NCBI RefSeq assembly: GCF_053078305.1 | Contig: NZ_CP166879.1 | DNA length: 64,000 nucleotides | Direction: 5' to 3' (one strand) | Part shown: positions 1 through 64,000 of the stretch, piece by piece | Position numbering within the stretch: position 1 is the first letter of the stretch | Layout of the letters: every line of letters begins with the position of its first letter | Position numbers and translations under genes: made by a program | Notes under the pieces: generated by a model | What the model saw: only the letters and a program-made list of their open reading frames with translations | What the model was told of the DNA's origin: nothing | The model's database searches: none

Positions 1-505
1 AAAACTCGGGCAGGAAACCGTCAAAATCGACCATCAGCACGCGCTGGTATCCCGCTTGTAACAGGCTAAGCACTTCACACAAACCTTGCTGGAAAGTGTC
101 GCGACCAGCAGAAAGCGATGACGAAACGATCGGCTGTTTGGCCGCAATGGTCAGGTTACCCACGGAAGAGTTGTGTACTGAAAGTGCAAAGTCGGTCGGA
201 GAAAGCGCCTGTTCGGTTGCCAGTGCATGAACAATGCGGTAATTGCGCTCCAGTTCGCCATGACGACTGGTATACAAAACGGCGTCTGGCTGATGGCGGC
301 GTAGCATTGCCAGACCGCATTCAACAGCCAGTTTGCTGCCTGAACTGAGGCGGCGGGCGGTCATCATTGGCAGTTCACTTAATTTTGCCAACGGCGCGGC
401 AGGGTCAATCGCCCACGGCTGGCGCGACCATGCTTGCCATTGCTGCGCTTCGCTAAGTCCAGGCGCCAGTGCCTGCCAGTCGGTAATATTTAATGTAAAT
501 TTCAT
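1..505 (-). CDS. Partial CDS (N-terminal 168 codons, continues beyond window start): ketosynthase/chain-length-factor-like protein of a fatty-acid/polyketide-type accessory cluster
   Basis: Reverse-strand translation from ATG at 505 gives MKFTLNITDWQALAPGLSEAQQWQAWSRQPWAIDPAAPLAKLSELPMMTARRLSSGSKLAVECGL... with no stop before position 1. Family assignment is by resemblance only. The two forward-strand ORFs in the track (118-348, 333-524) are treated as antisense artefacts. Confidence 0.5.
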   Translation of the reverse strand, partial: MKFTLNITDWQALAPGLSEAQQWQAWSRQPWAIDPAAPLAKLSELPMMTARRLSSGSKLAVECGLAMLRRHQPDAVLYTSRHGELERNYRIVHALATEQALSPTDFALSVHNSSVGNLTIAAKQPIVSSSLSAGRDTFQQGLCEVLSLLQAGYQRVLMVDFDGFLPEF

Positions 506-545
506 CAACGCGCGCCCGCGGTAAACCAAAATTATTAAGTGACGA

Positions 546-1613
546 TTATTTCTTTTGGCATATCAAAAGTGTATGCCCAACGCCTAAATTATCGTGGCGC
601 TCTGCTACCTGGAATCCTGCTTTATTCAGATAGTCGTAAAATTTCTCTGCACTATAGAAACGGCTGTTACCGTTTGCCATGCAGGTAAAATAAAGTGAGG
701 ACGCGTTCAGGCTAAACGATGCTGCTTCAAACCGCTGCGCATCCCAGAACAACTCCATGATGCAAACTTTTGCGCCAGGCTTCATTACGCTGGCAATTTT
801 GCTGAGTATGCTAATTATTTGTTCGGGTGAAAAACAGTCTAAAAATTGGCTCATCCACCAGATATCAGCCTCGCCCGGTAATGGGGCATCGCTTAGCATA
901 TCCACCGCATGGAAATCTATGCGATCAGAAAAACCTGCATTCGCGATATTTTCTTTCGCTAGTACGATTTGTTGTGGCAGATCTAATAACGTCACGGCGA
1001 TGTTTTCATTGTATTTGCAGCAACGCAAAGCCCACTTACCCGTATTGCCGCCTACATCGTACAATGTTGTGGGGTTGTTGGCGAATACATAAGGCAGTGC
1101 GGCGTTAAATGCGCCATCTGAATAGTAATGATCAAACGCAAACCAGCTTTCACGAGCGGCGTCTGGTAATTGCGAAAGTGCCGGATATATCGTCGACCAG
1201 TCGCCAAATACTTTTAACCCGGAAGGTTTTCCTTCATTGAGTGAATCGGCGAGGAAGAAGAGCCCCTGGTAACAGACATCCTGGGTGAAATCCATATTCA
1301 CGCGAGTCATAGTGTCATGCAGGAGGTAATGACCGATTTTCGCCAGGTAATAAATTCCCTCTTTACAGGTAATAATTCGCCCGCTTAAGCCCATATCTAA
1401 CAGAACGCTGGCAGCATATTCGTTGATATGGCTATGTTCGGTGATATCAGCCAGCGTTGCGCCATGTTTGCCTTGCCGATCCAGATATGAAAGTACACCC
1501 GCATTACGTAGGCAGAGTGCTGTTTGAAAAAGCATAGGGGCAAAGGCAATGCGTTGAGCTTCGGTAATCGCATCCAGTGCGCTAAGAGAATCCTGTTCGT
1601 ACATGTTGGGCAC
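546..1613 (-). CDS. Class I SAM-dependent (O-)methyltransferase-like protein; accessory relative to K-12
   Basis: 355-aa ORF with a glycine-rich SAM-binding motif I (LYDVGGNTGKWAL) and downstream acidic residue. It sits 40 bp upstream of the ketosynthase-like gene on the same strand. Start may be GTG at 1613 or ATG at 1604. Confidence 0.6.
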   Translation of the reverse strand: MPNMYEQDSLSALDAITEAQRIAFAPMLFQTALCLRNAGVLSYLDRQGKHGATLADITEHSHINEYAASVLLDMGLSGRIITCKEGIYYLAKIGHYLLHDTMTRVNMDFTQDVCYQGLFFLADSLNEGKPSGLKVFGDWSTIYPALSQLPDAARESWFAFDHYYSDGAFNAALPYVFANNPTTLYDVGGNTGKWALRCCKYNENIAVTLLDLPQQIVLAKENIANAGFSDRIDFHAVDMLSDAPLPGEADIWWMSQFLDCFSPEQIISILSKIASVMKPGAKVCIMELFWDAQRFEAASFSLNASSLYFTCMANGNSRFYSAEKFYDYLNKAGFQVAERHDNLGVGHTLLICQKK

Positions 1614-1672
1614 AACCTGTTAAGAGGGAATTAAATTATTATCGGACCGCAACGGCCCGACTTTAGGAGGAA

Positions 1673-2050
1673 TTATAAATCTGCGCCCGCTGACAAATTC
1701 AGTTGAATATCTTTGTCGAGATTGCGGACCCAGCGATTGTAGTTTTTATGAATTTGTCCGCCTGACGCTTGAAGGTTCTGGCTATTTTCATAATTGATAT
1801 CGTAGCTGGATGCCGTGTAGTTAATGCGTATTTCCGCTGAATGATCGCGTGACTGTTGACGTGCTTTAATTATGCCTTGTCCGGCTTCGGACATAATCCA
1901 TTTGCGTTCAACGCCAGCTTTCAGAATCGCTTTTTTCACTTGTTCCTGGGTATGACCAGCGCTGACGGTTGAGTGAACCTGATCAATTGGCGCAGTACGC
2001 GCGCAACCCGCTAAAGCACCCACAACAGCAATAGCCGCAAACCATTTCAT
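1673..2050 (-). CDS. Putative lipoprotein
   Basis: Trimmed to internal Met: MKWFAAIAVVGALAGC... has a signal peptide with lipobox LAGC. No recognised catalytic motif. Confidence 0.5.
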   Translation of the reverse strand: MKWFAAIAVVGALAGCARTAPIDQVHSTVSAGHTQEQVKKAILKAGVERKWIMSEAGQGIIKARQQSRDHSAEIRINYTASSYDINYENSQNLQASGGQIHKNYNRWVRNLDKDIQLNLSAGADL

Positions 2051-2441
2051 GTAATGTCTCATTAGAACCCCATTAAAGTATTGTTTTTACGAGTAAAGCA
2101 AGTTTTAACTGTAATTGCTGGCATCACTATTCTTTATTTAGAGAAAAAATTACTTGTGAGATAAGTCAGTAAGTGCACATCAGAGTAAAAATCTCTGAAA
2201 TGACTAAATTACTGCCAGCAGGGACCAACTATAAGTGAGTGAGAAAAATGAGGCAATAAAAATAACACAATGTTATCAGTGCATTCTTTGAGAAGGATTT
2301 AATCGCTATTCGGCGTTTATATATATTTGACTTAAGGAATGGTTTTTTTAAATTAATTTTCTGAATAATGTTTCATCATTTCCTCAAATCAAATGGCCAC
2401 TGTTAGATAAACGGTGGCCATTGCCTGCTCAGGAGGTGCTA

Positions 2442-3491
2442 TTAACCCGGTAACCGACTTTTCGGTCTGCCCGGCCCCAGTAAAATCGCCAGTTTGCTGC
2501 CGCCTTTCGTCGTTTCCATCCAGATTTTACACACGCTGGTTAATGGCACCGAAAGTAGCATCCCTACCGGGCCGAGCAGCCATCCCCAAATTAACAATGA
2601 AAGAAATACCACCATGGTGGACATCCCCAGGCGATGGCCCATCATCCGTGGTTCTAAAATATTGCCGATGACCATATGGACCACTAAAAACAATGCGCCG
2701 ACCAGAATACATTCGTAAACACCATTAAACAGCAGCACCTGAATCATTGGCGGTACGGCGGAAATTACCGCGCCGATATTGGGCACGTAGTTGAGCAAAA
2801 ACGCCAGTACTGCCCACATCAGCGCAAACTGCACCCCCATCAGCTCCAGCCCCAGCCAGACGATGACACCTGTCCATAAACTGAGTAGCGTCTTTAACGC
2901 CAGATAATGCGAAACGCCTTTAAGTGCGCGGTGTAGTCCGGCGATATGAATCTGTGGATTATTCAATGCAAAACGCATTTTGTAAGGGACGTGGCGCACT
3001 TCAAACAGCATAAAAACTACGGTCATCACCAGCAAAAGCACGCTCGCCATTGCCCCGGAAAGCCCGGTCATTAGCGCTGTGGTGAAGGTAACCACTTTTT
3101 CCGAGTCCATCCGCTGCAGCATTCGCTCCGGCGACATATGCAAATTAAGAAAAGGCAACATCTCCTGCAATTTAAAAAGTTTGCGCGTCAGCTCCTTATT
3201 AAACTTCGGCAGCATAGAGATAAATTCGTTAAACGATGCCGCCAGTACGCCGACCAGCGCGGTTAGTGCGATCAGCATCACCACCACTACAATCGTAATG
3301 GCAACGGGGCGTTGTACTCCCCGACGAATAAACCAGGTGACGAGCGGGTTGAGGACGATGGCAAAAAACAGCGCCAGTAACAGCTGCACAATGATATCTG
3401 CCGCTGCGTGAATGCCCGCGAGGATCACTACCAGCGAGGCCAGCTTGAGCAGAATGTGCATGCCCGTTTTATCGGGTTGAGGGGTTTCCAT
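2442..3491 (-). CDS. yhhT: AI-2E/PerM-family membrane transporter
   Basis: Polytopic membrane protein. ORF trimmed to Met giving 349 aa; position next to yhhS matches the K-12 order. Confidence 0.85.
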   Translation of the reverse strand: METPQPDKTGMHILLKLASLVVILAGIHAAADIIVQLLLALFFAIVLNPLVTWFIRRGVQRPVAITIVVVVMLIALTALVGVLAASFNEFISMLPKFNKELTRKLFKLQEMLPFLNLHMSPERMLQRMDSEKVVTFTTALMTGLSGAMASVLLLVMTVVFMLFEVRHVPYKMRFALNNPQIHIAGLHRALKGVSHYLALKTLLSLWTGVIVWLGLELMGVQFALMWAVLAFLLNYVPNIGAVISAVPPMIQVLLFNGVYECILVGALFLVVHMVIGNILEPRMMGHRLGMSTMVVFLSLLIWGWLLGPVGMLLSVPLTSVCKIWMETTKGGSKLAILLGPGRPKSRLPG

Positions 3492-3622
3492 TGGGGCTTC
3501 CTTGTGACTTTTTGTATTAAGTGTAGCGGGAGTAACGCCAGCAATATTCTGATTCTTACTGCTGATTTTCACGTCAGCACGTGGTAAAAATGAAACACTG
3601 TTGTAAAAATGTGGTGATCCTC

Positions 3623-4840
3623 ATGCCCGAACCCGTAGCCGAACCCGCGCTAAACGGATTGCGCCTGAATTTGCGCATTGTCTCCATTGTCATGTTTAAC
3701 TTCGCCAGCTACCTCACCATCGGGTTGCCGCTCGCTGTATTACCGGGCTATGTCCATGATGTGATGGGCTTTAGCGCTTTCTGGGCAGGATTGGTTATCA
3801 GCCTGCAATATTTCGCCACCTTGCTGAGCCGTCCTCATGCCGGACGTTACGCCGATTTGCTGGGCCCCAAAAAGATTGTCGTCTTCGGTTTATGCGGCTG
3901 CTTTTTGAGCGGTCTGGGATATCTGACGGCAGGATTAACCGCCAGTCTGCCCGTCATCAGCCTGTTATTACTTTGCCTGGGACGCGTCATCCTTGGGATT
4001 GGGCAAAGTTTTGCCGGAACGGGATCGACCCTGTGGGGCGTTGGCGTGGTTGGCTCGCTGCATATCGGGCGGGTGATTTCGTGGAACGGCATTGTCACTT
4101 ATGGGGCGATGGCGATGGGTGCGCCGTTAGGTGTCGTGTTTTATCACTGGGGCGGCTTGCAGGCGTTAGCGTTAATCATTATGGGCGTGGCGCTGGTGGC
4201 CATTTTGTTGGCGATCCCGCGTCCGACGGTAAAAGCCAGTAAAGGCAAACCGCTGCCGTTTCGCGCGGTGCTTGGGCGTGTCTGGCTGTACGGTATGGCG
4301 CTGGCACTGGCTTCCGCCGGATTTGGCGTCATCGCCACCTTTATCACGCTGTTTTATGACGCTAAAGGTTGGGACGGTGCGGCTTTCGCGCTGACGCTGT
4401 TTAGCTGTGCGTTTGTCGGTACGCGTTTGTTATTCCCTAACGGCATTAACCGTATCGGCGGCTTAAACGTAGCGATGATTTGCTTTAGCGTTGAGATAAT
4501 CGGCCTGCTACTGGTTGGCGTGGCGACTATGCCGTGGATGGCGAAAATCGGCGTCTTACTAGCGGGGGCCGGGTTTTCGCTGGTGTTCCCGGCATTGGGT
4601 GTAGTGGCGGTAAAAGCGGTTCCGCAGCAAAATCAGGGGGCGGCGCTGGCAACTTACACCGTATTTATGGATTTATCGCTTGGCGTGACTGGACCACTGG
4701 CTGGGCTGGTGATGAGCTGGGCGGGCGTACCGGTGATTTATCTGGCGGCGGCGGGACTGGTCGCAATCGCGTTATTACTGACGTGGCGATTAAAAAAACG
4801 GCCTCCGGAACACGTCCCTGAGGCCGCCTCATCATCTTAA
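3623..4840 (+). CDS. yhhS: MFS transporter
   Basis: 12-TM-like hydrophobic protein. Trimmed to Met giving 405 aa; divergent from yhhT. Confidence 0.85.
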   Translation: MPEPVAEPALNGLRLNLRIVSIVMFNFASYLTIGLPLAVLPGYVHDVMGFSAFWAGLVISLQYFATLLSRPHAGRYADLLGPKKIVVFGLCGCFLSGLGYLTAGLTASLPVISLLLLCLGRVILGIGQSFAGTGSTLWGVGVVGSLHIGRVISWNGIVTYGAMAMGAPLGVVFYHWGGLQALALIIMGVALVAILLAIPRPTVKASKGKPLPFRAVLGRVWLYGMALALASAGFGVIATFITLFYDAKGWDGAAFALTLFSCAFVGTRLLFPNGINRIGGLNVAMICFSVEIIGLLLVGVATMPWMAKIGVLLAGAGFSLVFPALGVVAVKAVPQQNQGAALATYTVFMDLSLGVTGPLAGLVMSWAGVPVIYLAAAGLVAIALLLTWRLKKRPPEHVPEAASSS

Positions 4841-4843
4841 AAC

Positions 4844-5401
4844 TTACTGAATAACCAGCGTATTAATGATGTTTTCTGCGGTGGTCTGCGCTTTTTGCTG
4901 ATCGTCAGCTGGCAGAGTAATTTGCATGGTCAGCAGTTGATTACCCACGTTACCCAGAATAACGGAAGAGTACGCCGTCTGGCCTTTCGCGGAGATAATA
5001 CTGTCTAACTGCTGCATTTTGTGACCTTTCAGCTCAATGGCTTTATTGGTTACCACTTGCAGCTGCGGATCGCGGCTACGTTGCTGATCTTCCAGACGCT
5101 TCGCCAGCACCGCCAGATCTTCTTTCGGATCATCGCCCATGATGACGATGACTGCTTTCTGCCCGGTGGCGTCGGACCAGACATGCATGTTATTGGCCTG
5201 CGTTCCCAGCTTACCGCTCTGGTCGGTCATATCCGCTGGCAGCGAGAAACTTAACTTGCCATCAAGCAGGTTGACGGGATTCCCGGTAGCGTTACTTTCC
5301 GCGACCGAACCCTGCGCCGTAGCGTTAGTGTCTTTATCATCACAGGCCGCAAGCCCCATAACCAGCAGGCCAATTCCGACATATTTAACCAGATTGCGCA
5401 T
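4844..5401 (-). CDS. dcrB: Periplasmic lipoprotein DcrB
   Basis: [20 protein letters not shown] lipobox signal. Trimmed to 185 aa; synteny. Confidence 0.85.
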
Positions 5402-5473
5402 TGACTTCTTCCTTTCGATAAACGGCCATAACGGCTCATTCATCCATCTTATCACAACTCTGATAACGAACCT

Positions 5474-6139
5474 TTAACTCGCCTGCAAAGCGTTGATTTC
5501 GGATTTATCTGCCAGTCTTTTCAACAGCATATTGAGTAATACGCCATACATTGGTAGGAAGAAAACGATACTGATTAACACTTTGAAACAGTAATCGACC
5601 AGCGCGATTTCCATCCAGTGTTCAGCCATAAAGGCATCCGGGCTACGCCAGAAGGCAATGAAGAAAAAGGCCAGCGTGTCGCTGACGTTACCGAACAGTG
5701 TGGACGCTGTCGGTGCCAGCCACCAGCGGCGACTCTGACGCAGGCGGTTAAAAACGTGCACGTCGAGGATCTGTCCCAGCGCGTAGGCCATGAAACTGGC
5801 GGTGGCGATACGGGCGACAAACAGGTTGAAGTGGGCGAGTGCGCCGAATCCCTGCCAGGAACCCATATAGAATAGCGACGAGATGACGTAGGAGATCAGC
5901 AACGCCGGGATCATCACCGCAAAGATGATACGACGGGCCAGCGGTGCGCCAAAAATACGCACGGTCAGGTCGGTAGCAAGGAAAATAAACGGGAAGCTAA
6001 ACGCGCCCCAGGTGGTATGGAAACCAAAAATGGAGACGGGAAGCTGAACCAGATAGTTACTGGAGGTGATCACCAGCAGATGAAATAACGATAACCAGAA
6101 CAACGCCTTATAGCGTTGAGTTTGCGAGAAAACGTTCAT
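5474..6139 (-). CDS. yhhQ: Queuosine-precursor transporter family membrane protein
   Basis: 221-aa polytopic membrane protein in the conserved position between dcrB and tusA. Confidence 0.85.
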   Translation of the reverse strand: MNVFSQTQRYKALFWLSLFHLLVITSSNYLVQLPVSIFGFHTTWGAFSFPFIFLATDLTVRIFGAPLARRIIFAVMIPALLISYVISSLFYMGSWQGFGALAHFNLFVARIATASFMAYALGQILDVHVFNRLRQSRRWWLAPTASTLFGNVSDTLAFFFIAFWRSPDAFMAEHWMEIALVDYCFKVLISIVFFLPMYGVLLNMLLKRLADKSEINALQAS

Positions 6140-6359
6140 ATTGTACCTTTTTGATTAACCATTGGGGTGAGGGAACCCAATACGTACGACACGTCTGTTA
6201 CCTTAACATAATAACGTGCTTACCCTTTTTTCGAGCCGCCGCATGATACTGCTTTACGTTGACAATGCAATGGTTAATTTTCACGCAATCGTTAACCTGG
6301 TTTGCTTACGGACTCACAGGGCGTAAACTAGCGCCGTTTTTTTATGTGATGAGAAGAAA

Positions 6360-6605
6360 ATGACCGATCTCTTTTCCAGCCCTGACCACACACTCGACGC
6401 ACTTGGCCTGCGCTGCCCGGAACCCGTAATGATGGTGCGCAAAACAGTGCGCAATATGCAGCCAGGTGAAACGTTGCTGATTATTGCTGACGATCCGGCG
6501 ACGACCCGCGATATCCCTGGGTTTTGTACCTTTATGGAACACGAACTGGTTGCCAAAGAGACGGATGGACTGCCTTATCGTTATTTGATTCGTAAAGGCG
6601 GTTGA
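6360..6605 (+). CDS. tusA: Sulfur carrier protein TusA
   Basis: 81-aa protein with the conserved CPxP motif ([12 protein letters not shown]). Confidence 0.95.
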
Positions 6606-6706
6606 TGGGGGCAGATTGGCTTCGATGCCGCCTTTTCCCCTCACCCTAACCCTCTCCCCAGAGGAGCGAGGGGACCGATCGCGCTCAATGTTGCGATCGG
6701 TTTGCC

Positions 6707-8905
6707 TTATCTCCTGCGCAACAATCTTAACGCATTCGCTGTCACCAGCACCGTCGCACCCGTATCTGCCAGCACCGCCAGCCATAGTCCGGTCATTCCT
6801 AACAGCGTGGTGACGAGGAAGATCCCTTTCAGCCCCAGCGCAATAGTGATGTTCTGGCGGATATTGGCGTGAGTGGCGCGTGCCAGTTCAATCATTTGCA
6901 CCAGACCGCGCAGGTGGTTATGGGTTAATGCTGCGTCGGCGGTTTCCAGCGCCACGTCTGTGCCGCTGCCCATTGCAATCCCGATGGCGGCAGCTTTCAT
7001 CGCTGGCGCGTCGTTAATACCATCACCGACCATCGCCAGCGGCGCATGTTGATTCAGCTCGGTTACCGCTTTGACTTTATCTTCCGGCAATAGGCCCGCT
7101 TTAAATTCCAGCCCCAGTTCCCCGGCGATTGCCGCCGCTGCGCGTGGATTATCGCCGGTGAGGATCACTCCTTTAACCCCCAGCGCGTTCAGTTCACTGA
7201 TGGCAGTTGCAGCATCGGCGCGCAGGGTATCCTGTAACGCAATGACACCAAGCACGTCATCGTTACGTACTACCAGCACTACCGTTTGCCCGGCGCTTTC
7301 CAGTTCGTTAATTAAACCAGCAAATGCATCAGCGGGATGTTTCCCGGCAGAGCAAATCAATACGCGCTCACCGTTAACCTGCGCTTCAATGCCAGACCCG
7401 ACCAGCGCCCGCTGTGATTCGGCGGCGGGAATGGCGAGTGCAGCAACCTGTGCTTCGCGCACGATGGCCTGCGCCAGTGGATGCGTCGCGCCTTGCTCGA
7501 CCGCCGCCGCCAGTGTCAGCAGTTCAGATTCACTAATACCCGTTGCCGGATGAATCGCGGTAACGCGCGGTTTACCGACGGTCAGCGTACCGGTTTTATC
7601 AAACGCCACCTGGGTAACACGACCTAGCTGCTCCAGCGCCGCACCGCCTTTAATTAACGCCCCACGACGTGCCGCTGCTGCCAGCCCGGAGGTAATCGCC
7701 GCGGGCGTGGAGATAACTAACGCACACGGGCAGCCAATCAGCAGCAGCGTCAGGCCTTTATAAATCCACTCTTGCCAGCTGGCGGCAAACAGCAGCGGCG
7801 GCACCAGCGTTACCAGCAGGGCGACGGCCATAATCGCTGGCGTATAAATACGGCTGAAACGGTCAATAAACCGCTCAATGGGAGCGCGACGCTCTTCGGC
7901 TTCTTCGATCAGTTTCAGAATCCGGTCAATGGCGCTGGCTCCCGGTTCGGACAATACTTCCAACGTCACCAGACGGTCTACGCTGGTGGCGCCTGCAGGA
8001 ACTTTATCGCCCGTCGCACGCTCCACCGGAATGGATTCGCCGGTCAGGGCGCTTTCATCAAAACTGGCAAAGGGTGAGAGCAGTTTACCGTCGGCAGGCA
8101 AACGCCCACCCGCCGCAACTTCAATCACATCGCCAGGGCGCAGGCTGTTAATTGCCACCTCTTCACGCTCACCGTTACGCAGGCGCGTGGCGTTTTCTGG
8201 TTTCAGCGCCATTAACGCGCTGACGCCCTGACGCGCGCGGCTGGCGGCCCAACCTTCTAGTCGTTCACCAATCAAAAACAGCAGCAACACCATCGCAGCT
8301 TCAGCCGTTGCGCCAATAAACAGCGCACCAATAGCGGCTACGCTCATTAACGTTTCAATGGCGAAGTAACTGCCTGATTTGATCAGCCGTAATGCCTGAC
8401 GAGCAATCGGGTACAGCCCAACCAGCGTGGTCGCGATAAACGCCAGTTGCCCGAACGGATGATTGAACTGCTCCAGACCCCAGCTGATTGCCATCATCAC
8501 GATTAGCGTAATCAGCGGCAGATTCTCTTTCAGGCGCGATTCTTGTTGTTCTTCGGCGGCCTGTTCATCGCGTAGGGAATAGCCCGCTTTTTGCACCGCA
8601 GATTCAACCTGGGCACGGATGTCATTGTCGGCATCCACCACCAGTTTTTCGGTGGCGAACAACACCTGCACCTGATTCACGCCTGCAAGCTGGCGCACGG
8701 CGTTTTCTACCTTGCGCGCACAGGCGGCGCAGTCCATGCCGCTGACTTTCCAGCTATAGCGGGTGCCGGAGACGTTTTCAGAGAGCGTTGGCGTGCTGGA
8801 ACATGCGCCGTCGCAGCAACAGTCGTTGGCGTTCTGTACCGTGGTTAGCGGTTTGAACGCAGCAAATTGAGGGGCTTTCTTGCCGTGATTGTCAGGAGTC
8901 GACAT
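6707..8905 (-). CDS. zntA: Zn/Cd/Pb-translocating P1B-type ATPase
   Basis: 732 aa with N-terminal GMDCAAC metal-binding motif, CPC transmembrane motif, DKTGTLT phosphorylation site and GDGINDAPA hinge. Confidence 0.97.
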   Translation of the reverse strand: MSTPDNHGKKAPQFAAFKPLTTVQNANDCCCDGACSSTPTLSENVSGTRYSWKVSGMDCAACARKVENAVRQLAGVNQVQVLFATEKLVVDADNDIRAQVESAVQKAGYSLRDEQAAEEQQESRLKENLPLITLIVMMAISWGLEQFNHPFGQLAFIATTLVGLYPIARQALRLIKSGSYFAIETLMSVAAIGALFIGATAEAAMVLLLFLIGERLEGWAASRARQGVSALMALKPENATRLRNGEREEVAINSLRPGDVIEVAAGGRLPADGKLLSPFASFDESALTGESIPVERATGDKVPAGATSVDRLVTLEVLSEPGASAIDRILKLIEEAEERRAPIERFIDRFSRIYTPAIMAVALLVTLVPPLLFAASWQEWIYKGLTLLLIGCPCALVISTPAAITSGLAAAARRGALIKGGAALEQLGRVTQVAFDKTGTLTVGKPRVTAIHPATGISESELLTLAAAVEQGATHPLAQAIVREAQVAALAIPAAESQRALVGSGIEAQVNGERVLICSAGKHPADAFAGLINELESAGQTVVLVVRNDDVLGVIALQDTLRADAATAISELNALGVKGVILTGDNPRAAAAIAGELGLEFKAGLLPEDKVKAVTELNQHAPLAMVGDGINDAPAMKAAAIGIAMGSGTDVALETADAALTHNHLRGLVQMIELARATHANIRQNITIALGLKGIFLVTTLLGMTGLWLAVLADTGATVLVTANALRLLRRR

Positions 8906-8947
8906 GGCATCCTCCGGTTAAGTTTTTTCTCATTAACCGAAGGATAC

Positions 8948-8969
8948 ACTCTGGAGTCGACTCCAGAGT
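8948..8969 (-). promoter_or_regulatory. ZntR (MerR-type) operator: perfect 22-bp palindrome inside the zntA promoter spacer
   Basis: ACTCTGGAGTCGACTCCAGAGT is a perfect inverted repeat. On the zntA strand it is flanked by TTGACT (-35) and TATCCT (-10) with a 20-bp spacer, the MerR-family hallmark. Confidence 0.85.
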
Positions 8970-8978
8970 CAAGTTTTA

Positions 8979-9605
8979 TCAGAGATACAGCGAGCGGACG
9001 ATGAGGAAGTGACCGGCAAAGTAGCAGGCCGCAGCAATCGCGTTATCCGCACGGAAGCGTCGGCGATAGTGGCTACCCAGCCAGACAAAGTTACTGATAA
9101 ACAGCAACGAAGCGCCGACAAACGCAGAGAGTGCCGGAGCGGTCGGACGGAAGAACCACAGTTCACCTGCCAGCCACACCATCACCAGCGTCATGCCGAT
9201 AAACGTGCAGATAGGCCAACGATACTCTTCCAGCCGCGTCCAGATAATCGCCAGTAACAGCGCGCCCAGAACCAGCAGTACCAACGGCAGAGGCCAGAAG
9301 AAAGAGAGCGTCATCTGACTGGCGAAATAGATGGTGTACAGCAGGTGCGAGAGGAAAAACGCGCCGATGGCGTACATCAGACGTTGACGTGGCAACAGGG
9401 TTAGCGCATCGCCCAGCAGTGAGGCGCACAGCCCTGCCAGCACCAGATAGCTAATGGCGTCGAACATCGGCGCTTGCCAGGCCAGTAACAACAGGAGAAG
9501 AAGGGTTAACGGTTTAAACACCCAGCGTTGCCAGGTTGGCCCACGATACGATGCATCCACAGATAGCCATGCGGAAAGACAGACAGCGATAAACGACCAA
9601 AGCAT
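8979..9605 (-). CDS. yhhN: YhhN-family inner membrane protein
   Basis: 208-aa multi-TM protein; synteny. Confidence 0.85.
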
Positions 9606-9745
9606 CTTAGTTCCTTGAATTCGTTATTTTTTCGTAAGCGGAATGCCTACGGTCTTGCTTCCAGTTTAGTGGCGAGGGTGGACGGATGACAACACCATAA
9701 CTGGCAGGGTATGCTTAATTCCGCATTTTCCGATGAGGGATAAAG

Positions 9746-10105
9746 ATGAGCAAACCACCTCTTTTCTTTATTGTTATCATTGGCTTAATCATCGTCGCCG
9801 CATCGTTTCGTTTTATGCAACAGCGACGGGAAAAAGCTGATAATGATATGGCACCGCTCCAGCAAAAGCTGGTGGTGGTGAGCAACAAGCGGGAAAAACC
9901 GATTAACGATCGCCGTTCGCGCCAGCAGGAAGTGACTCCGGCAGGCACCAGTATACGCTATGAGGCAAGCTTCAAACCGCAAAGCGGAGGAATGGAGCAG
10001 ACGTTTCGCCTCGACGCCCAGCAGTACCACGCCCTGACAGTGGGCGATAAAGGTACGCTGAGCTATAAAGGAACGCGCTTTGTTAGCTTTGTTGGCGAAC
10101 AATAA
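9746..10105 (+). CDS. yhhM: DUF2500-type small membrane-anchored protein
   Basis: 119 aa with N-terminal TM helix (MSKPPLFFIVIIGLIIVAASF); synteny. Confidence 0.8.
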   Translation: MSKPPLFFIVIIGLIIVAASFRFMQQRREKADNDMAPLQQKLVVVSNKREKPINDRRSRQQEVTPAGTSIRYEASFKPQSGGMEQTFRLDAQQYHALTVGDKGTLSYKGTRFVSFVGEQ

Positions 10106-10107
10106 GG

Positions 10108-10377
10108 TTATTTTTTAACTTTAAATTTCTTCTGCCAGACCAGCAGTTCAAACACGCCGAAAAGGAAAATCCGCACCTTTTCGGCGGTGGTCATCTGCGG
10201 GCCATCTTTCGGTAAAGTGGATTTCAATAGCGCCAGCTGCATACCATGCATCAGCACGGTAAAAATCAGCGCCACGTTAACGAAAATATTCAGCGGGCGC
10301 GGGAAGGGATGCACCAGGTTGAGGATTAAAAATCCCCAAACGCAGAGCATTAACAAACGTCCAATATTAATCAGCAT
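10108..10377 (-). CDS. yhhL: DUF1145 small membrane protein
   Basis: Trimmed to internal Met (MLINIGRLLMLCVWGFLILNL...), 89 aa. Its 5' end overlaps the rsmD 3' end by 11 bp. Confidence 0.75.
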   Translation of the reverse strand: MLINIGRLLMLCVWGFLILNLVHPFPRPLNIFVNVALIFTVLMHGMQLALLKSTLPKDGPQMTTAEKVRIFLFGVFELLVWQKKFKVKK

Positions 10378-10963
10378 CACTTTCTCCTTGTGCTTCGCGT
10401 TGATACAGCCGATAAGCCACCTGACCCGCCACTTTTTCCCGATGCAATGACCAGTTTGCCGGAACAGTGGGCAGACCGTTTTCGACTTCGCTTTCGACAT
10501 AAATCAGGGCTTCGTCAGCCAGCCAGCCGTTATCTTCCAGTAAATTTATCGTCTCTTCTAACAAGCCACGGCGGAACGGTGGATCGACAAACACGATATT
10601 ATGCGGTGTGCCTTTTTGCGCCAGGAATGACATCGCGTTGCTGTTCACCACGCGTGCATTGCCTGCTTTTAGTGTCGCCAGATTCTTAATTAACTGCTGA
10701 GAAACCGCGCGATCCATCTCAATCAACGTGGCCCCCGCAGCGTAGCGCGATAACGCTTCCAGTCCCAGCGCGCCGCTTCCGGCGAAGCAATCCAGACATT
10801 GGGCGTCAACAATGACCGGAGCCAGCCAGTTAAACAACGTTTCGCGTACGCGGTCGGTGGTGGGGCGCAGACCTGGGCTATCAGGAACCGGGAGTTTACG
10901 GCCTCGCCACTGCCCGCCAATAATGCGGATTTGGCCGCTGCCGGAATGATTCGGTTTTTTCAT
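10367..10963 (-). CDS. rsmD: 16S rRNA (guanine966-N2)-methyltransferase
   Basis: 198 aa with SAM-binding LDCFAGSGALGLEA and DPPF motifs; divergent from ftsY. Confidence 0.93.
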   Translation of the reverse strand: MKKPNHSGSGQIRIIGGQWRGRKLPVPDSPGLRPTTDRVRETLFNWLAPVIVDAQCLDCFAGSGALGLEALSRYAAGATLIEMDRAVSQQLIKNLATLKAGNARVVNSNAMSFLAQKGTPHNIVFVDPPFRRGLLEETINLLEDNGWLADEALIYVESEVENGLPTVPANWSLHREKVAGQVAYRLYQREAQGESDAD

Positions 10964-11112
10964 GATAAATTGCTCAATCCGCCAGATAACACATACTTGC
11001 AGGCGGTGATGTGAATTAAGTTAAGTGATAGACTATTTCATCATTTTTTTAGCTGCTATGTACATAGCGTTAACGCTGTGCCATGAAGCAACAGCGAGGA
11101 GTGTAGTCGCAA

Positions 11113-12609
11113 ATGGCGAAAGAAAAAAAACGTGGCTTTTTTTCCTGGCTGGGCTTTGGTCAAAAAGAGCAGACCCCGGAAAAAGAGACAGAAGTTCAGA
11201 ATGAACAACCGGTTGTAGAAGAAATCGTTCAGGCGCAAGAGCCTGCGAAGGCTTCGGAACAAGCCGTTGAAGAGCAGCCGCAGGCGCATACTGAAGCCGA
11301 GGCGGAAACTTTTGCTGCCGACGTTGTGGAAGTCACTGAACAGGTAGCTGAAAGTGAAAAAGCGCAGCCTGAAGCGGAAGTCGTTGCACAGCCGGAACCG
11401 GTCGTAGAAGAAACGCCGGAGCCAGTGGCTATCGAGCGTGAAGAACTGCCGTTGCCGGAAGACGTCAACGCCGAAGAGGTTTCGCCAGAAGAGTGGCAGG
11501 CTGAAGCGGAAACCGTAGAGATTGTCGAAGCGGCGGAAGAAGAAGCGGCTAAAGAAGAAATCACCGACGAAGAGCTGGAAGCACAGGCGCTGGCAGCCGA
11601 AGCGGCAGAAGAGGCGGTGATGGTGGTTCCTCCGGCAGAAGAAGAGCAGCCGGTGGAAGAAATCGCTCAGGAGCAGGAAAAACCAACCAAAGAAGGTTTC
11701 TTCGCGCGCCTGAAACGCAGCCTGTTAAAAACCAAAGAAAATCTCGGTTCCGGATTTATCAGCCTGTTCCGCGGTAAAAAAATCGACGATGATCTTTTTG
11801 AAGAGCTGGAAGAACAGCTGTTGATCGCCGATGTGGGCGTGGAAACCACACGTAAAATTATCACCAATCTGACGGAAGGCGCATCCCGCAAGCAGCTTCG
11901 TGATGCCGAGGCGCTCTATGGCCTGCTGAAAGAAGAGATGGGCGAGATTCTGGCGAAAGTCGATGAGCCGCTGAATGTTGAAGGTAAAACGCCGTTCGTG
12001 ATCCTGATGGTGGGCGTCAACGGTGTGGGTAAAACCACGACGATTGGTAAGCTGGCACGTCAGTTTGAGCAGCAGGGTAAATCGGTGATGCTGGCGGCGG
12101 GCGATACTTTCCGTGCAGCAGCGGTTGAACAGCTTCAGGTCTGGGGTCAGCGCAACAATATTCCGGTGATTGCCCAGCATACCGGTGCGGATTCCGCCTC
12201 TGTTATCTTCGACGCCATTCAGGCAGCTAAAGCGCGTAATATCGACGTCCTGATTGCCGATACCGCCGGACGTCTGCAGAACAAATCGCATCTGATGGAA
12301 GAGTTGAAGAAAATCGTCCGCGTGATGAAGAAACTCGACGTTGAAGCGCCGCATGAAGTTATGCTGACTATTGATGCCAGCACCGGGCAGAACGCGGTAA
12401 GCCAGGCCAAACTGTTCCACGAAGCTGTTGGCTTAACCGGCATCACGCTAACGAAACTGGACGGCACGGCGAAAGGCGGGGTAATTTTCTCGGTGGCTGA
12501 CCAGTTTGGTATCCCTATCCGCTACATTGGTGTCGGCGAACGTATTGAGGATTTGCGTCCGTTTAAGGCGGACGACTTTATAGAGGCACTTTTTGCCCGA
12601 GAGGATTAA
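11113..12609 (+). CDS. ftsY: Signal recognition particle receptor FtsY
   Basis: Acidic E/A/Q-rich N-terminal domain followed by an SRP GTPase domain (GVNGVGKTTT, DTAGR, TKLDG). Confidence 0.97.
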   Translation: MAKEKKRGFFSWLGFGQKEQTPEKETEVQNEQPVVEEIVQAQEPAKASEQAVEEQPQAHTEAEAETFAADVVEVTEQVAESEKAQPEAEVVAQPEPVVEETPEPVAIEREELPLPEDVNAEEVSPEEWQAEAETVEIVEAAEEEAAKEEITDEELEAQALAAEAAEEAVMVVPPAEEEQPVEEIAQEQEKPTKEGFFARLKRSLLKTKENLGSGFISLFRGKKIDDDLFEELEEQLLIADVGVETTRKIITNLTEGASRKQLRDAEALYGLLKEEMGEILAKVDEPLNVEGKTPFVILMVGVNGVGKTTTIGKLARQFEQQGKSVMLAAGDTFRAAAVEQLQVWGQRNNIPVIAQHTGADSASVIFDAIQAAKARNIDVLIADTAGRLQNKSHLMEELKKIVRVMKKLDVEAPHEVMLTIDASTGQNAVSQAKLFHEAVGLTGITLTKLDGTAKGGVIFSVADQFGIPIRYIGVGERIEDLRPFKADDFIEALFARED

Positions 12610-12611
12610 CA

Positions 12612-13280
12612 ATGATTCGCTTTGAACATGTCAGCAAGGCTTATCTCGGTGGGAGACAGGCGCTGCAGGGCGTTACGTTCCATATGCAGCCGGGTGAGAT
12701 GGCGTTTCTGACCGGTCATTCCGGCGCAGGGAAAAGTACCCTCCTGAAGCTGATCTGTGGGATTGAGCGGCCCAGCGCCGGGAAAATCTGGTTTAGCGGC
12801 CATGACATCACGCGTCTGAAAAACCGTGAAGTTCCGTTTCTGCGCCGCCAGATTGGCATGATTTTCCAGGATCACCATCTACTGATGGACCGTACTGTCT
12901 ACGATAACGTGGCGATCCCGCTGATTATCGCCGGTGCCAGCGGTGACGATATTCGTCGCCGGGTGTCGGCGGCGCTGGATAAAGTCGGGCTACTGGACAA
13001 AGCGAAGAACTTCCCTATTCAGCTTTCCGGCGGTGAACAACAGCGTGTTGGCATTGCCCGCGCGGTGGTGAACAAGCCCGCTGTACTGCTGGCGGACGAA
13101 CCGACCGGTAACCTGGACGACGCGTTGTCGGAAGGGATTCTACGTCTGTTTGAAGAGTTTAACCGCGTTGGGGTAACCGTATTGATGGCAACGCACGACA
13201 TCAACCTGATTTCACGGCGTTCCTATCGCATGCTCACCCTGAGCGATGGTCACTTGCATGGAGGCGTGGGCCATGAATAA
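12612..13280 (+). CDS. ftsE: Cell-division ABC transporter ATP-binding protein FtsE
   Basis: Walker [13 protein letters not shown] signature LSGGEQQR, Walker [12 protein letters not shown]. Confidence 0.97.
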
Positions 13281-14331
13281 GCGCGATGCAATCAATCATA
13301 TCCGGCAGTTTGGCGGGCGTCTGGATCGCTTCCGTAAATCGGTCGGCGGCTCTGGCGACGGCGGTCGTAACGCACCGAAACGCGCGAAATCCTCGCCAAA
13401 ACCGGTAAATCGCAAAACCAACGTTTTCAACGAACAGGTGCGCTATGCCTTCCACGGCGCATTGCAGGATCTGAAAAGCAAACCGTTCGCCACGTTTTTA
13501 ACGGTGATGGTTATCGCCATCTCTCTGACGCTGCCCAGCGTCTGTTATATGGTGTACAAAAACGTTAACCAGGCGGCGACGCAGTATTATCCGTCACCGC
13601 AAATCACTGTTTATCTGCAAAAAACGCTGGACGATGACGCTGCTGCGGGCGTGGTGGCACAGTTGCAGGCCGAGCAAGGCGTGGAGAAAGTGAATTATCT
13701 TTCTCGTGAAGACGCACTGGGTGAGTTCCGTAACTGGTCTGGTTTTGGTGGTGCGCTGGATATGCTGGAAGAAAACCCGCTTCCGGCAGTGGCGGTGGTG
13801 ATCCCGAAACTCGATTTTCAGGGGACGGAATCACTGAATACGCTGCGCGATCGTATCACGCAGATTAACGGCATTGACGAAGTGCGGATGGATGACAGCT
13901 GGTTTGCCCGTCTGGCGGCGTTGACCGGGCTGGTCGGGCGCGTTTCGGCGATGATCGGCGTGTTGATGGTGGCGGCAGTGTTCCTCGTCATCGGTAACAG
14001 TGTACGCCTGAGTATCTTTGCTCGTCGTGACTCCATTAACGTGCAGAAACTGATTGGTGCAACGGATGGTTTCATCCTGCGCCCGTTCCTGTACGGTGGC
14101 GCATTGCTGGGGTTTTCTGGCGCATTGTTGTCATTAATTTTGTCAGAAATTCTGGTGCTGCGATTGTCATCGGCGGTTGCGGAAGTGGCACAGGTTTTCG
14201 GAACGAAGTTTGATATCAATGGTTTATCGTTCGATGAATGCCTGCTGTTGCTGCTGGTATGCTCGATGATTGGCTGGGTGGCAGCGTGGCTTGCCACGGT
14301 ACAACATTTACGCCACTTTACGCCTGAATAA
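13273..14331 (+). CDS. ftsX: Cell-division ABC transporter permease-like protein FtsX
   Basis: Trimmed to [12 protein letters not shown]... giving 352 aa; overlaps the ftsE 3' end. Confidence 0.93.
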
Positions 14332-14455
14332 TAAAAGCGTGTTATACTCTTTCCCTGCAATGGGTTCCGTAGCAGGGAGAGAGACCCCGTTGTCTCTTCC
14401 CGGTATTTCATCTCTATGTCACATTTTGTGCGTAATTTATTCACAAGCTTGCATT

Positions 14456-14483
14456 GAACTTGTGGATAAAATCACGGTCTGAT
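14456..14483 (+). promoter_or_regulatory. Sigma-E-type promoter upstream of rpoH (P3-like)
   Basis: GAACTT then a 16-bp spacer then TCTGAT, matching the sigma-E consensus, about 95 bp upstream of the rpoH start. Confidence 0.7.
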
Positions 14484-14575
14484 AAAACAGTGAATGATAA
14501 CCTCGTTGCTCTTAAGCTCTGGCACAGTTGTTGCTACCACTGAAGCGCCAGAAGATATCGATTGAGAGGATTTGA

Positions 14576-15430
14576 ATGACTGACAAAATGCAAAGTTTAG
14601 CTTTAGCCCCAGTTGGCAACCTGGATTCCTACATCCGGGCAGCTAACGCGTGGCCGATGTTGTCGGCTGACGAGGAGCGGGCGCTGGCTGAAAAGCTGCA
14701 TTACCATGGCGATCTGGAAGCAGCTAAAACGCTGATCCTGTCTCACCTGCGGTTTGTTGTTCATATTGCTCGTAATTATGCGGGCTATGGCCTGCCACAG
14801 GCGGATTTGATTCAGGAAGGTAACATCGGCCTGATGAAAGCAGTGCGCCGTTTCAACCCGGAAGTGGGTGTGCGCCTGGTCTCCTTCGCCGTTCACTGGA
14901 TCAAAGCAGAGATCCACGAATACGTTCTGCGTAACTGGCGTATCGTCAAAGTTGCGACCACCAAAGCGCAGCGCAAACTGTTCTTCAACCTGCGTAAAAC
15001 CAAGCAGCGTCTGGGCTGGTTTAACCAGGATGAAGTCGAAATGGTGGCCCGTGAACTGGGCGTAACCAGCAAAGACGTACGTGAGATGGAATCACGTATG
15101 GCGGCACAGGACATGACCTTTGACCTGTCTTCCGACGACGATTCCGACAGCCAGCCGATGGCACCGGTGCTCTATCTGCAGGATAAATCATCTAACTTTG
15201 CCGACGGCATCGAAGATGATAACTGGGAAGAGCAGGCGGCAAACCGTCTGACCGATGCGATGCAGGGTCTGGACGAACGCAGCCAGGACATCATCCGTGC
15301 GCGCTGGCTGGACGAAGACAACAAGTCCACGTTGCAGGAACTGGCTGACCGTTACGGTGTTTCCGCTGAGCGTGTGCGCCAGCTGGAAAAGAACGCCATG
15401 AAAAAACTGCGCGCTGCTATAGAAGCGTAA
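14576..15430 (+). CDS. rpoH: RNA polymerase sigma-32 (heat-shock sigma factor)
   Basis: 284 aa. Contains the RpoH box ([17 protein letters not shown]) and sigma-70 regions 2 and 4. Confidence 0.98.
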
Positions 15431-15451
15431 TTTCCGCTATTAAGCAGAGAA

Positions 15452-15485
15452 CCCTGGATGCGAGTCCGGGGTTTTTGTTTTTTGG
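15452..15485 (+). terminator. Rho-independent terminator after rpoH
   Basis: GC-rich hairpin CCCTGGATGCGAGTCCGGGG followed by TTTTTGTTTTTT. Confidence 0.75.
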
Positions 15486-15700
15486 GCCTCTACAATAATC
15501 AATTTCCCCTCCGGCAAAACGCCAATCCCCACGCAGATTGTTAATAAACTGTCAAAATAGCTATTCCAATATCATAAAAATCGGGTATGTTTTAGCAGAG
15601 TATGCTGCTAAAGCACGGGTAGTCATGCATAAAACGAAATAAAGTGCTGAACAACAACATCACAACACACGTAATAACCAGAAGAATGGGGATTCTCAGG

Positions 15701-16804
15701 ATGAACATAAAGGGTAAAGCGTTACTGGCAGGATGTATCGCGCTGGCATTCAGCAATATGGCTCTGGCAGAAGATATTAAAGTCGCGGTCGTGGGCGCAA
15801 TGTCCGGTCCGGTTGCGCAGTACGGTGACCAGGAGTTTACCGGCGCAGAGCAGGCGGTTGCGGATATCAACGCTAAAGGTGGCGTTAAAGGCAACAAACT
15901 GCAAATCGTAAAATATGACGATGCCTGTGACCCGAAACAGGCGGTCGCGGTGGCGAACAAAGTCGTTAACGACGGCATTAAATACGTGATTGGCCACCTT
16001 TGTTCTTCATCAACGCAGCCTGCGTCTGACATCTACGAAGACGAAGGCATTTTAATGATCACCCCAGCAGCAACCGCGCCGGAGCTGACCGCCCGTGGCT
16101 ATCAGCTGATCCTGCGCACCACCGGTCTGGACTCCGACCAGGGGCCGACGGCGGCGAAATATATTCTTGAGAAAGTGAAACCGCAGCGTATTGCTATCGT
16201 TCACGACAAACAGCAATACGGCGAAGGTCTGGCGCGAGCGGTGCAGGACGGCCTGAAGAAAGGCAATGCTAACGTGGTGTTCTTTGATGGTATCACCGCC
16301 GGGGAAAAAGATTTCTCAACGCTGGTAGCGCGTCTGAAGAAAGAGAATATCGACTTCGTTTACTACGGCGGTTATCACCCGGAAATGGGGCAAATCCTGC
16401 GTCAGGCACGCGCGGCAGGGCTGAAAACTCAGTTTATGGGGCCGGAAGGTGTGGCTAACGTTTCGCTGTCTAACATTGCGGGCGAATCAGCGGAAGGGCT
16501 GCTGGTGACCAAGCCGAAGAACTACGATCAGGTTCCGGCGAACAAACCCATTGTTGATGCGATCAAAGCGAAAAAACAGGACCCAAGCGGCGCATTCGTT
16601 TGGACCACCTACGCCGCGCTGCAATCTTTGCAGGCGGGCCTGAATCAGTCTGACGATCCGGCTGAAATCGCCAAATACCTGAAAGCGAACTCCGTGGATA
16701 CCGTAATGGGACCGCTGACCTGGGATGAGAAAGGTGACCTGAAAGGCTTTGAGTTCGGTGTATTTGACTGGCACGCCAACGGCACGGCGACCGATGCGAA
16801 GTAA
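15701..16804 (+). CDS. livJ: Leu/Ile/Val periplasmic binding protein
   Basis: Trimmed to [23 protein letters not shown] giving 367 aa. About 80 percent identical to the livK product further downstream. Confidence 0.95.
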
Positions 16805-16862
16805 TCATTAATCGGCAACTTTGGGTTGCCGCCAAATTGCTAATATCGAGTACGTTGCTTCA

Positions 16863-16972
<110 letters not shown>

Positions 16973-17003
16973 TGGTCATCACTTTTGAAATCAAACTTGA
17001 CGA

Positions 17004-17387
17004 TTAACGCTTCTCCCAGCCGCCCTGCTGTGCCGTAAATCCCAGTGCCTGCATAAACGCCGTCATCACACCGCGATCTTCTACGCCTGCATCCGCCATC
17101 CACCAGGATGAAACGCTGGCATTATCACTTAACACCTCTTCCAGCAGATATTGCCCCACACCGCGACGGCGGGTGACTTCCCGCACGCGCAGGGAATCCA
17201 GTGCGCCCTCCGTGCAGCTTAAGGTTACCCGCACGGCCGCGAGCAGGCGCTCGTTAAAACGCGCGGCGTAGATACGGTGGTTATCGTCAACCTGTAACGA
17301 GGAAGGGGAATACTCCGGCCAGATCTTTTGCAGGTCAATCCGGTCCTGGTCGCTAAATTTTTCTAATCGAATGATGGTCAGCTTCAT
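17004..17387 (-). CDS. panZ: GNAT-fold PanD regulatory factor PanZ
   Basis: 127 aa with an acetyl-CoA-binding-like motif (RRRGVGQYLLEE); sits between livJ and livK. Confidence 0.88.
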   Translation of the reverse strand: MKLTIIRLEKFSDQDRIDLQKIWPEYSPSSLQVDDNHRIYAARFNERLLAAVRVTLSCTEGALDSLRVREVTRRRGVGQYLLEEVLSDNASVSSWWMADAGVEDRGVMTAFMQALGFTAQQGGWEKR

Positions 17388-17810
17388 GGGTAACCCGTGT
17401 AAATCACAAAAGTGGAACCAGTGTAGCGAAATAATTTAATCGGAGGCTTTCTCTTTTTTATTTCTTTTGGCAGGTGATTAATTTTTTATCAGCAATAATT
17501 ACAAAGTTAAAACATTAGAGAATGAAAAATGTCCAGCATAATCCCCTGAATGATAGTGAATTATTCCGCCCTTTGTGCCGTTATTTTATGCTGACAAAGG
17601 CACCTTTTTCTGTTTATCTATCAATAAATTCAGAATATTATCTGTTCTTAATCGACTGAAAAATAGGGATTTTAATCGCTATTATCACAAAATACTGCGC
17701 TAAACCCTTAATCAAACAGGCAAAAACAGTGCAGTATAAAAAAAGAACAGTCTGATTTGTTAACACATAAGAACAAAGCAACACAACATCACGAATGGGG
17801 ATTTTTGACT

Positions 17811-18920
17811 ATGAAACGGAATGCGAAAACTATCATCGCAGGGATGATTGCACTGGCAATATCACACACCGCTATGGCTGACGATATTAAAGTCGCCGTT
17901 GTCGGCGCCATGTCCGGCCCGATTGCCCAGTGGGGCGATATGGAATTTAACGGCGCGCGTCAGGCGATTAAAGACATTAATGCCAAAGGGGGGATTAAAG
18001 GCGATAAGCTGGTTGGCGTGGAATATGACGACGCCTGCGACCCGAAACAAGCCGTTGCGGTCGCCAACAAAATCGTTAACGACGGCATTAAATACGTTAT
18101 TGGTCATCTGTGTTCTTCTTCTACTCAACCTGCATCAGATATCTATGAAGACGAAGGTATTCTGATGATTTCGCCGGGAGCGACCAACCCGGAGCTGACC
18201 CAACGCGGTTATCAACACATCATGCGTACTGCCGGGCTGGACTCTTCCCAGGGGCCTACAGCGGCAAAATACATTCTTGAGACGGTGAAGCCCCAGCGCA
18301 TCGCCATCATTCACGACAAACAACAGTATGGCGAAGGGCTGGCGCGTTCGGTGCAGGACGGGCTGAAAGCGGCTAACGCCAACGTCGTCTTCTTCGACGG
18401 TATTACCGCCGGGGAGAAAGATTTCTCCGCGCTGATCGCCCGCCTGAAAAAAGAAAACATCGACTTCGTTTACTACGGCGGTTACTACCCGGAAATGGGG
18501 CAGATGCTGCGCCAGGCCCGTTCCGTTGGCCTGAAAACCCAGTTTATGGGGCCGGAAGGTGTGGGTAATGCGTCGTTGTCGAACATTGCCGGTGATGCCG
18601 CCGAAGGCATGTTGGTCACTATGCCAAAACGCTATGACCAGGATCCGGCAAACCAGGGCATCGTTGATGCGCTGAAAGCAGACAAGAAAGATCCGTCCGG
18701 GCCTTATGTCTGGATCACTTACGCGGCGGTGCAATCTCTGGCAACTGCCCTTGAACGTACCGGCAGCGATGAGCCGCTGGCGCTGGTGAAAGATTTAAAA
18801 GCAAACGGTGCAAACACCGTGATTGGGCCGCTGAACTGGGATGAAAAAGGCGATCTTAAGGGATTTGATTTTGGTGTCTTCCAGTGGCACGCCGACGGTT
18901 CATCCACGGCAGCCAAGTGA
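17811..18920 (+). CDS. livK: Leucine-specific periplasmic binding protein
   Basis: Trimmed to [23 protein letters not shown] giving 369 aa; paralog of livJ. Confidence 0.95.
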
Positions 18921-18967
18921 TCATCCCACCGCCCGTAAAATGCGGGCGGGTTTAGAAAGGTTTCCTT

Positions 18968-19894
18968 ATGTCTGAGCAGTTTTTATATTTCTTGCAGCAG
19001 ATGTTTAACGGCGTCACGCTGGGCAGTACTTACGCGCTGATTGCCATCGGCTACACCATGGTTTATGGCATTATCGGCATGATCAACTTCGCCCACGGCG
19101 AGGTTTACATGATCGGCAGCTATGTCTCCTTTATGATCATCGCCGCACTGATGATGATGGGCATTGATACCGGCTGGCTGCTGGTAGCGGCGGGATTCGT
19201 CGGCGCAATCGTCATTGCCAGCGCCTACGGCTGGAGTATCGAACGGGTGGCTTACCGCCCGGTGCGTAACTCTAAGCGCCTGATTGCACTCATCTCGGCA
19301 ATCGGTATGTCCATCTTCCTGCAAAACTACGTCAGCCTGACCGAAGGTTCGCGCGACGTGGCGCTGCCCAGCCTGTTTAACGGTCAGTGGGTGGTGGGCC
19401 ATAGCGAAAACTTCTCTGCCTCTATTACTACCATGCAGGCGGTTATCTGGATTGTTACTTTCCTCGCCATGCTGGCGCTGACGATTTTCATTCGCTATTC
19501 CCGCATGGGGCGCGCGTGTCGTGCCTGTGCGGAAGATCTGAAAATGGCGAGCCTGCTTGGCATTAACACTGACCGGGTGATTGCGCTGACCTTTGTGATT
19601 GGCGCGGCGATGGCAGCGGTGGCGGGCGTACTGCTCGGTCAGTTCTACGGCGTCATTAACCCCTATATCGGCTTTATGGCCGGGATGAAAGCCTTTACCG
19701 CTGCGGTGCTCGGTGGGATTGGCAGCATTCCGGGAGCGATGATTGGCGGGCTGATTCTGGGGATTGCGGAGGCGCTCTCTTCTGCCTATCTGAGTACGGA
19801 ATATAAAGATGTGGTCTCATTCGCCCTGCTGATTCTGGTGCTGCTGGTGATGCCGACCGGTATTCTGGGTCGCCCGGAGGTAGAGAAAGTATGA
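18968..19894 (+). CDS. livH: Branched-chain amino acid ABC permease
   Basis: 308-aa polytopic membrane protein; operon position. Confidence 0.95.
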
Positions 19895-21168
19895 AACCGA
19901 TGCATATTGCAATGGCGTTGCTCTCTGCCGCGATGTTTTTTGTCCTGGCGGGCGTCTTTATGGGCGTACAACTGGAGCTGGATGGCACCAAACTGGTGGT
20001 CGACACGGCTTCAGACATCCGTTGGCAGTGGGTGTTTATCGGCACGGCGGTGGTCTTTTTCTTCCAGCTTTTGCGACCGGCTTTCCAGAAAGGGTTGAAA
20101 AGCGTTTCCGGACCGAAGTTTATTCTGCCCGCGATTGATGGCTCCACGGTGAAGCAAAAGCTGTTTCTCGTGGCGCTGCTGGTGCTTGCGGTGGCGTGGC
20201 CGTTTATGGTCTCACGCGGGACGGTGGATATCGCCACCCTGACCATGATCTACATTATTCTCGGCCTCGGGCTGAACGTGGTTGTTGGTCTTTCTGGTCT
20301 GCTGGTGCTGGGGTACGGCGGTTTTTACGCCATCGGCGCTTACACTTTTGCGCTGCTCAATCACTATTACGGTCTGGGGTTCTGGACCTGTTTGCCGATT
20401 GCCGGGTTGATGGCAGCGGCGGCGGGCTTCCTGCTCGGCTTCCCGGTGCTTCGCTTGCGCGGCGACTATCTGGCGATCGTTACCCTCGGTTTCGGCGAAA
20501 TTGTGCGCATATTGCTGCTCAATAACACCGAAATTACCGGCGGCCCGAACGGAATCAGTCAGATCCCGAAACCGACACTCTTCGGACTCGAGTTCAGCCG
20601 TACCGCTCGTGAAGGCGGCTGGGACACGTTCAGTAATTTCTTTGGCCTGAAATACGATCCCTCCGATCGTGTCATCTTCCTCTACCTGGTGGCGTTGCTG
20701 CTGGTGGTGCTAAGCCTGTTTGTCATTAACCGCCTGCTGCGGATGCCGCTGGGGCGTGCGTGGGAAGCGTTGCGTGAAGATGAAATCGCCTGCCGTTCGC
20801 TGGGCTTAAGCCCGCGTCGTATCAAGCTGACCGCCTTTACCATCAGTGCCGCGTTTGCCGGTTTTGCCGGAACGCTGTTTGCTGCGCGCCAGGGCTTTGT
20901 CAGCCCGGAATCCTTCACCTTTGCCGAATCAGCCTTTGTACTGGCGATAGTGGTGCTCGGCGGTATGGGCTCGCAATTTGCAGTGATTCTGGCGGCTGTT
21001 CTGCTGGTGGTATCGCGCGAGTTGATGCGTGATTTCAACGAATACAGCATGTTAATGCTCGGTGGTTTGATGGTGCTGATGATGATCTGGCGTCCGCAGG
21101 GCTTGCTGCCCATGACGCGCCCGCAACTGAAGCTGAAAAACGGCGCAGCGAAAGGAGAGCAGGCATGA
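19891..21168 (+). CDS. livM: Branched-chain amino acid ABC permease
   Basis: 425-aa membrane protein; 4-bp overlap with livH. Confidence 0.95.
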
Positions 21169-21932
21169 GTCAGCCATTATTATCTGTTAACGGCCTGATG
21201 ATGCGCTTCGGCGGCCTGCTGGCGGTGAACAACGTCAATCTTGAACTGTACCCGCAGGAGATCGTCTCGTTAATCGGCCCTAACGGTGCCGGAAAAACCA
21301 CGGTCTTCAACTGCCTGACCGGTTTCTACAAACCCACCGGCGGCACCATTTTACTGCGCGATCAGCATCTGGAAGGTTTGCCGGGGCAGCAAATCGCCCG
21401 CATGGGCGTGGTGCGTACCTTCCAGCATGTGCGTCTGTTCCGTGAAATGACGGTAATTGAAAACCTGCTGGTGGCGCAGCATCAGCAACTGAAAACCGGG
21501 CTGTTCTCAGGCCTGTTGAAAACGCCGTCTTTCCGTCGCGCCCAAAGTGAAGCGCTCGACCGCGCCGCCACCTGGCTTGAGCGCATTGGTTTGCTGGAAC
21601 ACGCCAACCGCCAGGCGAGCAACCTGGCCTACGGTGACCAGCGCCGTCTGGAGATCGCCCGCTGCATGGTGACGCAGCCGGAGATTTTAATGCTCGACGA
21701 ACCTGCGGCAGGTCTTAACCCGAAAGAAACGAAAGAGCTGGATGAGCTGATTGCCGAACTGCGCAATCATCACAACACCACTATCTTGTTGATTGAACAC
21801 GATATGAAGCTGGTGATGGGAATTTCGGACCGAATTTACGTGGTCAATCAGGGGACGCCGCTGGCAAACGGTACGCCGGAGCAAATCCGTAATAACCCGG
21901 ACGTGATCCGTGCCTATTTAGGTGAGGCATAA
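21165..21932 (+). CDS. livG: Branched-chain amino acid ABC ATPase
   Basis: Walker [10 protein letters not shown], Walker [11 protein letters not shown]; 4-bp overlap with livM. Confidence 0.95.
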
Positions 21933-21933
21933 G

Positions 21934-22647
21934 ATGGAAAAAGTCATGTTGTCCTTTGACAAAGTCAGCGCCCACTACGGCAAAATCCAGGCGCTGCATG
22001 AGGTGAGCCTGCATATCAATCAGGGCGAGATTGTCACGCTGATTGGCGCGAACGGGGCGGGGAAAACCACCTTGCTCGGCACGTTATGCGGCGATCCGCG
22101 CGCCACCAGCGGGCGAATTGTGTTTGATGATAAAGACATTACCGACTGGCAGACGGCGAAAATCATGCGCGAAGCGGTAGCGATTGTCCCGGAAGGGCGT
22201 CGCGTCTTCTCGCGGATGACGGTGGAAGAGAACCTGGCGATGGGCGGCTTTTTTGCCGAACGTGATCAGTTTCAGGAGCGCATAAAGTGGGTGTATGAGC
22301 TGTTTCCACGTCTTCATGAGCGTCGTGTTCAGCGGGCGGGCACCATGTCCGGCGGTGAACAGCAGATGCTGGCGATTGGTCGCGCGCTGATGAGCAACCC
22401 GCGTTTGTTGTTGCTTGATGAGCCATCGCTCGGTCTTGCGCCGATTATCATCCAGCAAATTTTCGACACCATCGAGCAGCTGCGCGAGCAGGGGATGACT
22501 ATCTTCCTCGTCGAGCAGAACGCCAACCAGGCGCTGAAGCTGGCGGATCGCGGCTACGTGCTGGAAAACGGCCATGTTGTGCTCTCCGATACCGGCGATG
22601 CGCTGCTGGCGAACGAAGCAGTGAGAAGTGCGTATTTAGGCGGGTAA
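21934..22647 (+). CDS. livF: Branched-chain amino acid ABC ATPase
   Basis: Trimmed to MEKVMLSFDKV giving 237 aa. Walker A GANGAGKTT, signature MSGGEQQM. Confidence 0.93.
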   Translation: MEKVMLSFDKVSAHYGKIQALHEVSLHINQGEIVTLIGANGAGKTTLLGTLCGDPRATSGRIVFDDKDITDWQTAKIMREAVAIVPEGRRVFSRMTVEENLAMGGFFAERDQFQERIKWVYELFPRLHERRVQRAGTMSGGEQQMLAIGRALMSNPRLLLLDEPSLGLAPIIIQQIFDTIEQLREQGMTIFLVEQNANQALKLADRGYVLENGHVVLSDTGDALLANEAVRSAYLGG

Positions 22648-22765
22648 ATTATCGAATACCCGGCGGCCACGTTCTGCCGGGCTCTTCGTCCGTATACAGA
22701 CTTGTTTCAACTGACCGGGAGGATTAAAACCAGACCACTTATTTGCCACGGAAAGGTTCCCTCCC

Positions 22766-23512
22766 ATGCATTATGCCGTTGTTGTCATGCTTGAACTGCT
22801 TTGCTGTATTCACGCTTACCGTACCGGACAAGAGCGGTACTGGATTTTTATCATTTTCTGTTTTCCGGTGATTGGCTGCGTGGCGTATTTCGTCATAGTG
22901 ATGCTGCCTGAAACGGGCGCTGACCGTCACGGGCATACTTTGCTGATGCGCCTGCAGAACAAACTCAACCCTGAGCGCCACCTGCGCAAATTAACCGAAG
23001 AACTGGCGATTGCCGAGACGAATCAAAACCATTATGCGTTGGCTAATGAACTGGCGCGTCTGGGGCGTTATCACGAAGCTGTTCCCCATTATCAGCAGGC
23101 GTTAAGCGGGATATTCGCCCATGAAGCGGCAATGATGCTAAGCCTGGCGCAGGCACAGTTTGCTATTCAGGAGTTCGCCGCCTGTCAGCAGACGCTGGAA
23201 GATGTGATGCGTTATAACCCTGATTTTCAGTCGGCAGACGGGCATTTGTTATTTGCCAGAACGTTAGCCGCACAAGAAAAATACGCTGATGCGGAAAGCG
23301 AGTTTGAAGTATTGATTTCTTATTACCCCGGCCCGCAGGCGCGTATTTACTATGCGGAAATGTTGGCGAAAATGAGTCGGTTACGTGAAGCCAACGAGCA
23401 GTATGTTGCTGTAGTTGATACGGCTAAACGCTCAAGACCTCATTATAGAAAACACCACCGGGAATGGATTAAGACCGCCAATGAACGGCTGAAGCAGAGT
23501 GTGGTGCAATGA
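22766..23512 (+). CDS. Hypothetical membrane-anchored protein: PLD-nuclease N-terminal-like two-helix anchor plus a TPR-like helical-repeat domain; accessory relative to K-12
   Basis: 248-aa ORF with its own RBS (GGAAAGG) and a downstream hairpin terminator. The N-terminus (CCIHAYRTGQERYWIFIIFCFPVIGCVAYFVIVMLPE) looks like a PLDc_N-type small membrane domain; the remainder is helical and alanine/leucine-rich. Confidence 0.6.
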   Translation: MHYAVVVMLELLCCIHAYRTGQERYWIFIIFCFPVIGCVAYFVIVMLPETGADRHGHTLLMRLQNKLNPERHLRKLTEELAIAETNQNHYALANELARLGRYHEAVPHYQQALSGIFAHEAAMMLSLAQAQFAIQEFAACQQTLEDVMRYNPDFQSADGHLLFARTLAAQEKYADAESEFEVLISYYPGPQARIYYAEMLAKMSRLREANEQYVAVVDTAKRSRPHYRKHHREWIKTANERLKQSVVQ

Positions 23513-23582
23513 AAATCTTCTTTGCCGTTAGACCAGTGTCGCGGCAATCTTTTGTTAAAATTGAAAAATGTAGCTCTCATCG

Positions 23583-23620
23583 GGCAGCAAAACTGGACGC
23601 AGAATTTGCTGCCATTTTTG
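23583..23620 (+). terminator. Hairpin terminator after the 22766-23512 gene
   Basis: GGCAGCAAA, loop, TTTGCTGCC, then ATTTTTG. Confidence 0.6.
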
Positions 23621-23871
23621 CTCTTCATGGTAAGGAGTTCTGGCGATTAGCTGGCCGTTAATCGCCTCTTTTCAGTGCATTCTCGGGATATCCGTGCCCC
23701 ATCTCCCATTTTCCCTCACCCGTACCGTCACCGCCTTGTCATCTTTCTGACACCTTACTATCTTACAAATGTAACAAAAAAGTTATTTTTCTGTAATTCG
23801 AGCATGTCATGTTACCCCGCGAGCATAAAACGCGTGAATTCGCGCATTCGGTACAACAAGAGAGATAAACG

Positions 23872-25188
23872 ATGAAACCGTTACATTATACAGCTTCAGC
23901 ACTGGCGCTCGGACTGGCGTTAATGGGGAATGCACAGGCAGTGACGACCATTCCGTTCTGGCATTCTATGGAAGGGGAACTGGGTAAAGAGGTGGATTCT
24001 CTGGCCCAACGTTTTAACGCCGAAAACCCGGATTACAAAATTGTACCGACCTATAAAGGCAACTACGAACAGAATTTAAGCGCGGGGATTGCCGCATTTC
24101 GTACCGGCAATGCTCCGGCTATTTTGCAGGTTTATGAAGTTGGCACCGCCACCATGATGGCGTCGAAAGCCATTAAACCGGTATATGACGTGTTTAAAGA
24201 GGCGGGGATTCAATTCGATGAGTCGCAGTTTGTGCCGACGGTTTCAGGTTACTATTCCGACAGCAAAACCGGCCACTTACTCTCCCAGCCGTTCAACAGC
24301 TCGACTCCCGTTCTCTATTACAACAAAGACGCCTTCAAGAAAGCGGGGTTAGACCCGGAACAACCGCCGAAAACCTGGCAGGATCTGGCGGACTATGCCG
24401 CAAAACTAAAAGCCTCCGGCATGAAGTGCGGCTACGCCAGCGGCTGGCAGGGCTGGATCCAACTGGAAAACTTTAGCGCCTGGAACGGTCTGCCGTTTGC
24501 CAGCAAAAACAACGGCTTTGACGGCACGGATGCGGTGCTGGAGTTCAACAAGCCGGAGCAGGTGAAACACATCGCCATGCTCGAAGAGATGAACAAGAAG
24601 GGCGATTTCAGCTACGTCGGGCGTAAGGATGAATCCACCGAGAAGTTCTATAACGGTGATTGCGCGATGACCACCGCCTCTTCCGGTTCTCTCGCTAATA
24701 TTCGTGAGTACGCCAAATTTAACTATGGCGTAGGCATGATGCCTTACGACGCCGATGCGAAAGATGCACCGCAAAACGCCATTATCGGCGGGGCCAGCCT
24801 GTGGGTGATGCAGGGCAAAGATAAAGAAACGTATACCGGCGTGGCGAAGTTCCTCGACTTCCTCGCTAAGCCAGAAAATGCTGCCGAGTGGCATCAGAAA
24901 ACTGGTTATCTGCCAATCACCAAAGCGGCGTATGACTTGACTCGTGAGCAGGGCTTTTATGAGAAAAACCCAGGGGCGGATACCGCGACGCGTCAGATGC
25001 TGAATAAGCCGCCGTTGCCGTTCACCAAAGGGCTGCGTCTGGGCAACATGCCGCAGATCCGCGTGATTGTGGATGAAGAGCTCGAGAGCGTGTGGACCGG
25101 CAAGAAGACGCCACAGCAGGCGCTGGATACCGCCGTTGAGCGTGGGAATCAGTTGCTGCGCCGTTTTGAGAAATCTACGAAGTCTTAA
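23872..25188 (+). CDS. ugpB: sn-Glycerol-3-phosphate periplasmic binding protein
   Basis: 438 aa with signal peptide. The upstream region carries pho-box-like TGTCAT repeats (CTTGTCATCTTTCTGACACC). Confidence 0.96.
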
Positions 25189-25194
25189 TCAGTG

Positions 25195-25270
25195 TAATGT
25201 CGGATGCGTTTCGCTTATCTGACCTGGCATCGCGTGTAGGCCGGATAAGCGAAGCGCATCCGGCACAGTT
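25195..25270. repeat. REP palindromic units between ugpB and ugpA
   Basis: ATGTCGGATGCGTTTCGCTTATCTGACC... and inverted TAGGCCGGATAAGCGAAGCGCATCCGGCA. Confidence 0.8.
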
Positions 25271-25285
25271 CAGGAATTAACCGTA

Positions 25286-26173
25286 ATGTCATCATCCCGT
25301 CCGGTGTTCCGCTCGCGCTGGCTGCCTTATCTGCTGGTCGCGCCGCAGCTCATCATCACCGTTATCTTTTTTATCTGGCCTGCGGGCGAAGCGTTGTGGT
25401 ACTCGCTGCAAAGCGTCGATCCGTTTGGTTTCTCCAGCCAGTTTGTCGGCCTGGATAACTTCGTCGCGCTGTTTCATGACAGCTACTATATCGACTCCTT
25501 CTGGACGACGATAAAATTCAGCACCTTTGTCACCGTCAGCGGTTTGCTGGTATCGCTGTTCTTTGCGGCGCTGGTGGAGTACATCGTGCGCGGCAGTCGT
25601 TTCTATCAAACCTTGATGCTGCTGCCGTATGCCGTGGCTCCCGCCGTTGCCGCCGTATTGTGGATATTTTTGTTTAACCCCGGTCGCGGGCTGATCACTC
25701 ATTTTCTCGCCGAGTTCGGCTACGACTGGAACCACGCGCAAAACAGCGGTCAGGCGATGTTTCTGGTGGTGTTTGCCTCGGTGTGGAAGCAAATCAGCTA
25801 CAACTTTCTGTTCTTCTATGCCGCGCTGCAATCCATTCCCCGTTCGTTGATTGAAGCCGCAGCCATTGATGGCGCAGGCCCGATTCGCCGCTTCTTTAAG
25901 ATTGCGCTACCGCTTATCGCTCCGGTGAGTTTCTTCCTGCTGGTAGTGAACCTGGTGTATGCCTTCTTCGACACCTTCCCGGTGATCGACGCCGCCACGT
26001 CCGGTGGGCCGGTGCAGGCCACCACGACGCTGATTTATAAGATCTACCGTGAAGGCTTTACCGGACTGGATCTGGCTTCGTCTGCCGCACAGTCGGTGGT
26101 GTTGATGTTCCTCGTCATCGTGCTGACGGTGGTGCAGTTCCGCTATGTTGAAAGCAAGGTGCGTTACCAATGA
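25286..26173 (+). CDS. ugpA: G3P ABC permease
   Basis: 295-aa membrane protein; operon position. Confidence 0.95.
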
Positions 26174-27015
26174 TTGAGAACCGTCCGTGGCTGACGATAT
26201 TCAGCCATACCATGCTGATCCTCGGGATCGCGGTGATCCTATTCCCGCTGTACGTGGCGTTTGTCGCGGCGACGCTGGATAAACAGGCCGTCTACGCCGC
26301 GCCGATGACGCTCATCCCCGGCACGCATCTGCTGGAAAACATCCACAACATCTGGGTAAACGGGGTAGGCACAAATAGTGCGCCGTTCTGGCGGATGTTG
26401 CTTAACAGCTTCGTGATGGCGTTCAGCATTACGCTCGGCAAAATTACCGTCTCGATGCTCTCGGCATTCGCCATTGTCTGGTTTCGTTTTCCGCTGCGTA
26501 ACCTCTTTTTCTGGATGATTTTTATCACCCTGATGTTGCCGGTTGAAGTACGTATCTTCCCGACGGTGGAAGTCATCGCCAACCTGAAGATGCTCGACAG
26601 CTACGCAGGTTTAACGCTGCCGCTGATGGCCTCGGCGACCGCGACGTTTCTTTTCCGCCAGTTCTTTATGACCCTACCGGATGAACTGGTGGAAGCCGCG
26701 CGGATCGACGGCGCATCGCCAATGCGCTTCTTTTGCGACATCGTTTTTCCGTTGTCCAAAACTAATCTGGCGGCGTTGTTTGTGATCACCTTTATTTACG
26801 GCTGGAACCAGTATTTGTGGCCGTTGTTGATTATTACCGACGTGGATCTCGGCACCACCGTGGCAGGGATCAAAGGGATGATCGCCACTGGCGAAGGCAC
26901 CACAGAATGGAACTCAGTGATGGCGGCGATGTTGTTAACCCTGATCCCACCAGTAGTGATTGTTTTAGTGATGCAGCGTGCCTTCGTGCGCGGCCTGGTC
27001 GATAGTGAGAAATAA
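26170..27015 (+). CDS. ugpE: G3P ABC permease
   Basis: 281-aa membrane protein; 4-bp overlap with ugpA. Confidence 0.95.
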
Positions 27016-27016
27016 G

Positions 27017-28087
27017 ATGGCAGGACTGAAATTACAGGCAGTAACCAAAAGCTGGGATGGCAAAACCCAGGTGATTAAACCGCTGACCCTTGATGTGGCG
27101 GATGGCGAATTTATCGTGATGGTCGGGCCGTCAGGCTGCGGGAAATCGACGCTGCTGCGCATGGTTGCCGGGCTGGAGCGGGTGACGGAAGGCGATATCT
27201 GGATCAACGACCAGCGGGTGACCGAAATGGAGCCGAAAGATCGCGGGATTGCGATGGTGTTCCAGAACTACGCGCTTTATCCGCATATGAGTGTTGAAGA
27301 AAACATGGCGTGGGGGCTGAAAATTCGCGGCATGGGCAAGCAGCAAATTGCCGAGCGCGTTAAAGAGGCGGCGCGCATTCTGGAACTGGACGGTCTGCTT
27401 AAGCGCCGCCCGCGCGAGCTTTCCGGCGGTCAGCGTCAGCGTGTGGCGATGGGCCGCGCGATTGTGCGCGATCCGGCGGTGTTCCTGTTTGATGAGCCAC
27501 TCTCTAACCTCGATGCCAAGCTGCGCGTACAGATGCGTCTTGAACTGCAACAGCTGCACCGTCGCCTGAAAACGACATCACTCTACGTTACTCACGATCA
27601 GGTTGAGGCGATGACCCTCGCCCAGCGAGTAATGGTGATGAACGGCGGCGTTGCCGAACAGATTGGCACACCAGTAGAAGTCTACGAAAAGCCCGCCAGC
27701 CTGTTTGTGGCGAGTTTTATTGGCAGCCCGGCGATGAATCTGCTGACAGGCCGCGTGAATAACGAAGGCACGCATTTCGAACTGGACGGCGGTATTGTGC
27801 TAACGCTAAACGGTGGCTACCGTCAGTATGCCGGGCGTAAAATGACTCTCGGCATTCGCCCGGAACATATTGCGCTAAGCTCGCAGGCAGAAGGTGGCGT
27901 TCCGCTGGTGATGGATACGCTGGAGATCCTCGGCGCAGATAACCTGGCGCACGGACGCTGGGGCGAACAGAAGCTGGTGGTGCGACTGGCGCATCAGGAG
28001 CGCCCGACGGCAGGCAGCACGCTGTGGCTGCATCTGGCGGAAAATCAGCTGCATCTTTTTGATGGTGAAACAGGACAACGAGTATGA
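27017..28087 (+). CDS. ugpC: G3P ABC ATPase
   Basis: Trimmed to [15 protein letters not shown] giving 356 aa. Walker [10 protein letters not shown], signature LSGGQRQR. Confidence 0.93.
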
Positions 28088-28827
28088 GTAACTGGCCTTA
28101 TCCCCGCATCGTCGCACATCGTGGCGGCGGTAAGCTGGCCCCGGAAAACACCCTGGCAGCAATCGATGTGGGAGCAAAATACGGTCATAAGATGATCGAA
28201 TTTGACGCGAAGTTGTCGAAAGATGGCGAAATCTTCCTGCTCCATGACGACAATCTCGAACGTACCAGCAACGGCTGGGGCGTCGCGGGTGAACTGAACT
28301 GGCAGGATTTACTACGTGTGGATGCAGGCAGTTGGTACGGCAAAGCGTTTAAAGGTGAGCCGCTGCCGTTGCTTTCGCAGGTGGCGGAACGCTGTCGCGA
28401 ACATGGGATGATGGCGAATATCGAAATCAAACCCACCACTGGCACCGGGCCATTAACGGGCAAAATGGTGGCGCTGGCGGCACGCGAACTGTGGGCCGGT
28501 ATGACGCCGCCGCTACTGTCATCGTTTGAGATTGATGCTTTAGAAGCCGCACAACAGGCAGTACCAGAACTGCCGCGCGGTTTGTTGCTGGATGAGTGGC
28601 GCGACGACTGGCGAGAACTGACCGCGCGGCTGGGCTGCGTCTCTATTCATCTCAATTATAAATTGCTTGATAAAGCACGAGTGATGCAGTTGAAAGACGC
28701 CGGATTACGGATTCTGGTTTATACCGTCAATAAACCCCAGCGCGCGGCAGAGTTGCTGCGCTGGGGCGTGGATTGCATCTGTACCGATGCGATTGATGTG
28801 ATTGGTCCGAACTTTACGGCCCAATAG
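28084..28827 (+). CDS. ugpQ: Glycerophosphodiester phosphodiesterase
   Basis: 247 aa with the GDPD-family HRGG motif ([15 protein letters not shown]). Confidence 0.95.
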
Positions 28828-29254
28828 TTTTCAACGGTATATCAGGCTGCGGCGTGCCGGGCTGATTCAGCATGTCGCCGTTTCTCCTCTCCGGCAACAT
28901 ATGCTGCTGATTCAACGAACTATCCGGATTACGGTTGCTGTTTAACATCCCGCCATTGGTGTTGGGCAGCATTTGCTGCCGGGCGGGATTTCGCTCCCCC
29001 GGCTGTGACTGCAACACCCGCTGAGAATTATTGTTTATCTGGTTTTCTAAATGCTGTTGTTGCAACTGAGTTTGCGTTTTCAGTTGCTGATTCAGCATCC
29101 CTTTTTGCTGGATTTGCTGCGTTTGCATCTGGGTTTGCATCCGCTGCTGACTGGGGATCTGATACCCCGGCTGGTTAGGGTTGTTCAGAGTATTAATGGG
29201 CTGTGCAAAGCCGACAAACGGCAGGAGTGCCGTAAGAATCAGAAGTCGTTTCAT
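28814..29254 (-). CDS. yhhA: Secreted Q/N-rich low-complexity protein
   Basis: 146 aa with a signal peptide then a Gln/Asn-rich repeat region; convergent with and overlapping the ugpQ 3' end. Confidence 0.85.
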
Positions 29255-29373
29255 CGCGTATCCTCCTCTGAAGATATTCTTTAAGTTTACTCCTTTCCTG
29301 CAATCATCAGGATTAATTCAGAGTTATATACCAGGCTTAGCTGGGGTTGCCCCTTAATCTCTGGAGAATAACG

Positions 29374-31119
29374 ATGATAAAACCGACGTTTTTACGCCGG
29401 GTGGCCATTGCTACTCTGTTCACAGGAAGTTGTTTTAGTACGGTAGCCGCGCCACCTGCGCCGTCTCCTGTTTCTTACGGCGTGGAGGAAGATGTCTTTC
29501 ATCCGGTACGCGCGAAACAGGGGATGGTGGCATCTGTAGATGCTACTGCCACTCAGGTGGGGGTGGATATCCTCAAGGAGGGCGGGAATGCCGTTGATGC
29601 CGCCGTGGCGGTGGGCTACGCGCTGGCGGTAACGCATCCGCAGGCGGGGAATCTGGGCGGCGGTGGTTTTATGTTAATCCGCTCGAAAAATGGCAATACC
29701 ACCGCTATCGATTTCCGCGAAATGGCACCCGCCAAAGCGACCCGCGATATGTTCCTTGATGATCAGGGTAACCCGGACAGCAAAAAATCACTCACTTCGC
29801 ATCTGGCTTCCGGCACGCCCGGTACGGTCGCTGGTTTCTCGCTGGCGTTGGATAAATACGGCACAATGCCGTTGAACAAAGTGGTGCAGCCAGCGTTTAA
29901 ACTGGCACGCGATGGTTTTATCGTTAACGACGCGCTGGCTGACGATCTCAAAACCTACGGGAGCGAAGTGCTGCCGAATCACGAAAACAGCAAGGCTATC
30001 TTCTGGAAAGAGGGCGAGCCGCTGAAAAAGGGCGACAAGCTGGTGCAGGCGAACCTGGCAAAGAGCCTGGAGATGATTGCCGAAAACGGCCCGGACGAAT
30101 TCTACAAAGGCACGATAGCGGAACAGATTGCCCATGAGATGCAGAAAAACGGTGGCCTGATCACTAAAGAAGATTTAGCGGCGTATAAAGCGGTCGAACG
30201 CACACCGATAAGCGGCGATTATCGCGGGTATCAGGTTTACTCCATGCCACCGCCATCCTCCGGTGGGATTCATATCGTGCAGATCCTCAATATTCTGGAA
30301 AACTTCGATATGAAGAAATACGGCTTTGGCAGTGCCGATGCGATGCAAATCATGGCAGAGGCTGAGAAATACGCCTACGCCGACCGCTCGGAATATCTTG
30401 GCGACCCGGATTTTGTGAAAGTCCCGTGGCAGGCGCTGACCAATAAAGCCTATGCCAAATCTATTGCCGAGCAAATCGATATCAATAAAGCGAAACCGTC
30501 CAGCGAGATTCGCCCTGGCAAGCTTGCGCCTTATGAGAGTAATCAAACTACCCATTACTCAGTGGTGGATAAAGACGGTAACGCCGTGGCGGTGACCTAT
30601 ACGCTGAACACCACCTTCGGTACGGGTATTGTCGCGGGCGAGAGCGGTATTTTGCTCAATAACCAAATGGATGATTTCTCTGCCAAACCGGGCGTACCGA
30701 ACGTTTACGGGCTGGTGGGCGGTGATGCCAACGCCGTCGGGCCGAACAAACGCCCGCTGTCGTCGATGTCGCCGACTATTGTGGTGAAAGACGGTAAAAC
30801 CTGGCTGGTCACCGGTAGCCCTGGCGGGAGCCGGATCATCACTACAGTGCTTCAAATGGTGGTGAATAGCATCGATTATGGCATGAACGTCGCCGAAGCG
30901 ACCAATGCGCCGCGTTTCCACCATCAATGGTTGCCGGACGAGCTGCGTGTCGAAAAAGGATTTAGCCCGGATACGCTCAAGCTGCTGGAAGCAAAAGGTC
31001 AGAAAGTGGCGCTGAAAGAGGCGATGGGCAGTACACAAAGCATTATGGTTGGGCCGGACGGTGAGTTGTACGGCGCATCCGACCCGCGCTCGGTGGATGA
31101 TTTAACTGCGGGGTATTAA
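29374..31119 (+). CDS. ggt: Gamma-glutamyltranspeptidase
   Basis: Trimmed to MIKPTFLRRVAIA giving 580 aa. Autoprocessing Thr in the TTHYSVVD context. Confidence 0.96.
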   Translation: MIKPTFLRRVAIATLFTGSCFSTVAAPPAPSPVSYGVEEDVFHPVRAKQGMVASVDATATQVGVDILKEGGNAVDAAVAVGYALAVTHPQAGNLGGGGFMLIRSKNGNTTAIDFREMAPAKATRDMFLDDQGNPDSKKSLTSHLASGTPGTVAGFSLALDKYGTMPLNKVVQPAFKLARDGFIVNDALADDLKTYGSEVLPNHENSKAIFWKEGEPLKKGDKLVQANLAKSLEMIAENGPDEFYKGTIAEQIAHEMQKNGGLITKEDLAAYKAVERTPISGDYRGYQVYSMPPPSSGGIHIVQILNILENFDMKKYGFGSADAMQIMAEAEKYAYADRSEYLGDPDFVKVPWQALTNKAYAKSIAEQIDINKAKPSSEIRPGKLAPYESNQTTHYSVVDKDGNAVAVTYTLNTTFGTGIVAGESGILLNNQMDDFSAKPGVPNVYGLVGGDANAVGPNKRPLSSMSPTIVVKDGKTWLVTGSPGGSRIITTVLQMVVNSIDYGMNVAEATNAPRFHHQWLPDELRVEKGFSPDTLKLLEAKGQKVALKEAMGSTQSIMVGPDGELYGASDPRSVDDLTAGY

Positions 31120-31127
31120 GGTTAGCG

Positions 31128-31156
31128 GCCCTCTTCGTGGGAAGAGGGCTATTTTG
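31128..31156. terminator. Bidirectional hairpin terminator between convergent ggt and yrhB
   Basis: GCCCTCTTC, loop GTGG, GAAGAGGGC, flanked by T/A runs. Confidence 0.75.
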
Positions 31157-31441
31157 TCAGGGCAAGCCGAAGGCAGCTTTTTTTATTTCGTAATCCTGTA
31201 GATATTCTTCCAGCGGCTTTGCCGTTCCCAGAGAATGAATTTCACCACTGTCTTTATCAATAATAAAAGGTGCGTTACCAGCTAAGCGCGCGGCCTCATC
31301 TCCAGTTTCGAGAAATTCTCGTGCTTCGAAACAGAAATACCAGCCCTGGCTAAAGCGTCCATGTAGAGTAATGACGACCGGGAGATCTGCATCATCAAGG
31401 TAATGGTTCGCTTTCGCGAATGCGTCGTGATAAGTAATCAT
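31157..31441 (-). CDS. yrhB: Small protein YrhB
   Basis: 94-aa ORF in the conserved position next to ggt. Confidence 0.8.
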   Translation of the reverse strand: MITYHDAFAKANHYLDDADLPVVITLHGRFSQGWYFCFEAREFLETGDEAARLAGNAPFIIDKDSGEIHSLGTAKPLEEYLQDYEIKKAAFGLP

Positions 31442-31890
31442 AATTATAATAAATATTATTGTTGAGTGTTATATTATTGTTCCTGTGTGATACATTGAGC
31501 AAAGGCGCGTTCATCTTCGTCAAAGATATTATTAAATGCTGGTTTTGAAAAAAGTTCATCGGATAAGATATAGTCACGAAATAAGTATCTGCTAATATTT
31601 TGTGATTTCTTTTTCAGAACGTCGAACGGAATTTTCTTATTTAAGATATCAGAATCTTATGATTCGGGTAAAATTCTAAATAAATCAACATGTCACTAAA
31701 ATCATCATAGCCATTAGCTATTTCGGCTAAAATAGAGACTACATGTCTTCGGTCCATCTCACTTAAGGAGTGTAGTTCCGTTGTAAGTTTTTCCATAGCT
31801 TGCATTGCTAAATTTCGAACAAGGAATTTTCTGGTGGTAATCTCTAAAAAGATGGCATGGTTTACAATGATTTTTGTTTCCTTTTGATTA

Positions 31891-32385
31891 TTATGAACAA
31901 CTGTCCATGATTTCGTTTAAGAATGAAGAGAAATCACTAAACGAACTGAATATATTTTCTGTGCCAATATTATCTCTAATTTCAAAAAAGTTACTTTTAA
32001 TGTCATAAGTAAATATTGAAATGCTATCATCCCCGATCACTAACCGTTCTTGTAGATCAGGGTTTATGAAATCATCATTATTTCTATAAAATTCATTTAC
32101 GGCAAAAAGGTTTTTAACTGAAGGTTCTGGAATCGAGAGGCTAAATAATCGTAATCCATTAACTTCGAATCCATCCATTGCTCTTAAAAAAGTAAGATAA
32201 TCAGGTTGATTCTTAAAAAGAATACTAACTTCATTACATAACTTCTCCAGGCAATTAGTTGAATTAGAATTAAATTCTATTTGGATTATACTTTCAATAA
32301 ATGATTCCTTGAGCGGTGCTTCAAATGGATAGTCTAAATCATTCATCATTTTTATTAATTTGTTTATTTGGGTTTTAGTCATCAT
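31891..32385 (-). CDS. yrhA: Putative immunity protein for the upstream Hcp-HNH toxin (intact yrhA-like gene)
   Basis: 164-aa acidic protein whose start sits in an ATGATGA overlap with the yhhZ stop, indicating translational coupling. AT-rich. Calling it the intact counterpart of the K-12 yrhA pseudogene is from memory. Confidence 0.65.
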   Translation of the reverse strand: MMTKTQINKLIKMMNDLDYPFEAPLKESFIESIIQIEFNSNSTNCLEKLCNEVSILFKNQPDYLTFLRAMDGFEVNGLRLFSLSIPEPSVKNLFAVNEFYRNNDDFINPDLQERLVIGDDSISIFTYDIKSNFFEIRDNIGTENIFSSFSDFSSFLNEIMDSCS

Positions 32386-33560
32386 TTTGTGGGTTCCATA
32401 ATATTTTTCATGGGAGGATAAATTGAGCCAGATGGAATGGCCCAGGGAGTGATTTTGCTTTCACCTACTAATATTCCCTTAGCTATTCGTGATTGCATGT
32501 TAGTAAAAACTTTATGATATGGTTCGTTTTCGATTAATACTAAATTTTCGAAATCATTAGTACCACCATCATCTAGAGATAGTTTATGGTGAACATTATA
32601 ATTTAGAGGAACATAGCCCTTTCTCATTCTTAAAAGGTCTTCGGTGTTGAATCTTCCAGATGCTTCGGAGGTTTTTGCAAGTTTGATAAGAAAATTTTTT
32701 CTTACAGTTTTGTTAAACTCCTTTCGTAAGTTAGCTAAGTCTTTTGAAGGTCTCTTAATGTATATTATTTCTATTATGTCTATGCCATCAAGAAGTTTTT
32801 GTTGACCTCTAAGTTTGCCTAAGTAACTATTTATTTCTGTATATGTATCAACTTTAGAACGCTTTGTTAAAAGAATAGATGCTGTTGCTATCGCTATGCC
32901 CGCTGTTTTTTCATTTAGTATTTGATCATAGCCTTTGATTGCATCTCCACCCAGTTTTTCCGCAGTATCTCTGAAACCTTCAATGTTCCCATTGTATACG
33001 CCACCAGCAGCAAGTAGCCTGCCAACAGCTTTGCTGTTTAACGTTTTGAAACGATTATTTGTTTGGTTTTTTGAATTTGGTAAAAACAAACGGTTATAAT
33101 TTTCAGGGAGTGCCAAATAGCTGAACTCGGTATTTGCGATAAGATGTTGACAGAGGATAAATTCATAACTAACAGTTATTGTTTCTGTATCCAGTTGATT
33201 TTCAATGATCTGATGATGAATAGCCGATAAAAAAGCGCCTCTTAGTTGTATATAATAATACTTTTCCCATCTGCCAAATCTATTGATTCTATAAAAGTCA
33301 AATTCCATAAATAATTGCTCATTATTGTTAATGGAATTAATAAGTAATGGAGTGCTTTTATCAATTAATTTACAAAATGTTATACCCTGTAACTGTGAAC
33401 CAAGCCCCGTATTAGTAATGCTATTTGCGAGTGAGAATGTAAATATTTCATTCTCATGCCCGCTCTGCCAGCGATTACCTATAGATTCAGTAGTCCCACA
33501 ACCTGCGGAGATGCTTCCTTGTTGTTCTCCCGTTACTGTCAGGTAAACAATATTACTCAT
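32382..33560 (-). CDS. yhhZ: Orphan T6SS Hcp-family protein with a C-terminal HNH-type nuclease toxin domain (Hcp-ET type)
   Basis: 392 aa. The N-terminal roughly 130 aa resemble Hcp. The C-terminus carries an HNH signature (NYNVHHKLSLDDGGTNDFENLVLIENEPYHKVF). AT-rich composition. Confidence 0.8.
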   Translation of the reverse strand: MSNIVYLTVTGEQQGSISAGCGTTESIGNRWQSGHENEIFTFSLANSITNTGLGSQLQGITFCKLIDKSTPLLINSINNNEQLFMEFDFYRINRFGRWEKYYYIQLRGAFLSAIHHQIIENQLDTETITVSYEFILCQHLIANTEFSYLALPENYNRLFLPNSKNQTNNRFKTLNSKAVGRLLAAGGVYNGNIEGFRDTAEKLGGDAIKGYDQILNEKTAGIAIATASILLTKRSKVDTYTEINSYLGKLRGQQKLLDGIDIIEIIYIKRPSKDLANLRKEFNKTVRKNFLIKLAKTSEASGRFNTEDLLRMRKGYVPLNYNVHHKLSLDDGGTNDFENLVLIENEPYHKVFTNMQSRIAKGILVGESKITPWAIPSGSIYPPMKNIMEPTK

Positions 33561-33796
33561 CCCTGAAAAGTCCTTTTATGGCATGCTATTTTATCAATGG
33601 CACTATTATGCTTGTTAATTGTTATTTATTTACTCCAGGAAATTGTAGGCGTATATATTAAAAAATAAAATATTACACTTTAGGAAGTAATTATGAGGTA
33701 AATCTCAATATATTTATTGGGAAAATAAATATATTAAAGGAAGGTATGCCGATTTTGAATGACACCCTTTTTCCATATCAGAAAAAGGGCACTATA

Positions 33797-34285
33797 TTAC
33801 TTCACCCGCGCCATATAATACGCATCGACATATTCACCATTACGTAATGCGTACTTCTTACCAGTCCCTTCAATTTCAAAGCCGTATTTTTTATAGACCT
33901 TAATTGCTGGCGCGTTATCGACGAACACCGTTAGCTCGATACGAGCTACCCGCAACCAGTTGTCGCACATTTCAATCATCTCTCGCATAAGGGCGCTGGC
34001 GACGCCGCGATTCTTCCAACGGGAGTCGACACAAATACCAAAATCGGCAACATGACTGCGGCGTGGGCGCTGTTGCACGTCAATGGTGAGGTGACCCACG
34101 ACGGTTCCATCAATACAGGCAACTAACTGTTTGATGCCGGGACGATCGGCGAGTCGCTCCTGCCACATATGATCGGAAGGATGAGGCACCTGTAGTGTGT
34201 TGCAATACACCTCCGGCTGGGCGTGAATCTGCCTGATGGCCTCGTAATCGCGCGTTTCAGCATGGCGTATCACTATCTCACTCAT
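33797..34285 (-). CDS. yhhY: GNAT-family N-acetyltransferase
   Basis: Trimmed to MSEIVIRHAETRDYEAIRQIH... giving 162 aa. Acetyl-CoA-binding motif RWKNRGVASALM. Confidence 0.88.
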   Translation of the reverse strand: MSEIVIRHAETRDYEAIRQIHAQPEVYCNTLQVPHPSDHMWQERLADRPGIKQLVACIDGTVVGHLTIDVQQRPRRSHVADFGICVDSRWKNRGVASALMREMIEMCDNWLRVARIELTVFVDNAPAIKVYKKYGFEIEGTGKKYALRNGEYVDAYYMARVK

Positions 34286-34381
34286 TCCTTTGTCCTCTTT
34301 GGGGTAAATGTCCCTTTCAACATCATTGACTTTCGAATGCGAGTCAAATGCATTTTTTTTGCAAAAAGTGTTGGACAAGTG

Positions 34382-34404
34382 CGAATGAGAATGATTATTA
34401 TTGT
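34382..34404 (+). promoter_or_regulatory. Fur box overlapping the ryhB promoter
   Basis: GAATGAGAATGATTATTATTGTC, matching the Fur consensus (GATAATGATAATCATTATC-like), immediately upstream of the ryhB start. Confidence 0.8.
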
Positions 34405-34407
34405 CTC

Positions 34408-34497
34408 GCGATCAGGAAGACCCTCGCGGAGAACCTGAAAGCACGACATTGCTCACATTGCTTCCAGTATTACTTAGCCAGCCGGGTGCTGGCTTTT
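34408..34497 (+). ncRNA. ryhB: Iron-responsive small RNA RyhB
   Basis: GCGATCAGGAAGACCCTCGCGGAGAACCTGAAAGCACGACATTGCTCACATTGCTTCCAGTATTACTTAGCCAGCCGGGTGCTGGCTTTT matches the RyhB sequence as I recall it, ending in its intrinsic terminator hairpin plus U-run. Located between yhhY and yhhX as in K-12. Confidence 0.92.
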
Positions 34498-34619
34498 TTT
34501 TTGATCTTTCGTTCTCAATTTATCCTCGGGAAGTGCTTGTGTTCGTTATGCGCACTCCAGTAGGAACCACGTCCGCTTTGCGCTAAGGTGTAAATAACCA
34601 CCTTAAAAAGGACGAAATC

Positions 34620-35657
34620 ATGGTCATCAACTGCGCCTTTATTGGCTTCGGCAAAAGCACCACCCGTTACCATCTGCCGTATGTACTTAACCGCAAGGAT
34701 AGCTGGCATGTCGCGCATATTTTTCGTCGCCATGCGAAGCCGGAAGAACAGGCTCCCATTTACTCTCATATCCATTTCACCAGCGATCTCGACGAAGTGC
34801 TAAACGATCCCGATGTTAAGCTGGTTGTGGTCTGCACCCACGCGGACAGCCATTTCGAGTACGCGAAACGCGCGCTGGAAGCCGGGAAAAATGTGCTGGT
34901 CGAAAAACCGTTCACTCCGACACTTGCGCAGGCGAAAGAGCTGTTTGCACTGGCGAAAAGCAAAGGGCTGACCGTCACGCCATATCAGAATCGTCGCTTT
35001 GATTCCTGCTTCCTGACAGCGAAAAAAGCGATTGAAAGCGGCAAGCTGGGAGAGATTGTCGAAGTGGAAAGCCATTTTGACTATTACCGCCCGGTCGCAG
35101 AAACCAAACCTGGGTTGCCGCAGGATGGCGCGTTCTATGGCCTTGGTGTGCATACGATGGACCAGATTATTTCTCTGTTCGGTCGCCCGGATCACGTCGC
35201 TTATGACATCCGCAGCCTGCGTAATAAAGCCAATCCTGACGATACTTTCGAAGCGCAACTGTTTTATGGCGATCTAAAAGCCATCGTCAAAACCAGCCAT
35301 CTGGTGAAAATCGATTATCCGAAATTTATCGTTCACGGTAAGAAAGGTTCGTTTATTAAATACGGTATCGACCAGCAGGAAACCAGCCTGAAGGCTAATA
35401 TTATGCCGGGCGAACCGGGATTCGCAGCGGATGATTCGGTCGGTGTGCTGGAGTATGTCAATGACGAGGGCGTGACGGTCAGAGAAGAGATGAAGCCGGA
35501 GATGGGCGATTACGGGCGCGTTTATGATGCGTTGTATCAAACCATCACCCACGGTGCGCCAAATTACGTCAAGGAATCTGAAGTTCTTACCAATCTGGAA
35601 ATCCTTGAACGCGGATTTGAGCAAGCCTCTCCCTCCACCGTGACTCTCGCGAAGTAA
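34620..35657 (+). CDS. yhhX: Gfo/Idh/MocA-family NAD(P)-dependent oxidoreductase
   Basis: 345 aa with N-terminal Rossmann motif (INCAFIGFGKSTTRYHLP). Confidence 0.9.
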   Translation: MVINCAFIGFGKSTTRYHLPYVLNRKDSWHVAHIFRRHAKPEEQAPIYSHIHFTSDLDEVLNDPDVKLVVVCTHADSHFEYAKRALEAGKNVLVEKPFTPTLAQAKELFALAKSKGLTVTPYQNRRFDSCFLTAKKAIESGKLGEIVEVESHFDYYRPVAETKPGLPQDGAFYGLGVHTMDQIISLFGRPDHVAYDIRSLRNKANPDDTFEAQLFYGDLKAIVKTSHLVKIDYPKFIVHGKKGSFIKYGIDQQETSLKANIMPGEPGFAADDSVGVLEYVNDEGVTVREEMKPEMGDYGRVYDALYQTITHGAPNYVKESEVLTNLEILERGFEQASPSTVTLAK

Positions 35658-35779
35658 GTTTGATGGCCCCTCAAATAGTTCAATTTTTTTGAACAGAGGG
35701 GTCAATTTTCACCCTCTATCATCCCAGGCAGATCGGGTCCACACTAAGCCCATCGAAATCATTCAGGGGGCGAATACAA

Positions 35780-36475
35780 ATGATCTACTTACGCAAAGCA
35801 AATGAACGTGGTCATGCAAATCATGGCTGGCTGGACTCCTGGCATACTTTCTCTTTTGCCAACTATTACGATCCGAACTTTATGGGCTTCTCCGCGCTGC
35901 GCGTGATTAACGACGACGTGATTGAAGCAGGGCAGGGCTTCGGCACTCACCCGCATAAAGATATGGAAATTTTGACCTACGTGCTGGAAGGTACTGTTGA
36001 GCACCAGGACAGCATGGGCAATAAAGAGCAGGTTCCGGCGGGTGAGTTCCAGATTATGAGTGCGGGTACGGGTATTCGTCACTCAGAGTACAACCCAAGC
36101 AGCACCGAGCGTCTGCATCTGTATCAGATCTGGATCATGCCTGAAGAAAACGGTATTACGCCGCGTTATGAACAGCGTCGCTTCGATGCAGTGCAGGGCA
36201 AACAACTGGTGCTTTCGCCAGATGCGCGTGATGGTTCATTGAAAGTGCATCAGGATATGGAACTGTACCGCTGGGCGTTGCTGAAAGATGAGCAGTCGGT
36301 GCATCAGATTGCCGCTGAACGCCGCGTCTGGATCCAGGTGGTGAAAGGCAATGTCACCATTAACGGCGTGAAAGCCTCGATCAGCGATGGTCTGGCAATC
36401 TGGGATGAGCAGGCAATCTCCATCCATGCGGATAGCGACAGCGAAGTGTTACTGTTCGATCTGCCGCCGGTTTAA
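35780..36475 (+). CDS. yhhW: Pirin-like cupin (quercetin 2,3-dioxygenase-like)
   Basis: 231 aa with cupin metal-binding His residues (GFGTHPHKDMEILTYVLEG, HSEYN). Confidence 0.9.
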   Translation: MIYLRKANERGHANHGWLDSWHTFSFANYYDPNFMGFSALRVINDDVIEAGQGFGTHPHKDMEILTYVLEGTVEHQDSMGNKEQVPAGEFQIMSAGTGIRHSEYNPSSTERLHLYQIWIMPEENGITPRYEQRRFDAVQGKQLVLSPDARDGSLKVHQDMELYRWALLKDEQSVHQIAAERRVWIQVVKGNVTINGVKASISDGLAIWDEQAISIHADSDSEVLLFDLPPV

Positions 36476-36698
36476 AACTCAACGGCATCTTTGAAGCCTG
36501 CCTTTTTGCAGGCTTCCTCGCTCGCTCCGGTCGCGTGCTGATGTACGCTTCCGGGGTTTTGCCGCGTCGTTAGCACAATGCGATGCAATTGATTTAGTGT
36601 ATATCTAATAATTGTAAACAAGCACTGTTTTCCCCGGGAAGGTTCTGATGCGTCCGTGTTAAACTAAGAGAATCTATCTCTTTTGTACCTTCAGGACG

Positions 36699-37694
36699 AT
36701 GAAAAAGAAAAGACCCGTACTTCAGGATGTGGCTGACCGTGTAGGCGTGACCAAAATGACGGTCAGCCGTTTTTTACGCAACCCGGAGCAGGTTTCCGTC
36801 GCTCTACGCGGCAAGATTGCCGCGGCTCTTGATGAACTGGGCTATATTCCCAATCGTGCGCCCGATATCCTCTCTAACGCCACCAGCCGGGCGATTGGCG
36901 TCCTGTTACCTTCTCTCACCAACCAGGTTTTCGCGGAAGTATTACGCGGAATCGAAAGCGTCACCGACGCGCACGGTTATCAGACCATGCTGGCCCACTA
37001 CGGTTATAAACCGGAAATGGAGCAAGAACGTCTCGAATCAATGCTCTCATGGAATATCGACGGACTTATCCTCACCGAACGTACCCACACGCCGCGCACC
37101 TTAAAGATGATTGAAGTGGCGGGGATTCCCGTGGTGGAACTGATGGACAGCAAGTCGCCATGCCTCGATATTGCCGTCGGTTTTGATAACTTTGAAGCGG
37201 CACGCCAGATGACCGCCGCCATTATTGCTCGCGGGCATCGCCATATTGCCTATCTCGGCGCACGTCTCGACGAACGTACTATCATCAAACAGAAGGGATA
37301 CGAACAGGCGATGCGGGATGCAGGCCTGGTGCCGTATAGCGTGATGGTTGAGCAATCTTCTTCTTACTCTTCCGGTATTGAACTGATTCGCCAGGCGCGG
37401 CGGGAATATCCGCAGCTGGATGGCGTGTTCTGTACTAATGATGATCTGGCGGTCGGCGCGGCGTTTGAATGTCAGCGTCTGGGGTTAAAAGTTCCTGACG
37501 ATATGGCGATTGCCGGTTTCCACGGTCATGACATTGGTCAGGTGATGGAGCCACGACTTGCGAGCGTGCTGACGCCGCGTGAGCGGATGGGCAGTATTGG
37601 CGCTGAACGCCTTCTGGCGCGTATTCGTGGCGAATCTGTGACACCGAAAATGTTAGATTTAGGTTTCACCTTGTCACCGGGCGGATCTATTTAA
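36699..37694 (+). CDS. gntR: LacI-family gluconate repressor
   Basis: 331 aa with N-terminal HTH (LQDVADRVGVTKMTVSRFL) and a periplasmic-binding-fold effector domain. Confidence 0.95.
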   Translation: MKKKRPVLQDVADRVGVTKMTVSRFLRNPEQVSVALRGKIAAALDELGYIPNRAPDILSNATSRAIGVLLPSLTNQVFAEVLRGIESVTDAHGYQTMLAHYGYKPEMEQERLESMLSWNIDGLILTERTHTPRTLKMIEVAGIPVVELMDSKSPCLDIAVGFDNFEAARQMTAAIIARGHRHIAYLGARLDERTIIKQKGYEQAMRDAGLVPYSVMVEQSSSYSSGIELIRQARREYPQLDGVFCTNDDLAVGAAFECQRLGLKVPDDMAIAGFHGHDIGQVMEPRLASVLTPRERMGSIGAERLLARIRGESVTPKMLDLGFTLSPGGSI

Positions 37695-37832
37695 GCCCAC
37701 AAATTTGAAGTAGCTCACACTTATACACTTAAGGCACGGATGGATATTGCTTCTGATATTGTCCGGCCGGAGAATGTTACCGATAACAGTTACCCGTAAC
37801 ATTTTTAATTCTTGTATTGTGGGGGCACCACT

Positions 37833-38360
37833 TTGAGCACGACTAACCATGATCACCACATTTACGTCTTGATGGGCGTATCGGGCAGCGGCAAATCTGC
37901 GGTCGCAAGTGAAGTGGCGCATCAACTTCATGCCGCGTTTCTTGATGGCGATTTCCTCCATCCACGGCGCAATATCGAAAAAATGGCGTCTGGCGAACCG
38001 CTGAATGACAACGATCGCAAACCGTGGTTGCAGGCGCTGAACGACGCCGCGTTTGCTATGCAGCGCACTAATAAAGTGTCGCTGATCGTCTGTTCTGCAT
38101 TGAAAAAACACTATCGCGACTTGCTGCGTGAAGGTAATCCGAATCTCTCTTTCATCTACCTGAAAGGCGATTTTGATGTGATTGAAAGCCGCCTGAAAGC
38201 GCGCAAAGGCCATTTCTTTAAAACCCAAATGTTGGTGACGCAGTTTGAAACGCTGCAGGAGCCGGGTGCGGACGAAACCGATGTACTGGTGGTGGATATC
38301 GATCAACCGCTGGAAGGTGTTGTGGCAAGCACCATTGAGGTTATTAAAAAAGGCAAATAA
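37833..38360 (+). CDS. gntK: Gluconokinase (thermoresistant)
   Basis: P-loop GVSGSGKS. Start set at TTG 37833 (LSTTNHDHH...) for 175 aa; the track's upstream ATG would add 7 residues. Confidence 0.85.
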   Translation: MSTTNHDHHIYVLMGVSGSGKSAVASEVAHQLHAAFLDGDFLHPRRNIEKMASGEPLNDNDRKPWLQALNDAAFAMQRTNKVSLIVCSALKKHYRDLLREGNPNLSFIYLKGDFDVIESRLKARKGHFFKTQMLVTQFETLQEPGADETDVLVVDIDQPLEGVVASTIEVIKKGK

Positions 38361-38363
38361 GTA

Positions 38364-39704
38364 GTGACTACATTAACGCTTGTTTTAACAGCAGTAGGGT
38401 CTGTTTTACTGCTGCTGTTTTTAGTCATGAAGGCGCGTATGCACGCTTTCCTGGCTTTAATGGTGGTGTCCATGGGGGCTGGCCTTTTTTCCGGTATGCC
38501 GCTCGATAAAATCGCAGCGACGATGGAAAAAGGGATGGGAGGCACCCTCGGCTTCCTGGCGGTGGTTGTCGCCCTGGGAGCTATGTTTGGCAAGATCTTA
38601 CATGAAACCGGCGCAGTCGATCAGATTGCCGTCAAAATGCTTAAATCCTTCGGTCACAGCCGCGCGCATTATGCCATCGGCCTTGCGGGGCTGGTCTGTG
38701 CGCTACCGCTGTTCTTTGAAGTGGCGATTGTTCTGCTGATTAGCGTTGCTTTCTCAATGGCGCGCCACACCGGTACGAACCTGGTGAAGCTGGTAATCCC
38801 ATTATTCGCAGGCGTGGCGGCAGCGGCGGCGTTCCTGGTGCCAGGGCCAGCGCCAATGCTGCTGGCATCGCAGATGAACGCCGATTTTGGCTGGATGATC
38901 CTGATTGGCCTGTGTGCGGCAATTCCGGGAATGATTATTGCCGGGCCGCTGTGGGGTAACTTCATCAGCCGTTACGTTGAGCTGCATATTCCTGACGACA
39001 TCAGCGAGCCGCATCTCGGCGAAGGCAAAATGCCGTCCTTCGGATTCAGCCTGTCGCTGATCCTGCTGCCGCTGGTGCTGGTGGGGCTGAAAACCATTGC
39101 CGCGCGTTTTGTGCCGGAAGGCTCTACCGCTTACGAATGGTTCGAGTTTATTGGTCATCCGTTTACCGCGATTCTGGTTGCTTGTCTGGTAGCGATTTAT
39201 GGCCTGGCAATGCGTCAGGGCATGCCAAAAGACAAAGTGATGGAGATTTGCGGTCACGCGCTGCAACCGGCGGGGATCATTCTGCTGGTGATTGGTGCGG
39301 GCGGCGTGTTCAAACAGGTGCTGGTTGACTCTGGCGTAGGTCCGGCACTGGGCGAAGCGTTAACCGGCATGGGCCTGCCGATTGCTATCACCTGCTTCGT
39401 GCTGGCAGCTGCAGTGCGCATCATTCAGGGGTCTGCCACCGTTGCCTGTTTAACGGCGGTGGGGCTGGTGATGCCGGTCATTGAACAACTGAACTACTCC
39501 GGTGCGCAAATGGCGGCGCTGTCGATTTGTATCGCCGGTGGTTCGATTGTTGTCAGCCACGTTAACGACGCCGGTTTCTGGTTGTTCGGTAAATTTACCG
39601 GCGCGACCGAAGCCGAAACGCTGAAAACCTGGACCATGATGGAAACCATCCTCGGCACTGTTGGTGCCATCGTTGGGATGATTGCGTTCCAGCTGTTGAG
39701 TTAA
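38364..39704 (+). CDS. gntU: Low-affinity gluconate:H+ symporter (GntP family)
   Basis: 446-aa polytopic membrane protein with a GTG start immediately after gntK. Confidence 0.93.
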   Translation: MTTLTLVLTAVGSVLLLLFLVMKARMHAFLALMVVSMGAGLFSGMPLDKIAATMEKGMGGTLGFLAVVVALGAMFGKILHETGAVDQIAVKMLKSFGHSRAHYAIGLAGLVCALPLFFEVAIVLLISVAFSMARHTGTNLVKLVIPLFAGVAAAAAFLVPGPAPMLLASQMNADFGWMILIGLCAAIPGMIIAGPLWGNFISRYVELHIPDDISEPHLGEGKMPSFGFSLSLILLPLVLVGLKTIAARFVPEGSTAYEWFEFIGHPFTAILVACLVAIYGLAMRQGMPKDKVMEICGHALQPAGIILLVIGAGGVFKQVLVDSGVGPALGEALTGMGLPIAITCFVLAAAVRIIQGSATVACLTAVGLVMPVIEQLNYSGAQMAALSICIAGGSIVVSHVNDAGFWLFGKFTGATEAETLKTWTMMETILGTVGAIVGMIAFQLLS

Positions 39705-39718
39705 TTACTGCGACAAAT

Positions 39719-39750
39719 TACTGCGAGCTTGCTCGCAGTAATTCATTTCT
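39719..39750 (+). terminator. Terminator after gntU
   Basis: Perfect palindrome ACTGCGAGCTTGCTCGCAGT followed by a T-rich tract. Confidence 0.7.
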
Positions 39751-39843
39751 CTTTTCTCCTCTCTTCATCTTTTTGATCTCTCTCGCAAATTTACCTGCAA
39801 ATAATCCGTTCTAATCACTGCCTAAAGATCGCAGGAGATAAAG

Positions 39844-41940
39844 ATGGAAAAGCACGCAGCTGAATTGCTTTTACAGCGGATGTTAGGAAATACCACCGCT
39901 ACTTTCAGGGAAGGGCAATGGGAAGCCATAGACGCGGTGGTGAACCAACGGCGAAAACTGCTGGTTGTCCAACGCACTGGCTGGGGGAAAAGTGCTGTGT
40001 ACTTCATCGCCAGTAAAATCTTCCGCGATCGCGGCGCTGGCCCGACAATTATCATCTCTCCTTTGCTTGCCCAGATGCGTAACCAGGTTGCCGCCGCTGA
40101 ACGGTTAGGTATTACGGCTGAAACGTTGAATTCTACAAACAGGGAAGAATGGCAGCGCATTAGCGATAAGTTGCTGCAAGGTGCGGTCGATTGCTTGCTG
40201 GTTTCCCCGGAACGTTTGGCAAACCAGGACTTTATCGAAACGGTTTTATATCCTATAGCCGATCGTATTGGCTTGCTTGTGGTCGACGAGGCGCACTGCA
40301 TCTCTGATTGGGGCCACGATTTTCGCCCGGATTACCGACGTATATTAGATATTTTGCGCCAACTACCTGCGAATACCCCTGTTCTGGGTACAACCGCGAC
40401 AGCGAATAACCGTGTCGTTGAGGATATCCGTCAGCAATTGGGTGACATTGTGATTCAGCGTGGAACGCTGGCTCGCGAAAGTTTGGCGCTTGATGCCTTA
40501 GTCTTAGGTGAACAGTCATCCCGTCTGGCATGGTTAGCAACGGTTATCCCTCAGTTTTCCAAATCGGGAATTGTTTATACCCTGACTACTCGCGATGCCG
40601 AACTTGTCGCCGAGTGGTTAAGGAAAAATGGTATCAGTGCATTTGCTTACTACAGCGGCGTGACTTGTGAAGGCGCGGAAGATTCTAATACTGCCAGGGA
40701 ATATCTGGAGCAGGCGTTGCTGGCAAATAAAATTAAAGTGCTGGTTGCGACAACGGCGCTGGGAATGGGCTTTGACAAACCGGATTTGGGGTTTGTTATT
40801 CATTACCAGATGCCAGGTTCGATAGTTGGTTACTACCAACAGGTGGGGCGTGCCGGTCGCGGTATCGATTCTGCTGTTGGCATACTGCTTTGCGGCAGTG
40901 AAGACCGTGCTATTCATAAATTCTTCCGTGAAAGCGCCTTTCCTGCGGAGGCGCAAATTCATGAATTACTCAACGTACTTAGCGTGAATGACGGTCTTAC
41001 CTTACGAGGCATTGAACAACGGACGAATCTCCGTTATGGGCAAATAGAAAAAGCACTGAAATTATTGGTAGCTGAAAATCCATCGCCTGTGGTGTATACC
41101 GAGAAATTATGGCGCAGAACAATTGTCAGTTTTTCTCCTGACCATGAACGAATTAACCATTTGATGAATCAGAGAAAAAGTGAGCTGGCAGACGTTGAAA
41201 GCTATATCACGACCAAGGAGTGCAAAATGCAATTTCTGCGCCGCGCACTCGATGAGCCAGGTGCCGAACATTGTGGTAAATGTAGCAGTTGTCTTCAGCA
41301 TCCGTTGTTGTCGCCCGACATTGATAGCGGCTTACTCCATGCGGCAAACTTATTTATTAAACACGCTGACCTGTCATTAAATCTCAATAAACAGGTGGCA
41401 GCTGGGGCTTTTACGCAATACGGATTTAAAGGGAACTTGCCTGCGATTTTACAAGGATCTACGGGGCGAATCCTTTCTCGTTGGGGAGATTCCGGGTGGG
41501 GAAAGCAGGTAGCACAGGAGAAAAAAACGGGGCGATTCAGTGATGAACTGGTGGAGGCATGTGCGGAAATGGTTCGCCAACGCTGGAATCCGCATCCTGA
41601 ACCAACCTGGGTATGCTGCGTTCCTTCATTACAGCACCTCGACCTGGTTCCTGATTTTGCCCGGCGACTGGCGGCGAAACTTGGCTTACCTTTTATTGAT
41701 GCCATTGAAAAAGTCGTGGACAATCCACCGCAGAAAATGCAGCAAAACCGTTTCCACCAGTGTCAAAATCTCGACGGGGCGTTTGTGATTACCCCTCCTT
41801 TGATGCCTGGTCCGGCGTTGCTGGTTGACGATATCGTGGATTCTGCATGGACGCTGACAGTTCTGACAGCACTGTTACGCCAGGCAGGTTGCCCGACGGT
41901 TTATCCTCTTGCCCTTGCTTCTACCTCGGTAAAAAATTGA
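39844..41940 (+). CDS. RecQ-like superfamily-2 DNA helicase fused to a C-terminal phosphoribosyltransferase (ComF/PRTase-like) domain; accessory relative to K-12
   Basis: 698 aa with RecQ-type motifs in order: FREGQWEAI (motif 0), TGWGKS (Walker A), DEAHCISDWGHDFRPDY (DEAH box), TATA (motif III), VATTALGMGFDKPD (motif V), QQVGRAGRG (motif VI), then a Cys cluster HCGKCSSC. C-terminal PRPP-binding-like motif ALLVDDIVDSAWT. Good SD (AGGAGATAAAG) before the ATG. Confidence 0.8.
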   Translation: MEKHAAELLLQRMLGNTTATFREGQWEAIDAVVNQRRKLLVVQRTGWGKSAVYFIASKIFRDRGAGPTIIISPLLAQMRNQVAAAERLGITAETLNSTNREEWQRISDKLLQGAVDCLLVSPERLANQDFIETVLYPIADRIGLLVVDEAHCISDWGHDFRPDYRRILDILRQLPANTPVLGTTATANNRVVEDIRQQLGDIVIQRGTLARESLALDALVLGEQSSRLAWLATVIPQFSKSGIVYTLTTRDAELVAEWLRKNGISAFAYYSGVTCEGAEDSNTAREYLEQALLANKIKVLVATTALGMGFDKPDLGFVIHYQMPGSIVGYYQQVGRAGRGIDSAVGILLCGSEDRAIHKFFRESAFPAEAQIHELLNVLSVNDGLTLRGIEQRTNLRYGQIEKALKLLVAENPSPVVYTEKLWRRTIVSFSPDHERINHLMNQRKSELADVESYITTKECKMQFLRRALDEPGAEHCGKCSSCLQHPLLSPDIDSGLLHAANLFIKHADLSLNLNKQVAAGAFTQYGFKGNLPAILQGSTGRILSRWGDSGWGKQVAQEKKTGRFSDELVEACAEMVRQRWNPHPEPTWVCCVPSLQHLDLVPDFARRLAAKLGLPFIDAIEKVVDNPPQKMQQNRFHQCQNLDGAFVITPPLMPGPALLVDDIVDSAWTLTVLTALLRQAGCPTVYPLALASTSVKN

Positions 41941-43142
41941 TGAATCTTTCAGCCAATGCACAAGCAACTCTCCTGCTAACCAGCGATTTTTCTCGCGCGG
42001 CGGCGAGTGAGTATAAACCTCTTAGTAATAGTGAATGGGGGAAGTTTGCATTATGGCTGAAGCACCAACGTATCAGTCCCGCCGAGCTTCTGGTGCCGCA
42101 ACCGCAAGAGAAACTTACAGGCTGGAGCGATCCGCGTATTTCTCAGGAGCGTATTCTTGGCTTGCTGGCGCGTGGTCATAGTCTGGCGTTGGCGGTAGAT
42201 AAGTGGCAACGCGCCGGTTTATGGATCTTAACCCGCGGAGATGCTGATTATCCCGTTCGCTTGAAAAACCGATTGCGAACGGATGCACCTCCCGTTTTAT
42301 TTGGCTGCGGGAATAAAGCATTACTGCAAGCGGAAGGTATGGCGATTGTTGGCTCGCGAGATGCTCCGACTGACGATTTGCGCTATACCCAACAACTGGC
42401 CGCGAAACTGGCCCAACAGGGGATTTGCGTTATCTCTGGTGGTGCGCGAGGTATTGATGAATGTGCAATGGCGTCGGTACTGGAGGCCGGGGGAACTGCC
42501 GTTGGCGTATTAGCTGATAGCTTGTTAAAAACGAGTACGTTAGTGAAATGGCGTGAAGGGCTTATAGCAGGCAACCTGGTGTTGATTTCGCCGTTTTACC
42601 CAGAGGTACGTTTCACCGTCGGCAATGCGATGGCGCGAAATAAATATATTTATTGCCTTGCTGAAAGCGCAATGGTTGTACGTGCGGGAATGACCGGTGG
42701 AACGATAACCGGGGCGATGGAGGCATTAAAACATCAGTGGCTGCCTGTGCAGGTTAAACCAAATCAGGATATGCAATCAGCCAATTCACGATTAGTAGAA
42801 AATGGGGCGTCATGGAGTGCTGAACAGGCTGAGAATGTGACGATCAGACTGCCAGACGTTCCTGGGCTGATGTATGACAGAGCACTCCGTAACGCTCAAC
42901 CAGAACTGTTTTCGCTGCATGAAGATGACGCAAATTACGCAGTAATGCCCGCGTATACGCCTGTCGATTTTTATCAACTCTTTGTGGCGGAACTGGCGAT
43001 CCTTGCAAAGGAATCGATAAGTATTGAAAGGCTGGCGTCTTGTACTGGTTTAACCATCGAACAAATTAGTGTGTGGCTGAACCGCGCAGAAGAAGAGGGA
43101 AGGGTTATCCGATTGGGCGAAGGTCATTATCAGTTCAGGTAA
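41940..43142 (+). CDS. DprA/Smf-like (SLOG-type Rossmann) protein, coupled to the upstream helicase; accessory relative to K-12
   Basis: Start ATG overlaps the helicase stop (TGATG). About 400 aa with a DprA-like Rossmann core (GSRDAPTDDLRYTQQLAAKLAQQGICVISGGARGIDECAMASVLEAGGTAVGVLADSL ... FTVGNAMARNKYIYCLAESAMVV) and a C-terminal helical region. The track's upstream extension (41847) lies inside the helicase and is rejected. Confidence 0.75.
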   Translation: MNLSANAQATLLLTSDFSRAAASEYKPLSNSEWGKFALWLKHQRISPAELLVPQPQEKLTGWSDPRISQERILGLLARGHSLALAVDKWQRAGLWILTRGDADYPVRLKNRLRTDAPPVLFGCGNKALLQAEGMAIVGSRDAPTDDLRYTQQLAAKLAQQGICVISGGARGIDECAMASVLEAGGTAVGVLADSLLKTSTLVKWREGLIAGNLVLISPFYPEVRFTVGNAMARNKYIYCLAESAMVVRAGMTGGTITGAMEALKHQWLPVQVKPNQDMQSANSRLVENGASWSAEQAENVTIRLPDVPGLMYDRALRNAQPELFSLHEDDANYAVMPAYTPVDFYQLFVAELAILAKESISIERLASCTGLTIEQISVWLNRAEEEGRVIRLGEGHYQFR

Positions 43143-43187
43143 TAAAACAGGTGCCGCGTCTGGTTGTGTGCAGCACCTGTTTGAACC

Positions 43188-43781
43188 TTACCCCTTCATC
43201 CACATTCGAATGCCGTCGAGGAACATCTGGGTTGCCATCATCACCAGAATCAATCCCATCAGGCGTTCAAGTGCGTTCACCCCTTTCTCGCCCAGCAGAC
43301 GTAAAAATAGCGAAGACTGTAGCAGGATGACAAAGGTGCCGCCCCAGGCCAGCAGCAGAGCAATCACCAGATGTCCCATCTGATTCGGGTACTGATGAGA
43401 CAACAACATCAGCGTGGCGAGAATAGTTGGCCCGGCGACCAGCGGAATTGCCAGCGGCACGATAAATGGCTCTTCACCTGCCGGAAGCCCGCTGCTATTT
43501 CCTGAAGCGCTGGGGAAAATCATCTTAATGGCAATTAGAAACAGAATGATGCCGCCAGAAATGGAGACGGTTTCTGCTCGTAGGCTGAGAAATGCCAGAA
43601 TTTTCTCACCCGCAAACAGGAACACCAGCATCACCAGGAGAGCAATAAGCAACTCTCGCACCATGATTGCCCGCCGTCTTTTCGGTTCAGTATGTTTCAG
43701 TACGGACATGAAAATAGGTAGGTTTCCGAGCGGATCCATAATCAGGATCAATAAAACTGCTGCAGAAATGATTTCATTCAT
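43188..43781 (-). CDS. yhgN: MarC-family inner membrane protein
   Basis: 197-aa polytopic membrane protein; conserved neighbour of asd. Confidence 0.9.
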   Translation of the reverse strand: MNEIISAAVLLILIMDPLGNLPIFMSVLKHTEPKRRRAIMVRELLIALLVMLVFLFAGEKILAFLSLRAETVSISGGIILFLIAIKMIFPSASGNSSGLPAGEEPFIVPLAIPLVAGPTILATLMLLSHQYPNQMGHLVIALLLAWGGTFVILLQSSLFLRLLGEKGVNALERLMGLILVMMATQMFLDGIRMWMKG

Positions 43782-43972
43782 AACTCAAATTCCCTGATAA
43801 TTGCCGCGGACTTTCTGCGTGCTAACAAAGCAGGATAAGTCGCATTACTGATGGCTTCGCTATCATTGATTAATTTCACTTGCGACTTTGGCTGCTTTTT
43901 GTATGGTGAAAGATGTGCCAAGAGGAGACCGGCACATTTATACAGCACACATCTTTGCAGGAAAAAACGCTT

Positions 43973-45076
43973 ATGAAAAATGTTGGTTTTATCGGCTGGC
44001 GCGGTATGGTCGGCTCCGTTCTCATGCAACGCATGGTTGAAGAGCGCGACTTCGACGCCATTCGCCCTGTCTTTTTTTCTACTTCTCAGCTTGGTCAGGC
44101 TGCGCCGTCTTTTGGCGGAACCACTGGCACACTTCAGGATGCCTTTGATCTGGAGGCGCTAAAGGCCCTCGATATCATTGTGACCTGTCAGGGCGGCGAT
44201 TATACCAACGAAATCTATCCAAAGCTTCGTGAAAGCGGATGGCAGGGTTACTGGATTGACGCAGCATCGTCTCTGCGCATGAAAGATGACGCCATCATCA
44301 TTCTTGACCCCGTCAATCAGGACGTCATTACCGACGGATTAAATAATGGCATCAGGACTTTTGTTGGCGGTAACTGTACCGTAAGCCTGATGTTGATGTC
44401 GTTGGGTGGTTTATTCGCCAATGATCTTGTTGATTGGGTGTCCGTTGCAACCTACCAGGCCGCTTCCGGCGGTGGTGCGCGACATATGCGTGAGTTATTA
44501 ACCCAGATGGGCCATCTGTATGGCCATGTAGCAGATGAACTCGCGACCCCGTCCTCTGCTATTCTCGATATCGAACGCAAAGTCACAACCTTAACCCGTA
44601 GCGGTGAGCTGCCGGTGGATAACTTTGGCGTGCCGCTGGCGGGTAGCCTGATTCCGTGGATCGACAAACAGCTCGATAACGGTCAGAGCCGCGAAGAGTG
44701 GAAAGGGCAGGCGGAAACCAACAAGATCCTCAACACATCTTCCGTAATTCCGGTAGATGGTTTATGTGTGCGTGTCGGGGCATTGCGCTGCCACAGCCAG
44801 GCATTCACTATTAAATTGAAAAAAGATGTGTCTATTCCGACCGTGGAAGAACTGCTGGCTGCACACAATCCGTGGGCGAAAGTCGTTCCGAACGATCGGG
44901 AAATCACTATGCGTGAGCTAACCCCAGCTGCCGTTACCGGCACGCTGACCACGCCGGTAGGCCGCCTGCGTAAGCTGAATATGGGACCAGAGTTCCTGTC
45001 AGCCTTTACCGTGGGCGACCAGCTGCTGTGGGGGGCCGCGGAGCCGCTGCGTCGGATGCTTCGTCAACTGGCGTAA
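43973..45076 (+). CDS. asd: Aspartate-semialdehyde dehydrogenase
   Basis: Trimmed to [21 protein letters not shown] giving 367 aa. Active-site Cys in GGNCTVSLM. Confidence 0.96.
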
Positions 45077-45348
45077 TCTTTATTCATTAAATCTGGGGCG
45101 CGATGCCGCCCCTGTTAGTGCGTAATACAGGAGTAAGCGCAGATGTTTCATGATTTACCGGGAGTTAAATAGAGCATTGGCTATTCTTTAAGGGTGGCTG
45201 AATACATGAGTATTCACAGCCTTACCTGAAGTGAGGACGACGCAGAGAGGATGCACAGAGTGCTGCGCCGTTCAGGTCAAAAAAATGTCACAACCAGAAG
45301 TCAAAAATCCAATTGGATGGGGTGACACAATAAAACAGGAAGACAAGC

Positions 45349-47535
45349 ATGTCCGATCGTATCGATAGAGACGTGATTAACGCGCTAATTGCAGGCCATT
45401 TTGCGGATCCTTTTTCCGTACTGGGAATGCATAAAACCACCGCGGGACTGGAAGTCCGTGCCCTTTTACCCGACGCTACCGATGTCTGGGTGATTGAACC
45501 GAAAACCGGGCGCAAACTCGCAAAACTGGAGTGTCTCGACTCACGGGGATTCTTTAGCGGCATCATTCCGCGACGTAAGAATTTTTTCCGCTATCAGTTG
45601 GCTGTTGTCTGGCATGGTCAGCAAAACCTGATTGATGATCCTTACCGTTTTGGTCCGCTAATCCAGGAAATGGATGCCTGGCTATTATCTGAAGGTACTC
45701 ACCTGCGTCCGTATGAAACCTTAGGCGCGCATGCAGATACTATGGATGGCGTCACAGGTACGCGTTTTTCTGTCTGGGCTCCAAACGCCCGTCGGGTCTC
45801 GGTGGTTGGGCAATTCAACTACTGGGACGGTCGCCGTCACCCGATGCGCCTGCGTAAAGAGAGCGGCATCTGGGAACTGTTTATCCCTGGGGCGCATAAC
45901 GGTCAGCTCTATAAATACGAGATGATTGATGCCAATGGCAACTTGCGTCTGAAGTCCGACCCTTATGCCTTCGAAGCGCAAATGCGCCCGGAAACCGCGT
46001 CTCTTATTTGCGGGCTGCCGGAAAAGGTTGTACAGACTGAAGAGCGCAAAAAAGCGAATCAGTTTGATGCGCCAATCTCTATTTATGAAGTTCACCTGGG
46101 CTCCTGGCGTCGCCACACCGACAACAATTTCTGGTTGAGCTACCGCGAGCTGGCCGATCAACTGGTGCCTTATGCTAAATGGATGGGCTTTACCCACCTC
46201 GAACTACTGCCCATTAACGAGCATCCCTTCGATGGCAGTTGGGGTTATCAGCCAACCGGCCTGTATGCACCAACCCGCCGTTTTGGTACTCGCGACGACT
46301 TCCGTTATTTCATTGATGCTGCACACGCAGCTGGTCTGAACGTGATTCTCGACTGGGTGCCAGGCCACTTCCCGACTGATGACTTTGCGCTTGCCGAATT
46401 TGATGGTACGAACTTGTATGAACACAGCGATCCGCGCGAAGGCTATCATCAGGACTGGAACACGCTGATTTACAACTATGGTCGCCGTGAAGTCAGTAAC
46501 TTCCTCGTCGGTAACGCGCTTTACTGGATTGAACGTTTTGGTATTGATGCGCTGCGCGTCGATGCGGTGGCGTCGATGATTTATCGTGACTACAGCCGTA
46601 AAGAGGGGGAGTGGATCCCGAACGAATTTGGCGGGCGCGAGAATCTTGAAGCGATTGAATTCTTGCGTAATACCAACCGTATTCTTGGTGAGCAGGTTTC
46701 CGGTGCGGTGACAATGGCTGAGGAGTCTACCGATTTCCCTGGCGTTTCTCGTCCGCAGGATATGGGCGGTCTGGGCTTCTGGTACAAGTGGAACCTCGGC
46801 TGGATGCATGACACCCTGGACTACATGAAGCTCGACCCGATTTATCGTCAGTATCATCACGATAAACTGACCTTCGGGATGCTCTACAACTACACTGAAA
46901 ACTTCGTCCTGCCGTTGTCGCATGATGAAGTGGTCCACGGTAAAAAATCGATTCTCGACCGCATGCCGGGCGACGCATGGCAGAAATTCGCTAACCTGCG
47001 CGCTTACTATGGCTGGATGTGGGCATTTCCGGGCAAGAAACTGCTGTTCATGGGGAACGAATTTGCCCAGGGCCGCGAGTGGAACCATGACGCCAGCCTC
47101 GACTGGCATCTGTTGGAAGGCGGCGATAACTGGCACCACGGTGTCCAGCGTCTGGTGCGCGATCTGAACCTCACCTACCGCCACCATAAAGCGATGCATG
47201 AACTGGATTTTGACCCGTACGGCTTTGAATGGCTGGTGGTGGATGACAAAGAACGCTCGGTGCTGATCTTTGTGCGTCGCGATAAAGAGGGTAACGAAAT
47301 CATCGTTGCCAGTAACTTTACGCCGGTGCCGCGTCATGATTATCGCTTCGGCATTAATCAGCCAGGCAAATGGCGTGAGATCCTCAATACCGATTCCATG
47401 CACTATCACGGCAGTAATGCAGGCAATGGCGGCACGGTACACAGCGATGAGATTGCCAGCCATGGTCGTCAGCATTCACTAAGCCTGACGCTACCACCGC
47501 TGGCCACTATCTGGCTGGTTCGGGAGGCAGAATGA
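45349..47535 (+). CDS. glgB: 1,4-alpha-glucan branching enzyme
   Basis: 728 aa, GH13 family; first gene of the glg cluster. Confidence 0.97.
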
Positions 47536-49505
47536 CACAACTCGCCATTGGCAAACCCGCTCCCCTCGGCGCGCATTACGACGGTCAGGGCGTCAACTTC
47601 ACACTTTTCTCCGCTCATGCCGAGCGGGTAGAGCTGTGTGTCTTTGACGCCAATGGCCAGGAACATCGCTATGACTTGCCAGGGCACAGTGGCGACATTT
47701 GGCACGGTTATCTGCCGGATGCGCGCCCGGGTTTGCGTTATGGTTATCGCGTTCATGGCCCCTGGCAACCCGCCGAGGGGCATCGCTTTAACCCGGCGAA
47801 GTTGTTGATTGATCCTTGCGCGCGGCAAATTGACGGGGAGTTTAAAGATAACCCGCTGCTGCACGCCGGTCATAATGAACCTGACTATCGCGACAACGCC
47901 GCCATTGCGCCGAAATGCGTAGTGGTGGTTGATCACTATGACTGGGAAGATGATGCCCCGCCGTGCACGCCGTGGGGCAGCACCATCATTTATGAAGCCC
48001 ATGTCAAAGGATTAACATACCTGCACCCGGAGATCCCGGTCGAGATCCGTGGCACTTATAAAGCCCTCGGGCATCCGGTGATGATCAACTATTTGAAACA
48101 GTTGGGCATTACCGCGCTGGAACTGCTGCCGGTGGCGCAGTTTGCCAGTGAACCACGTCTGCAACGCATGGGGCTAAGTAACTACTGGGGGTACAACCCG
48201 GTGGCGATGTTTGCGCTGCATCCGGCGTATGCCTGCTCGCCAGAAACGGCGCTGCATGAGTTTCGCGATGCAATCAAAGCACTGCATAAAGCGGGTATCG
48301 AAGTCATTCTTGATATCGTGCTCAACCATAGTGCGGAACTGGACCTCGACGGCCCGTTATTCTCGCTGCGTGGGATCGACAACCGTAGCTATTATTGGAT
48401 AAGAGAAGACGGCGATTATCACAACTGGACCGGTTGTGGCAACACGCTCAATTTGAGTCACCCGGCGGTGGTGGATTATGCCAGCGCCTGCCTGCGTTAT
48501 TGGGTAGAAACCTGCCACGTCGATGGTTTCCGCTTTGATCTGGCGGCAGTCATGGGTCGTACGCCAGAGTTCCGTCAGGATGCGCCGTTGTTTACCGCTA
48601 TCCAGAACTGCCCGGTGCTCTCGCAGGTGAAGTTAATTGCTGAACCGTGGGATATCGCTCCTGGTGGTTATCAGGTGGGAAATTTCCCGCCGCTGTTTGC
48701 CGAGTGGAACGATCATTTCCGCGATGCTGCCCGTCGTTTCTGGCTACATTATGATTTGCCTCTGGGGGCGTTTGCCGGGCGTTTTGCTGCCTCCAGCGAT
48801 GTTTTTAAACGTAATGGTCGTCTGCCGAGTGCCGCGATTAATCTCGTCACCGCACATGACGGTTTTACGCTTCGCGACTGCGTTTGCTTCAACCATAAAC
48901 ACAATGAAGCAAACGGAGAAGAAAATCGCGACGGGACCAACAACAATTACAGTAACAATCATGGTAAAGAAGGGTTAGGCGGTACTCTTGATCTGGTTGA
49001 ACGGCGGCGCGACAGCATTCATGCCCTGTTAACAACGTTGTTGCTCTCCCAGGGCACGCCGATGTTACTGGCCGGTGACGAACATGGTCACAGCCAGCAT
49101 GGCAATAACAATGCCTACTGTCAGGATAACCAATTAACCTGGTTGGACTGGTCGCAGGCAAGCAGTGGTTTAACCGCATTTACCGCCGCGTTAATCCATC
49201 TGCGCAAGCGTATTCCCGCTTTGGTGGAGAATCGCTGGTGGGAAGAAGGCGACGGCAATGTCCGTTGGCTAAATCGATATGCTCAACCTTTAAGCACGGA
49301 TGAGTGGCAAAACGGGCCGAAACAGCTGCAAATTCTGCTCTCGGATCGCTTTTTGATCGCAATTAACGCCACGCTTGAGGTAACAGAGATTGTTTTACCT
49401 GCAGGGGAGTGGCACGCCATTCCCCCATTCGCTGGAGAGGATAACCCAGTGATTACGGCTGTCTGGCAGGGACCTGCACACGGATTGTGTGTGTTCCAGA
49501 GATGA
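47532..49505 (+). CDS. glgX: Glycogen debranching enzyme
   Basis: 657 aa, GH13; 4-bp overlap with glgB. Confidence 0.97.
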
Positions 49506-49522
49506 TAAAAAAGGAGTTAGTC

Positions 49523-50818
49523 ATGGTTAGTTTAGAGAAGAACGATCACTTAATGTTGGCGCGCCAGCTGCCATTGAAATCTGTTGCCCTGATACTGGCG
49601 GGAGGACGTGGTACCCGCCTGAAGGATTTAACCAATAAGCGAGCAAAACCGGCCGTACACTTCGGCGGTAAGTTCCGCATTATCGACTTTGCGCTGTCTA
49701 ACTGCATCAACTCCGGGATCCGTCGTATGGGCGTGATCACCCAGTACCAGTCCCACACTCTGGTGCAGCACATTCAGCGCGGCTGGTCATTCTTCAATGA
49801 AGAAATGAACGAGTTTGTCGATCTGCTGCCAGCACAGCAGAGAATGAAAGGGGAAAACTGGTATCGCGGCACCGCAGATGCGGTCACCCAAAACCTCGAC
49901 ATTATCCGCCGTTATAAAGCGGAATACGTGGTGATCCTGGCGGGCGACCATATCTACAAGCAAGACTACTCGCGTATGCTTATCGACCACGTCGAAAAAG
50001 GCGCACGTTGCACCGTTGCTTGTATGCCAGTACCGATTGAAGAAGCCTCCGCATTTGGCGTTATGGCGGTTGATGAGAACGATAAAATTATCGAATTCGT
50101 TGAAAAACCTGCTAACCCGCCGTCAATGCCGAACGATCCGAGCAAATCTCTGGCGAGTATGGGTATCTACGTCTTTGACGCCGACTATCTGTATGAACTG
50201 CTGGAAGAAGACGATCGCGATGAGAACTCCAGCCACGACTTTGGCAAAGATTTGATTCCCAAGATCACCGAAGCCGGTCTGGCCTATGCGCACCCGTTCC
50301 CGCTCTCTTGCGTACAATCCGACCCGGATGCCGAGCCGTACTGGCGCGATGTGGGTACGCTGGAAGCTTACTGGAAAGCGAACCTCGATCTGGCCTCTGT
50401 GGTGCCGGAGCTGGATATGTACGATCGCAATTGGCCAATTCGCACCTACAATGAATCATTACCGCCAGCGAAATTCGTGCAGGATCGCTCCGGTAGCCAC
50501 GGGATGACCCTTAACTCACTGGTTTCCGGCGGTTGTGTGATCTCCGGTTCGGTGGTGGTGCAGTCCGTTCTGTTCTCGCGCGTTCGCGTGAATTCATTCT
50601 GCAACATTGATTCCGCCGTATTGTTACCGGAAGTATGGGTAGGTCGCTCGTGCCGTCTGCGCCGCTGCGTCATCGATCGTGCTTGTGTTATTCCGGAAGG
50701 CATGGTGATTGGTGAAAACGCAGAGGAAGATGCACGTCGTTTCTATCGTTCAGAAGAAGGCATCGTGCTGGTAACGCGCGAAATGCTACGGAAGTTAGGG
50801 CATAAACAGGAGCGATAA
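49523..50818 (+). CDS. glgC: Glucose-1-phosphate adenylyltransferase
   Basis: Trimmed to [17 protein letters not shown] giving 431 aa, with the GGRGTRL motif. SD AAGGAG lies in the leader. Confidence 0.96.
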
Positions 50819-52251
50819 TGCAGGTTTTACATGTATGTTCAGAGATGTTCCCGCTGCTTAAAACCGGCGGTCTGGCTGATGTTATTGGGGCATTACCCGC
50901 AGCACAAATCGCAGACGGCGTTGACGCTCGCGTACTGTTGCCTGCATTTCCCGATATTCGCCGTGGCGTGACCGATGCGCAGGTAGTATCCCGTCGTGAT
51001 ACCTTCGCCGGGCATATCACGCTGTTGTTCGGTCATTACAACGGGGTTGGCATATACCTGATTGACGCGCCGCATCTCTATGATCGTCCGGGAAGCCCGT
51101 ATCACGATACCAACTTATTTGCCTATACCGACAACGTATTGCGTTTTGCGCTACTGGGGTGGGTTGGGGCAGAAATGGCCAGCGGGCTTGACCCATTCTG
51201 GCGTCCTGATGTGGTGCATGCGCACGACTGGCATGCAGGCCTTGCGCCTGCGTATCTGGCGGCGCGCGGGCGTCCGGCGAAGTCGGTGTTTACTGTGCAC
51301 AACCTGGCCTATCAAGGCATGTTTTATGCACATCACATGAATGACATCCAATTGCCATGGTCATTCTTTAATATTCATGGGCTGGAATTCAACGGACAAA
51401 TCTCTTTCCTGAAGGCCGGTCTGTACTATGCCGATCACATTACGGCGGTCAGTCCAACCTACGCTCGCGAGATCACCGAACCGCAGTTTGCCTACGGTAT
51501 GGAAGGTCTGTTGCAACAGCGTCACCGTGAAGGGCGTCTTTCCGGCGTACTGAACGGCGTGGACGAGAAAATCTGGAGTCCAGAGACGGACTTACTGTTG
51601 GCCTCGCGTTACACCCGCGATACGTTGGAAGATAAAGCGGAAAATAAGCGCCAGTTACAAATCGCAATGGGGCTTAAGGTTGACGATAAAGTGCCGCTTT
51701 TTGCAGTGGTGAGCCGTCTGACCAGCCAGAAAGGTCTCGACCTGGTGCTGGAAGCCTTACCGGGCCTTCTGGAGCAGGGCGGGCAGCTGGCGCTACTCGG
51801 CGCGGGCGATCCGGTGCTGCAGGAAGGTTTCCTTGCGGCGGCAGCGGAATACCCCGGCCAGGTGGGCGTTCAGATTGGCTATCACGAAGCATTTTCGCAT
51901 CGCATTATGGGCGGCGCGGACGTCATTCTGGTGCCCAGCCGTTTTGAACCGTGCGGCTTAACGCAACTTTATGGATTGAAGTACGGTACGCTGCCGTTAG
52001 TGCGGCGCACCGGTGGGCTTGCTGATACGGTTTCTGACTGTTCTCTTGAGAACCTTGCAGATGGCGTCGCCAGTGGGTTTGTCTTTGAAGATAGTAATGC
52101 CTGGTCGCTATTACGGGCTATTCGACGTGCTTTTGTACTGTGGTCCCGTCCTTCACTGTGGCGGTTTGTGCAACGTCAGGCTATGGCAATGGATTTTAGC
52201 TGGCAGGTCGCGGCGAAGTCGTACCGTGAGCTTTACTATCGCTTGAAATAG
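50818..52251 (+). CDS. glgA: Glycogen synthase
   Basis: 477 aa with the KTGGL motif ([11 protein letters not shown]); start overlaps the glgC stop. Confidence 0.97.
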
Positions 52252-54717
<2,466 letters not shown>

Positions 54718-54732
54718 GTTCGCTAAAAAACA

Positions 54733-54762
54733 GAACGGGGCCACAAGGTCCCGTTTTTTTTC
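54733..54762 (+). terminator. Rho-independent terminator after glgP
   Basis: GAACGGGGCCACAAGGTCCCGTT hairpin followed by TTTTTTTT. Confidence 0.85.
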
Positions 54763-54833
54763 GCCTTTATTTCGGAAAAGTGTCCAGAGGGGGCGAGGGT
54801 TCTCGGGGAGTATAATTCCGTCATTCAGGAAGA

Positions 54834-56351
54834 ATGGACAGAATGATGCCAAATAGAAAATGGATTTTGACCTCGCTGATAATGACTTTTTTCGGCATCC
54901 CCATACTGGCGCAATTTTTGGCAGCGGTTGTTGCCATGCTGGGTGTCGGGCTTACCGGTATTATTGAAGTTTGTAATATCCTTATCACGCCAACAATTTA
55001 TCTTCTACTCAACGTCTTTATGCTGACGCTGGGGGCGATAATAATATTTTTCTCTGGTCGCGTGTGGGCCGGTGATAGCGCGCCAGAAAACAGAGAAATA
55101 GCCGTCTGGCGGCAATGCTTTTTTCTCTTACCCGCGCTATTAACCCTGGTTGGCTGGATAATCACGCTACATCTGGCAGATTATCAATTTCGCCAGATGG
55201 GAGCTGGTTGGTTGGCAAACCTTATGCTTCCCTGGTTGGGCGTTTTTTTAGTCTCATTAGTGGGTGGTGAGTACTGGTGGATGGTCATTATTCCCGTTGG
55301 GGTGCATATCAGTTTTTCGCTGGGATACGCCTGGCCGACCAGATATCCTTTATCCGGCACGTCCGGACTACGTTGCCGTAACTTACTCCTGTTTCTACTT
55401 CTCTTACTTGGTATTGTCGCCGGGTATCAGGCCCATTTATATAAGCAGCAAAATCCTGGTGTCGGTGTACGCGAAAATATTGATATCTGGGCCTGGCGAC
55501 CCGATAAACTCAATAATCGACTGACGCCGCTGCGTGGCAAACCGCAAATTCAGTTTAGGCAAAACTGGCCGCGAATCGATGGCGCCACGGCTGCGTACCC
55601 AATTTATGCTTCTGCATTTTATGCATTAAGTGTAATACCAGAGGATTTTCACGTTTGGGATTATCTGGAAAACTCTCGTACGCCAGAAGCATATAACAAA
55701 ATCGTTAAGGGCGATGCTGATATTATTTTCGTGGCGCAACCTTCCGGTGGGCAAAAAAAACGTGCAAAGGAATCTGGTGTCACTTTGCTGTACACCCCCT
55801 TTGCCCGTGAAGCATTCGTTTTCATCGTCAATGCGGATAATCCGGTTAATTCCCTGACTGAACAACAGGTGCGTGACATTTTCAGTGGTGCAATTACCAA
55901 CTGGCGTACTTTTGGCGGTAACGATCAGGAGATCCAGACCTGGCAGCGCCCGGAAGACTCTGGCAGCCAGACAGTGATGCAATCACAGGTCATGAAAAAT
56001 GTCCGCATGATCTCGCCGCAGGAAACGGAAGTGGCAAGCGTGATGGAGGGAATGATTAAAGTCGTTGCCGAATACCGTAATACAAACAACGCAATAGGCT
56101 ATACCTTCCGCTATTACGCGACGCAAATGAATGCTGATAAAAATATAAAATTGCTAGCGATTAACGGTATTACACCGACGGCGGAAAACATTCGCAACGG
56201 CAAATATGCGTACATCGTCGATGCATTTATGGTGACGAGAGAAAATAAAACGTCAGAAACACAAAAACTGGTCGAATGGTTTTTAACGCCGCAGGGGCAG
56301 AGTCTGGTAGAAGATGTGGGATATGTGCCGCTGTATAAAATCTTACCTTAA
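54834..56351 (+). CDS. Membrane-anchored PstS-like (phosphate-binding-type) periplasmic binding domain protein; accessory relative to K-12
   Basis: 505 aa. The N-terminal roughly 200 aa hold multiple hydrophobic helices; the C-terminal roughly 280 aa resemble PstS-like binding proteins (IDGATAAYPIYASAF, LTEQQVRDIFSGAITNWRTFGG). Start may be ATG 54843, which has better SD spacing. Confidence 0.65.
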   Translation: MDRMMPNRKWILTSLIMTFFGIPILAQFLAAVVAMLGVGLTGIIEVCNILITPTIYLLLNVFMLTLGAIIIFFSGRVWAGDSAPENREIAVWRQCFFLLPALLTLVGWIITLHLADYQFRQMGAGWLANLMLPWLGVFLVSLVGGEYWWMVIIPVGVHISFSLGYAWPTRYPLSGTSGLRCRNLLLFLLLLLGIVAGYQAHLYKQQNPGVGVRENIDIWAWRPDKLNNRLTPLRGKPQIQFRQNWPRIDGATAAYPIYASAFYALSVIPEDFHVWDYLENSRTPEAYNKIVKGDADIIFVAQPSGGQKKRAKESGVTLLYTPFAREAFVFIVNADNPVNSLTEQQVRDIFSGAITNWRTFGGNDQEIQTWQRPEDSGSQTVMQSQVMKNVRMISPQETEVASVMEGMIKVVAEYRNTNNAIGYTFRYYATQMNADKNIKLLAINGITPTAENIRNGKYAYIVDAFMVTRENKTSETQKLVEWFLTPQGQSLVEDVGYVPLYKILP

Positions 56352-56453
56352 GCAGGATAATCATATGGATACCGGTATTATTCGCCTGAACGCGGCCAAT
56401 GCTCGTTTTGTTTATCAACCGTTTACACGCAATCAGCGGAAGAGGGAGTAATT

Positions 56454-57230
56454 ATGCAATGCAGCCCCGCCATGCAGGCATTAATTGAGCAGATTTATCA
56501 TATTTTTCGTCGTTATCCGGTGCCGTCGAGATTTCATGTTTGTTGTCCTTACTGCTTTAGCGAAGAACAACAACAAGCCTTAAGAGGGGTTTCACTGCGT
56601 GCCATACCTTTCCCTTTATTACATGCCTGGGGAACAAGTATTGGTCCTACCCCGCAAAATGATGATGAGATTCGCTATTTATTACCCAGATTGTTTGAAT
56701 TTATTTCCCAAAGGCAATTTCCAGGCATTTATGAAGGCTGCTGTTTACAGAGAATAGCAGAGGCAGATAACCAGAACTGGCGAACGGACGAACTACAAAT
56801 AATTAGCGATTTCGCCTATTTATATATGCAGGATTGGGTGTCGGCTAAGGAGGTCGTAGAACTGGAAATAATATTAGAAATGTTTTATCGCGGTGGTATA
56901 AAGATTGAACCCTTACTTGACGCCATTATGTCCATTTCCGGTTACTGGCCGACGGCGTCTATGGCATGTTTGCTCTGGCGTAACAGTAAAGAATACGTCG
57001 AAAATAGCGATTTTGAGCAGAGTGATGATAATAAAACTATTACCACTCAAATTAATACCTGGGCTAGAAATAATCATCCTTTTCTGAAAGAAAGAGCGCG
57101 ACAAGCGATTGAGAACCCACTAAAACAGCCTGAACCAATGACAGAATATCAAGTCTGGGAAGACGACTGGATGATTGATGAGTGTTTATGCGCGATGTAT
57201 GACGCATCACCCGAACAATCAGGACAATAA
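56454..57230 (+). CDS. Hypothetical Cys-rich soluble protein
   Basis: 258-aa ORF with a HVCCPYC cluster near the N-terminus and no recognised motifs; AT-rich codon usage. Confidence 0.5.
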   Translation: MQCSPAMQALIEQIYHIFRRYPVPSRFHVCCPYCFSEEQQQALRGVSLRAIPFPLLHAWGTSIGPTPQNDDEIRYLLPRLFEFISQRQFPGIYEGCCLQRIAEADNQNWRTDELQIISDFAYLYMQDWVSAKEVVELEIILEMFYRGGIKIEPLLDAIMSISGYWPTASMACLLWRNSKEYVENSDFEQSDDNKTITTQINTWARNNHPFLKERARQAIENPLKQPEPMTEYQVWEDDWMIDECLCAMYDASPEQSGQ

Positions 57231-57232
57231 AG

Positions 57233-57823
57233 ATGAATAAAATCAGACTTTATATTTATCCGCTATATCTCGGCTTTGTTATTGTGCCGTTGTTGGTGTG
57301 GCCGACGGTGGTTGTTGTTGGTATCACACTGAGTTTTCTAATGGAGATGCTGTTCTCAAATTCGTTCATGCACAGGCGTATTTCCCTTCTGGAATTACAA
57401 CTTGGGTTATTGGCTGAATATACGCTTTTGTTCTGCGCCATATGTTGCGTTGGTTGGCAATTTGCTCGCATAACTCAATCTGAATTGAAAAGCAAACTGC
57501 ATTATTGGCTGGTATTTGTACCAGTTTATTTCTGGTTGCTCCTGTGGAATATCATTTTCTATGTCGCGCCAGCGAAAATTGCATTGCTGGAAAATATGCG
57601 CAGTTTCTTTCTGACCGTTGTCTGGCTCCCACTGAATTTTTCGCCATTTTGGTCTCAACCGTGGATTGACTTTGTCGGTCCAATAAGCGCACAGCTTGGT
57701 TTTGCGTTGGGATATTATTGCCAGTGGCGTAGCAAAAATAGAAGCCAGAGGAAGAAGTGGGGCGAGTGGGTAATGTGCTTAAGTTTTGTTACGTTGGGTA
57801 TGATGGCGTGGGCTTTGCGGTAA
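57233..57823 (+). CDS. Hypothetical polytopic membrane protein
   Basis: 196-aa ORF with 4-5 predicted TM helices. Its start is 3 bp after the stop of the upstream ORF. Confidence 0.5.
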   Translation: MNKIRLYIYPLYLGFVIVPLLVWPTVVVVGITLSFLMEMLFSNSFMHRRISLLELQLGLLAEYTLLFCAICCVGWQFARITQSELKSKLHYWLVFVPVYFWLLLWNIIFYVAPAKIALLENMRSFFLTVVWLPLNFSPFWSQPWIDFVGPISAQLGFALGYYCQWRSKNRSQRKKWGEWVMCLSFVTLGMMAWALR

Positions 57824-57857
57824 TTCCCTGAATCAAAAAGTAGGTCAGATTGTTGAC

Positions 57858-57995
57858 AACGTGGCGCTTTGTTCATGCCTGATGCGGCGTGAACGCCTTA
57901 TCAGGCCTACAAAATCATGCAAATTCAACATATTGCATAAACCACGTAGGCCTGATAAGCGTAGCGCATCAGGCAATTTTGTGTTTGTCATCAGT
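57858..57995. repeat. REP/BIME palindromic units between the accessory module and glpD
   Basis: GCCTGATGCGGCGTGAACGCCTTATCAGGCCTACA and inverted TAGGCCTGATAAGCGTAGCGCATCAGGCA. Confidence 0.85.
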
Positions 57996-58037
57996 CTCAG
58001 GCCAGATTGAAATCTGACCTGATCACCTTACGTTAAT

Positions 58038-59543
58038 TTACGACGCCAGCGACAACTTCTGCTGCGTATATTCCACCAGCCACTGACTCACACGAGATTG
58101 TTGATCCGCATTCAGCCACATGCCTTGTTTTGTGCGACGCCACAGGGCATCGTCGGCGCGGCGGACCCATTCGTGATCCACCAGATATTTCAGCTCCGCT
58201 TCGTAGAACTCATGACCGAAATCCTCCCCAAGGTCGCTTACCGCTCCCGCATTGCCGAGCAGCAGCTCGCTGTTGCTGCCATAAGTACGCGCGTAATGAC
58301 GTGCCAGCGATTCGGTCAGGAACGGATAACGACGGCGCAGACGAGCTGCGTAATCGTCGCGGTCGCCTTCAATGGCACCACCCGGCAGCACGCTCTCTTT
58401 CGTCCATGCCGGGCCAATGCCCTGATAATACGGCGTCAGTTTTTCCAGCGCATGTTCCGCCAGTTTGCGGTAGGTGGTCAACTTACCGCCGAATACCGAC
58501 AGCAGCGGTGCTTTGCCGTTTTCATCATGGATATCAAGGGTGTAATCACGGGTAATAGCCTGCGGCGAGTCGGACTCATCATCACACAGCGGACGCACAC
58601 CGGAGTAGGTCCAGACGATATCGTCACGGCTTAACTGCTTTTTAAAGTGCGTGTTATACACTTTCAGCAGGTAATTGATTTCACTCTCTTCAATCTTCAC
58701 TGCTTTCGGATCACCTTTGTATTCCACATCGGTGGTGCCGATGATGGAAAACTCGTCCATCCACGGGATCACGAACACAATGCGTTTATCTTCGTTTTGC
58801 AGAATGTAGGCCTGCTTTTGGGTATGCACGCGCGGCACCACAATATGGCTACCTTTGATCAGGCGAATGCCATAAGGCGAAGGCAGATGCATCCCGTCGT
58901 CGAAGAACTGTTTCACCCACGGGCCGGTGGCGTTAACCAGGCCGCGCGCTTGCCAGCTATATTTTTTGCCGGTATCGATATCTTCCGCTTCCACAATCCA
59001 CAGGCCGTTTTCGCGACGAGCAGAAGTAGCACGAGTACGAGTAAGCACTTCGCCGCCTTTACGCACCACCATCTGGGCGTTGGCGAGTACCAGACGGGCG
59101 TCGTCTACCCAACAGTCAGAATATTCGAATCCGCGCTTAATTTCCGGTTTTAACACTGAGTTTGCGCCAAAACGCAAACCAGTTGATCCCGGCAGGCTGG
59201 TGCGTTTACCCAGATGATCGTACATAAACAGACCAATGCGAATCATCCACGCCGGGCGCAGATGCGGACGATGTGGCAGGCGAAAACGCATCGGGAAGGC
59301 GATATGCGGGGCCATTTTCAGCAGCACTTCACGTTCAGCCAGCGCCTCGCTGACCAGGCGGAATTCATAGTGCTCAAGGTAGCGCAGGCCACCGTGGATG
59401 AGTTTTGAACTGGCGGAAGAGGTCGCGCAAGCGAGATCCTGCGCCTCCAGCATCAGCACGGATAAACCGCGTCCAGCGGCGTCTGCCGCGATACCAGCAC
59501 CATTGATGCCGCCACCTATCACAATCAGATCTTTGGTTTCCAT
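58038..59543 (-). CDS. glpD: Aerobic glycerol-3-phosphate dehydrogenase
   Basis: Trimmed to METKDLIVIGGGINGAGIAADAAGRG giving 501 aa; FAD-binding GxGxxG. Confidence 0.96.
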   Translation of the reverse strand: METKDLIVIGGGINGAGIAADAAGRGLSVLMLEAQDLACATSSASSKLIHGGLRYLEHYEFRLVSEALAEREVLLKMAPHIAFPMRFRLPHRPHLRPAWMIRIGLFMYDHLGKRTSLPGSTGLRFGANSVLKPEIKRGFEYSDCWVDDARLVLANAQMVVRKGGEVLTRTRATSARRENGLWIVEAEDIDTGKKYSWQARGLVNATGPWVKQFFDDGMHLPSPYGIRLIKGSHIVVPRVHTQKQAYILQNEDKRIVFVIPWMDEFSIIGTTDVEYKGDPKAVKIEESEINYLLKVYNTHFKKQLSRDDIVWTYSGVRPLCDDESDSPQAITRDYTLDIHDENGKAPLLSVFGGKLTTYRKLAEHALEKLTPYYQGIGPAWTKESVLPGGAIEGDRDDYAARLRRRYPFLTESLARHYARTYGSNSELLLGNAGAVSDLGEDFGHEFYEAELKYLVDHEWVRRADDALWRRTKQGMWLNADQQSRVSQWLVEYTQQKLSLAS

Positions 59544-59654
59544 GCTGCCCTCATTCACTTTCGTTAAAGCTCATAAATGTTCGTTATCGAACATATTAGC
59601 AAAGAATCGCGCTTTAGGTAACATTGAAAAAACATTTTAGAGTGATATGTATAA

Positions 59655-60059
<405 letters not shown>

Positions 60060-60091
60060 CGCTTTATACTGTCCCCTTTTGTGTGGAATAA

Positions 60092-60934
<843 letters not shown>

Positions 60935-60950
60935 TTCCAGGGATTTAGAA

Positions 60951-61709
60951 ATGAAACAAACACAACGTCACAACGGTATTATCGAACTGGTTAAACAGCA
61001 GGGTTATGTCAGTACCGAGGAGCTGGTGGAGCACTTCTCCGTCAGCCCGCAGACTATTCGCCGCGACCTCAACGAACTGGCAGAGCAAAACCTGATCCTG
61101 CGCCATCATGGCGGTGCGGCGCTGCCTTCCAGTTCGGTTAACACGCCGTGGCACGATCGTAAAGCCACCCAGACCGAAGAAAAAGAGAGGATTGCCCGTA
61201 AAGTGGCGGAGCAAATCCCCAACGGCTCGACGCTGTTTATCGATATCGGCACCACGCCGGAAGCGGTGGCGCACGCGCTGCTCAATCACAGCAATTTGCG
61301 CATTGTCACCAACAATCTCAATGTTGCTAACACGTTGATGGTAAAAGAAGATTTCCGCATTATTCTCGCCGGTGGCGAATTACGCAGCCGCGATGGCGGG
61401 ATCATTGGCGAAGCGACGCTCGATTTTATCTCCCAGTTCCGCCTTGATTTCGGCATTCTGGGGATAAGCGGCATCGATAGCGACGGCTCGCTGCTGGAGT
61501 TCGATTACCACGAAGTTCGCACCAAACGCGCCATTATTGAGAACTCGCGCCACGTTATGCTGGTTGTCGATCACTCCAAATTTGGCCGTAACGCGATGGT
61601 CAATATGGGCAGCATCAGCATGGTAGATGCCGTCTACACCGACGCCCCGCCGCCAGTAAGCGTGATGCAGGTGCTGACGGACCACCATATTCAACTGGAG
61701 CTGTGCTGA
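60951..61709 (+). CDS. glpR: DeoR-family glycerol-3-phosphate regulon repressor
   Basis: Trimmed to MKQTQRHNGIIELVKQQGYVSTEELVEHF giving 252 aa; N-terminal HTH. Confidence 0.93.
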   Translation: MKQTQRHNGIIELVKQQGYVSTEELVEHFSVSPQTIRRDLNELAEQNLILRHHGGAALPSSSVNTPWHDRKATQTEEKERIARKVAEQIPNGSTLFIDIGTTPEAVAHALLNHSNLRIVTNNLNVANTLMVKEDFRIILAGGELRSRDGGIIGEATLDFISQFRLDFGILGISGIDSDGSLLEFDYHEVRTKRAIIENSRHVMLVVDHSKFGRNAMVNMGSISMVDAVYTDAPPPVSVMQVLTDHHIQLELC

Positions 61710-63289
61710 TCCTGCAATGCTTCCCACGTCAGACCAAAACGCGCCAGGTATTTGCGTAGCCGATCCGCGTCATTGACGCTGGCTTTGCCCTGGCGCGAAA
61801 CGTCAAAAAGCTGGCGTCCGGCTGCGGAAAGCGACTTTGCCTGGCGGCAGATTGCGATAACGTGTTCCAGTTGCATACGGTCGAAGAGATCGATGTTTTC
61901 TGCCTCTGCGCCCAGTAGCTGCGTAAGCGCGGAGGGGCGGCTCTCCTGCCAGTTATAGCGCAGACGGTTTATCTCATCTTCAACCACGTCCAGAGTGATG
62001 CGTCCGCTAGTGGCAAAGGTAGCCATCCGCGTGACGCTGGCAGAAAGCTCGCGAAAGTTACCGCGCCATGTTGCCTGGGGAGATGTCGCAAAGGCCAGCC
62101 AGGCGCGCCGCGCTTCGGTGTTAAAACGCACGCTGTCGCCGGTGAGTGAAGCGTGGCGCTCCACTTCATAATCCAGGTTAGGTTCAATATCTTCCTGACG
62201 CTGGCGTAGCCCCGGCAGGGTGAAGGTCCAGAGATTGATCCGCGCGTATAGATCTTCGCGGAATTTGCCATCGGCAACCAGCTGGCGCAAATCACGCACC
62301 GTTCCGGCGATAAGCTGAAAATCACTGCTCACCTGGCGATCGCTGCCAAACGGATAAAAGGTTTTTTCTTCAATGGCTTTCAGCAGCATTGCCTGTTCGT
62401 CTGCGCCCAGTTCGCCAATCTCATCAAGAAACAACATTCCGCCGTTGGCGCTGCGTAATAATCCTTCACGAGATTCCCGCGCCCCGGTAAACGCGCCTTT
62501 CACATGACCAAACAGCGTCGACATGGCGGTATCGCCGCGCAGGGTTGCGCAGTTCACTTCCACAAACGCGCCGCTAAACTGATGCCGCGCCTGTTTTAAT
62601 TCAAATATACGTCGCGCCAGAAATGACTTGCCCGCACCGGTTGGGCCGTTTAGCAGGATCGGTGCGCGGGATTTAATCGCCACTTTTTCAATCTGCTCAA
62701 TCATGCGGTTGAAGTGGGGGTTACGCGTGGCAATACCGGACTTAAGAAAATCAAGCGTTTGCTGGCGTTCCTCGGCAAAGCGGCTGGCGATGGCGTTATA
62801 ACGGCTTAAATCGAGATCGATAATCGTCACTTCACCTGCGCCGCGCGGCTGTTCTTTTTTGCGCGGAGGTGAAGATTGTATCAACCGGGCGGGCAGGTAA
62901 CGCGCTTCAGCCAGCAGAAACCAGCAAATCTGCGCGACGTGGGTGCCGGTGGTGATGTGAATTAAATAGTCTTCTTTTTCTGGCTGAAACTCGTAACCAC
63001 GGGCGAAATCATGCAGGCAGGCGTAAACCTCTTCGAAATCCCACGGGTTATGCAGCTCAATCTCAACGCTCACCACTTCTGTTTCTGGCGAAACGCTGAC
63101 GATATCGCGTTTAAGCGTTTCAAACAGCGAGCGCGAGCGGGCGTCGTGCAATAATTCCAGTCGATCGATGACTAACGATTCTTGCTGGCATATACAGAGT
63201 GACGGACGCCATTTCGACCAGCGCTGACTGCCGCGTCCGGCATAATCCAGTACGGTGCCGACAAAGCCAAAAGCCACTGTTTTACGCAT
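61691..63289 (-). CDS. rtcR: Sigma-54-dependent transcriptional activator RtcR
   Basis: Trimmed to [11 protein letters not shown] giving 532 aa. AAA+ sigma-54 activator motifs ([14 protein letters not shown]). The 3' end overlaps glpR convergently. Confidence 0.92.
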
Positions 63290-63423
63290 CTTAGATATCC
63301 TTATAAAAGACGATATTTCATTATCGGTAAATCGGCTTTGCGGGAAATCTCCGGTTACGGACGTAAAGATATAATCTTTTTTAAAACAATGAATTAAAAA
63401 ATTAATCTGCTTATTTAATTTTC

Positions 63424-63439
63424 TGGCACGACGGTTGCA
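63424..63439 (+). promoter_or_regulatory. Sigma-54 promoter for rtcBA
   Basis: TGGCACGACGGTTGCA matches the -24/-12 consensus (TGGCAC, 5 nt, TTGCA) and lies about 37 bp upstream of the rtcB ATG. Confidence 0.85.
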
Positions 63440-63475
63440 ATTATCAGGACATACCAACGAAAAGAGAAAAACAAA

Positions 63476-64000
63476 ATGAATTACGAATTACTGACCACTG
63501 AAAATGCCTCGGTAAAAATGTGGACCAAAGGCGTGCCGGTAGAAGCCGATGCGCGTCAGCAACTTATTAATACGGCGAAGATGCCGTTTATTTTCAAACA
63601 TATTGCGGTAATGCCTGATGTACACCTGGGTAAAGGTTCCACCATTGGTAGCGTGATCCCGACCAAAGGGGCGATTATTCCGGCGGCGGTGGGCGTGGAT
63701 ATTGGCTGTGGAATGAACGCACTACGTACCGCTTTAACGGCGGCTGACCTGCCGGAAAACCTGGCGGAGCTGCGTCAGGCGATTGAAACTGCGGTGCCGC
63801 ACGGGCGTACCACTGGCCGTTGTAAACGTGATAAAGGCGCATGGGAAAACCCGCCTGTTAACGTCGATGCGAAATGGGCTGAGCTGGAGGCCGGTTATCA
63901 GTGGTTAACGCAAAAATATCCGCGTTTCCTTAACACTAACAACTATAAACACCTGGGAACGCTGGGAACGGGTAACCACTTTATTGAAATCTGCCTTGAT
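63476..64000 (+). CDS. rtcB: RNA-splicing ligase RtcB (partial, continues beyond window end)
   Basis: MNYELLTTENASVKMWTKGVPVEADARQQL... open to the window end; divergent from rtcR. Confidence 0.93.
   Translation, partial: MNYELLTTENASVKMWTKGVPVEADARQQLINTAKMPFIFKHIAVMPDVHLGKGSTIGSVIPTKGAIIPAAVGVDIGCGMNALRTALTAADLPENLAELRQAIETAVPHGRTTGRCKRDKGAWENPPVNVDAKWAELEAGYQWLTQKYPRFLNTNNYKHLGTLGTGNHFIEICLD

Follow-up and report, generated by a model that had tools for sequence, protein, structure and literature searches.

The left end of the window, by which we mean the whole stretch of 64,000 nucleotides analysed, carries three open reading frames on the minus strand, one of which starts at 505 and stays open to the window edge. 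They are separated by a non-coding leader from the core gene yhhT. In order along the window the following genes and features were identified.

1-505, minus strand: 5' part of apeC (codons 1-168 of 240), predicted half-size ketosynthase-like chain-length factor, running off the left window edge
546-1604, minus strand: apeB, predicted 352-aa SAM-dependent methyltransferase, putatively for methylation of the aryl head group
1673-2062, minus strand: apeA, predicted 129-aa lipoprotein, first gene of the cluster; in RefSeq 125 aa from 2050
2063-2441, no strand: AT-rich, non-coding, island-specific leader between yhhT and apeA, presumed site of the ape promoter
2392-2422, no strand: inverted repeat (arms of 13 nt) in island-side DNA, starting about 20 nt past the end of yhhT in its reading direction
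2442-3491, minus strand: yhhT (AI-2E family transporter), core-genome flank, with K-12 homology from 2446
right of yhhT, plus strand: yhhS, from the list of open reading frames

A preliminary description of this DNA had placed a lipoprotein gene, a methyltransferase gene and the start of a ketosynthase-like gene on the reverse strand, and all three were recovered with Pfam, NCBIfam and the lipobox motif, the family scores lying well above chance level. The window is chromosomal DNA of E. coli. Their translations are 100% identical (ApeC over its visible part) to the RefSeq-annotated proteins of E. coli L001 (NZ_CP083585), a genome that shares 99.8% DNA identity with the window over positions 1-4000. 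Six further reading frames in 1-2700, opposite to or overlapping these genes, gave no Pfam family and were for that reason taken to be non-coding, as shadows of yhhT and the ape genes. An Rfam scan of the whole window placed no family within 1-2500, the leader included.

Products of apeC, apeB and apeA

The fragment at 1-505 encodes the N-terminal domain of a beta-ketoacyl synthase (PF13723 Ketoacyl-synt_2, E 6e-52), and its visible 167 residues are 100% identical to the chain-length factor WP_123003729.1 of L001. The full-length homologue aligned end to end with the crystal structure of Xenorhabdus doucetiae ApeC (6QSP_B, residues 1-238, E 1e-91), and it also matched ApeC of A. baumannii (7F28, E 1.6e-14). 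As judged from the sequence, the fragment belongs to a predicted half-size, ketosynthase-like chain-length factor ApeC with a single thiolase fold, the partner of ApeO. In a weak and non-significant local BLASTP alignment (E = 16) the ApeC stretch LSVHNSS stands opposite LSTACSS of ApeO, a change from Cys to Asn. The structural and biochemical roles of the ApeO-ApeC pair have been described (PMC8358021).

ApeB contains an O-methyltransferase domain (PF00891, E 7e-18), a dimerisation domain (PF21212) and the SAM-binding motif DVGGNTG. Its gene adjoins apeC, and position and size agree with c1203/ApeB of strain CFT073 (PMC8253772, Table 1). The deletion of apeB in X. doucetiae was reported to yield desmethyl products (bioRxiv 10.1101/2020.12.19.423268). 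The best NCBIfam match of ApeB is the FlxJ family of flexirubin biosynthesis (NF053543, 473.7 bits, E 3e-142), below the equivalog cutoff of 560; the protein is thus predicted to be a methyltransferase that is related to the FlxJ family and lies outside its equivalog membership. Since flexirubins and aryl polyenes (APEs) are related pigment classes and FlxJ is the best match of the methyltransferase, a flexirubin-type or dialkylresorcinol-type pigment cluster might be considered in place of an Enterobacterial APE cluster, but the score of 474 bits stays under the family cutoff and the 18 genes of the L001 cluster correspond one-to-one to apeA-apeR with nothing extra, so that we regard the probability of such a cluster as practically negligible.

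ApeA carries a canonical L-A-G-C lipobox and matched no Pfam family. It has 347 homologues in the Enterobacterales, which outside its own genus are mostly 129 aa long; orthologues occupy the same position in Citrobacter, and its counterpart in CFT073 is c1204/ApeA. The three genes of the window agree with the CFT073 table, in which c1204 is listed as the lipoprotein ApeA, c1203 as the SAM methyltransferase ApeB and c1202 as the ketosynthase-like ApeC (PMC8253772). We aligned the leader and the start of apeA across four loci, namely the window, Citrobacter rodentium, Citrobacter koseri and the B2-type island. The ATG at 2062 and its purine-rich Shine-Dalgarno sequence are kept in all four, whereas at 2050, where RefSeq lets the gene begin with ATG, the three loci besides the window read ATT or ATA. 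Consequently the 129-aa form starting at 2062 is better supported than the 125-aa form. In the literature, deletion of apeA leaves pigmentation intact and blocks full assembly of the APE lipid (PMC8253772). The AlphaFold2 model of ApeA, a confident one (pLDDT 81.9), shows a beta-alpha-beta4-alpha domain, for which a Foldseek search against the PDB returned nothing at E <= 0.001. The nearest folds in the PDB were KA1 domains, a BamC domain and Flpp3 (TM about 0.4-0.55, 5-13% identity), a hint that the modelled fold may be a small alpha/beta domain facing the membrane or lipid, from which we draw no functional conclusion.

The yhhT-acpT slot and its leader

The preliminary description let the cluster end at 2062; this position is the conserved start codon of apeA, and the boundary of the island itself lies beyond the 379-bp leader, at 2445/2446, at the stop codon of yhhT. 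That stop codon (2442-2444) is TAA in the window and TGA in K-12. On the far side, homology to K-12 ends at L001 position 7052, 20 bp above acpT and within the 3' end of apeR. The island hence corresponds to L001 7053-22445, about 15.4 kb, of which the window holds the right-hand 2,445 bases. It had further been stated that acpT is found on this side of yhhT in K-12, which is correct, as acpT directly follows yhhT there at a distance of 54 bp; however, the island is situated between yhhT and acpT and does not replace acpT, which is kept at the far end of the island in both L001 and a second locus, L007.

The first 20 bp of the 54-bp spacer between yhhT and acpT in K-12 are identical to the 3' end of apeR, and the other 34 bp gave no significant match in the island. 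In C. rodentium and C. koseri the same slot reads tusA, yhhQ, dcrB, yhhS, yhhT, apeA, apeB, apeC and onwards. Because Citrobacter has the cluster in the same slot and K-12 keeps a remnant of apeR, the K-12 arrangement represents a deletion. This deletion has already been published, in agreement with the title of De Lay and Cronan 2006 (Mol Microbiol 61:232), and the cluster explains why AcpT of K-12 is left without a substrate, which is likewise in print. At about 6695-6706 the window lacks a small gene for a hypothetical protein, which in L001 is situated between tusA and zntA.

The leader has no counterpart in K-12 and a GC content of about 44-47%, as against 52-60% in the rest of the cluster (GC profile of L001). 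Apart from the Shine-Dalgarno sequence and the start codon it is poorly conserved across genera and island types, and the four-locus alignment revealed no conserved regulatory box besides these two. Scanning 1550-2500 for promoters and terminators gave two promoter-like sites where 2.0 were expected by chance. The promoter-like site at 2256-2228 on the minus strand is no better than chance, and the scan thus provides no ground for placing a promoter in the leader. The inverted repeat at 2392-2422, with arms that are 92% complementary and a 5-nt loop, is a possible terminator of yhhT, although the terminator scan, which requires a run of T after the stem, did not call it. In the relatives with the highest DNA identity (H1-H3) the leader between apeA and the yhhT stop codon is interrupted by an IS1A element (locus L008, 2946-3643, corresponding to a position just left of window 2442), an insertion that is absent from the window.

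Gene content, proposed pathway and related clusters

Leftward of the window position, L001 has 15 more genes before acpT and nikA are reached. In order they encode a lysophospholipid acyltransferase, two carrier proteins, a hypothetical protein, an AMP-binding enzyme, an ApeI-family dehydratase, a family-2 glycosyltransferase, a thioesterase, a LolA-family protein, an MMPL transporter, a DUF3261 protein, a ketosynthase, an ApeP-family dehydratase, FabG2 and a second ketosynthase. In the strains that bear the island, O157:H7 among them, the 18-gene block between yhhT and acpT comprises two carrier proteins, three ketosynthase-like proteins, a ketoreductase, two dehydratases, a thioesterase and export genes. 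The remaining APE core, including the aryl-acid AMP-ligase ApeH, ApeO/ApeR, ApeQ, ApeI/ApeP, the transferases and the export proteins, is present in L001 and in O157:H7. The preliminary description had proposed to look upstream for carrier proteins, ketosynthases, a thioesterase, export genes and acpT, and in near-identical genomes every one of these is present; unrelated upstream genes or an isolated methyltransferase and ketosynthase-like gene, which it had named as counter-evidence, were not encountered there.

Only three of the 18 genes are visible in the window, one of them partially, and the completeness of the cluster in the window genome is therefore extrapolated from these near-identical relatives. 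A decayed or truncated remnant, of which the edge alone survives, would fit the position of the other 15 genes outside the window and the IS activity to which the locus is subject, as seen from the IS1 insertions in the leader of the closest relatives. Against it, none of the three visible frames is disrupted and all agree fully with their counterparts in genomes that have the whole cluster, at least 80% of segment 1-2062 is covered in 821 of the 824 genomes that match it, and the full block was found in all four E. coli loci inspected and, as far as the compared DNA extended, in the Citrobacter loci. A remnant is hence very unlikely. We are highly confident that window 1-2445 is the promoter-proximal end of the E. 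coli APE cluster at its ancestral yhhT-acpT site.

The assignment to an aryl-polyene type, already suggested in the preliminary description, is borne out by the gene order, which equals apeA-apeR of CFT073 (PMC8253772), and by the match of ApeC to 6QSP_B. The APE_Ec cluster of CFT073 (c1204-c1186; Johnston et al. 2021, PMC8253772) agrees with it in all 18 genes, in their order and in their orientation. It differs in its chromosomal site, as the B2 type (ATCC 25922, taken as CFT073-like) resides in a pathogenicity island and the window type between yhhT and acpT, and the B2-type leader upstream of apeA is unrelated to that of the window type. The second comparison drawn earlier, with the O157:H7 island next to acpT, also holds: O157:H7 shows the same layout of yhhT, 18 genes and acpT, with the same gene block at the same site and 98.0% DNA identity over window 1-2062. 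Its ApeA shares the RefSeq accession WP_001301470.1 with ApeA of L001, which is 100% identical to the translation from the window. O157:H7 differs from the window by about 2% nucleotide divergence and by the ataRT pair that it carries nearby and the window does not. In X. doucetiae, which belongs to another genus, ApeC aligns end to end and the head group is the same, 4-hydroxy-3-methylphenyl; the corresponding study (bioRxiv 10.1101/2020.12.19.423268) analyses apeB-apeR and contains no occurrence of apeA. Furthermore, a pangenome study had already labelled the O157/ST11 segment as APE with antiSMASH (PMC9205054). The cluster as such is therefore already known from the literature and in itself of low interest.

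The original reading of the O157:H7 island was that of an accessory, fatty acid synthase-like island making an unusual fatty acid and not a polyene. The enzymes are indeed of this kind (ketosynthases, FabG2, FabZ/FabA-like dehydratases and acyl carrier proteins). Yet the colinear CFT073 cluster, which is 94-100% identical in most genes, yields an aryl polyene when expressed heterologously (PMC8253772), ApeC matches the solved APE chain-length factor with the E value given above, and the cluster includes the aryl-acid AMP-ligase ApeH together with ApeI/ApeP-family dehydratases. An unusual fatty acid as the product is thus extremely unlikely.

By analogy with the work on CFT073 and Xenorhabdus (PMC8253772, PMC8358021, bioRxiv 10.1101/2020.12.19.423268), a chemistry and a phenotype may be proposed that go beyond the observed identity and order of the genes, their junctions and their distribution. 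The cluster would be read from the leader leftwards, from apeA through apeR. ApeH would load 4-hydroxybenzoate onto the carrier protein (ApeE/F, activated by AcpT) and ApeR would initiate the chain. ApeO and the presumably catalytically silent, half-size ApeC, in the role of chain-length factor, would extend the polyene with malonyl units, each round being followed by reduction and dehydration through ApeQ and ApeI/ApeP. ApeB is expected to add the methyl group to the ring. ApeK, ApeD and ApeJ may set the product free and link it to a glycerol-phosphate-GalNAc lipid, and ApeG, ApeL, ApeM, ApeN and possibly the lipoprotein ApeA may transfer it to the outer membrane, where the pigment would protect from oxidative stress and promote biofilm formation. 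The roles of ApeB, ApeD and ApeJ and the structure of the APE lipid were described for Xenorhabdus (bioRxiv 10.1101/2020.12.19.423268), and activation of the O157:H7 homologues of ApeE/F by AcpT is attributed to De Lay and Cronan 2006 as cited in PMC8253772 and PMC4103896. Yellow pigment was demonstrated for the CFT073 and Xenorhabdus clusters (PMC8253772, bioRxiv 10.1101/2020.12.19.423268), and native APE clusters were reported to show weak or no expression under laboratory conditions (including in bioRxiv 10.1101/2020.12.19.423268). According to the cited papers, the pigment in the outer membrane gives pathogenic E. coli protection against oxidative stress and favours the formation of biofilms. 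As ApeA, ApeG, ApeH and ApeI diverge from the CFT073 type, product and phenotype of the window-type cluster are inferred by homology.

Two E. coli cluster types and other differences in the window

Among 5,426 complete E. coli genomes, window 1-2062 was matched in 824 (about 15%). In about 569 of these the identity is at least 95% and the match continues through yhhT and yhhS. In about 254, which are B2 strains (for example ATCC 25922 and a derivative of Nissle), the identity is about 91% and the match extends only up to 1798. In ATCC 25922 (locus L003, 7037-22058) the cluster is part of a decayed pathogenicity island; acpT is not adjacent to it, and its neighbours are hemagglutinin/ShlB fragments, IS elements and genes of microcin H47. 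The window adds to the published picture a precise junction of the K-12 deletion, a better-supported start of apeA and a prevalence of 15% that is split over two chromosomal sites.

We compared the two types gene by gene between L001 7034-22050 and L003 7037-22058, with ATCC 25922 of the B2 type taken as CFT073-like; of the divergent blocks the window itself holds only the apeA part (1673-2062). Protein identities between the two types were as follows.

ApeR to ApeJ: 96-100%
ApeF to ApeB: 94-97% (ApeB 94.3%, ApeC 94.2%)
ApeG: 80.8%
ApeI: 70.9%
ApeH: 65.8%
ApeA: 64.8%

In the divergent blocks (ApeA and ApeG/H/I) both E. coli types resemble Citrobacter more than they resemble one another, which points to old divergent alleles and recombination. 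We met no mention of this two-type mosaic in the cited APE papers. As ApeH is the starter-loading enzyme, the choice of substrate might differ between the types. It is nevertheless rather unlikely that the yhhT-linked cluster is functionally unlike that of CFT073 by virtue of its divergent lipoprotein ApeA and of ApeG/H/I (the starter-loading ligase, a dehydratase and a membrane protein). If it were so, the two E. coli lineages could differ in the aryl starter that is loaded or in the way the pigment is anchored or exported, and the mosaic would be maintained by recombination.

Besides the ape island, the window differs from K-12 or from its relatives at several positions. Relative to K-12, 3.5 kb are inserted between gntU and yhgN (39705-43187), with genes for a 698-aa helicase (39844-41940, plus strand) and a 431-aa DprA/SLOG protein (41847-43142, plus strand). 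In PADLOC this pair matched the PsyrT/PsyrA defence pair, which is toxin-antitoxin-like, with 1057 and 669 bits. A second insertion of 2.7 kb (55069-57758) is located between glgP and glpD; there a 505-aa reading frame with a PBP_like_2 domain (54834-56351, plus strand) is followed by frames of 258 and 196 aa, neither of which gave a Pfam or PADLOC match. About 1 kb of extra DNA between livF and ugpB (22648-23688) contains a gene for a 248-aa tetratricopeptide-repeat protein (22766-23512, plus strand), which L001 has as well. The IS1E element that interrupts yrhA in K-12 is absent (31993-32004), and the gene is therefore presumably intact in the window. At about 16805-17000 the window lacks the toxin-antitoxin pair ataR-ataT, which is located between livJ and panM in L001 and O157:H7.

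The Rfam scan identified two small RNAs in the window, RyhB at 34437-34501 (83 bits) and ES036/CssrF at 57911-57953 (39 bits, just above the gathering score). The ES036 region matches at 84% an intergenic stretch of K-12 near panZ/livJ, and window 16855-16981 matches at 82% near glpD/yzgL of K-12. These cross-matches suggest a dispersed intergenic repeat.

Follow-up and report, generated by a model that had tools for sequence, protein, structure and literature searches.

Within the window, i.e. the whole stretch of 64,000 nucleotides that was analysed, the convergent E. coli genes tusA (plus strand) and zntA (minus strand) are separated by a spacer of 101 bp (6606-6706): the last base of the tusA stop codon is 6605, and the stop codon of zntA, read on the minus strand, starts at 6707. 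A preliminary description of this spacer had pointed to a C-rich tract and an inverted repeat, and had taken them together as a probable bidirectional terminator, in which the C-rich tract might be a small repeat element or a protein-binding site. The locus therefore raises the question of what each of these two features is, and which of them ends transcription. Their presence between the convergent genes is borne out by the ORF list, by the sequence itself and by an inverted-repeat search. Our analysis indicates that the spacer very probably contains a known BoxC repeat that adjoins a known overlapping bidirectional terminator hairpin (6674-6701). The features on which the argument depends are the following:

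6360-6605, plus strand: tusA coding sequence (81 aa) from the ORF list; the RefSeq annotation under the BLAST match is sulfurtransferase TusA.
6594-6636, plus strand: hairpin H1, with outer arms AAAGGCGG/CCGCCTTT (6594-6601 / 6628-6635), spanning the tusA stop codon.
6637-6672, minus strand: BoxC core, orthologue of TMECO no. 16 / HPG1 no. 40, reading CCCTCGCTCCTCTGGGGAGAGGGTTAGGGTGAGGGG; type A, with a TTA loop.
6671-6707, unstranded: region present in both transcripts (MG1655 3,608,649-3,608,685, moved over by alignment).
6673-6692, minus strand: BoxC tail, about 20 nt located 5' of the core, with the type-A consensus AAAAnnGnGCnCGnaCGGTC; the inner arm of hairpin H3 lies in it.
6674-6701, unstranded: hairpin H3, with arms ACCGATCGC (6674-6682) and GCGATCGGT (6693-6701); stem-loop of the mapped bidirectional terminator.
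6707-8905, minus strand: zntA coding sequence (732 aa) from the ORF list; the RefSeq annotation under the match is the P-type ATPase ZntA.

The C-rich tract comprises a 23-mer, CCCCTCACCCTAACCCTCTCCCC (6637-6659), for which no match is expected by chance (100 shuffles), followed directly by AGAGGAGCGAGGGG (6660-6673), and the whole element is closed by the inverted repeat TCCCCTC/GAGGGGA (6636-6642 / 6668-6674). A BLASTN search with the spacer, which is the search for further copies of the motif that had been suggested as a check, revealed related sequences in 5,425 of the 5,426 complete E. coli genomes; the number of places per genome has a median of 16 and reaches 29. The motif has been described repeatedly under different names (BoxC, PIT, TMECO, HPG1; Bergler 1992, Bachellier 1999, Hoyne 2000/2002, Holder 2015, Kaplan 2016), and according to Holder 2015 the TMECO motif is the same as the earlier BoxC and PIT element. 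At this very site, TMECO no. 16 has been catalogued as CCCTCGCCCCTCTGGGGAGAGGGTTAGGGTGAGGGG at MG1655 3,608,684-3,608,719 (Holder 2015, Table 1), and HPG1 no. 40 with its midpoint at 3,608,708, at distances of 48 nt to zntA and 32 nt to tusA (Kaplan 2016). MG1655 coordinates were transferred to the window by subtracting them from 3,615,356, a conversion that was checked on the zntA stop codon (3,608,649 corresponds to 6707). The window copy lies at the site of TMECO no. 16 / HPG1 no. 40, is of type A with 35 of the 36 core bases identical, and shares with the BoxC family the conserved tail, the extragenic position and the multi-copy character; the suggestion of a small repeat element was thus correct. 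The RefSeq table carries no repeat feature at the site, which is uninformative, as REP249 is likewise absent from that table.

The alignments also delimit the repeat. In comparisons with 10 and 15 type-A copies of MG1655, the core exhibits 34 invariant columns and the tail agrees with the consensus CAAAAnCGnGCnCGnACGGT; the conservation of the tail was assessed from alignments of 15-16 MG1655 type-A copies. The conserved type-A unit extends about 20 nt past the core on one side, and carries a weaker extension, GAA(A/C)AGGCC.GCA, on the other. In the window it occupies roughly 6635-6692 and comprises a 36-nt core (one C-rich and two G-rich blocks) and the tail; the published size of the BoxC unit is about 56 bp. 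The right arm of hairpin H1 resembles the weaker extension found beside other BoxC copies. We also considered a degenerate type-B BoxC under the tusA stop codon and rejected it, as the likeness is too weak.

The element does not belong to the REP/BIME family, since no GCCGGATAAGGCG...CGCATCCGGC palindromic unit is present in 6606-6706. The two families have several features in common: both are short repeats outside genes that cluster in 3' intergenic regions and can form RNA hairpins, and REP/BIME often coincide with bidirectional terminators (78 of the 306 in the table of Harris et al. 2026). The spacer differs in lacking a unit of the GCCGGATG type and belongs to another sequence family. The published pattern recovers all 23 BoxC copies of MG1655 at their published coordinates; they are distributed over 18 extragenic sites, between convergent (7), tandem (9) and divergent (2) gene pairs, so that the bias towards 3' ends is milder than that of REP elements. 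One copy lies between pstA and pstB, i.e. inside an operon. Five E. coli sites with inverted pairs of type-A and type-B BoxC have been reported (Holder 2015).

The conservation of the 23-mer across the E. coli copies and in distant bacteria exceeds what base composition would give, and could be taken to indicate a putative site for a sequence-specific protein, either a regulator or a nucleoid protein. We consider this reading extremely doubtful: apart from a low-probability MatP match, no known transcription-factor motif corresponds to the element (Kaplan 2016), and its copies share neither the function of the adjacent genes nor their orientation (Holder 2015). The protein-binding site envisaged in the preliminary description hence finds no support. 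For BoxC in general, no cellular role has been demonstrated past an association with local sequence instability.

Compared with MG1655, the spacer of the window is 98% identical and exhibits three differences, one of them within the BoxC core: a C-to-T change at position 8 of the pyrimidine block, which gives CCCTCGCTC. Owing to this change in the first block, the window copy departs from the strict TMECO (triplex) pattern CCCTCNCCC-N3-6-GGGNGAGGG-N3-GGGNGAGGG; it is, as judged from its sequence, a mutated allele of TMECO no. 16 and not a strict TMECO. Degenerate TMECO alleles and polymorphism of the sites have been described by Holder 2015. The HPG1 G-quadruplex motif on the minus strand, which requires four tracts of three or more G separated by short loops (GGGG-AGA-GGG-TTA-GGG-TGA-GGGG), is unchanged in the window. 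Single strands of BoxC have been found in vitro to adopt a hairpin, an intrastrand triplex or a G-quadruplex, and the CD and NMR data on the triplex concern canonical sequences (Holder 2015). The predicted hairpin of the window allele is about 1.5-2.6 kcal/mol weaker than that of the MG1655 allele, both on the G-rich strand (-9.1 vs -10.6 kcal/mol) and on the C-rich strand (-5.6 vs -8.2 kcal/mol). The 74-nt segment 6628-6701 with the C-to-T allele recurs unaltered in 2,649 records, which is about one in two of the 5,426 E. coli genomes, so the "canonical" copy of MG1655 is not the majority form. Over a wider segment (6450-6860) the window shares 100% identity with E. coli O157:H7 strain TR01, as against 95.9% with K-12 strains; it does not, therefore, come from K-12.

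Hairpin H3, which overlaps the tail of the repeat, is formed by a perfect 9-bp inverted repeat with a 10-nt loop, and in the hairpin and both its flanks the alignment reveals no difference between the window and MG1655. The inverted repeat had been placed almost correctly in the preliminary description: CCGATCGCG is present at 6675-6683, and its partner reads TGCGATCGG and not CGCGATCGG, i.e. it was one base off. The predicted RNA fold is stable on the plus strand (-20.1 kcal/mol, z = -4.15; none of 200 shuffles was as stable) and somewhat less so on the minus strand (-16.9 kcal/mol, z = -2.78). On the plus strand the stem of 9-12 bp is followed by UUUGCCUUAU, a borderline tail for which the consensus terminator scan made no call; on the minus strand it is followed by CCCCUCGC, which is not the U-tract of a canonical intrinsic terminator. 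The consensus promoter and terminator scan returned nothing in the entire spacer, H3 falling narrowly outside its rules for the loop and the tail.

The same hairpin (ACCGAUCGC...GCGAUCGGU) is found in a published catalogue, which supports the assignment of a bidirectional terminator to this spacer. The 306 overlapping bidirectional terminators that this catalogue assigns to convergent gene pairs of E. coli are given again in supplementary Table 16 of Harris et al. 2026; to judge from the layout of its columns and from the description by Wang, Ju and Liu, the catalogue presumably goes back to the SEnd-seq work of Ju et al. 2019. Entry 282 of this table covers MG1655 3,608,649-3,608,685, an overlap of 37 nt, with the sequence AAGGCAAACCGAUCGCAACAUUGAGCGCGAUCGGUCCC (-15.2 kcal/mol), a 5' flank AGAUAA and a 3' flank CCUCGCCC containing 1 U; it was seen in log and in stationary phase, and the genes named for it include zntA and tusA. 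When the published ends are transferred to the window, the tusA RNA ends near 6707, about 6 nt past the H3 stem (GGU-UUGCCU), and the zntA RNA ends near 6671, 3 nt past the stem, after GGUCCC and two bases into the BoxC core. On the zntA side, U occurs once among the 8 nt that follow the stem, and there is no U-tract. The tusA RNA carries the whole BoxC inside its 3' UTR.

Terminators of this class are described as unlike intrinsic ones: they are Rho-independent, and need a stem-loop together with head-on collisions of polymerases (Wang, Ju and Liu). The tusA-zntA terminator resembles the other members in its position between a convergent pair, its single stem-loop, the 37-nt shared region and the absence of a U-tract on one side. 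It differs in that its tusA side resembles an ordinary intrinsic terminator, that one arm of its stem lies within a dispersed repeat, and that its loop, with 10 nt, is long.

From these data we infer the following course of events. Polymerase coming from tusA would read through H1 and the whole BoxC, form H3, and stop about 6 nt later in UUUGCCU, a stop that has the appearance of intrinsic termination. Polymerase coming from zntA would form the hairpin from the other strand and come to a stop after 3 nt, at the border of the BoxC core and with no U-tract; on this side termination probably relies on the mechanism that has been proposed for the class, in which the hairpin sets the position and collision assists. 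As the inner arm of H3 falls within the consensus of the BoxC tail, part of the terminator stem comes from the repeat. The C-rich core is carried along as a passenger in the 3' UTR of tusA, and the BoxC core itself is not the terminator. The latter conclusion follows from four observations: the tusA RNA crosses the core; PIT elements, as summarised in Holder 2015, exhibited neither promoter nor terminator activity in reporter tests and left RNA polymerase unaffected; one copy sits inside an operon (pstA/pstB); and three other convergent sites have as their listed terminator a neighbouring hairpin distinct from BoxC, or a REP element. These three are ilvC/ppiC (3,959,498-531), frlR/yhfS (3,504,796-824) and fimH/gntP (4,549,917-945), where the listed bidirectional terminators lie no more than a few tens of bases from BoxC. 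The C-rich tract itself lies outside the hairpin and is confined to the 3' UTR of tusA, and the terminator resembles a canonical one on the tusA side only.

It could be argued that the core nevertheless joins in termination, its G+C-rich structured DNA making the polymerase pause or blocking its way, and so making up for the U-tract that the zntA side lacks. The position of the zntA 3' end, two bases into the core, and its U-poor flank are consistent with such a role, as is the stability of the core as single-stranded DNA (-9.1 to -10.6 kcal/mol predicted; melting at 70-82 C in vitro, Holder 2015); moreover, PIT elements have been reported to block DNA polymerase in vitro (summarised in Holder 2015). 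We regard this reading as quite improbable, given the reported indifference of RNA polymerase to PIT elements, the passage of tusA transcripts across the core and the copy within the pst operon, to which it should be added that other terminators of the class have no such neighbour and that DMS footprinting detected no stable triplex in vivo (Holder 2015). A more general form of the idea would be that BoxC homes to terminator hairpins or helps to build them, its G+C-rich core standing in for the U-tract. In its favour, the tail of BoxC provides one arm of the stem at this site, the zntA RNA stops at the border of the core, and single E. coli copies look like halves of a longer composite element. 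At least 4 of the 7 convergent BoxC sites in MG1655, counting zntA/tusA, lie beside a listed bidirectional terminator, while for aaeR/tldD and yjdP/phnP none is found among the entries listed in Table 16, a comparison that covered tauD/hemB in part; we consider this proposal very unlikely. 

Three hairpins in succession are predicted for the spacer RNA on the tusA strand: H1 (6594-6636), the C-rich element (6637-6673) and H3 (6674-6701). H1 is followed on the plus strand by UUUU and has a predicted fold of -21 kcal/mol (z = -1.7), compared to -12.8 kcal/mol (z = -0.17) on the minus strand. As a terminator of tusA it was ruled out, because the tusA 3' end has been mapped some 70 nt beyond it; in terms of the published ends, H1 is read through. 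We likewise rejected an interpretation of the spacer as a small RNA or leader: the Rfam matches (Hrs13, ylbH) are below threshold and are carried by generic hairpins, with the Hrs13 sRNA (RF02631) scoring 19.7 bits against a gathering threshold of 52 and matching in its terminal hairpin only. The open reading frames that cross the repeat (6616-6813 on the plus strand and 6342-6785 on the minus strand) are spurious, as they run antisense through zntA or tusA.

A succession of stable hairpins raises another possibility, namely that the mapped ends are not the true points of termination. Both RNAs could extend further and be trimmed by 3'-to-5' exonucleases, which would halt at an mRNA-stabilising hairpin, as has been proposed for REP; according to published work, REP elements act as terminators or as blocks to decay, depending on the context. 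The evidence from other data sets is mixed with respect to the mapping of the tusA and zntA 3' ends, which had been named as a further check. Entry 282 places them at the hairpin, and the curated Term-seq set of Adams et al. 2021, complete for its three conditions, includes no end at 3,608,5xx-3,608,7xx and never names tusA; the TERMITe supplements contain no entry for the spacer. Adams et al. 2021 do report a Rho-termination region at MG1655 3,607,955 on the minus strand (Rho score 2.93), which corresponds to about 7401 on the plus strand of the window, antisense within zntA, about 0.7 kb beyond the spacer on the strand of tusA. Either readthrough from tusA or an antisense promoter could be its origin, and its presence means that tusA termination may be leaky. 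We nonetheless judge trimming to be an unlikely explanation of the ends, as these are well defined, overlap, and are listed in two growth phases, and as the tusA end, 6 nt past a G+C-rich stem and in a U-rich tail, has the position expected of intrinsic termination.

Both the repeat and the terminator are already present in published catalogues for this exact site, and in this respect nothing here is new; as both features are known, the locus on its own matters little. What the analysis provides is a separation of two features that had been merged, an example of a repeat core that is carried in the 3' UTR of tusA without stopping transcription, and the documentation of a common E. coli allele as a slightly degenerate copy. 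The role of BoxC and the spread of the 23-mer to distant bacteria are niche questions, beyond what one locus can settle.

Comparison of E. coli strains reveals that the tusA-zntA spacer is polymorphic, with at least three structural alleles among the strains read. The junction between the hairpin and zntA has the form found in the window in 4,570 of the 5,426 genomes. In the remaining ~16%, which lack this form of the hairpin, another arrangement replaces the outer arm, and in the strains read this is a REP cluster; H3 is thus not indispensable. Strains E1 and UPEC_U013 possess degenerate BoxC cores, with about 170 bp of REP units in place of the outer hairpin arm, and in strain THO-008 the core is missing, the tail is kept, and REP units are accompanied by an extra reading frame of 102 codons. 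The tusA-zntA spacers of these alternative alleles from other E. coli strains, in which REP-type units are present, are:

L011, 240-540: alternative spacer allele with REP-type units.
L012, 240-530: alternative spacer allele with REP-type units.
L013, 240-830: alternative spacer allele with REP-type units.

Beyond E. coli, a scan of one genome per species identified the exact 23-mer in at least 120 stretches, often in multiple copies. The matches listed include Asticcacaulis, Azospirillum, Methylovirgula and Contendobacter, as well as deltaproteobacterial assemblies, a Desulfotomaculum assembly and one archaeal assembly (a metagenome bin); for matches in such bins contamination is possible. 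The flanks of the 23-mer have their own sequence in each lineage. A wide distribution of the motif has already been reported (Holder 2015).

The most elaborate arrangement was found in Pseudomonas sp. dw_612, which possesses at least 29 copies of the 23-mer. Here they form part of a composite repeat of about 190 bp, in which a conserved spacer of some 85 nt separates a triple block of type A from an inverted triple block of type B. The 23-mer constitutes the left end of the composite, and the first ~20 nt of the internal spacer match the E. coli BoxC tail (CTCGGTCAGTCCCCTCGCCCC). Judging by this resemblance, the single BoxC copies of E. coli may be half-units of a composite element; we regard the composite architecture as a lead rather than a result. 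With an inverted related block at its far end, the dw_612 composite is reminiscent of MITEs (ERIC/IRU), whereas the E. coli copy is a single half-unit, and the likeness, drawn from the architecture of the sequence, is a candidate one only.

Two minor observations concern hairpins in the vicinity of the elements discussed above. A conserved second hairpin within the BoxC tail is a candidate only: in several copies ACCGT could pair to ACGGT, or GACTG to CAGTC, at comparable places, in an outer region that aligns poorly. On the tusA strand at 6320-6345, in the divergent yhhQ/tusA region and with no same-strand gene upstream to account for it, we found a terminator-like hairpin, GGCGTAAACTAGCGCC followed by GTTTTTTTAT, which stops some 15 nt before the start codon of tusA.

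Follow-up and report, generated by a model that had tools for sequence, protein, structure and literature searches.

A perfect 22-bp palindrome upstream of zntA in an Escherichia coli O157:H7-like sequence corresponds to the known ZntR operator of PzntA

Introduction

The promoter PzntA of Escherichia coli K-12 and its ZntR operator go back to Brocklehurst et al. (1999) and Outten et al. (1999), as cited in PMC3431237 and PMC1526738. According to the group that described ZntR, the -35 element of this promoter is TTGACT and its spacer measures 20 bp (PMC3431237), and the published ZntR consensus, which reads exactly ACTCTGGAGTCGACTCCAGAGT, is placed "within a 20 bp promoter spacer" (PMC1526738). 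The region that ZntR protects from DNase I covers the -35 element, the spacer and the -10 element, as it does for PbrR, MerR and CueR (PMC3431237), and a spacer of 20 bp is required for activation of the ZntR type (PMC4486848). Without ZntR, the promoter has a low constitutive activity; at low zinc it is repressed by up to about 2-fold, more strongly when there is more ZntR, and at high zinc it is activated about 10-fold (PMC9189660). The last source gives the spacer as 19 bp, against the 20 bp of PMC1526738, PMC3431237 and PMC7911910. A Zur site at PzntA has also been considered, and according to PMC11618457 none has been identified at the zntA promoter.

ZntR is a MerR-family sensor, and the distortion mechanism of this family, together with the geometry of spacer length on which it depends, is set out in PMC9909328. 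The MerR-controlled promoter PmerT of Tn21 and Tn501 has the same -35 hexamer as PzntA, TTGACT (PMC3431237), and in both promoters a dyad fills an over-long spacer, the metal-free regulator represses, and the metal-bound form activates by distorting the DNA (PMC7911910, PMC9909328). The two differ in that the spacer of PmerT is 19 bp and that of PzntA 20 bp, in the sequence and spacing of the dyad, and in the position of the regulator gene, since merR lies adjacent to PmerT and is divergently transcribed whereas zntR is unlinked to zntA. PcopA of E. coli, under CueR, likewise combines a MerR-family sensor, a spacer operator and a P-type efflux ATPase, but it has a 19-bp spacer, a different dyad and a specificity for monovalent metals; the cryo-EM activation complexes of CueR (6LDI, 6XH7) are the best structural model for the kinking and underwinding of the operator (PMC9909328). 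The closest solved relatives of ZntR are of the CadR/PbrR type (CadR 6JGV, E = 1.3e-24). At a Hyphomicrobium locus of this type (L010), TTGACC and a dyad precede a gene for a Cd/Zn/Pb ATPase, but the dyad there is odd, with 21 bp (9-3-9), and the spacer is 19 bp, in contrast to the even, 22-bp dyad and 20-bp spacer of PzntA.

The present study is concerned with a stretch of 64,000 nucleotides from contig NZ_CP166879.1 (assembly GCF_053078305.1), referred to below as the window, in which an earlier note had described a zntA promoter with a perfect ZntR palindrome.

Results

Organization of the promoter region

The features of the locus, in window coordinates and in the order in which they are read on the minus strand, are as follows.

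9605..8979, minus strand: yhhN (lysoplasmalogenase), upstream of zntA and read in the same direction; its TGA ends at 8979
8972..8967, minus strand: -35 hexamer TTGACT, five of six matches to TTGACA; the operator begins with its final ACT
8948..8969: ZntR operator, the perfect 22-bp dyad ACTCTGGAGTCGACTCCAGAGT (11 + 11), centred between 8958 and 8959
8966..8947, minus strand: spacer CTGGAGTCGACTCCAGAGTG, exactly 20 bp by count
8946..8941, minus strand: -10 hexamer TATCCT, four of six matches to TATAAT
8908..8946, minus strand: second inverted repeat, 14 bp with an 11-nt loop
8932..8936, minus strand: probable transcription start, at the A at 8934, 7 nt past the -10 hexamer
8915..8911, minus strand: Shine-Dalgarno sequence GGAGG of zntA, 5 nt ahead of the ATG, as read from the sequence
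8905..6707, minus strand: zntA, full-length coding sequence (732 aa) for a P-type ATPase that exports Zn(II)/Cd(II)/Pb(II)

The stop codon of yhhN is followed by 6 nt (TAAAAC) and then directly by the -35 hexamer, so that the palindrome begins only 9 nt beyond yhhN. The start of transcription at about 8934 is what the usual sigma-70 geometry would predict. The site shows the arrangement of a MerR-type promoter: TTGACT and TATCCT are separated by 20 bp, at the upper end of the over-long range of 19–20 bp, a dyad operator occupies this spacer at 8948–8969, and a metal efflux gene is driven, the ATG of zntA (8905) lying 35 nt downstream of the -10 hexamer. With regard to the 19 bp stated in PMC9189660, the count between the two hexamers in this sequence is unambiguously 20 bp. 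A promoter scan of 8600–9300 found none with a spacer of 16–18 bp, and as these were the only spacers it allowed, its silence at PzntA was not counted against the promoter.

The dyad covers 19 of the 20 spacer positions together with three positions of the -35 hexamer, and it stops 1 bp short of the -10 hexamer. The earlier note was thus correct in its hexamers, its 20-bp spacer and its perfect 22-bp palindrome, but a dyad of this length is too long to fit between hexamers separated by 20 bp, and its placement there has to be amended, since ACT is shared with the -35 element. Similarly, the range given for the promoter, 8930–8985, contains it but is wider than the promoter itself, which occupies 8941–8972.

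The gene at 8905..6707 carries the annotation zntA in matching E. coli records. Its product matches the NCBIfam model NF033775 over profile positions 1–732 of 732 with 1448.7 bits (cut-off 1240), and the motifs CCCDG, GMDCAAC, CPC, DKTGT and GDGIND are intact. Downstream of zntA are tusA and yhhQ, as in annotated E. coli chromosomes. The tight junction between yhhN and zntA (8973–8981, minus strand) recurs in Citrobacter and Enterobacter, and a transcriptome study of Yersinia pestis treated yhhN-zntA as one co-regulated unit (PMC2231364).

The palindrome

The operator is the longest perfect palindrome of the window, its 11-bp arms being followed by arms of 8 bp in the runner-up. It matches the ZntR consensus at 22 of 22 positions and is present as a single copy with zero mismatches, while none of 100 shuffled sequences held a copy even when up to two mismatches were tolerated. 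The next-best copy in the window, at 15451, has six mismatches and was judged to be a chance occurrence. Analytically, 0.015 palindromes with 11-bp arms are expected per 64 kb, and arms of at least 11 bp appeared in three of 300 first-order Markov simulations of the window, so a palindrome of 22 bp is rare by composition alone (about 1%). Shorter ones are not: perfect palindromes with arms of at least 7 bp number four, the operator included, against 5.1 expected at random, and the three others, with arms of 7–8 bp, lie at 42646, 11061 and 39593.

The 9-mer GTCGACTCC occurs twice on the minus strand, at 8953–8961, where it lies in the middle and right half of the operator, and at 8895–8903, where it begins at the G of the zntA start codon (ATGTCGACTCC). 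The repetition probably arises by coincidence from the MSTPD with which the protein begins.

Identity with K-12 and conservation within E. coli

Promoter, operator, leader, Shine-Dalgarno sequence and start codon are base-for-base the same as in K-12 MG1655. Over the 131 nt compared, which run from the last part of yhhN to the beginning of zntA, a single base differs, a C/G change within yhhN, at about 9003, that looks synonymous; between this promoter and the PzntA/ZntR operator of K-12, everything is the same and nothing is different. Strain TR01 of E. coli O157:H7 matches the 201 bp around the promoter at 100% identity as well. Among 5424 complete E. coli genomes, the 50-bp core at 8936–8985 is identical in 5397, chromosomal every time, and the remaining 27 deviate somewhere within it. 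In one rare variant, that of strain 2022H048 (L085:61-110), C is replaced by T in the right half-site at the equivalent of 8953, by which CTCCAGAGT becomes CTCTAGAGT and the perfect dyad is broken.

Because of this identity, the experimental literature on PzntA of K-12 applies directly, and this bears on the question of which regulator uses the dyad. E. coli has several MerR paralogues whose promoters share the same architecture (PMC9909328), and nothing in the window names the regulator, so that one might think of CueR or SoxR, or of an unrelated repressor, as the protein that binds here. The site does not differ, however, from the one in K-12 for which ZntR binding and footprints, and a zntR-dependent induction by Zn, Cd and Pb, have been reported (PMC3431237, PMC9189660, PMC1526738), and assignment of the dyad to another regulator is accordingly highly improbable.

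Orthologous promoters

A protein-guided scan with one genome per species found at least five close gamma-proteobacterial orthologues of zntA, the motif MVGDGIND being widespread. Because there were five close orthologues among the matches listed, the footprint described here rests on few species. The 20-bp spacing is kept in six orthologous promoters. In Citrobacter werkmanii and in an Enterobacter, the operator is identical while the flanking non-coding bases are different, and the GGAGG Shine-Dalgarno sequence is retained in both genera; the -10 hexamer of the Enterobacter is CATACT, with the operator unchanged. Across the orthologues, the hexamer at this spacing is CATACT, TAGAGT, TACACT or TATAGT. 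The operators of more distant zntA promoters are ACTCTGGAGTAGGCTCCAAAGT in Photorhabdus, ACCTTGGAGTAGGCTCCAAGGT in Vibrio bivalvicida and ACCTTAGACATTACTCCAAGGT in a Shewanella sp., and in all three TTGAC(T/C), a 20-bp spacer and TAnnnT stand immediately before the ATPase gene. In the Vibrio operator, TC has become CT in the left half-site and GA has become AG in the right one, and such a paired change is what is predicted for a site bound by a dimer.

These data allow one alternative to be judged, that the palindrome, with its SalI site (GTCGAC), arose by chance near promoter-like hexamers. Some support for it could be drawn from the simulations, in which about 1% of 64-kb sequences held an equally long perfect palindrome. 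Its position relative to the promoter nevertheless makes a chance origin untenable: the geometry is exactly that of a MerR promoter and it lies before the cognate efflux gene, ACTCTGGAGTCGACTCCAGAGT equals the published ZntR consensus (PMC1526738), and the operator is the same throughout those 5397 E. coli genomes and in Citrobacter and Enterobacter, where the non-coding bases around it have changed. Chance can practically be dismissed.

Operator-like sites in metagenomes

A DNA-pattern scan of metagenomes was made with a degenerate dyad that left out the centre of the E. coli operator, and it returned 80 loci (L086-L165) with 58 distinct 25-mers. A TAnnnT hexamer was found at a distance of 20 bp in 52 of the 80 and at 19 bp in 10, and any other offset from 14 to 33 accounted for three loci at most. 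At the first variable half-site position, the bases of the two arms were complementary in 62% of the distinct sites as compared to 40% after shuffling, a value that none of 5000 shuffles reached; at the second, the figures were 57% and 41%, and 20 of 5000 shuffles reached 57%. A conserved spacer and symmetric change of the half-sites, as in MerR-type operators, are thus seen in the six orthologues and in the 80 metagenomic sites.

The first proteins encoded downstream of these sites (73 distinct) included 34 MerR regulators, 10 with HMA domains, six P-type ATPases, six thioredoxin-like proteins and three zf_CopZ proteins, so that by context alone this class of operator is tied to MerR regulators and metal handling. 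Dyads of this class, TTGAC-NN-TGGAGT-NNN-CTCCA-NN-GT, are found widely in metagenomes of environmental origin, most often ahead of the gene for the MerR-family protein itself (34 of 73) and less often ahead of those for zf_CopZ or small, thioredoxin-like proteins. In a subset, marked by TTGACA...AATGT, the spacing is 19 bp.

A palindrome so close to the end of a gene could also act as RNA, that is, as an intrinsic terminator of yhhN or of antisense transcription, or as a stability element, and not be an operator at all. Its transcript on the zntA strand would form a hairpin whose stem is 9 bp and whose loop is 4 nt (-14.9 kcal/mol, z = -3.26), the distances to yhhN are those noted above (9 nt from the stop codon to the palindrome, 6 nt to the -35 hexamer), and a terminator scan flags the palindrome on the plus strand, where CAAGTTTTAT comes after it. 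The plus strand, however, is antisense to zntA and no co-directional gene reads into the palindrome. On the yhhN/zntA strand the stem is followed by GUGUAUCCUUCGG, without a U-tract, and the scan detected no terminator-like site on this strand between the two genes; the combination of a G+C-rich stem and a U-tract on the transcribed strand, by which an intrinsic terminator is recognized, is therefore absent. Nor would a terminator require the exact 20-bp separation of two hexamers that is kept from E. coli to Shewanella, or the conservation of the half-sites TGGAGT...ACTCCA while the centre varies, and it leaves the association with MerR-family genes unexplained. A role as an RNA hairpin in place of an operator is very unlikely.

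zntR and metal regulation in this strain

A tblastn search of the window for ZntR or a close MerR paralogue gave nothing better than E = 0.96. In MG1655, zntR and zntA are about 167 kb apart. Complete E. coli genomes have zntR in 5425 of 5426 cases, so that this genome very probably has it too. Since the gene lies outside the window, metal regulation of PzntA in this strain is a matter of strong inference. The earlier description of the locus as intact holds for the cis elements and for zntA, and its assignment to the MerR-family architecture is borne out by the geometry, by the identity with MG1655, by the full-length ZntA and by the orthologous promoters; its statement that the palindrome confirms metal regulation in this strain goes further than a locus without its regulator gene allows.

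Discussion

The site at 8941–8972 can be identified, with a probability of about 0.97, as PzntA, the sigma-70 promoter of zntA with a single ZntR operator. Judged by its sequence it is a feature already known, the PzntA/ZntR operator in its wild-type form, and being base-for-base identical to that of K-12 it is real but ordinary. For annotation, its value is confined to showing that zntA and its cis-regulatory region are of wild type in this E. coli O157:H7-like sequence.

The manner in which the promoter would operate follows the picture drawn for K-12. The spacer exceeds the optimum by 3 bp, so that for sigma regions 4 and 2 the distance between the hexamers is too great by about 10 Angstrom and their phase is off by roughly 100 degrees, and for these reasons PzntA is weak on its own. 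For the identical sequence in K-12 it is established that a ZntR dimer occupies the 22-bp dyad from the side of the DNA that faces away from RNA polymerase (PMC9909328, PMC9189660). In its metal-free state it holds the promoter in a poor conformation, with slight repression, and once Zn(II), Cd(II) or Pb(II) is bound at its cysteine/histidine sites, the centre of the operator is kinked and underwound, a distortion that brings the hexamers back into register and switches transcription on. In this strain, ZntR would be supplied in trans, presumably from a gene outside the window. In the PDB copy searched, ZntR is represented by residues 43–141 (1Q08), without a complex with DNA or with RNA polymerase, the nearest DNA and polymerase complexes being those of CadR and CueR; for this reason the geometry of distortion over 20 bp is an extrapolation that draws on footprinting and on CueR, BmrR and CadR. 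The structural interest of the operator lies here, in how a 20-bp spacer, in contrast to the 19 bp of MerR, CueR and CadR, would be realigned.

The second inverted repeat of the locus involves the promoter in a different way. The segment UAUCCUUCGGUUAA (8946..8933), the -10 hexamer extended downstream by 8 nt, can base-pair with UUAACCGGAGGAUG (8921..8908), a segment that includes the Shine-Dalgarno sequence. Folded as RNA, the hairpin has a predicted energy of -21.1 kcal/mol (z = -4.79), equalled by none of 200 shuffles, and the corresponding values are -23.4 kcal/mol (z = -5.07) in Citrobacter and -24.0 kcal/mol (z = -5.19) in Enterobacter, where the loops and the tops of the stems differ and the hairpin is kept. 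Of 5425 E. coli genomes, 5388 carry the same sequence over this region, and related arrangements occur in metagenomes, at L121 and L112, both Enterobacterales-like, and at L160. That such a hairpin might be a general trait of the operator family was considered and rejected, the median z of -0.27 in 84 promoters being equal to that of controls 300 nt downstream, and it appears to be confined to the zntA leaders of Enterobacterales.

Transcripts from PzntA would be without the 5' arm of this hairpin, because a sigma-70 start must lie past the anti-Shine-Dalgarno segment, and a transcript from 8934 is predicted to be essentially unstructured (-1.1 kcal/mol), which would leave its ribosome-binding site free. 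Transcripts that read through from yhhN would carry both arms, as no terminator intervenes, and in these the hairpin would hide the Shine-Dalgarno sequence and silence the translation of zntA. It is possible, if rather doubtful at present, that the hairpin in this way insulates zntA translation from metal-independent read-through of yhhN and so represents an undescribed layer of control. The odd CC of the -10 hexamer TATCCT would then serve both the promoter and the hairpin. The transposase genes of IS10 and IS50 are protected from outside transcription in a similar way. If functional, the hairpin would be a small, neat case of a promoter element that doubles as a translational insulator.

The hairpin was not found described in the literature on yhhN together with zntA, and an Rfam search gave no known RNA family at the promoter locus. 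Elsewhere in the window, and unrelated to the zntA promoter, two sRNAs scored above their Rfam gathering thresholds, RyhB at 34437–34501 (plus strand, 83.1 bits) and ES036/CssrF at 57911–57953 (plus strand, 39.3 bits).

Follow-up and report, generated by a model that had tools for sequence, protein, structure and literature searches.

Genes that overlap on one strand have been explained by a model in which the upstream gene extends to the next in-frame stop inside its downstream neighbour, and the 3n+2 length series (5, 8, 11, 14 ... nt) has been found to make up most long overlaps (PMC3887535). Co-directional pairs of this series resemble rsmD and yhhL of Escherichia coli in that both genes lie on one strand and are read in different frames, with the upstream stop placed within the first codons of the downstream gene. 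The rsmD stop also shifts between taxa, as the elongation model describes. Overlaps such as the 11 nt shared by rsmD and yhhL are rarer than the dominant overlaps of 4 nt and 1 nt. A second described group comprises pairs coupled in translation by termination and reinitiation, with junctions such as ATGA or TAATG (PMC6728339, PMC10666635 and PMC12548453). These have in common with rsmD–yhhL a stop and a start within the range of a ribosome footprint, a Shine–Dalgarno sequence inside the upstream gene and conserved adjacency; they differ in that the 11 nt of rsmD–yhhL exceed the well-studied coupled cases of −4 and −1, and in that the yhhL initiation region is unstructured and carries a strong Shine–Dalgarno sequence.

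We analysed a stretch of 64,000 nt, here called the window, that comes from another E. coli strain than K-12. The K-12 pair, rsmD (b3465, formerly yhhF) and yhhL (b3466), agrees with the pair in the window in its 11-nt overlap, its start and its products, and nothing of substance differs between them. A segment of 1,451 nt around the overlap is E. coli chromosome, 100% identical to NZ_CP049201 and found in 5,425 of 5,426 complete E. coli genomes, and the gene order is zntA, yhhN, yhhM, yhhL, rsmD, ftsY, ftsE, ftsX. In window numbering, the RefSeq/PGAP annotation of NZ_CP049201 (locus L083) places yhhL at 10108..10377 and rsmD at 10367..10963. K-12 MG1655 is annotated with the same 11-nt overlap (rsmD at 3604393..3604989 and yhhL at 3604979..3605248), as are four further E. 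coli genomes spread over the identity range, and the overlap was stated in Sergiev et al. 2012 (PMC3384335). It is the standard gene model, already annotated and known, and an ordinary kind of bacterial overlap. The features discussed below are as follows.

11015..10986, minus strand: reported sigma-70 promoter of rsmD–yhhL in the ftsY/rsmD divergent region, located in the window by the published hexamers (PMC3946193).
10963..10367, minus strand: rsmD, 198 aa, 16S rRNA m2G966 methyltransferase, with its TAA at 10369..10367 (ORF list, Pfam and RefSeq).
10500..10108, minus strand: 130-aa ORF from the six-frame ORF list, joining yhhL to an upstream ATG.
10500..10378, minus strand: spurious 41-codon N-terminal extension of the 130-aa ORF, an out-of-frame reading of the rsmD 3′ region.
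10389..10384, minus strand: Shine–Dalgarno sequence AAGGAG for yhhL, 6 nt before the ATG, within rsmD codons Gln192-Gly193-Glu194.
10380..10378, minus strand: in-frame GTG directly before the ATG, rejected as an alternative start.
10377..10108, minus strand: yhhL, 89 aa, a small hydrophobic DUF1145 protein, with ATG at 10377..10375 and TAA at 10110..10108 (Pfam PF06611, homologue N-termini, codon periodicity and RefSeq annotation).
10367..10377, minus strand: co-directional overlap of 11 nt, yhhL codons 1–4 (ATG CTG ATT AA.) lying over rsmD codons 196–198 and the stop (.AT GCT GAT TAA).
9746..10105, plus strand: yhhM (DUF2500), the convergent neighbour; its stop is 2 nt away from that of yhhL, and it bounds the 3′ end of the rsmD–yhhL unit.

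The preliminary description had placed the yhhL start inside the last rsmD codons, with an 11-nt overlap in different frames, and the sequence, the ORF list and the RefSeq coordinates all bear this out. The junction reads CAAGGAGAAAGTGATGCTGATTAATATT on the minus strand. In the rsmD frame it is ...CAA GGA GAA AGT GAT GCT GAT TAA (Q G E S D A D stop) and in the yhhL frame ATG CTG ATT AAT. Start lies 586 nt from start, and 586 mod 3 = 1, so the frames differ; with both genes on one strand, yhhL beginning before rsmD stops and a frame offset of 1, the two form a co-directional overlapping pair. Both are real genes rather than the product of a mis-called start, as judged by their Pfam matches (PF03602 at 214.9 bits and PF06611 at 91.8 bits), homologue N-termini, the Shine–Dalgarno sequence, in-frame stops and codon periodicity. 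The PF03602 (RsmD / Cons_hypoth95) match covers residues 12–188 of the 198 in the rsmD product, against a cut-off of 24 bits, and leaves the last 10 RsmD residues outside the domain. Within the first 50 kb of the window this is the longest co-directional overlap; the eight others are six of 4 nt, ftsE/ftsX (8 nt) and glgC/glgA (1 nt).

Six independent lines of evidence strongly support ATG 10377, and not ATG 10500, as the start of yhhL. When the DUF1145 profile was run on the 130-aa ORF (cut-off 21 bits), all 58 of its positions aligned with ORF residues 42–99, and profile position 1 fell on Met42, which is the yhhL ATG at 10377; the domain thus covers residues 1–58 of the 89-aa YhhL. Homologues are of matching size, nearly all of them 88–93 aa among the best 120 of 337 matches, and the N-termini of all 26 that were aligned read MLIN, MMLIN or MPLLIN. 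A profile search of 1.84 billion representatives returned only 109 DUF1145 relatives, of which the full-length ones align from residues 1–8, so the short N-terminus holds across the family. Two kinds of apparent exception were rejected. Longer YhhL ‘homologues’ of 103–156 aa proved on alignment to be C-terminal read-throughs or duplications, and not N-terminal extensions. A 254-aa protein (P0133) from the search of representatives that could pass for an RsmD–YhhL fusion shifts from RsmD into the out-of-frame extension, continues as YhhL and shifts again towards its C terminus; these two frame shifts mark it as a frameshifted or low-quality gene call and no natural fusion.

To compare the junction across genomes, we used 81 loci, made up of the window and 80 other genomes, almost all from Enterobacterales; in 46 of these loci the junction has the 11-nt geometry and the RsmD tail is colinear. 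The yhhL start codon is ATG in 80 of the 81. A purine-rich motif resembling a Shine–Dalgarno sequence precedes it in every locus, and takes the form AAGGAG at a distance of 6–7 nt in 49. The predicted anti-Shine–Dalgarno duplex is worth −8.5 kcal/mol at ATG 10377 (6-nt spacing) as against −1.5 kcal/mol at ATG 10500. Column entropies in the colinear loci, given for codon positions 1, 2 and 3, are 0.29, 0.15 and 1.08 when the sequence upstream of the ATG is read in the rsmD frame, and 0.44, 0.17 and 1.05 when the sequence after the ATG is read in the yhhL frame, so that third-position variation switches from one frame to the other at the ATG itself. The Shine–Dalgarno sequence constrains rsmD synonymous sites: the third positions at −8 and −11 have entropies of 0.35 and 0.79, compared with a mean of 1.08. 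Across the overlap, bases +0 to +10 are all invariant or nearly so, including the rsmD third positions (+1, +4, +7 and +10), which are invariant. This invariance may stem from selection on the junction itself as well as on YhhL residues 1–4. As for published initiation datasets, yhhL and rsmD are absent from the TRAINSPOTTER supplements, and the INRI-seq supplement holds yhhL only as a one-mismatch PNA off-target near the start (GAGAAAGTGA), which is not evidence of initiation.

The comparison also shows where the rsmD stop comes from. It is the TAA contained in ATT AAY, the codons for YhhL Ile3-Asn4. In the homologue alignment Asn4 is invariant and Ile3 nearly so, and because these residues are conserved as ATT AAY, a TAA is always available in that frame. 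This TAA ends rsmD in 58 of the 81 loci, namely those with an overlap of 11 nt (48 loci) or 17 nt (10 loci). Elsewhere the overlap is 7 nt (4 loci) or 1 nt (8 loci), the junction is 0 or −1 nt (2 loci), or the genes are separated by 10–11 nt (9 loci), and the loci with a gap keep the same yhhL Shine–Dalgarno sequence and ATG. The RsmD tail past about residue 190, after AYRLYxRE, varies in both length and composition, except for the Q-G-E/A that the Shine–Dalgarno sequence imposes. Two Citrobacter loci (L010 and L019) provide a natural experiment. In these the codon in the place of RsmD Gln192, roughly 16 nt before yhhL codon 2, is a stop (AAA TAA GGA GAA), which makes RsmD 7 residues shorter and turns the overlap into a 10-nt gap, with the yhhL Shine–Dalgarno sequence and ATG unchanged, which suggests that the RsmD tail is dispensable. 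The rsmD stop is drawn from yhhL codons, the RsmD tail is variable, and the spacing of the two genes runs from an overlap of 17 nt to a gap of 11 nt; on these grounds the overlap is best read as a by-product of a compact operon.

The two genes keep each other’s company well beyond E. coli. The ORF upstream of yhhL is an RsmD orthologue (68–100% identity) in all 81 loci, and a DUF1145 gene directly follows a Cons_hypoth95 gene in three of four distant representatives from metagenomes and other genomes. The junctions in those three are −4 (ATGA; L092, 2001–2004), +3 (L094, 1997–2001) and +11 (L088, 1453–1465); the fourth member (L090) lies elsewhere, flanked by genes for RNase T and RecX. In Shimada et al. 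2014 the pair appears as a single unit, ‘rsmD-yhhL’, with promoter hexamers TTCACA-18-TGTTAT (PMC3946193), and simple pattern scans on the yhhL strand returned no promoter-like or terminator-like site inside rsmD or between the two genes. Going by that literature table and these scans, rsmD and yhhL are probably carried on one mRNA.

We have high confidence in a reading that combines a compact rsmD–yhhL operon, a yhhL that begins at ATG 10377, mixed initiation, an overlap tolerated as a by-product of packing and a 130-aa ORF that is an artefact. The two genes would form a minus-strand operon transcribed from the promoter in the ftsY–rsmD divergent region, and yhhL would be translated from ATG 10377..10375 by means of the AAGGAG at 10389..10384 inside the last rsmD codons. 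As rsmD has no stop of its own before the yhhL start region, it reads through the yhhL ribosome-binding site and start codon and ends at the first in-frame stop, the TAA of the Ile3-Asn4 codons (ATT AAY); the result is 11 nt of overlap and an RsmD tail that is short and little constrained (...QGESDAD). Ribosomes would most likely reach the yhhL start by a mixture of routes: ordinary initiation directed by the Shine–Dalgarno sequence at a site free of structure and, in part, renewed initiation by ribosomes that terminate 8 nt downstream. The overlap would then be tolerated as a consequence of gene packing and would not be a dedicated regulatory device. Read in this manner, the pair is a clean textbook case of an upstream gene that has lost, or is without, a stop of its own and relies on one within conserved downstream codons, the price being a dispensable C-terminal tail.

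The strongest competing explanation, which we regard as possible though distinctly less likely, is that the overlap exists for coupling: yhhL would be translated mainly or only by ribosomes that finish rsmD at its TAA and then move back the 8 nt to the AUG, tying YhhL output to RsmD output. The stop and the start are indeed 8 nt apart, inside a single ribosome footprint, and such closeness is general, from the 11-nt overlap here to a range of −17 to +11 nt in all 81 loci and the three of four distant relatives in which the genes adjoin. In reporters, four of five overlapping E. coli pairs were strictly coupled, with a Shine–Dalgarno sequence often aiding reinitiation (PMC6728339). Set against this, yhhL has a strong Shine–Dalgarno sequence that is conserved, and its initiation region shows no more structure than shuffles of it do: a 110-nt fold around the start has a minimum free energy of −21.9 kcal/mol, compared with a shuffle mean of −26.0 (z = +1.33), and a fold at least this stable was reached by 187 of 200 shuffles. 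The same comparison of the 110-nt fold with 200 shuffles revealed no structure sequestering the yhhL Shine–Dalgarno sequence, so the sequestered downstream start that characterizes coupling by RNA unfolding is not what yhhL presents. In this it departs from the coupled E. coli pairs, most of which had structured initiation regions (PMC6728339). Nor is the length of the overlap conserved, with nine of the 81 loci having a 10–11-nt gap and the same Shine–Dalgarno sequence and ATG. Coupling also declines as the overlap grows from 4 to 25 nt, according to the summary of Tian and Salis given in PMC12548453.

The preliminary description took the overlap to imply translational coupling or reinitiation; from its geometry coupling of rsmD and yhhL is plausible, though the evidence does not require it. 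With a strong Shine–Dalgarno sequence and an unstructured initiation region, nothing is predicted to block independent initiation at yhhL, which on these sequence features is equally plausible. In the literature we found no published test of whether yhhL translation depends on that of rsmD.

A further proposal starts from the persistence of the tight rsmD–DUF1145 junction, and takes it to signify a functional partnership between the methyltransferase and the small membrane protein, enforced by translational coupling. Tightly coupled pairs have been reported to code, in many cases, for parts of a single complex (PMC10666635), and rsmD–yhhL was singled out as deserving a test by Sergiev et al. 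2012 (PMC3384335). If the partnership were true, it could mean stoichiometric co-production or the tethering of RsmD to the membrane. We consider it improbable.

Returning to the preferred reading and its start at ATG 10377, a start one codon earlier would give a 90-aa protein and a 14-nt overlap. The GTG at 10380..10378 is in frame and adjoins the ATG; Salmonella has ATGATG at this place, and its annotated proteins include some of 90 aa that begin MMLIN. Such a start would have a Shine–Dalgarno spacing of only 3 nt, compared with 6 nt for the ATG; the G at −3 occurs in only 8 of the 46 colinear loci, whereas the ATG is invariant; and the Pfam profile begins at the ATG. On this balance the GTG is a very unlikely start.

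The 130-aa ORF, whose product would include MSKAKSKTVCPLFR..., was already thought in the preliminary description to be the wrong model for yhhL, and we concur: the Pfam start at Met42, the homologue starts, upstream stops, the switch in periodicity and the want of a ribosome-binding site at the upstream ATG (−1.5 kcal/mol) leave next to no chance that YhhL itself, or an additional longer proteoform, is made from it. Its frame is open from 10500 to 10108 in both the window and K-12, but an in-frame stop lies within the 123 nt upstream of the yhhL start in 43 of the 81 loci, and in 19 of the 46 colinear ones. The nearest such stops fall 3–21 nt from the start, in Buttiauxella, Cedecea and others, and in-frame ATGs upstream of the start occupy scattered, non-homologous positions. 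In two divergent E. coli genomes (L084 and L002) the extension is interrupted by in-frame stops, and other E. coli strains have amino-acid changes in its frame while YhhL stays identical; the ORF is intact in typical strains only because their divergence is small. Variation upstream of the yhhL ATG peaks at the second codon position of the extension frame, and over the same bases in the 46 colinear loci the majority-residue fraction is 0.63 for the extension, as against 0.89 for the RsmD frame. The extension is present in none of the homologues, either in the alignment or in the family-wide profile search, and its 41 residues are strongly basic (11 K+R and 1 D+E), as expected of out-of-frame sequence. 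The first upstream in-frame stop lies at a median of about 120 nt from the yhhL start across the 81 loci and at 129 nt in E. coli, and there is nothing remarkable in about 42 codons that stay open out of frame. The 130-aa ORF is an artefact of this open stretch of rsmD. For annotation, the consequence is that the six-frame ORF is unfit as a model of yhhL; beyond correct annotation the overlap has little significance.

Several other features of the window were recorded in passing. At 10103–10110 the stops of yhhM (plus strand) and yhhL (minus strand) converge to within 2 nt (TAA GG TTA), and we found no terminator-like hairpin between them, so the 3′ ends of the two transcripts must overlap; the ExcludonFinder paper lists yhhL–yhhM among its convergent excludon candidates. 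Another convergent pair, ugpQ (plus strand) and yhhA (minus strand), has an annotated 3′-end overlap of 14 nt at 28814–28827. The tssD gene (32382–33560, minus strand), which overlaps the downstream yrhA by 4 nt, is annotated as an Hcp1 family type VI secretion system effector. At 392 aa its product far exceeds a plain Hcp; it resembles an Hcp extended at its C terminus, with no obvious type VI secretion system cluster nearby. At the edge of the window (1–2050, minus strand), annotated genes for a beta-ketoacyl synthase chain-length factor, a methyltransferase and a lipoprotein adjoin yhhT, and may be the border of a strain-variable biosynthetic cluster of lipid or polyketide type. Two small RNAs on the plus strand were matched in Rfam: ES036/CssrF at 57911–57953, a marginal match at 39.3 bits against a gathering score of 37.6, and RyhB at 34437–34501, at 83.1 bits.

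Follow-up and report, generated by a model that had tools for sequence, protein, structure and literature searches.

A gene for a putative membrane-tethered tetratricopeptide repeat protein between livF and ugpB, probably ancestral to Escherichia and Citrobacter and lost by most E. coli

The spacer between livF and ugpB examined here contains one long gene, whose 248-amino-acid product combines a PLDc_N-type N-terminus with tetratricopeptide repeats (TPR). The explanation that we favor, with somewhat better than even confidence in its two parts jointly, is that the gene was present in the ancestor of Escherichia and Citrobacter and was lost by most E. coli, and that its product is a putative membrane-tethered TPR adaptor. 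The gene would already have been located between livF and ugpB in that common ancestor, and most E. coli lineages, including K-12, would later have lost it, with REP elements now present at the site. The PLDc_N-type two-helix hairpin would anchor the small protein in the inner membrane, where it would hold a rigid TPR domain of four repeats that ends in a basic helix, and the TPR groove might bind another protein, whose gene would lie elsewhere in the genome, thereby keeping this partner at the membrane. Because TPR folds are generic, the adaptor role is proposed at the level of a class.

The window, meaning the whole stretch of 64,000 nucleotides from contig NZ_CP166879.1 (assembly GCF_053078305.1), is 100% identical to E. 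coli strain PapRG-06-5 at positions 22400-24100. The livF stop is at 22647 and the ugpB start at 23872, which gives a spacer of 1,224 bp. The corresponding spacer of MG1655 is 398 bp and was found to contain no open reading frame (ORF) or annotated gene, and that of strain E16 is 395 bp. These measurements bear out the initial annotation, which had put the spacer at approximately 1.2 kb versus 0.4 kb for K-12 and had considered the gene to be absent from K-12. The only long ORF between livF and ugpB starts with ATG and spans 22766-23512 on the plus strand (248 codons), exactly as originally reported, and the motif that had been written HAYR...W...FPVIGCVAYF corresponds to HAYRTGQERYWIFIIFCFPVIGCVAYF at residues 16-42 of its product. 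The ribosome binding site attributed to the gene is also present, as a Shine-Dalgarno-like GGAAAGG 9 nucleotides before the ATG; E. albertii has GGAGAGG at the equivalent position. The features of the region are the following.

22648-23688, no strand assigned: variable segment of 1,041 bp; K-12-type genomes have 215 bp instead, with a hairpin and two REP elements.
22653-22688, plus strand: hairpin directly after the livF stop, without a U run (-16.8 kcal/mol, z -1.7).
22750-22756, plus strand: Shine-Dalgarno-like GGAAAGG, 9 nucleotides 5' of the ATG, read from the sequence.
22766-23512, plus strand: gene for the predicted PLDc_N and TPR membrane protein, stop codon included, based on the ORF, profiles, homologues, predicted structure and dN/dS.
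22766-22915, plus strand: predicted PLDc_N-type membrane hairpin, residues 1-50 (helices 2-19 and 25-51), based on profile, conservation and model.
23021-23506, plus strand: four TPR-like helix pairs, a capping helix and a basic C-terminal helix (residues 86-247), based on profiles and model.
23509-23661, plus strand: 50-amino-acid ORF with an ATG that overlaps the TGA of the TPR gene; the ORF is a probable relic of the 3' half of a phd/yefM-type antitoxin gene, based on similarity to C. freundii Phd.
23578-23629, plus strand: extended hairpin within the 3' segment (-17.6 kcal/mol, z -2.8).
23642-23676, plus strand: terminator-like hairpin (10 pairs, 23642-23666) with UCUUUUC after it, at the 3' end of the variable segment, based on a terminator scan and folding.
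23689-23871, plus strand: ugpB promoter region, common to K-12 and all E. coli and outside the variable segment, based on alignment.

The gene had also been credited with a terminator of its own. This holds in part: the end originally given for the unit, 23620, lies within the hairpin at 23578-23629, but the clearest hairpin with a U run is farther downstream, at 23642-23666. The hairpin at 22653-22688 was not called by the terminator scan, and no good promoter was found upstream of the gene. With no U run in that hairpin and no good promoter ahead of the gene, the livKHMGF transcript may read through into the TPR gene, so that co-transcription is a candidate arrangement. At the position of this hairpin, K-12 has a hairpin plus REP elements.

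The difference between the two spacer forms is a replacement and not a pure addition. Homology with the gene-less form ends exactly at the livF stop and restarts at window position 23689, from which point window 23689-23871 corresponds to K-12 spacer positions 216-398. In alignments, window 22648-23688 has no homology to K-12 spacer positions 1-215. Those 215 bp comprise a small hairpin and two REP elements in opposite orientation (GCCTGATGCG...TTATCAGGCCTAC and GTAGGCCTGATAAGGCG...CATCCGGC). The earlier statement that one ORF accounts for the spacer difference is therefore correct as to the ORF, but incomplete, because the segment also has 176 bp of 3' sequence with a 50-amino-acid ORF. The variable segment is found in 659 of 5,426 complete E. 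coli genomes (approximately 12%), and the remaining 88% have the short form. Carriers include O157:H7, O145:H28 and the O7:K1 strain CE10, and their RefSeq annotations name the product "tetratricopeptide repeat protein" or "hypothetical protein".

The gene had initially been taken for an insertion, meaning that it would have entered a K-12-like livF-ugpB spacer recently by horizontal transfer. Its presence in only 659 of the 5,426 complete E. coli genomes is what such a history would produce, and the site is prone to insertions and deletions, as seen in C. freundii (four genes), MOD1-EC7003 (one gene) and E. albertii and E. whittamii (approximately 445 bp). However, the order livF-gene-ugpB is shared by eight species in three genera. 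It is found in E. fergusonii (94% amino acid identity), in Escherichia sp. E1V33, Escherichia sp. MOD1-EC7003 and E. whittamii (94-95%), in E. albertii (92%, with a frameshift near residue 185), and in Pseudocitrobacter (69%), Citrobacter sp. NCU1 (68%) and C. freundii (75%). Divergence of the gene also tracks or exceeds that of its flanks. Between the window and C. freundii, the gene has a dN of 0.16 with saturated dS, and livF has a dN of 0.034 and a dS of 0.68; because dN is higher than for livF and dS is saturated, the gene would be no younger at this site than its neighbors.

The variable segment is furthermore without the marks of a mobile insertion. A search for direct or inverted repeats at its edges found none, the ORF list has no recombinase within it, and its composition is native and normal (G+C 0.51-0.53), with no flanking integrase or IS element. 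No member of the family was found in phage records, and the plasmid records with members are limited to Ralstonia and Methylobacterium megaplasmids, plus a partial match on one Comamonas plasmid; conventional plasmids thus do not appear to carry the gene. Moreover, the K-12 spacer is not an empty site: REP sequence unrelated to the segment fills 215 bp of it, and a portion of this sequence adjoins the gene in E. albertii. In this species, the second REP element and the unique 54 bp of the K-12 spacer come immediately after the gene and the first approximately 65 bp of its 3' flank, an arrangement that, as judged from the alignment, links the gene-bearing form to the K-12-type REP form. A recent insertion is consequently very unlikely, and this reading is largely refuted.

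The parsimonious reading of these sequences is that the gene is ancestral, and that the K-12 form is derived by deletion or replacement next to REP elements. It is favored because of synteny, divergence equal to or greater than that of the flanks, normal G+C content, absence of repeats and the linking arrangement in E. albertii. The direction of the event would then be the reverse of that first proposed: the K-12 state would be the derived one, and its REP-containing stretch would mark the place of a lost gene. The gene itself would be an ordinary variable gene and an old resident of the site.

The livF-ugpB spacer is a small hotspot for cargo. In E. albertii NBRC 107761 (locus L014, 4462-5746) and E. 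whittamii (locus L013), approximately 445 extra bp are present between livF and the gene. In Escherichia sp. MOD1-EC7003 (locus L010, 5744 onward), the TPR gene is followed by another gene, whose product starts MYTQQVEQSFKLLRENGIFITQG... Between the TPR gene and ugpB, C. freundii CP055551.1 (locus L003, 6850-8324) has an additional four genes: a 93-amino-acid ORF with a signal-peptide-like start, a 135-amino-acid ORF, and genes for Phd (73 amino acids) and Fic/Doc (122 amino acids).

The ORF is a real gene under purifying selection and more than a chance reading frame. This conclusion is drawn because the ORF is intact in Escherichia alleles, because pairwise dN/dS within Escherichia is 0.07-0.22, and because more than 800 distant full-length homologues are found at E≤1e-10. 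All 10 of the E. coli alleles examined encode 248-249 amino acids with no stops, as do the intact genes of E. fergusonii, E. whittamii, Escherichia sp. E1V33 and Escherichia sp. MOD1-EC7003. The gene might nevertheless be a decaying remnant that has no present function in E. coli: 88% of E. coli genomes lack it, the E. albertii type strain has a frameshift, one E. coli strain has an IS fragment in it, and expression data were sought in the literature and not found. Such decay is highly improbable given a dN/dS of 0.07-0.22, the retention of the conserved family residues, and the finding that every E. coli allele sampled is full length although up to 10.8% of nucleotide columns vary. A gene maintained by selection is therefore the reading adopted here.

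Several observations concern individual alleles. The E. albertii frameshift, near residue 185, is in the type strain; because this genome is a draft assembly, the frameshift is possibly a sequencing error. In E. coli Br_112_kylling (NZ_CP182371.1, locus L095), a truncated fragment of an IS4-like ISVsa5 transposase splits the TPR gene into two pseudogene pieces. E. coli alleles (window 22766-23440) look mosaic, with differences clustered around residues 55-100, where two haplotypes recur, HTLLMRLQNKLNPE...ALANELARLGRY versus RTFLMRLQDKINPE...QLANELARLERY. This pattern suggests recombination between old alleles.

The domain composition of the protein was assessed by profile searches. The initial annotation had described a small two-helix membrane domain of the PLD type at the N-terminus and a TPR-like remainder with a basic tail, and both parts are recovered. 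The Pfam profile TPR_19 matches the 248-amino-acid protein at 2.5e-6, and TPR_2 and TPR_1 match at approximately 1e-4; TPR_19 also matches 62 of 72 diverse homologues at E≤1e-3. The protein thus belongs to the TPR superfamily, whose members have helix-turn-helix repeats of 34 residues in tandem. The PLDc_N profile (PF13396) matches residues 26-44 with an i-Evalue of 6.9e-4, and it matches 24 of the 72 homologues at E≤1e-3 and 53 of 72 at E≤0.1, the best at 8.7e-7. As judged from these profiles, the PLDc_N assignment is weak for the single sequence and solid for the family.

An AlphaFold2 model, built with the family alignment, is all-helical, with 15 helices (pLDDT 95.3, pTM 0.82). It consists of two N-terminal helices (residues 2-19 and 25-51, the second broken at P34), a linker of two helices, four TPR-like pairs at residues 86-222, and C-terminal helices that extend to residue 247. 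Conservation extends over both parts of the protein, so that the hydrophobic PLDc_N hairpin and the TPR domain form a single conserved unit. Near-invariant residues in the hydrophobic part are H16, W26, P34, G37, Y41 and P48, each present in at least 67 of 72 sequences (W26, P34, G37 and Y41 in 67-71). Those in the soluble part are P69, N88, A93, A105, G115, A128, P152, H160-L161, A164, A176, G189, E191, L200, A209, W234 and A238.

The family is large. An exhaustive search recovered 1,853 cluster representatives at E≤1e-3, 840 at E≤1e-10 and 129 at E≤1e-30, and nearly all of the best 150 members are 240-260 amino acids long and align end to end. Foldseek searches of AFDB50 with the model gave full-length members in Xenorhabdus, Xanthomonas, Gilliamella, Methylomagnum, Maricaulis, Desulfonema and others, under the names "Tetratricopeptide repeat protein" or "Cardiolipin synthase N-terminal domain-containing protein". 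Members are spread over Alpha-, Beta- and Gammaproteobacteria and beyond. NCBIfam has no curated family that matches above its cut-off, and generic TPR models match only below theirs; PADLOC gave no families at E≤1, and PHROGs gave no usable match. Literature searches for the gene or for the combination of PLDc_N and TPR domains found no paper. The family is uncharacterized, although it is already present in databases under generic names.

The hydrophobic N-terminus is predicted to form a hairpin inserted in the inner membrane. Across the family, both N-terminal helices have a mean Kyte-Doolittle hydropathy of 2.2. The loop between them has on average 2.2 Lys/Arg residues, and the 25 residues after the second helix have on average 5.1 Lys/Arg and 3.0 Asp/Glu. 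Because the larger positive charge follows the second helix and the C-terminal helix is basic, we lean toward a TPR domain that faces the cytoplasm. Charge counts are ambiguous as to orientation, and therefore a periplasmic TPR domain is possible; the hairpin loop would then be cytoplasmic, and the protein might have a role in the envelope like that of YfgM or CpoB/YbgF, which are TPR proteins of the periplasm. We regard this arrangement as unlikely, with a minor but appreciable share of the probability, because basic residues are more numerous after the second helix than in the loop, the C-terminal tail is strongly basic, and the YbgF model scores far below its 90.1-bit cut-off. In addition, Pfam TPR_21 (PF09976) matches only two of the 72 members. 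We take TPR_21 to be the YfgM-type domain. A statement of ClsA topology, sought in the literature as a guide to orientation by homology, was not found.

The 176 bp after the gene (23513-23688) contain the 50-amino-acid ORF, which is annotated as a hypothetical protein in some RefSeq genomes (WP_001302354.1). Residues 15-50 of this ORF have 39% identity over 36 amino acids to the C-terminal half of a C. freundii Phd-type antitoxin (pairwise E 9e-9). The matched antitoxin is the 73-amino-acid protein whose gene, together with that for Fic/Doc, lies on the ugpB side of the TPR gene. Pfam, including its PhdYeFM_antitox domain, gave no match to the ORF, and tblastn found no Fic/Doc remnant. Because the resemblance to Phd is confined to the C-terminal 36 residues, and because there is neither a Pfam match nor a Doc remnant, the ORF is probably what remains of a phd-doc toxin-antitoxin module.

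These observations bring up the possibility that the TPR gene is functionally tied to toxin-antitoxin or defense cargo at the hotspot, such as C. freundii Phd-Doc. The Phd and Fic/Doc pair does lie between the gene and ugpB in C. freundii, and the ORF that overlaps the stop of the gene resembles the C-terminal half of Phd. Nonetheless, E. fergusonii, E. whittamii and Escherichia sp. E1V33 have only a short hairpin after the gene and no relic, relatives in Pseudomonas, Lysobacterales and Alphaproteobacteria have no toxin-antitoxin neighbor, and no PADLOC or PHROG match was obtained. Such a tie is extremely improbable.

Among E. coli genomes, the 3' segment varies unusually little. Of 640 E. coli carriers, 636 have it with at least 99% identity, and the same level of identity is reached in 335 of 582 and 527 of 659 carriers by two 176-bp pieces of the coding sequence. 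Among seven diverse alleles, 1.7% of columns are variable in the 3' segment, versus 10.8% in the gene, 4.9% in the ugpB promoter and 5.3-6.6% in livF and ugpB. The segment has no differences to three alleles whose gene differs by 3-5% from that of the window. Between genera it is not especially conserved (approximately 70% identity to Pseudocitrobacter). Selection for an RNA or a peptide could account for this uniformity, as could a recombinational sweep. One reading, which we consider doubtful, is that the 176 bp specify a small RNA with a function, or else an orphan antitoxin-tail peptide, that is kept by selection in E. coli. Rfam gave no match within window positions 22500-24000. Identification of the segment with the enterohemorrhagic E. 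coli (EHEC) small RNA Esr41 was considered and is wrong; Esr41 is located in O-island 43 (SpLE1), between z1181 and z1182.

The TPR gene is a stand-alone gene with no conserved neighbor. Relatives were collected from genome contigs with a 12-sequence alignment, and all stop-to-stop ORFs were clustered at 83 loci, which represent Enterobacterales, Pseudomonas, Lysobacterales and Alphaproteobacteria as well as several metagenome-assembled genomes. The best neighbor cluster occurs at no more than 12 of the 83 loci and is restricted by taxon, and the only cluster of a size similar to that of the gene is its own antisense shadow ORF. Pfam annotation of the contexts in Pseudomonas alcaligenes and Exilibacterium revealed neighborhoods unrelated to each other. 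The earlier view that the gene has no partner gene therefore extends to all 83 loci, at which no neighboring family travels with it.

The analysis draws attention to a large, uniform (approximately 245 amino acids) and uncharacterized family with more than 800 cluster representatives at E≤1e-10. Because E. coli provides natural pairs with and without the gene, such as O157:H7 versus K-12, a screen for its function would be cheap. Nothing points to a new kind of system, and therefore the practical value of the observation is modest. A more far-reaching proposal, which we consider doubtful, is that PLDc_N-TPR proteins are an unrecognized and widespread class of membrane adaptors, in which the hairpin would pair within the membrane with other PLDc_N proteins (for example, ClsA) or sense anionic lipid, and the TPR domain would recruit a cytoplasmic partner. 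If this were true, the class would have been missed by model-organism genetics because K-12 deleted its copy.

Some known proteins resemble the TPR protein in individual respects. Identity with a phospholipase D (PLD) superfamily enzyme was ruled out: the Pfam PLDc catalytic domain has no match in the 248-amino-acid protein, and the cardiolipin synthase model TIGR04265 scores 11.9 bits against a cut-off of 290 bits and matches residues 22-54 only. Identity with CpoB/YbgF was rejected at 31.6 bits for TIGR02795, against a cut-off of 90.1 bits, and identity with a known anti-phage defense protein was rejected since no PADLOC model matched. LapB (YciM) was also set aside as an identity, as no LapB model was among the NCBIfam matches at E≤1 and the C-terminal rubredoxin-like metal-binding domain is missing. 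One AFDB homologue, from Saezia sanguinis, has the automatic name "Lipopolysaccharide assembly protein B".

The N-terminus resembles that of ClsA-type cardiolipin synthases, in which PLDc_N comprises two hydrophobic helices, the second bearing W...P..G...Y and each followed by basic residues, as is the case here. A two-helix N-terminal domain of ClsA with the motif in its second helix has been described, and its conserved part was called "a motif of unknown function" (PMC9385802). In ClsA-type synthases, PLDc_N precedes a catalytic domain, whereas the 248-amino-acid protein has TPR repeats in this place and no PLD/HKD domain. PLDc_N is also joined to other noncatalytic domains, such as SHOCT (PMC3581485). 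In the stand-alone PLDc_N and PLDc_N-SHOCT proteins, PLDc_N is likewise a portable membrane module with noncatalytic partners (PMC3581485). These proteins have at most 173 amino acids and no TPR repeats, unlike the protein studied here. TPR would thus be a second noncatalytic partner domain for the poorly understood PLDc_N module.

LapB of E. coli is an inner-membrane adaptor with an N-terminal membrane anchor followed by TPR repeats in the cytoplasm. LapB has nine repeats and a single-helix anchor, whereas the 248-amino-acid protein has four repeats and a two-helix anchor of the PLDc_N type. The rubredoxin-type C-terminal domain of LapB is replaced here by a basic helix at the end of the protein. 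The general plan of LapB, a membrane anchor and then TPR repeats in an adaptor protein, is nevertheless the closest working resemblance for the product of the livF-ugpB gene.

Follow-up and report, generated by a model that had tools for sequence, protein, structure and literature searches.

yrhD of Escherichia coli as a probable non-working frame in the presumed scar of a toxin-immunity cassette exchange

The short open reading frame (ORF) in the spacer between yrhA and yrhB that is described here is the already known and catalogued Escherichia coli gene yrhD, and it is best explained, with a probability of roughly 0.6, as a non-working frame within the scar of a cassette swap that has not been maintained as a protein-coding gene. 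The window, i.e., the whole analysed stretch of 64,000 nucleotides (contig NZ_CP166879.1 of assembly GCF_053078305.1), is the E. coli ugp-ggt-yhhX region, which is reversed relative to K-12. The yrhD frame decays within E. coli like neutral DNA would, is devoid of homologues elsewhere, and abuts the remnant of a different, immunity-type gene, which points to an earlier occupant of the locus. The coordinates of all of these features are collected in Table 1.

The initial annotation reported an unannotated 51-codon ORF on the minus strand, and its coordinates, strand, length and translation (MEKLTTELHSLSEMDRRHVVSILAEIANGYDDFSDMLIYLEFYPNHKILIS, which was taken from the ORF list and the sequence) were all reproduced. 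The word "unannotated", however, applied only to the ORF track of that first reading; public records call the ORF yrhD or "protein YrhD", which is the RefSeq name in most of the E. coli genomes that have the spacer. In K-12 MG1655, the same gene (b4612, EcoGene EG14370, Swiss-Prot P58037) is an "uncharacterized protein YrhD" at the same position between yrhA and yrhB, and P58037 has been listed as a hypothetical protein without known function (PMC3575317). The K-12 copy shares 98.7% DNA identity and 50 of the 51 residues (S34N) with that of the window, and nothing substantial differs between them; yrhA, which lies upstream, is split by IS1E in K-12 and is intact in the window. Strain A16 shares 100% identity with the window over 551 nt and has a CDS that is annotated as yrhD at the same place. 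PGAP, in turn, calls the frame a protein in some genomes and a pseudogene in others. The ATG of the alternative upstream start, which would give 54 codons, is replaced by GTG in K-12 and by ATA in other lineages.

Table 1. Features of the yrhD region and of the related loci; positions refer to the window unless a separate locus is named.
Feature	Position	Strand	Description
yrhB	31157-31441	minus	Imm35, Pfam E=4e-23; its orthologue follows imm85 in C. freundii
yhhY-ggt interval	31157-34378		site of differing Hcp toxin ends and small downstream genes among enterobacteria
GTG ORF	31395-31577	minus	60 codons; overlaps the imm85 remnant and the start of yrhB
Spacer	31442-31890		449 nt, 31% GC; between yrhA and yrhB
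imm85 remnant	31477-31641	minus	remnant of an ~85-aa immunity-type gene; unannotated; frame other than that of yrhD; stop 31474-31476
E. coli-only segment	31639-31890	minus	252 nt; yrhD and the 94 nt that separate it from the yrhA stop
yrhD	31641-31796	minus	ATG 31796-31794, TAA 31643-31641; 51 codons plus stop
Alternative yrhD start	31797-31805	minus	ATG CAA GCT, in frame; ATG at 31805
yrhA	31891-32385	minus	164 aa; YrhA family NF038335, E=1.5e-36; presumed YhhZ immunity protein
Sigma-70-like site	31949-31978	minus	TAGAGA-18-TATATT; in the 3'-terminal part of yrhA; yrhD begins ~150 nt further downstream
Plant snoRNA match	31995-32091	minus	sub-threshold Rfam match in yrhA
yhhZ	32382-33560	minus	Pfam T6SS_HCP, E=1e-12; weak HNH match (PMC5714182, PMC6730261)
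RyhB small RNA	34437-34501	plus	Rfam RF00057, 83 bits; between yhhX and yhhY, as in K-12
Candidate toxin tip and immunity gene	L021 1746-3258; L024 1791-3306; L016 2977-4264		three loci that carry both
IS-altered loci	L002 3039-4310; L007 6043-6800		

The distribution of yrhD is restricted to a single species. Among 5426 complete E. coli genomes, about 3808-3810 have the spacer by a megablast search with positions 31400-31950, on the chromosome every time, and about 30% lack it; no divergent allele below 90% identity occurred among these 5426 genomes. An exhaustive phmmer search against 1.84 billion protein representatives found no relatives of YrhD outside E. coli, the two matches from other organisms (P0013 and P0015) being repeat-protein artefacts, and a word-indexed search of 5.8 billion proteins returned YrhD from E. 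coli only. Moreover, a scan of one genome per species revealed no real YrhD outside E. coli, as its sole match was a contaminant contig. This 4-kb contig, CABHOW010000200.1 from a metagenome-assembled genome (MAG) of an uncultured Flavihumibacter, consists of K-12-like E. coli DNA (yhhY-yhhZ-yrhA-yrhD) and ends in a Nextera adaptor (CTGTCTCTTATACACATCT..., positions 3940-3996), which indicates contamination in the public MAG. In the plasmid collection, no true plasmid carries yrhD, and the three matches that were obtained there (NZ_OL790696.1, NZ_CP134663.1 and NZ_CP141089.1) are E. coli chromosomes of 4.8-4.9 Mb; phage sequences gave no yrhD match. Neither Pfam nor NCBIfam has a family that matches YrhD. 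The immunity protein of a polymorphic toxin would be expected to have homologues just behind a toxin domain in separate loci; YrhD has none outside E. coli, in contrast to the family of the adjacent remnant described below.

Within E. coli, the frame is frequently broken. Two samples, each evenly spaced along a list of matching E. coli records, gave an intact annotated frame in 45 of 59 and in 29 of 39 full-length records, with the remaining 14 and 10 (about 24-26%) being annotated as a pseudogene, truncated or hypothetical. Six of the disrupted records were fetched and their lesions were confirmed in the sequence. At least three of the yrhD lesions are independent, i.e., L23* (TTA>TAA), Y39* (TAT>TAG) and M1I (ATG>ATA), and there is additionally a 9-nt duplication in one strain and a 5-nt deletion in another. 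Among nine E. coli sequences, 19 sites of yrhD vary, of which 16 are nonsynonymous, two are nonsense and only one is synonymous. The pairwise pN/pS of yrhD, which is based on very few substitutions, was about 1.7-2.0 compared with 0.10-0.47 for yhhZ, yrhA and yrhB in the same strain pairs. Small as these counts are, they point one way, namely to the lack of coding constraint on yrhD. The intact copies are 99.4% identical to one another, and their intactness therefore neither proves nor disproves selection, as it may reflect recent common ancestry.

When the spacer was simulated 5000 times with a first-order Markov model, 19% of the runs contained an ATG-initiated ORF of 51 codons or more, and the longest stop-free run of the spacer had P=0.07; thus, the length of yrhD is not above the chance expectation. 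Under a codon model that was trained on the three neighbours yhhZ, yrhA and yrhB, yrhD scores +0.28 bits per codon, which is similar to the leave-one-out scores of the real genes; compared with stop-free shuffles, this is mildly gene-like (z=1.6, P=0.06). The weak Shine-Dalgarno (SD) sequence that had been remarked on in the initial annotation was borne out: none was found within 20 nt upstream of either ATG, and the best anti-SD duplex had a dG of about +0.1 kcal/mol. This absence is not decisive because yrhB, a conserved neighbour, has no SD sequence either. In the searchable texts and supplements, nothing was found on the translation (ribosome profiling, proteomics) or function of yrhD; the mentions of it are confined to the name of a locus, a target in SELEX, a failure in array design and a cluster with zero variation. 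The same initial annotation had proposed that a coding gene would be refuted by a frame that is not conserved in related genomes and by a missing translation signal, and most of this was observed, i.e., stops or the loss of the start in about 25% of the copies, no homologues outside E. coli, and neither a translation signal nor published evidence of translation.

Several of these observations run counter to decay and have to be weighed in favour of a genuine small protein, young and restricted to one lineage, which would perhaps serve as an accessory of YhhZ/YrhA and would have been kept in the sizeable near-identical group that contains K-12 and lost elsewhere. The frame is intact in about three-quarters of the strains that have the spacer, RefSeq names its product, its codon usage is mildly gene-like, and translation is not excluded by the absent SD sequence. 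It also has the same direction as yhhZ and yrhA, directly follows the immunity gene yrhA, is part of a toxin-immunity operon in which no terminator precedes yrhB, and has a SELEX-mapped promoter with sigma-70 and H-NS sites upstream in K-12. Additionally, a weak AlphaFold model, computed in single-sequence mode, predicts helices. Nonetheless, the missing homologues, the at least three independent disabling mutations, the almost exclusively nonsynonymous substitutions, the chance-level length of the ORF without an SD sequence and the searchable literature, which holds no evidence of translation or function, make such a protein rather unlikely. A related proposal, in which yrhD would be a very young and perhaps de novo E. 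coli-specific protein that was born in the junction DNA of an Hcp cassette swap and retained in that group as a modulator of YhhZ/YrhA or of yrhB expression, appears to be quite unlikely.

What the spacer once contained is indicated by the sequence downstream of yrhD rather than by yrhD itself. Beyond the yrhD stop, the -1 frame has 60 codons without a stop, and their translation (DSDILNKKIPFDVLKKKSQNISRYLFRDYILSDELFSKPAFNNIFDEDERAFAQCITQEQ) looks like a protein sequence. It includes a remnant, which is referred to here as imm85, whose translation (NKKIPFDVLKKKSQNISRYLFRDYILSDELFSKPAFNNIFDEDERAFAQCITQEQ) has a clearly gene-like codon usage (z=3.2, P=0.002 against stop-free shuffles). The remnant aligns with the N-terminal 54 residues of an 85-aa protein of Citrobacter youngae (45% identity over 53 aa, blastp E=2e-14), with the C. 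freundii member of the same family (tblastn E=1e-15) and with the family HMM (43.5 bits, E=1.4e-15). This family (P0135-P0167) is found in many Citrobacter species and in Budvicia aquatica, is 85-88 aa long and always starts with MKKIP; an N-terminal extension of one Budvicia member was rejected as a gene-calling artefact. The E. coli stretch occupies the same position in the locus as the Citrobacter genes, upstream of Imm35 and ggt. The Citrobacter genes are intact, whereas the E. coli copy has AAT where its relatives have ATG and so has no start codon. It is also without its last ~31 codons (~98 nt at the 3' end), and this missing third is the most conserved part of the family (RxRMNxYxGEGxVEYxGLERK). 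In K-12, there is one further stop. The remnant was present in all of the E. coli lineages examined, and the yrhD stop abuts it, with the lost start of imm85 being situated 2 nt after the end of the yrhD frame. By its sequence, the E. coli copy of imm85 is a pseudogene and is unrelated to yrhD. A second ORF in this part of the spacer, which begins with GTG (Table 1), has a codon z of about 0 and is probably spurious.

Of the three options in the initial annotation (a remnant of a second immunity-like gene, a small protein or non-coding DNA), the first can consequently be divided: it holds for the spacer, at 31477-31641, where the imm85 stump lies, and fails for the 51-codon ORF. YrhD resembles none of the three immunity-type proteins of the region. 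With the 164-aa immunity candidate YrhA (NF038335, SMI1/KNR4-like), for which a similarity search had been recommended, BLASTP gave E=16 and Smith-Waterman z=0.6, and there was no NCBIfam match. With YrhB (Imm35, PF15567), Smith-Waterman z was 0.9 and there was no Pfam match, and even a construct in which yrhD was fused to the downstream frame gave only E=8.5 against YrhB in BLASTP. With the imm85 family, the HMM score was -1.1 bits (shuffle P=0.76) and the hhalign probability was 0.05%. Moreover, none of the comparisons of YrhD with the 78-87-aa small proteins of Citrobacter, the genes of the Budvicia array and the C-terminus of the Citrobacter/Budvicia toxin tip was significant.

The loci of related enterobacteria suggest which toxin imm85 may have belonged to. 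In C. freundii, the order is yhhY, a 294-aa gene, an Hcp of 417 aa, the 85-aa gene after 1 nt, Imm35, a 78-aa gene and ggt, and the C-terminal tip of this Hcp differs from that of YhhZ and is non-HNH. In C. rodentium, yhhY is followed by an Hcp of the same type (402 aa), by a member of the 85-aa family (101 aa) after 1 nt, and by ggt. In Budvicia aquatica, an 87-aa member lies 1 nt after an orphan Rhs C-terminal fragment with the same toxin tip. A small gene directly after a toxin tip on different delivery proteins is the standard signature of cognate immunity. As the same small gene follows the same tip on two delivery proteins, we read the imm85 family as the immunity protein of this Hcp/Rhs toxin tip, which is suggested by gene context. 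The tip, which is ~150 aa long, carries HVHPDG(T/A)L..S..GD and gave no sequence match in Pfam, NCBIfam or the PDB; the motif fits the JAMM HxHx7Sx2D pattern. Together, the tip and the 85-88-aa protein, which lies within 1 nt of it each time, are a candidate for a new toxin-immunity pair.

A comparison of the yhhY-ggt interval showed that enterobacteria differ in their Hcp toxin ends and in the sets of small genes downstream of them (yrhA, imm85, Imm35 and the 78-87-aa family), with the 294-aa gene lying beside yhhY in Citrobacter. In C. youngae, the interval has yrhA and then, after 20 nt, the 85-aa gene. Judged by its gene content, the interval is a cassette-exchange hot spot. In strain HCP17S3_I4, an IS1 element lies between yrhB and yhhY and yhhZ, yrhA and yrhD are missing. 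The architecture of the E. coli locus, i.e., the active-looking toxin gene yhhZ and its immunity gene yrhA followed by the leftovers imm85 remnant and yrhB/Imm35, is the same as that of the orphan toxin-immunity modules of Rhs, CDI and Hcp-ET loci. However, YrhD matches no immunity or toxin family of such arrays, and only its neighbour imm85 does. The genes yhhZ and yrhA are of the Hcp-ET1/ETI1 type, in which ETI1 is the immunity protein against an Hcp that carries an HNH DNase (Ma et al. 2017, summarised in PMC6730261); the passages of PMC6730261 that deal with Hcp-ET1 describe no second immunity protein or accessory small protein, and YrhD is unlike YrhA.

The most straightforward interpretation is that Hcp-borne toxins and their immunity genes have been swapped among enterobacteria at this hot spot, and that a yhhZ-type (Hcp-HNH) toxin end together with yrhA replaced an older toxin end, with imm85 being left to decay. 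The yrhB gene is 69% identical in DNA to the Imm35 gene of C. freundii, and E. coli thus keeps the order imm85-Imm35-ggt behind a different toxin/immunity pair. The present order in E. coli is yhhZ and yrhA, the 252-nt segment with yrhD, the imm85 stump and the orphan immunity gene yrhB (Imm35). Under the replacement scenario, the stump would record a past toxin swap and an immunity to a different toxin tip. As for yrhD, which has a name in every K-12 annotation, the evidence suggests a decaying frame that matters mainly for annotation hygiene, while imm85 and a tip that has no Pfam family point to an undescribed toxin-immunity pair, which may be of modest interest to the field of type VI effectors.

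Neither blastn nor tblastn matched the 252-nt segment that holds yrhD to any other part of the window or to any of 14 loci fetched from outside E. coli, and Citrobacter has no counterpart of it, with only the 20 nt mentioned above separating yrhA from the 85-aa gene. The yrhD frame is also unrelated to the C-terminus of the displaced toxin tip. The segment is most likely the scar of the toxin/immunity cassette replacement. It would be either junction DNA that arrived with the cassette and may derive from a donor gene, in a piece too short to be traced, or a sequence with a chance ORF. As a part of such a scar, yrhD would be a fortuitous ORF or a donor-gene fragment that gathers amino-acid changes, stops and start loss, and any YrhD peptide from the strains with an intact frame would probably be without function.

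A more specific origin would be a decayed orphan C-terminal fragment of an HNH toxin, paralogous to the nuclease domain of YhhZ, which would cover yrhD and the 40 stop-free codons that precede its ATG. Orphan toxin/immunity modules are indeed seen in Rhs and CDI loci, and a toxin gene, too, would be expected to stop as close to the lost imm85 start as this frame does (2 nt before it). Residues 28-49 of YrhD (NGYDDFSDMLIYLEFYPNHKIL) show a local likeness over 22 residues to the HNH core of YhhZ (GGTNDFEN-LVLIENEPYHKVF), and an HMM of eight Hcp-HNH domains scored YrhD at 2.7 bits (E=0.006 for one sequence, shuffle P=0.0115). Furthermore, tblastn produced a collinear alignment of 67 residues in the same frame, which includes TTRKFLVRNLA versus TVRKNFLIKLA. 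However, about eight partners were tried and a P of ~0.01 is not significant after correction, the hhalign probability was 0.4% (E=0.16), and Smith-Waterman on the extended frame gave z=1.5. There is no Pfam HNH match, the catalytic HH pair is not preserved, and there is no DNA similarity to yhhZ. Finally, imm85 partners a different, non-HNH tip, so the pair would not be cognate. We regard this origin as very unlikely.

It was also considered whether the segment acts as DNA or RNA, i.e., as a promoter, as an H-NS nucleation site for yrhB or as a small RNA, with the ORF being incidental. The DNA is AT-rich, and genomic SELEX lists the same hexamers as those of the sigma-70-like site in Table 1 as an RpoD "constitutive promoter" of yrhD with an H-NS mark (PMC3946193). 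Both yhhZ and yrhA are among the H-NS-bound "promoter islands" (PMC3661553), and promoter-like sites lie just upstream of yrhB. Their number in the spacer is not in excess, however, with five compared to 5.6 in shuffles. A search with the covariance models of Rfam 15 found no match in 31442-31890, with RyhB and a sub-threshold snoRNA match inside yrhA as its only results. The RNA folding z-score of the spacer was 0.08, which is nothing unusual, and divergence is higher in the segment (5-12%) than in the genes on either side (2-4%). A role at the level of DNA or RNA is therefore highly improbable. No terminator-like sites were found between yrhA and yrhB, which makes read-through transcription plausible; if yrhD is transcribed, this would be the read-through of the H-NS-bound yhhZ-yrhA-yrhB unit. 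The sub-threshold plant snoRNA match inside yrhA (28.7 bits against a cutoff of 45 bits) is almost certainly noise from AT-rich sequence.

The idea that yrhD and the downstream frame are halves of one gene of ~107 codons, split by a 1-nt frameshift, is hardly credible and was rejected. In its favour, the 60 stop-free codons downstream are strongly gene-like and one rare strain (P0001) with a 5-nt deletion reads through the junction. However, the downstream frame aligns from residue 2 to the N-terminus (MKKIP...) of the free-standing 85-88-aa family, whose HMM separates it from YrhD (43.5 compared with -1.1 bits) and of which no member has a YrhD-like extension, and the same junction is found in all E. 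coli lineages. No slippery heptamer for frameshifting from yrhD into imm85 was seen in the last yrhD codons when the sequence was read by eye. Structure models of the fused construct (pLDDT 48) and of imm85 with an alignment of 29 sequences (pLDDT 52) were too poor for fold searches.

Two further rare variants of the region, each represented by 2-3 E. coli sequences, connect yrhD with the gene upstream of it. In the first, a 246-aa protein (P0010), the yrhA stop is lost and the frame runs into yrhD; in the second, a 105-aa protein (P0005), an internal deletion joins the yrhA frame to yrhD.

Follow-up and report, generated by a model that had tools for sequence, protein, structure and literature searches.

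In E. coli K-12, a copy of the insertion sequence IS1 lies in a small AT-rich gene module between ggt and yhhY, and the 64,000-nt stretch of DNA analysed here (hereafter the window; contig NZ_CP166879.1) carries the same module without it. This raises the questions of where exactly the K-12 element sits relative to the window, whether the window is free of insertion sequences, and which of the two arrangements came first. That yrhA of K-12 contains IS1E (b3443–b3445 in MG1655) is already known from the reference annotation and the literature (PMC12428005). In the MG1655 annotation the 768-bp element (3583428–3584195) stands between yrhA fragments 1 and 2, cutting the gene into pieces of 390 nt and 105 nt, and the 9-bp target duplication GACATTAAA borders it on both sides. 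In the window GACATTAAA occurs once at this site, unoccupied, at 31996–32004 within the minus-strand yrhA, where it covers codons 128–130 (Asp-Ile-Lys), and the two window-MG1655 alignment blocks that meet here (23689–32004 and 31996–39704) share exactly these 9 bp. An earlier note on this DNA had placed the K-12 IS1 between yrhB and the immunity gene, in the interval 31442–31890; its position needs to be corrected from that yrhB-yrhA spacer to yrhA itself, 106 bp from the end of the interval. When K-12 yrhA is rebuilt in silico by removing IS1E and one copy of the repeat, the result is an intact 164-codon open reading frame that differs from the window's yrhA by a single residue (Asp to Tyr), which argues that the insertion is recent and derived and that no further decay has followed it.

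The window almost certainly shows the never-occupied form of the site at which the K-12 lineage gained IS1E. The underlying event would have been a transposition of IS1 into yrhA after codon 130 in the K-12 lineage, with the 9-bp target GACATTAAA duplicated and the gene split; the window, with the target present once and yrhA intact, would preserve the state of the site before any such event.

The earlier note's statement that no transposase ORF and no insertion sequence inverted repeats occur in 31442–31890, or anywhere else in the window, is borne out, as neither IS1 DNA nor InsA or InsB, a transposase domain or insertion sequence-like ends were recovered. A blastn search of the whole window with MG1655 IS1E (word size 7) gave a best match of 19 nt (E = 0.49), and tblastn with InsA and InsB, looking for the insA and insB' frames, returned nothing with an E-value below 1. 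The hallmark structure of IS1, a 768-bp element with the terminal inverted repeats GGTGATGCTGCCAACTTACTGAT and their imperfect complement, was not found in the window, nor was a target-site duplication flanking an IS1, or the yrhA::IS1E junction that marks the K-12 lineage. For other insertion sequence families, three lines of evidence speak for their absence: the colinearity with MG1655, domain scans covering the segments that MG1655 lacks, and the annotation of the related strain D8. Five blocks of the window are colinear with MG1655 and differ in length from their K-12 counterparts by at most 15 bp, so that no insertion of insertion sequence size can hide in the shared 54 kb. No transposase domain was found by Pfam in the ORFs of the four remaining segments, and the PGAP annotation of D8 across the region includes no transposase and no mobile element.

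The flagged interval itself (31442–31890, assigned to no strand) is an ordinary AT-rich spacer between yrhB and yrhA, holding the tiny ORF yrhD and lying within a low-G+C module between ggt and yhhY. It aligns to MG1655 at 442 of 449 identical positions, with seven mismatches and no gaps. The earlier note's claim that this arrangement departs from that of MG1655 thus fails for the interval, where the two structures are the same, while it stands for the locus as a whole, from which IS1E is absent. The ORF list and an inverted-repeat search revealed no long ORF, no transposase ORF and no insertion sequence ends between 31442 and 31890; the inverted repeats there are weak and AT-rich, and the search of 31100–33800 likewise yielded nothing beyond weak AT-rich repeats. 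An Rfam scan of 29000–36000 left the interval empty and detected only the RyhB small RNA gene (34437–34501, plus strand; 83 bits against its model), which is flanked, as in K-12, by yhhY and yhhX. The ORF yrhD (31641–31796, minus strand) has 51 codons, is annotated under that name in MG1655 and D8, and by itself matches neither Pfam nor NCBIfam. After it, a different reading frame stays open for 57 codons, in the region 31442–31640.

One could ask whether the yrhD region is a remnant of a mobile element that has decayed beyond what our scans would recognize. The region is AT-rich, its frames are broken (yrhD and the 57-codon stretch), and in other strains, namely EcN_Sk and DETEC-P836, there is a stop inside yrhD; furthermore, it contains one weak 23-nt inverted repeat (31683–31705 and 31867–31889, 78% complementary). 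Such repeats are common in DNA of 31% G+C, however, with 17 pairs of similar quality in 2.7 kb. The protein evidence also speaks against a mobile element. A database variant (P0001) joins the yrhD frame to the downstream frame, and a conceptual fusion of both frames, searched against a collection of 5.8 billion proteins, brought up eight yrhD-like fragments, all from E. coli, and neither a more distant homologue nor a domain; the NCBIfam scan of the same query gave no match. Finally, the flanking genes are of the immunity type, which makes a decayed gene of an immunity or toxin module the simpler reading. We therefore consider a mobile-element origin very unlikely, and yrhD is probably what is left of a further, decaying toxin-immunity gene in this module rather than part of an insertion sequence. 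The stops and fusions in this region differ among strains and include a yrhA-yrhD fusion protein (P0005). Within the module, conservation against DETEC-P836, the most diverged genome compared, is lowest in the flagged interval (92.2% identity, versus 97.8% for yrhA).

The window as a whole is non-K-12 E. coli DNA, lying in reverse orientation relative to MG1655. Its blocks are 96.4–98.9% identical to MG1655 (about 97.8% when weighted) over 54 kb. Four segments, together 9.7 kb, have no MG1655 counterpart in the alignment. The genes used as phylogroup markers lie outside the window. The best-matching genomes belong to environmental and animal isolates (D8, 1504D004, ES5, A30 and A16). The closest complete genome is that of D8, which matches window positions 1–56336 without gaps at 99.5% identity, and the A16 assembly is 100% identical over 31100–33600. 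Several neighbouring genes in A16 (gntK, gntR, yhhX, ugpE, ugpA, livG, livM and livK) are annotated as frameshifted; these frameshifts are probably assembly errors and not biology.

To set the two forms of the site against their distribution, we surveyed 5,426 complete E. coli genomes. This part of yrhA is present in 3,777 of them, and in 3,411 of those 3,777 the IS1E site is uninterrupted; the K-12 yrhA/IS1 junction was found in 360 of the 5,426. Among the best 60 of these 360 genomes, the junction is present as a single piece in 59, while the 60th is a joined two-piece match, suggesting an IS1 at a different position. Most of the best 60 are named K-12 laboratory derivatives (including MG1655, C600, J53, DH5alpha, DH1, NCM3722 and RR1) or have K-12-like coordinates; as names were checked for these 60 of the 360, the insertion could also be present in a few natural isolates. 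Given the single target copy in the window and this distribution among genomes, uninterrupted yrhA is best read as the ancestral form, the one that most E. coli genomes normally have, and we infer that the direction of the event was an insertion in the K-12 lineage and not an excision in that of the window. The earlier note had likewise assigned the window to a non-K-12 lineage that keeps the ancestral, uninterrupted arrangement, and this agrees with the identity range of 96.4–98.9%, the four extra segments, the single 9-mer, and the ratio of 3,411 uninterrupted genomes to 360 with the junction. Of the five extra loci that it counted relative to MG1655, the alignment supports four (1–2445, 22648–23688, 39705–43187 and 55069–57758).

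The opposite direction would require that the window's lineage once carried IS1E in yrhA and lost it by precise excision, restoring the single 9-mer and an intact gene. Such an event would produce exactly the sequence seen at 31996–32004, and sequence alone cannot separate the two histories. Precise excision of IS1 is rare, however, and it would have to be reconciled with an uninterrupted site in 3,411 genomes and with a junction that, by name among the best 60 of 360, appears largely confined to K-12 laboratory derivatives. Moreover, given a divergence of about 2% from K-12 and four extra segments, the window is not of K-12 descent, and its closest genomes, D8 and A16, are also without IS1E at the 9-mer. 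Excision is thus, in our estimate, very unlikely, and insertion in the K-12 lineage remains the preferred reading. That the window derives from an engineered K-12 strain freed of insertion sequences, such as a reduced-genome strain, would explain the lack of IS1E, as such strains have none, but it can be dismissed as wholly implausible in view of an identity to MG1655 of just 96.4–98.9% across 54 kb, the 9.7 kb absent from MG1655, and the environmental and animal origin of the closest genomes (D8, 1504D004, ES5, A30 and A16).

The gene content of the four non-K-12 segments is as follows. The first (1–2445), with minus-strand ORFs at 546–1613 and 1673–2062, has coding sequence for a lipoprotein, for an O-methyltransferase and for a ketoacyl-synthase chain-length factor. 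It lies beyond yhhT and forms the edge of an island, where MG1655 has acpT after yhhT instead; in A16, genes for acyl carrier proteins and for an AMP-binding enzyme come next. The island thus resembles a lipid cluster of the polyketide or aryl-polyene type. The second (22648–23688; 1,041 bp), between livF and ugpB, holds a plus-strand ORF (22766–23512) for a TPR protein of 248 aa with a membrane anchor; D8 shares this gene, and at this spot MG1655 and A16 have an unrelated spacer of about 215 bp. The third (39705–43187; 3.5 kb), between gntU and yhgN, encodes on the plus strand a RecQ-like helicase and a DprA-like protein (ORFs 39844–41940 and 41847–43142), which PADLOC recognizes with its models for PsyrT (1066 bits) and PsyrA (669 bits), together the PsyrTA toxin-antitoxin pair of anti-phage defence. 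The fourth (55069–57758; 2.7 kb), between glgP and glpD, has three plus-strand ORFs (54834–56351, 56454–57230 and 57233–57823) encoding a PstS-like protein and two unknown proteins. The K-12 alignment blocks on either side of this segment overlap by 13 bp, which points to a deletion in K-12 with yzgL as its remnant. Its middle ORF (258 aa) has no Pfam match, D8 and A16 have a second PstS-family gene in its place, and window positions 56337–57186 align to neither of these two genomes.

What K-12 IS1E interrupts is a gene of a compact module that is much poorer in G+C (33.6% over 31157–33796) than the window (51.3%), with the flagged interval lower still (31.2%). Downstream of ggt (29347–31119, plus strand) and all on the minus strand, the module runs, in order of its reading, from yhhZ, a predicted Hcp-HNH toxin gene, through yrhA, its putative immunity gene, and yrhD to yrhB, an Imm35 gene. 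The yhhZ product (32382–33560, annotated tssD; 392 aa) has an N-terminal Hcp domain (48.7 bits against Pfam T6SS_HCP, cut-off 23.5, E = 1.1e-12; 123.7 bits against TIGR03344, cut-off 58.9) and a candidate C-terminal HNH-type region, the latter a weak match to Pfam HNH (17.2 bits) that falls under the 21.4-bit cut-off. YhhZ has been placed in a His-Me finger group (PMC5714182). We regard yhhZ, from its domain content, as a candidate orphan T6SS effector gene of the Hcp-ET1 type. The intact yrhA (31891–32385) encodes a 164-aa protein of the YrhA family (125.5 bits against NCBIfam NF038335, cut-off 55), with no other family matched, and the two genes overlap by 4 bp, at the start of yrhA and the stop of yhhZ. 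A putative role in immunity to the toxin encoded upstream is suggested by this position and by analogy with Hcp-ET1/ETI1. At the far end, yrhB (31157–31441; 94 aa), so annotated in MG1655, A16 and D8, encodes an orphan immunity-type protein that matches Pfam Imm35 (PF15567) over residues 5–83 with 81.8 bits (cut-off 27.5). PADLOC recognized none of yhhZ, yrhA and yrhB, so these three are not catalogued anti-phage defence genes. The module has been listed among the 'promoter islands' in some papers. We looked for an unusual density of promoter-like sites in it and rejected the idea, as 11 sites were counted against 12.6 +/- 3.7 in shuffled sequences.

The spot between ggt and yhhY is variable beyond the K-12 insertion. 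In the 5.45-Mb genome of the cattle isolate 'strain 134' a DUF4225 protein replaces the whole module, and EC195 retains yrhB alone. IS1 has also been at work there in other strains: WEM25 has two copies, one at another position in yrhA and one in yhhZ; 2017.15.01CC has one close to the 5' end of yhhZ; and in NT1F10 an IS1 stands where yrhA and yhhZ would be. The AT-rich module has thus been struck by IS1 several times independently, the K-12 copy being one instance. IS1 prefers AT-rich targets, and repeated hits on this module fit that preference. It is conceivable, though we would lean slightly against it, that yhhZ-yrhA is a recurrent IS1 target and that insertion of IS1, or deletion by it, is the main route by which this effector pair is inactivated or lost in E. 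coli; K-12 IS1E would then be one of several independent hits and the window the still-intact, possibly functional state.

Three comparisons with known systems place the window's locus. In Hcp-ET1, described from STEC and EAEC, Hcp is joined to an HNH DNase and the downstream ETI1 gives immunity (Ma et al., 2017, as recounted in PMC6730261 and bioRxiv 10.1101/2024.03.05.583533). The yhhZ-yrhA pair shares with it the N-terminal Hcp domain, a C-terminal region that is possibly HNH-like, and the presence of a small gene directly downstream (here with a 4-bp overlap); the likeness is one of architecture, the HNH match of YhhZ falling below the Pfam cut-off and the window holding no T6SS cluster. 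The IS1 insertions of WEM25, 2017.15.01CC and NT1F10 fall in the same AT-rich yhhZ-yrhA module as that of K-12, whereas the positions they occupy (a second yrhA site, two yhhZ sites, and the replacement of both genes) are all free of IS1 in the window. The absence of IS1E from non-K-12 strains is, in turn, the expected ancestral state and ordinary biology, and the practical value of the yrhA::IS1E site is that of a strain-lineage marker, by which the window is not K-12. The window and the yrhA::IS1E locus of MG1655 have ggt, yrhB, yrhD, yrhA, yhhZ, yhhY and the target GACATTAAA in common; where the window has one copy of that target and no IS1, MG1655 has the 768-bp IS1E between two.
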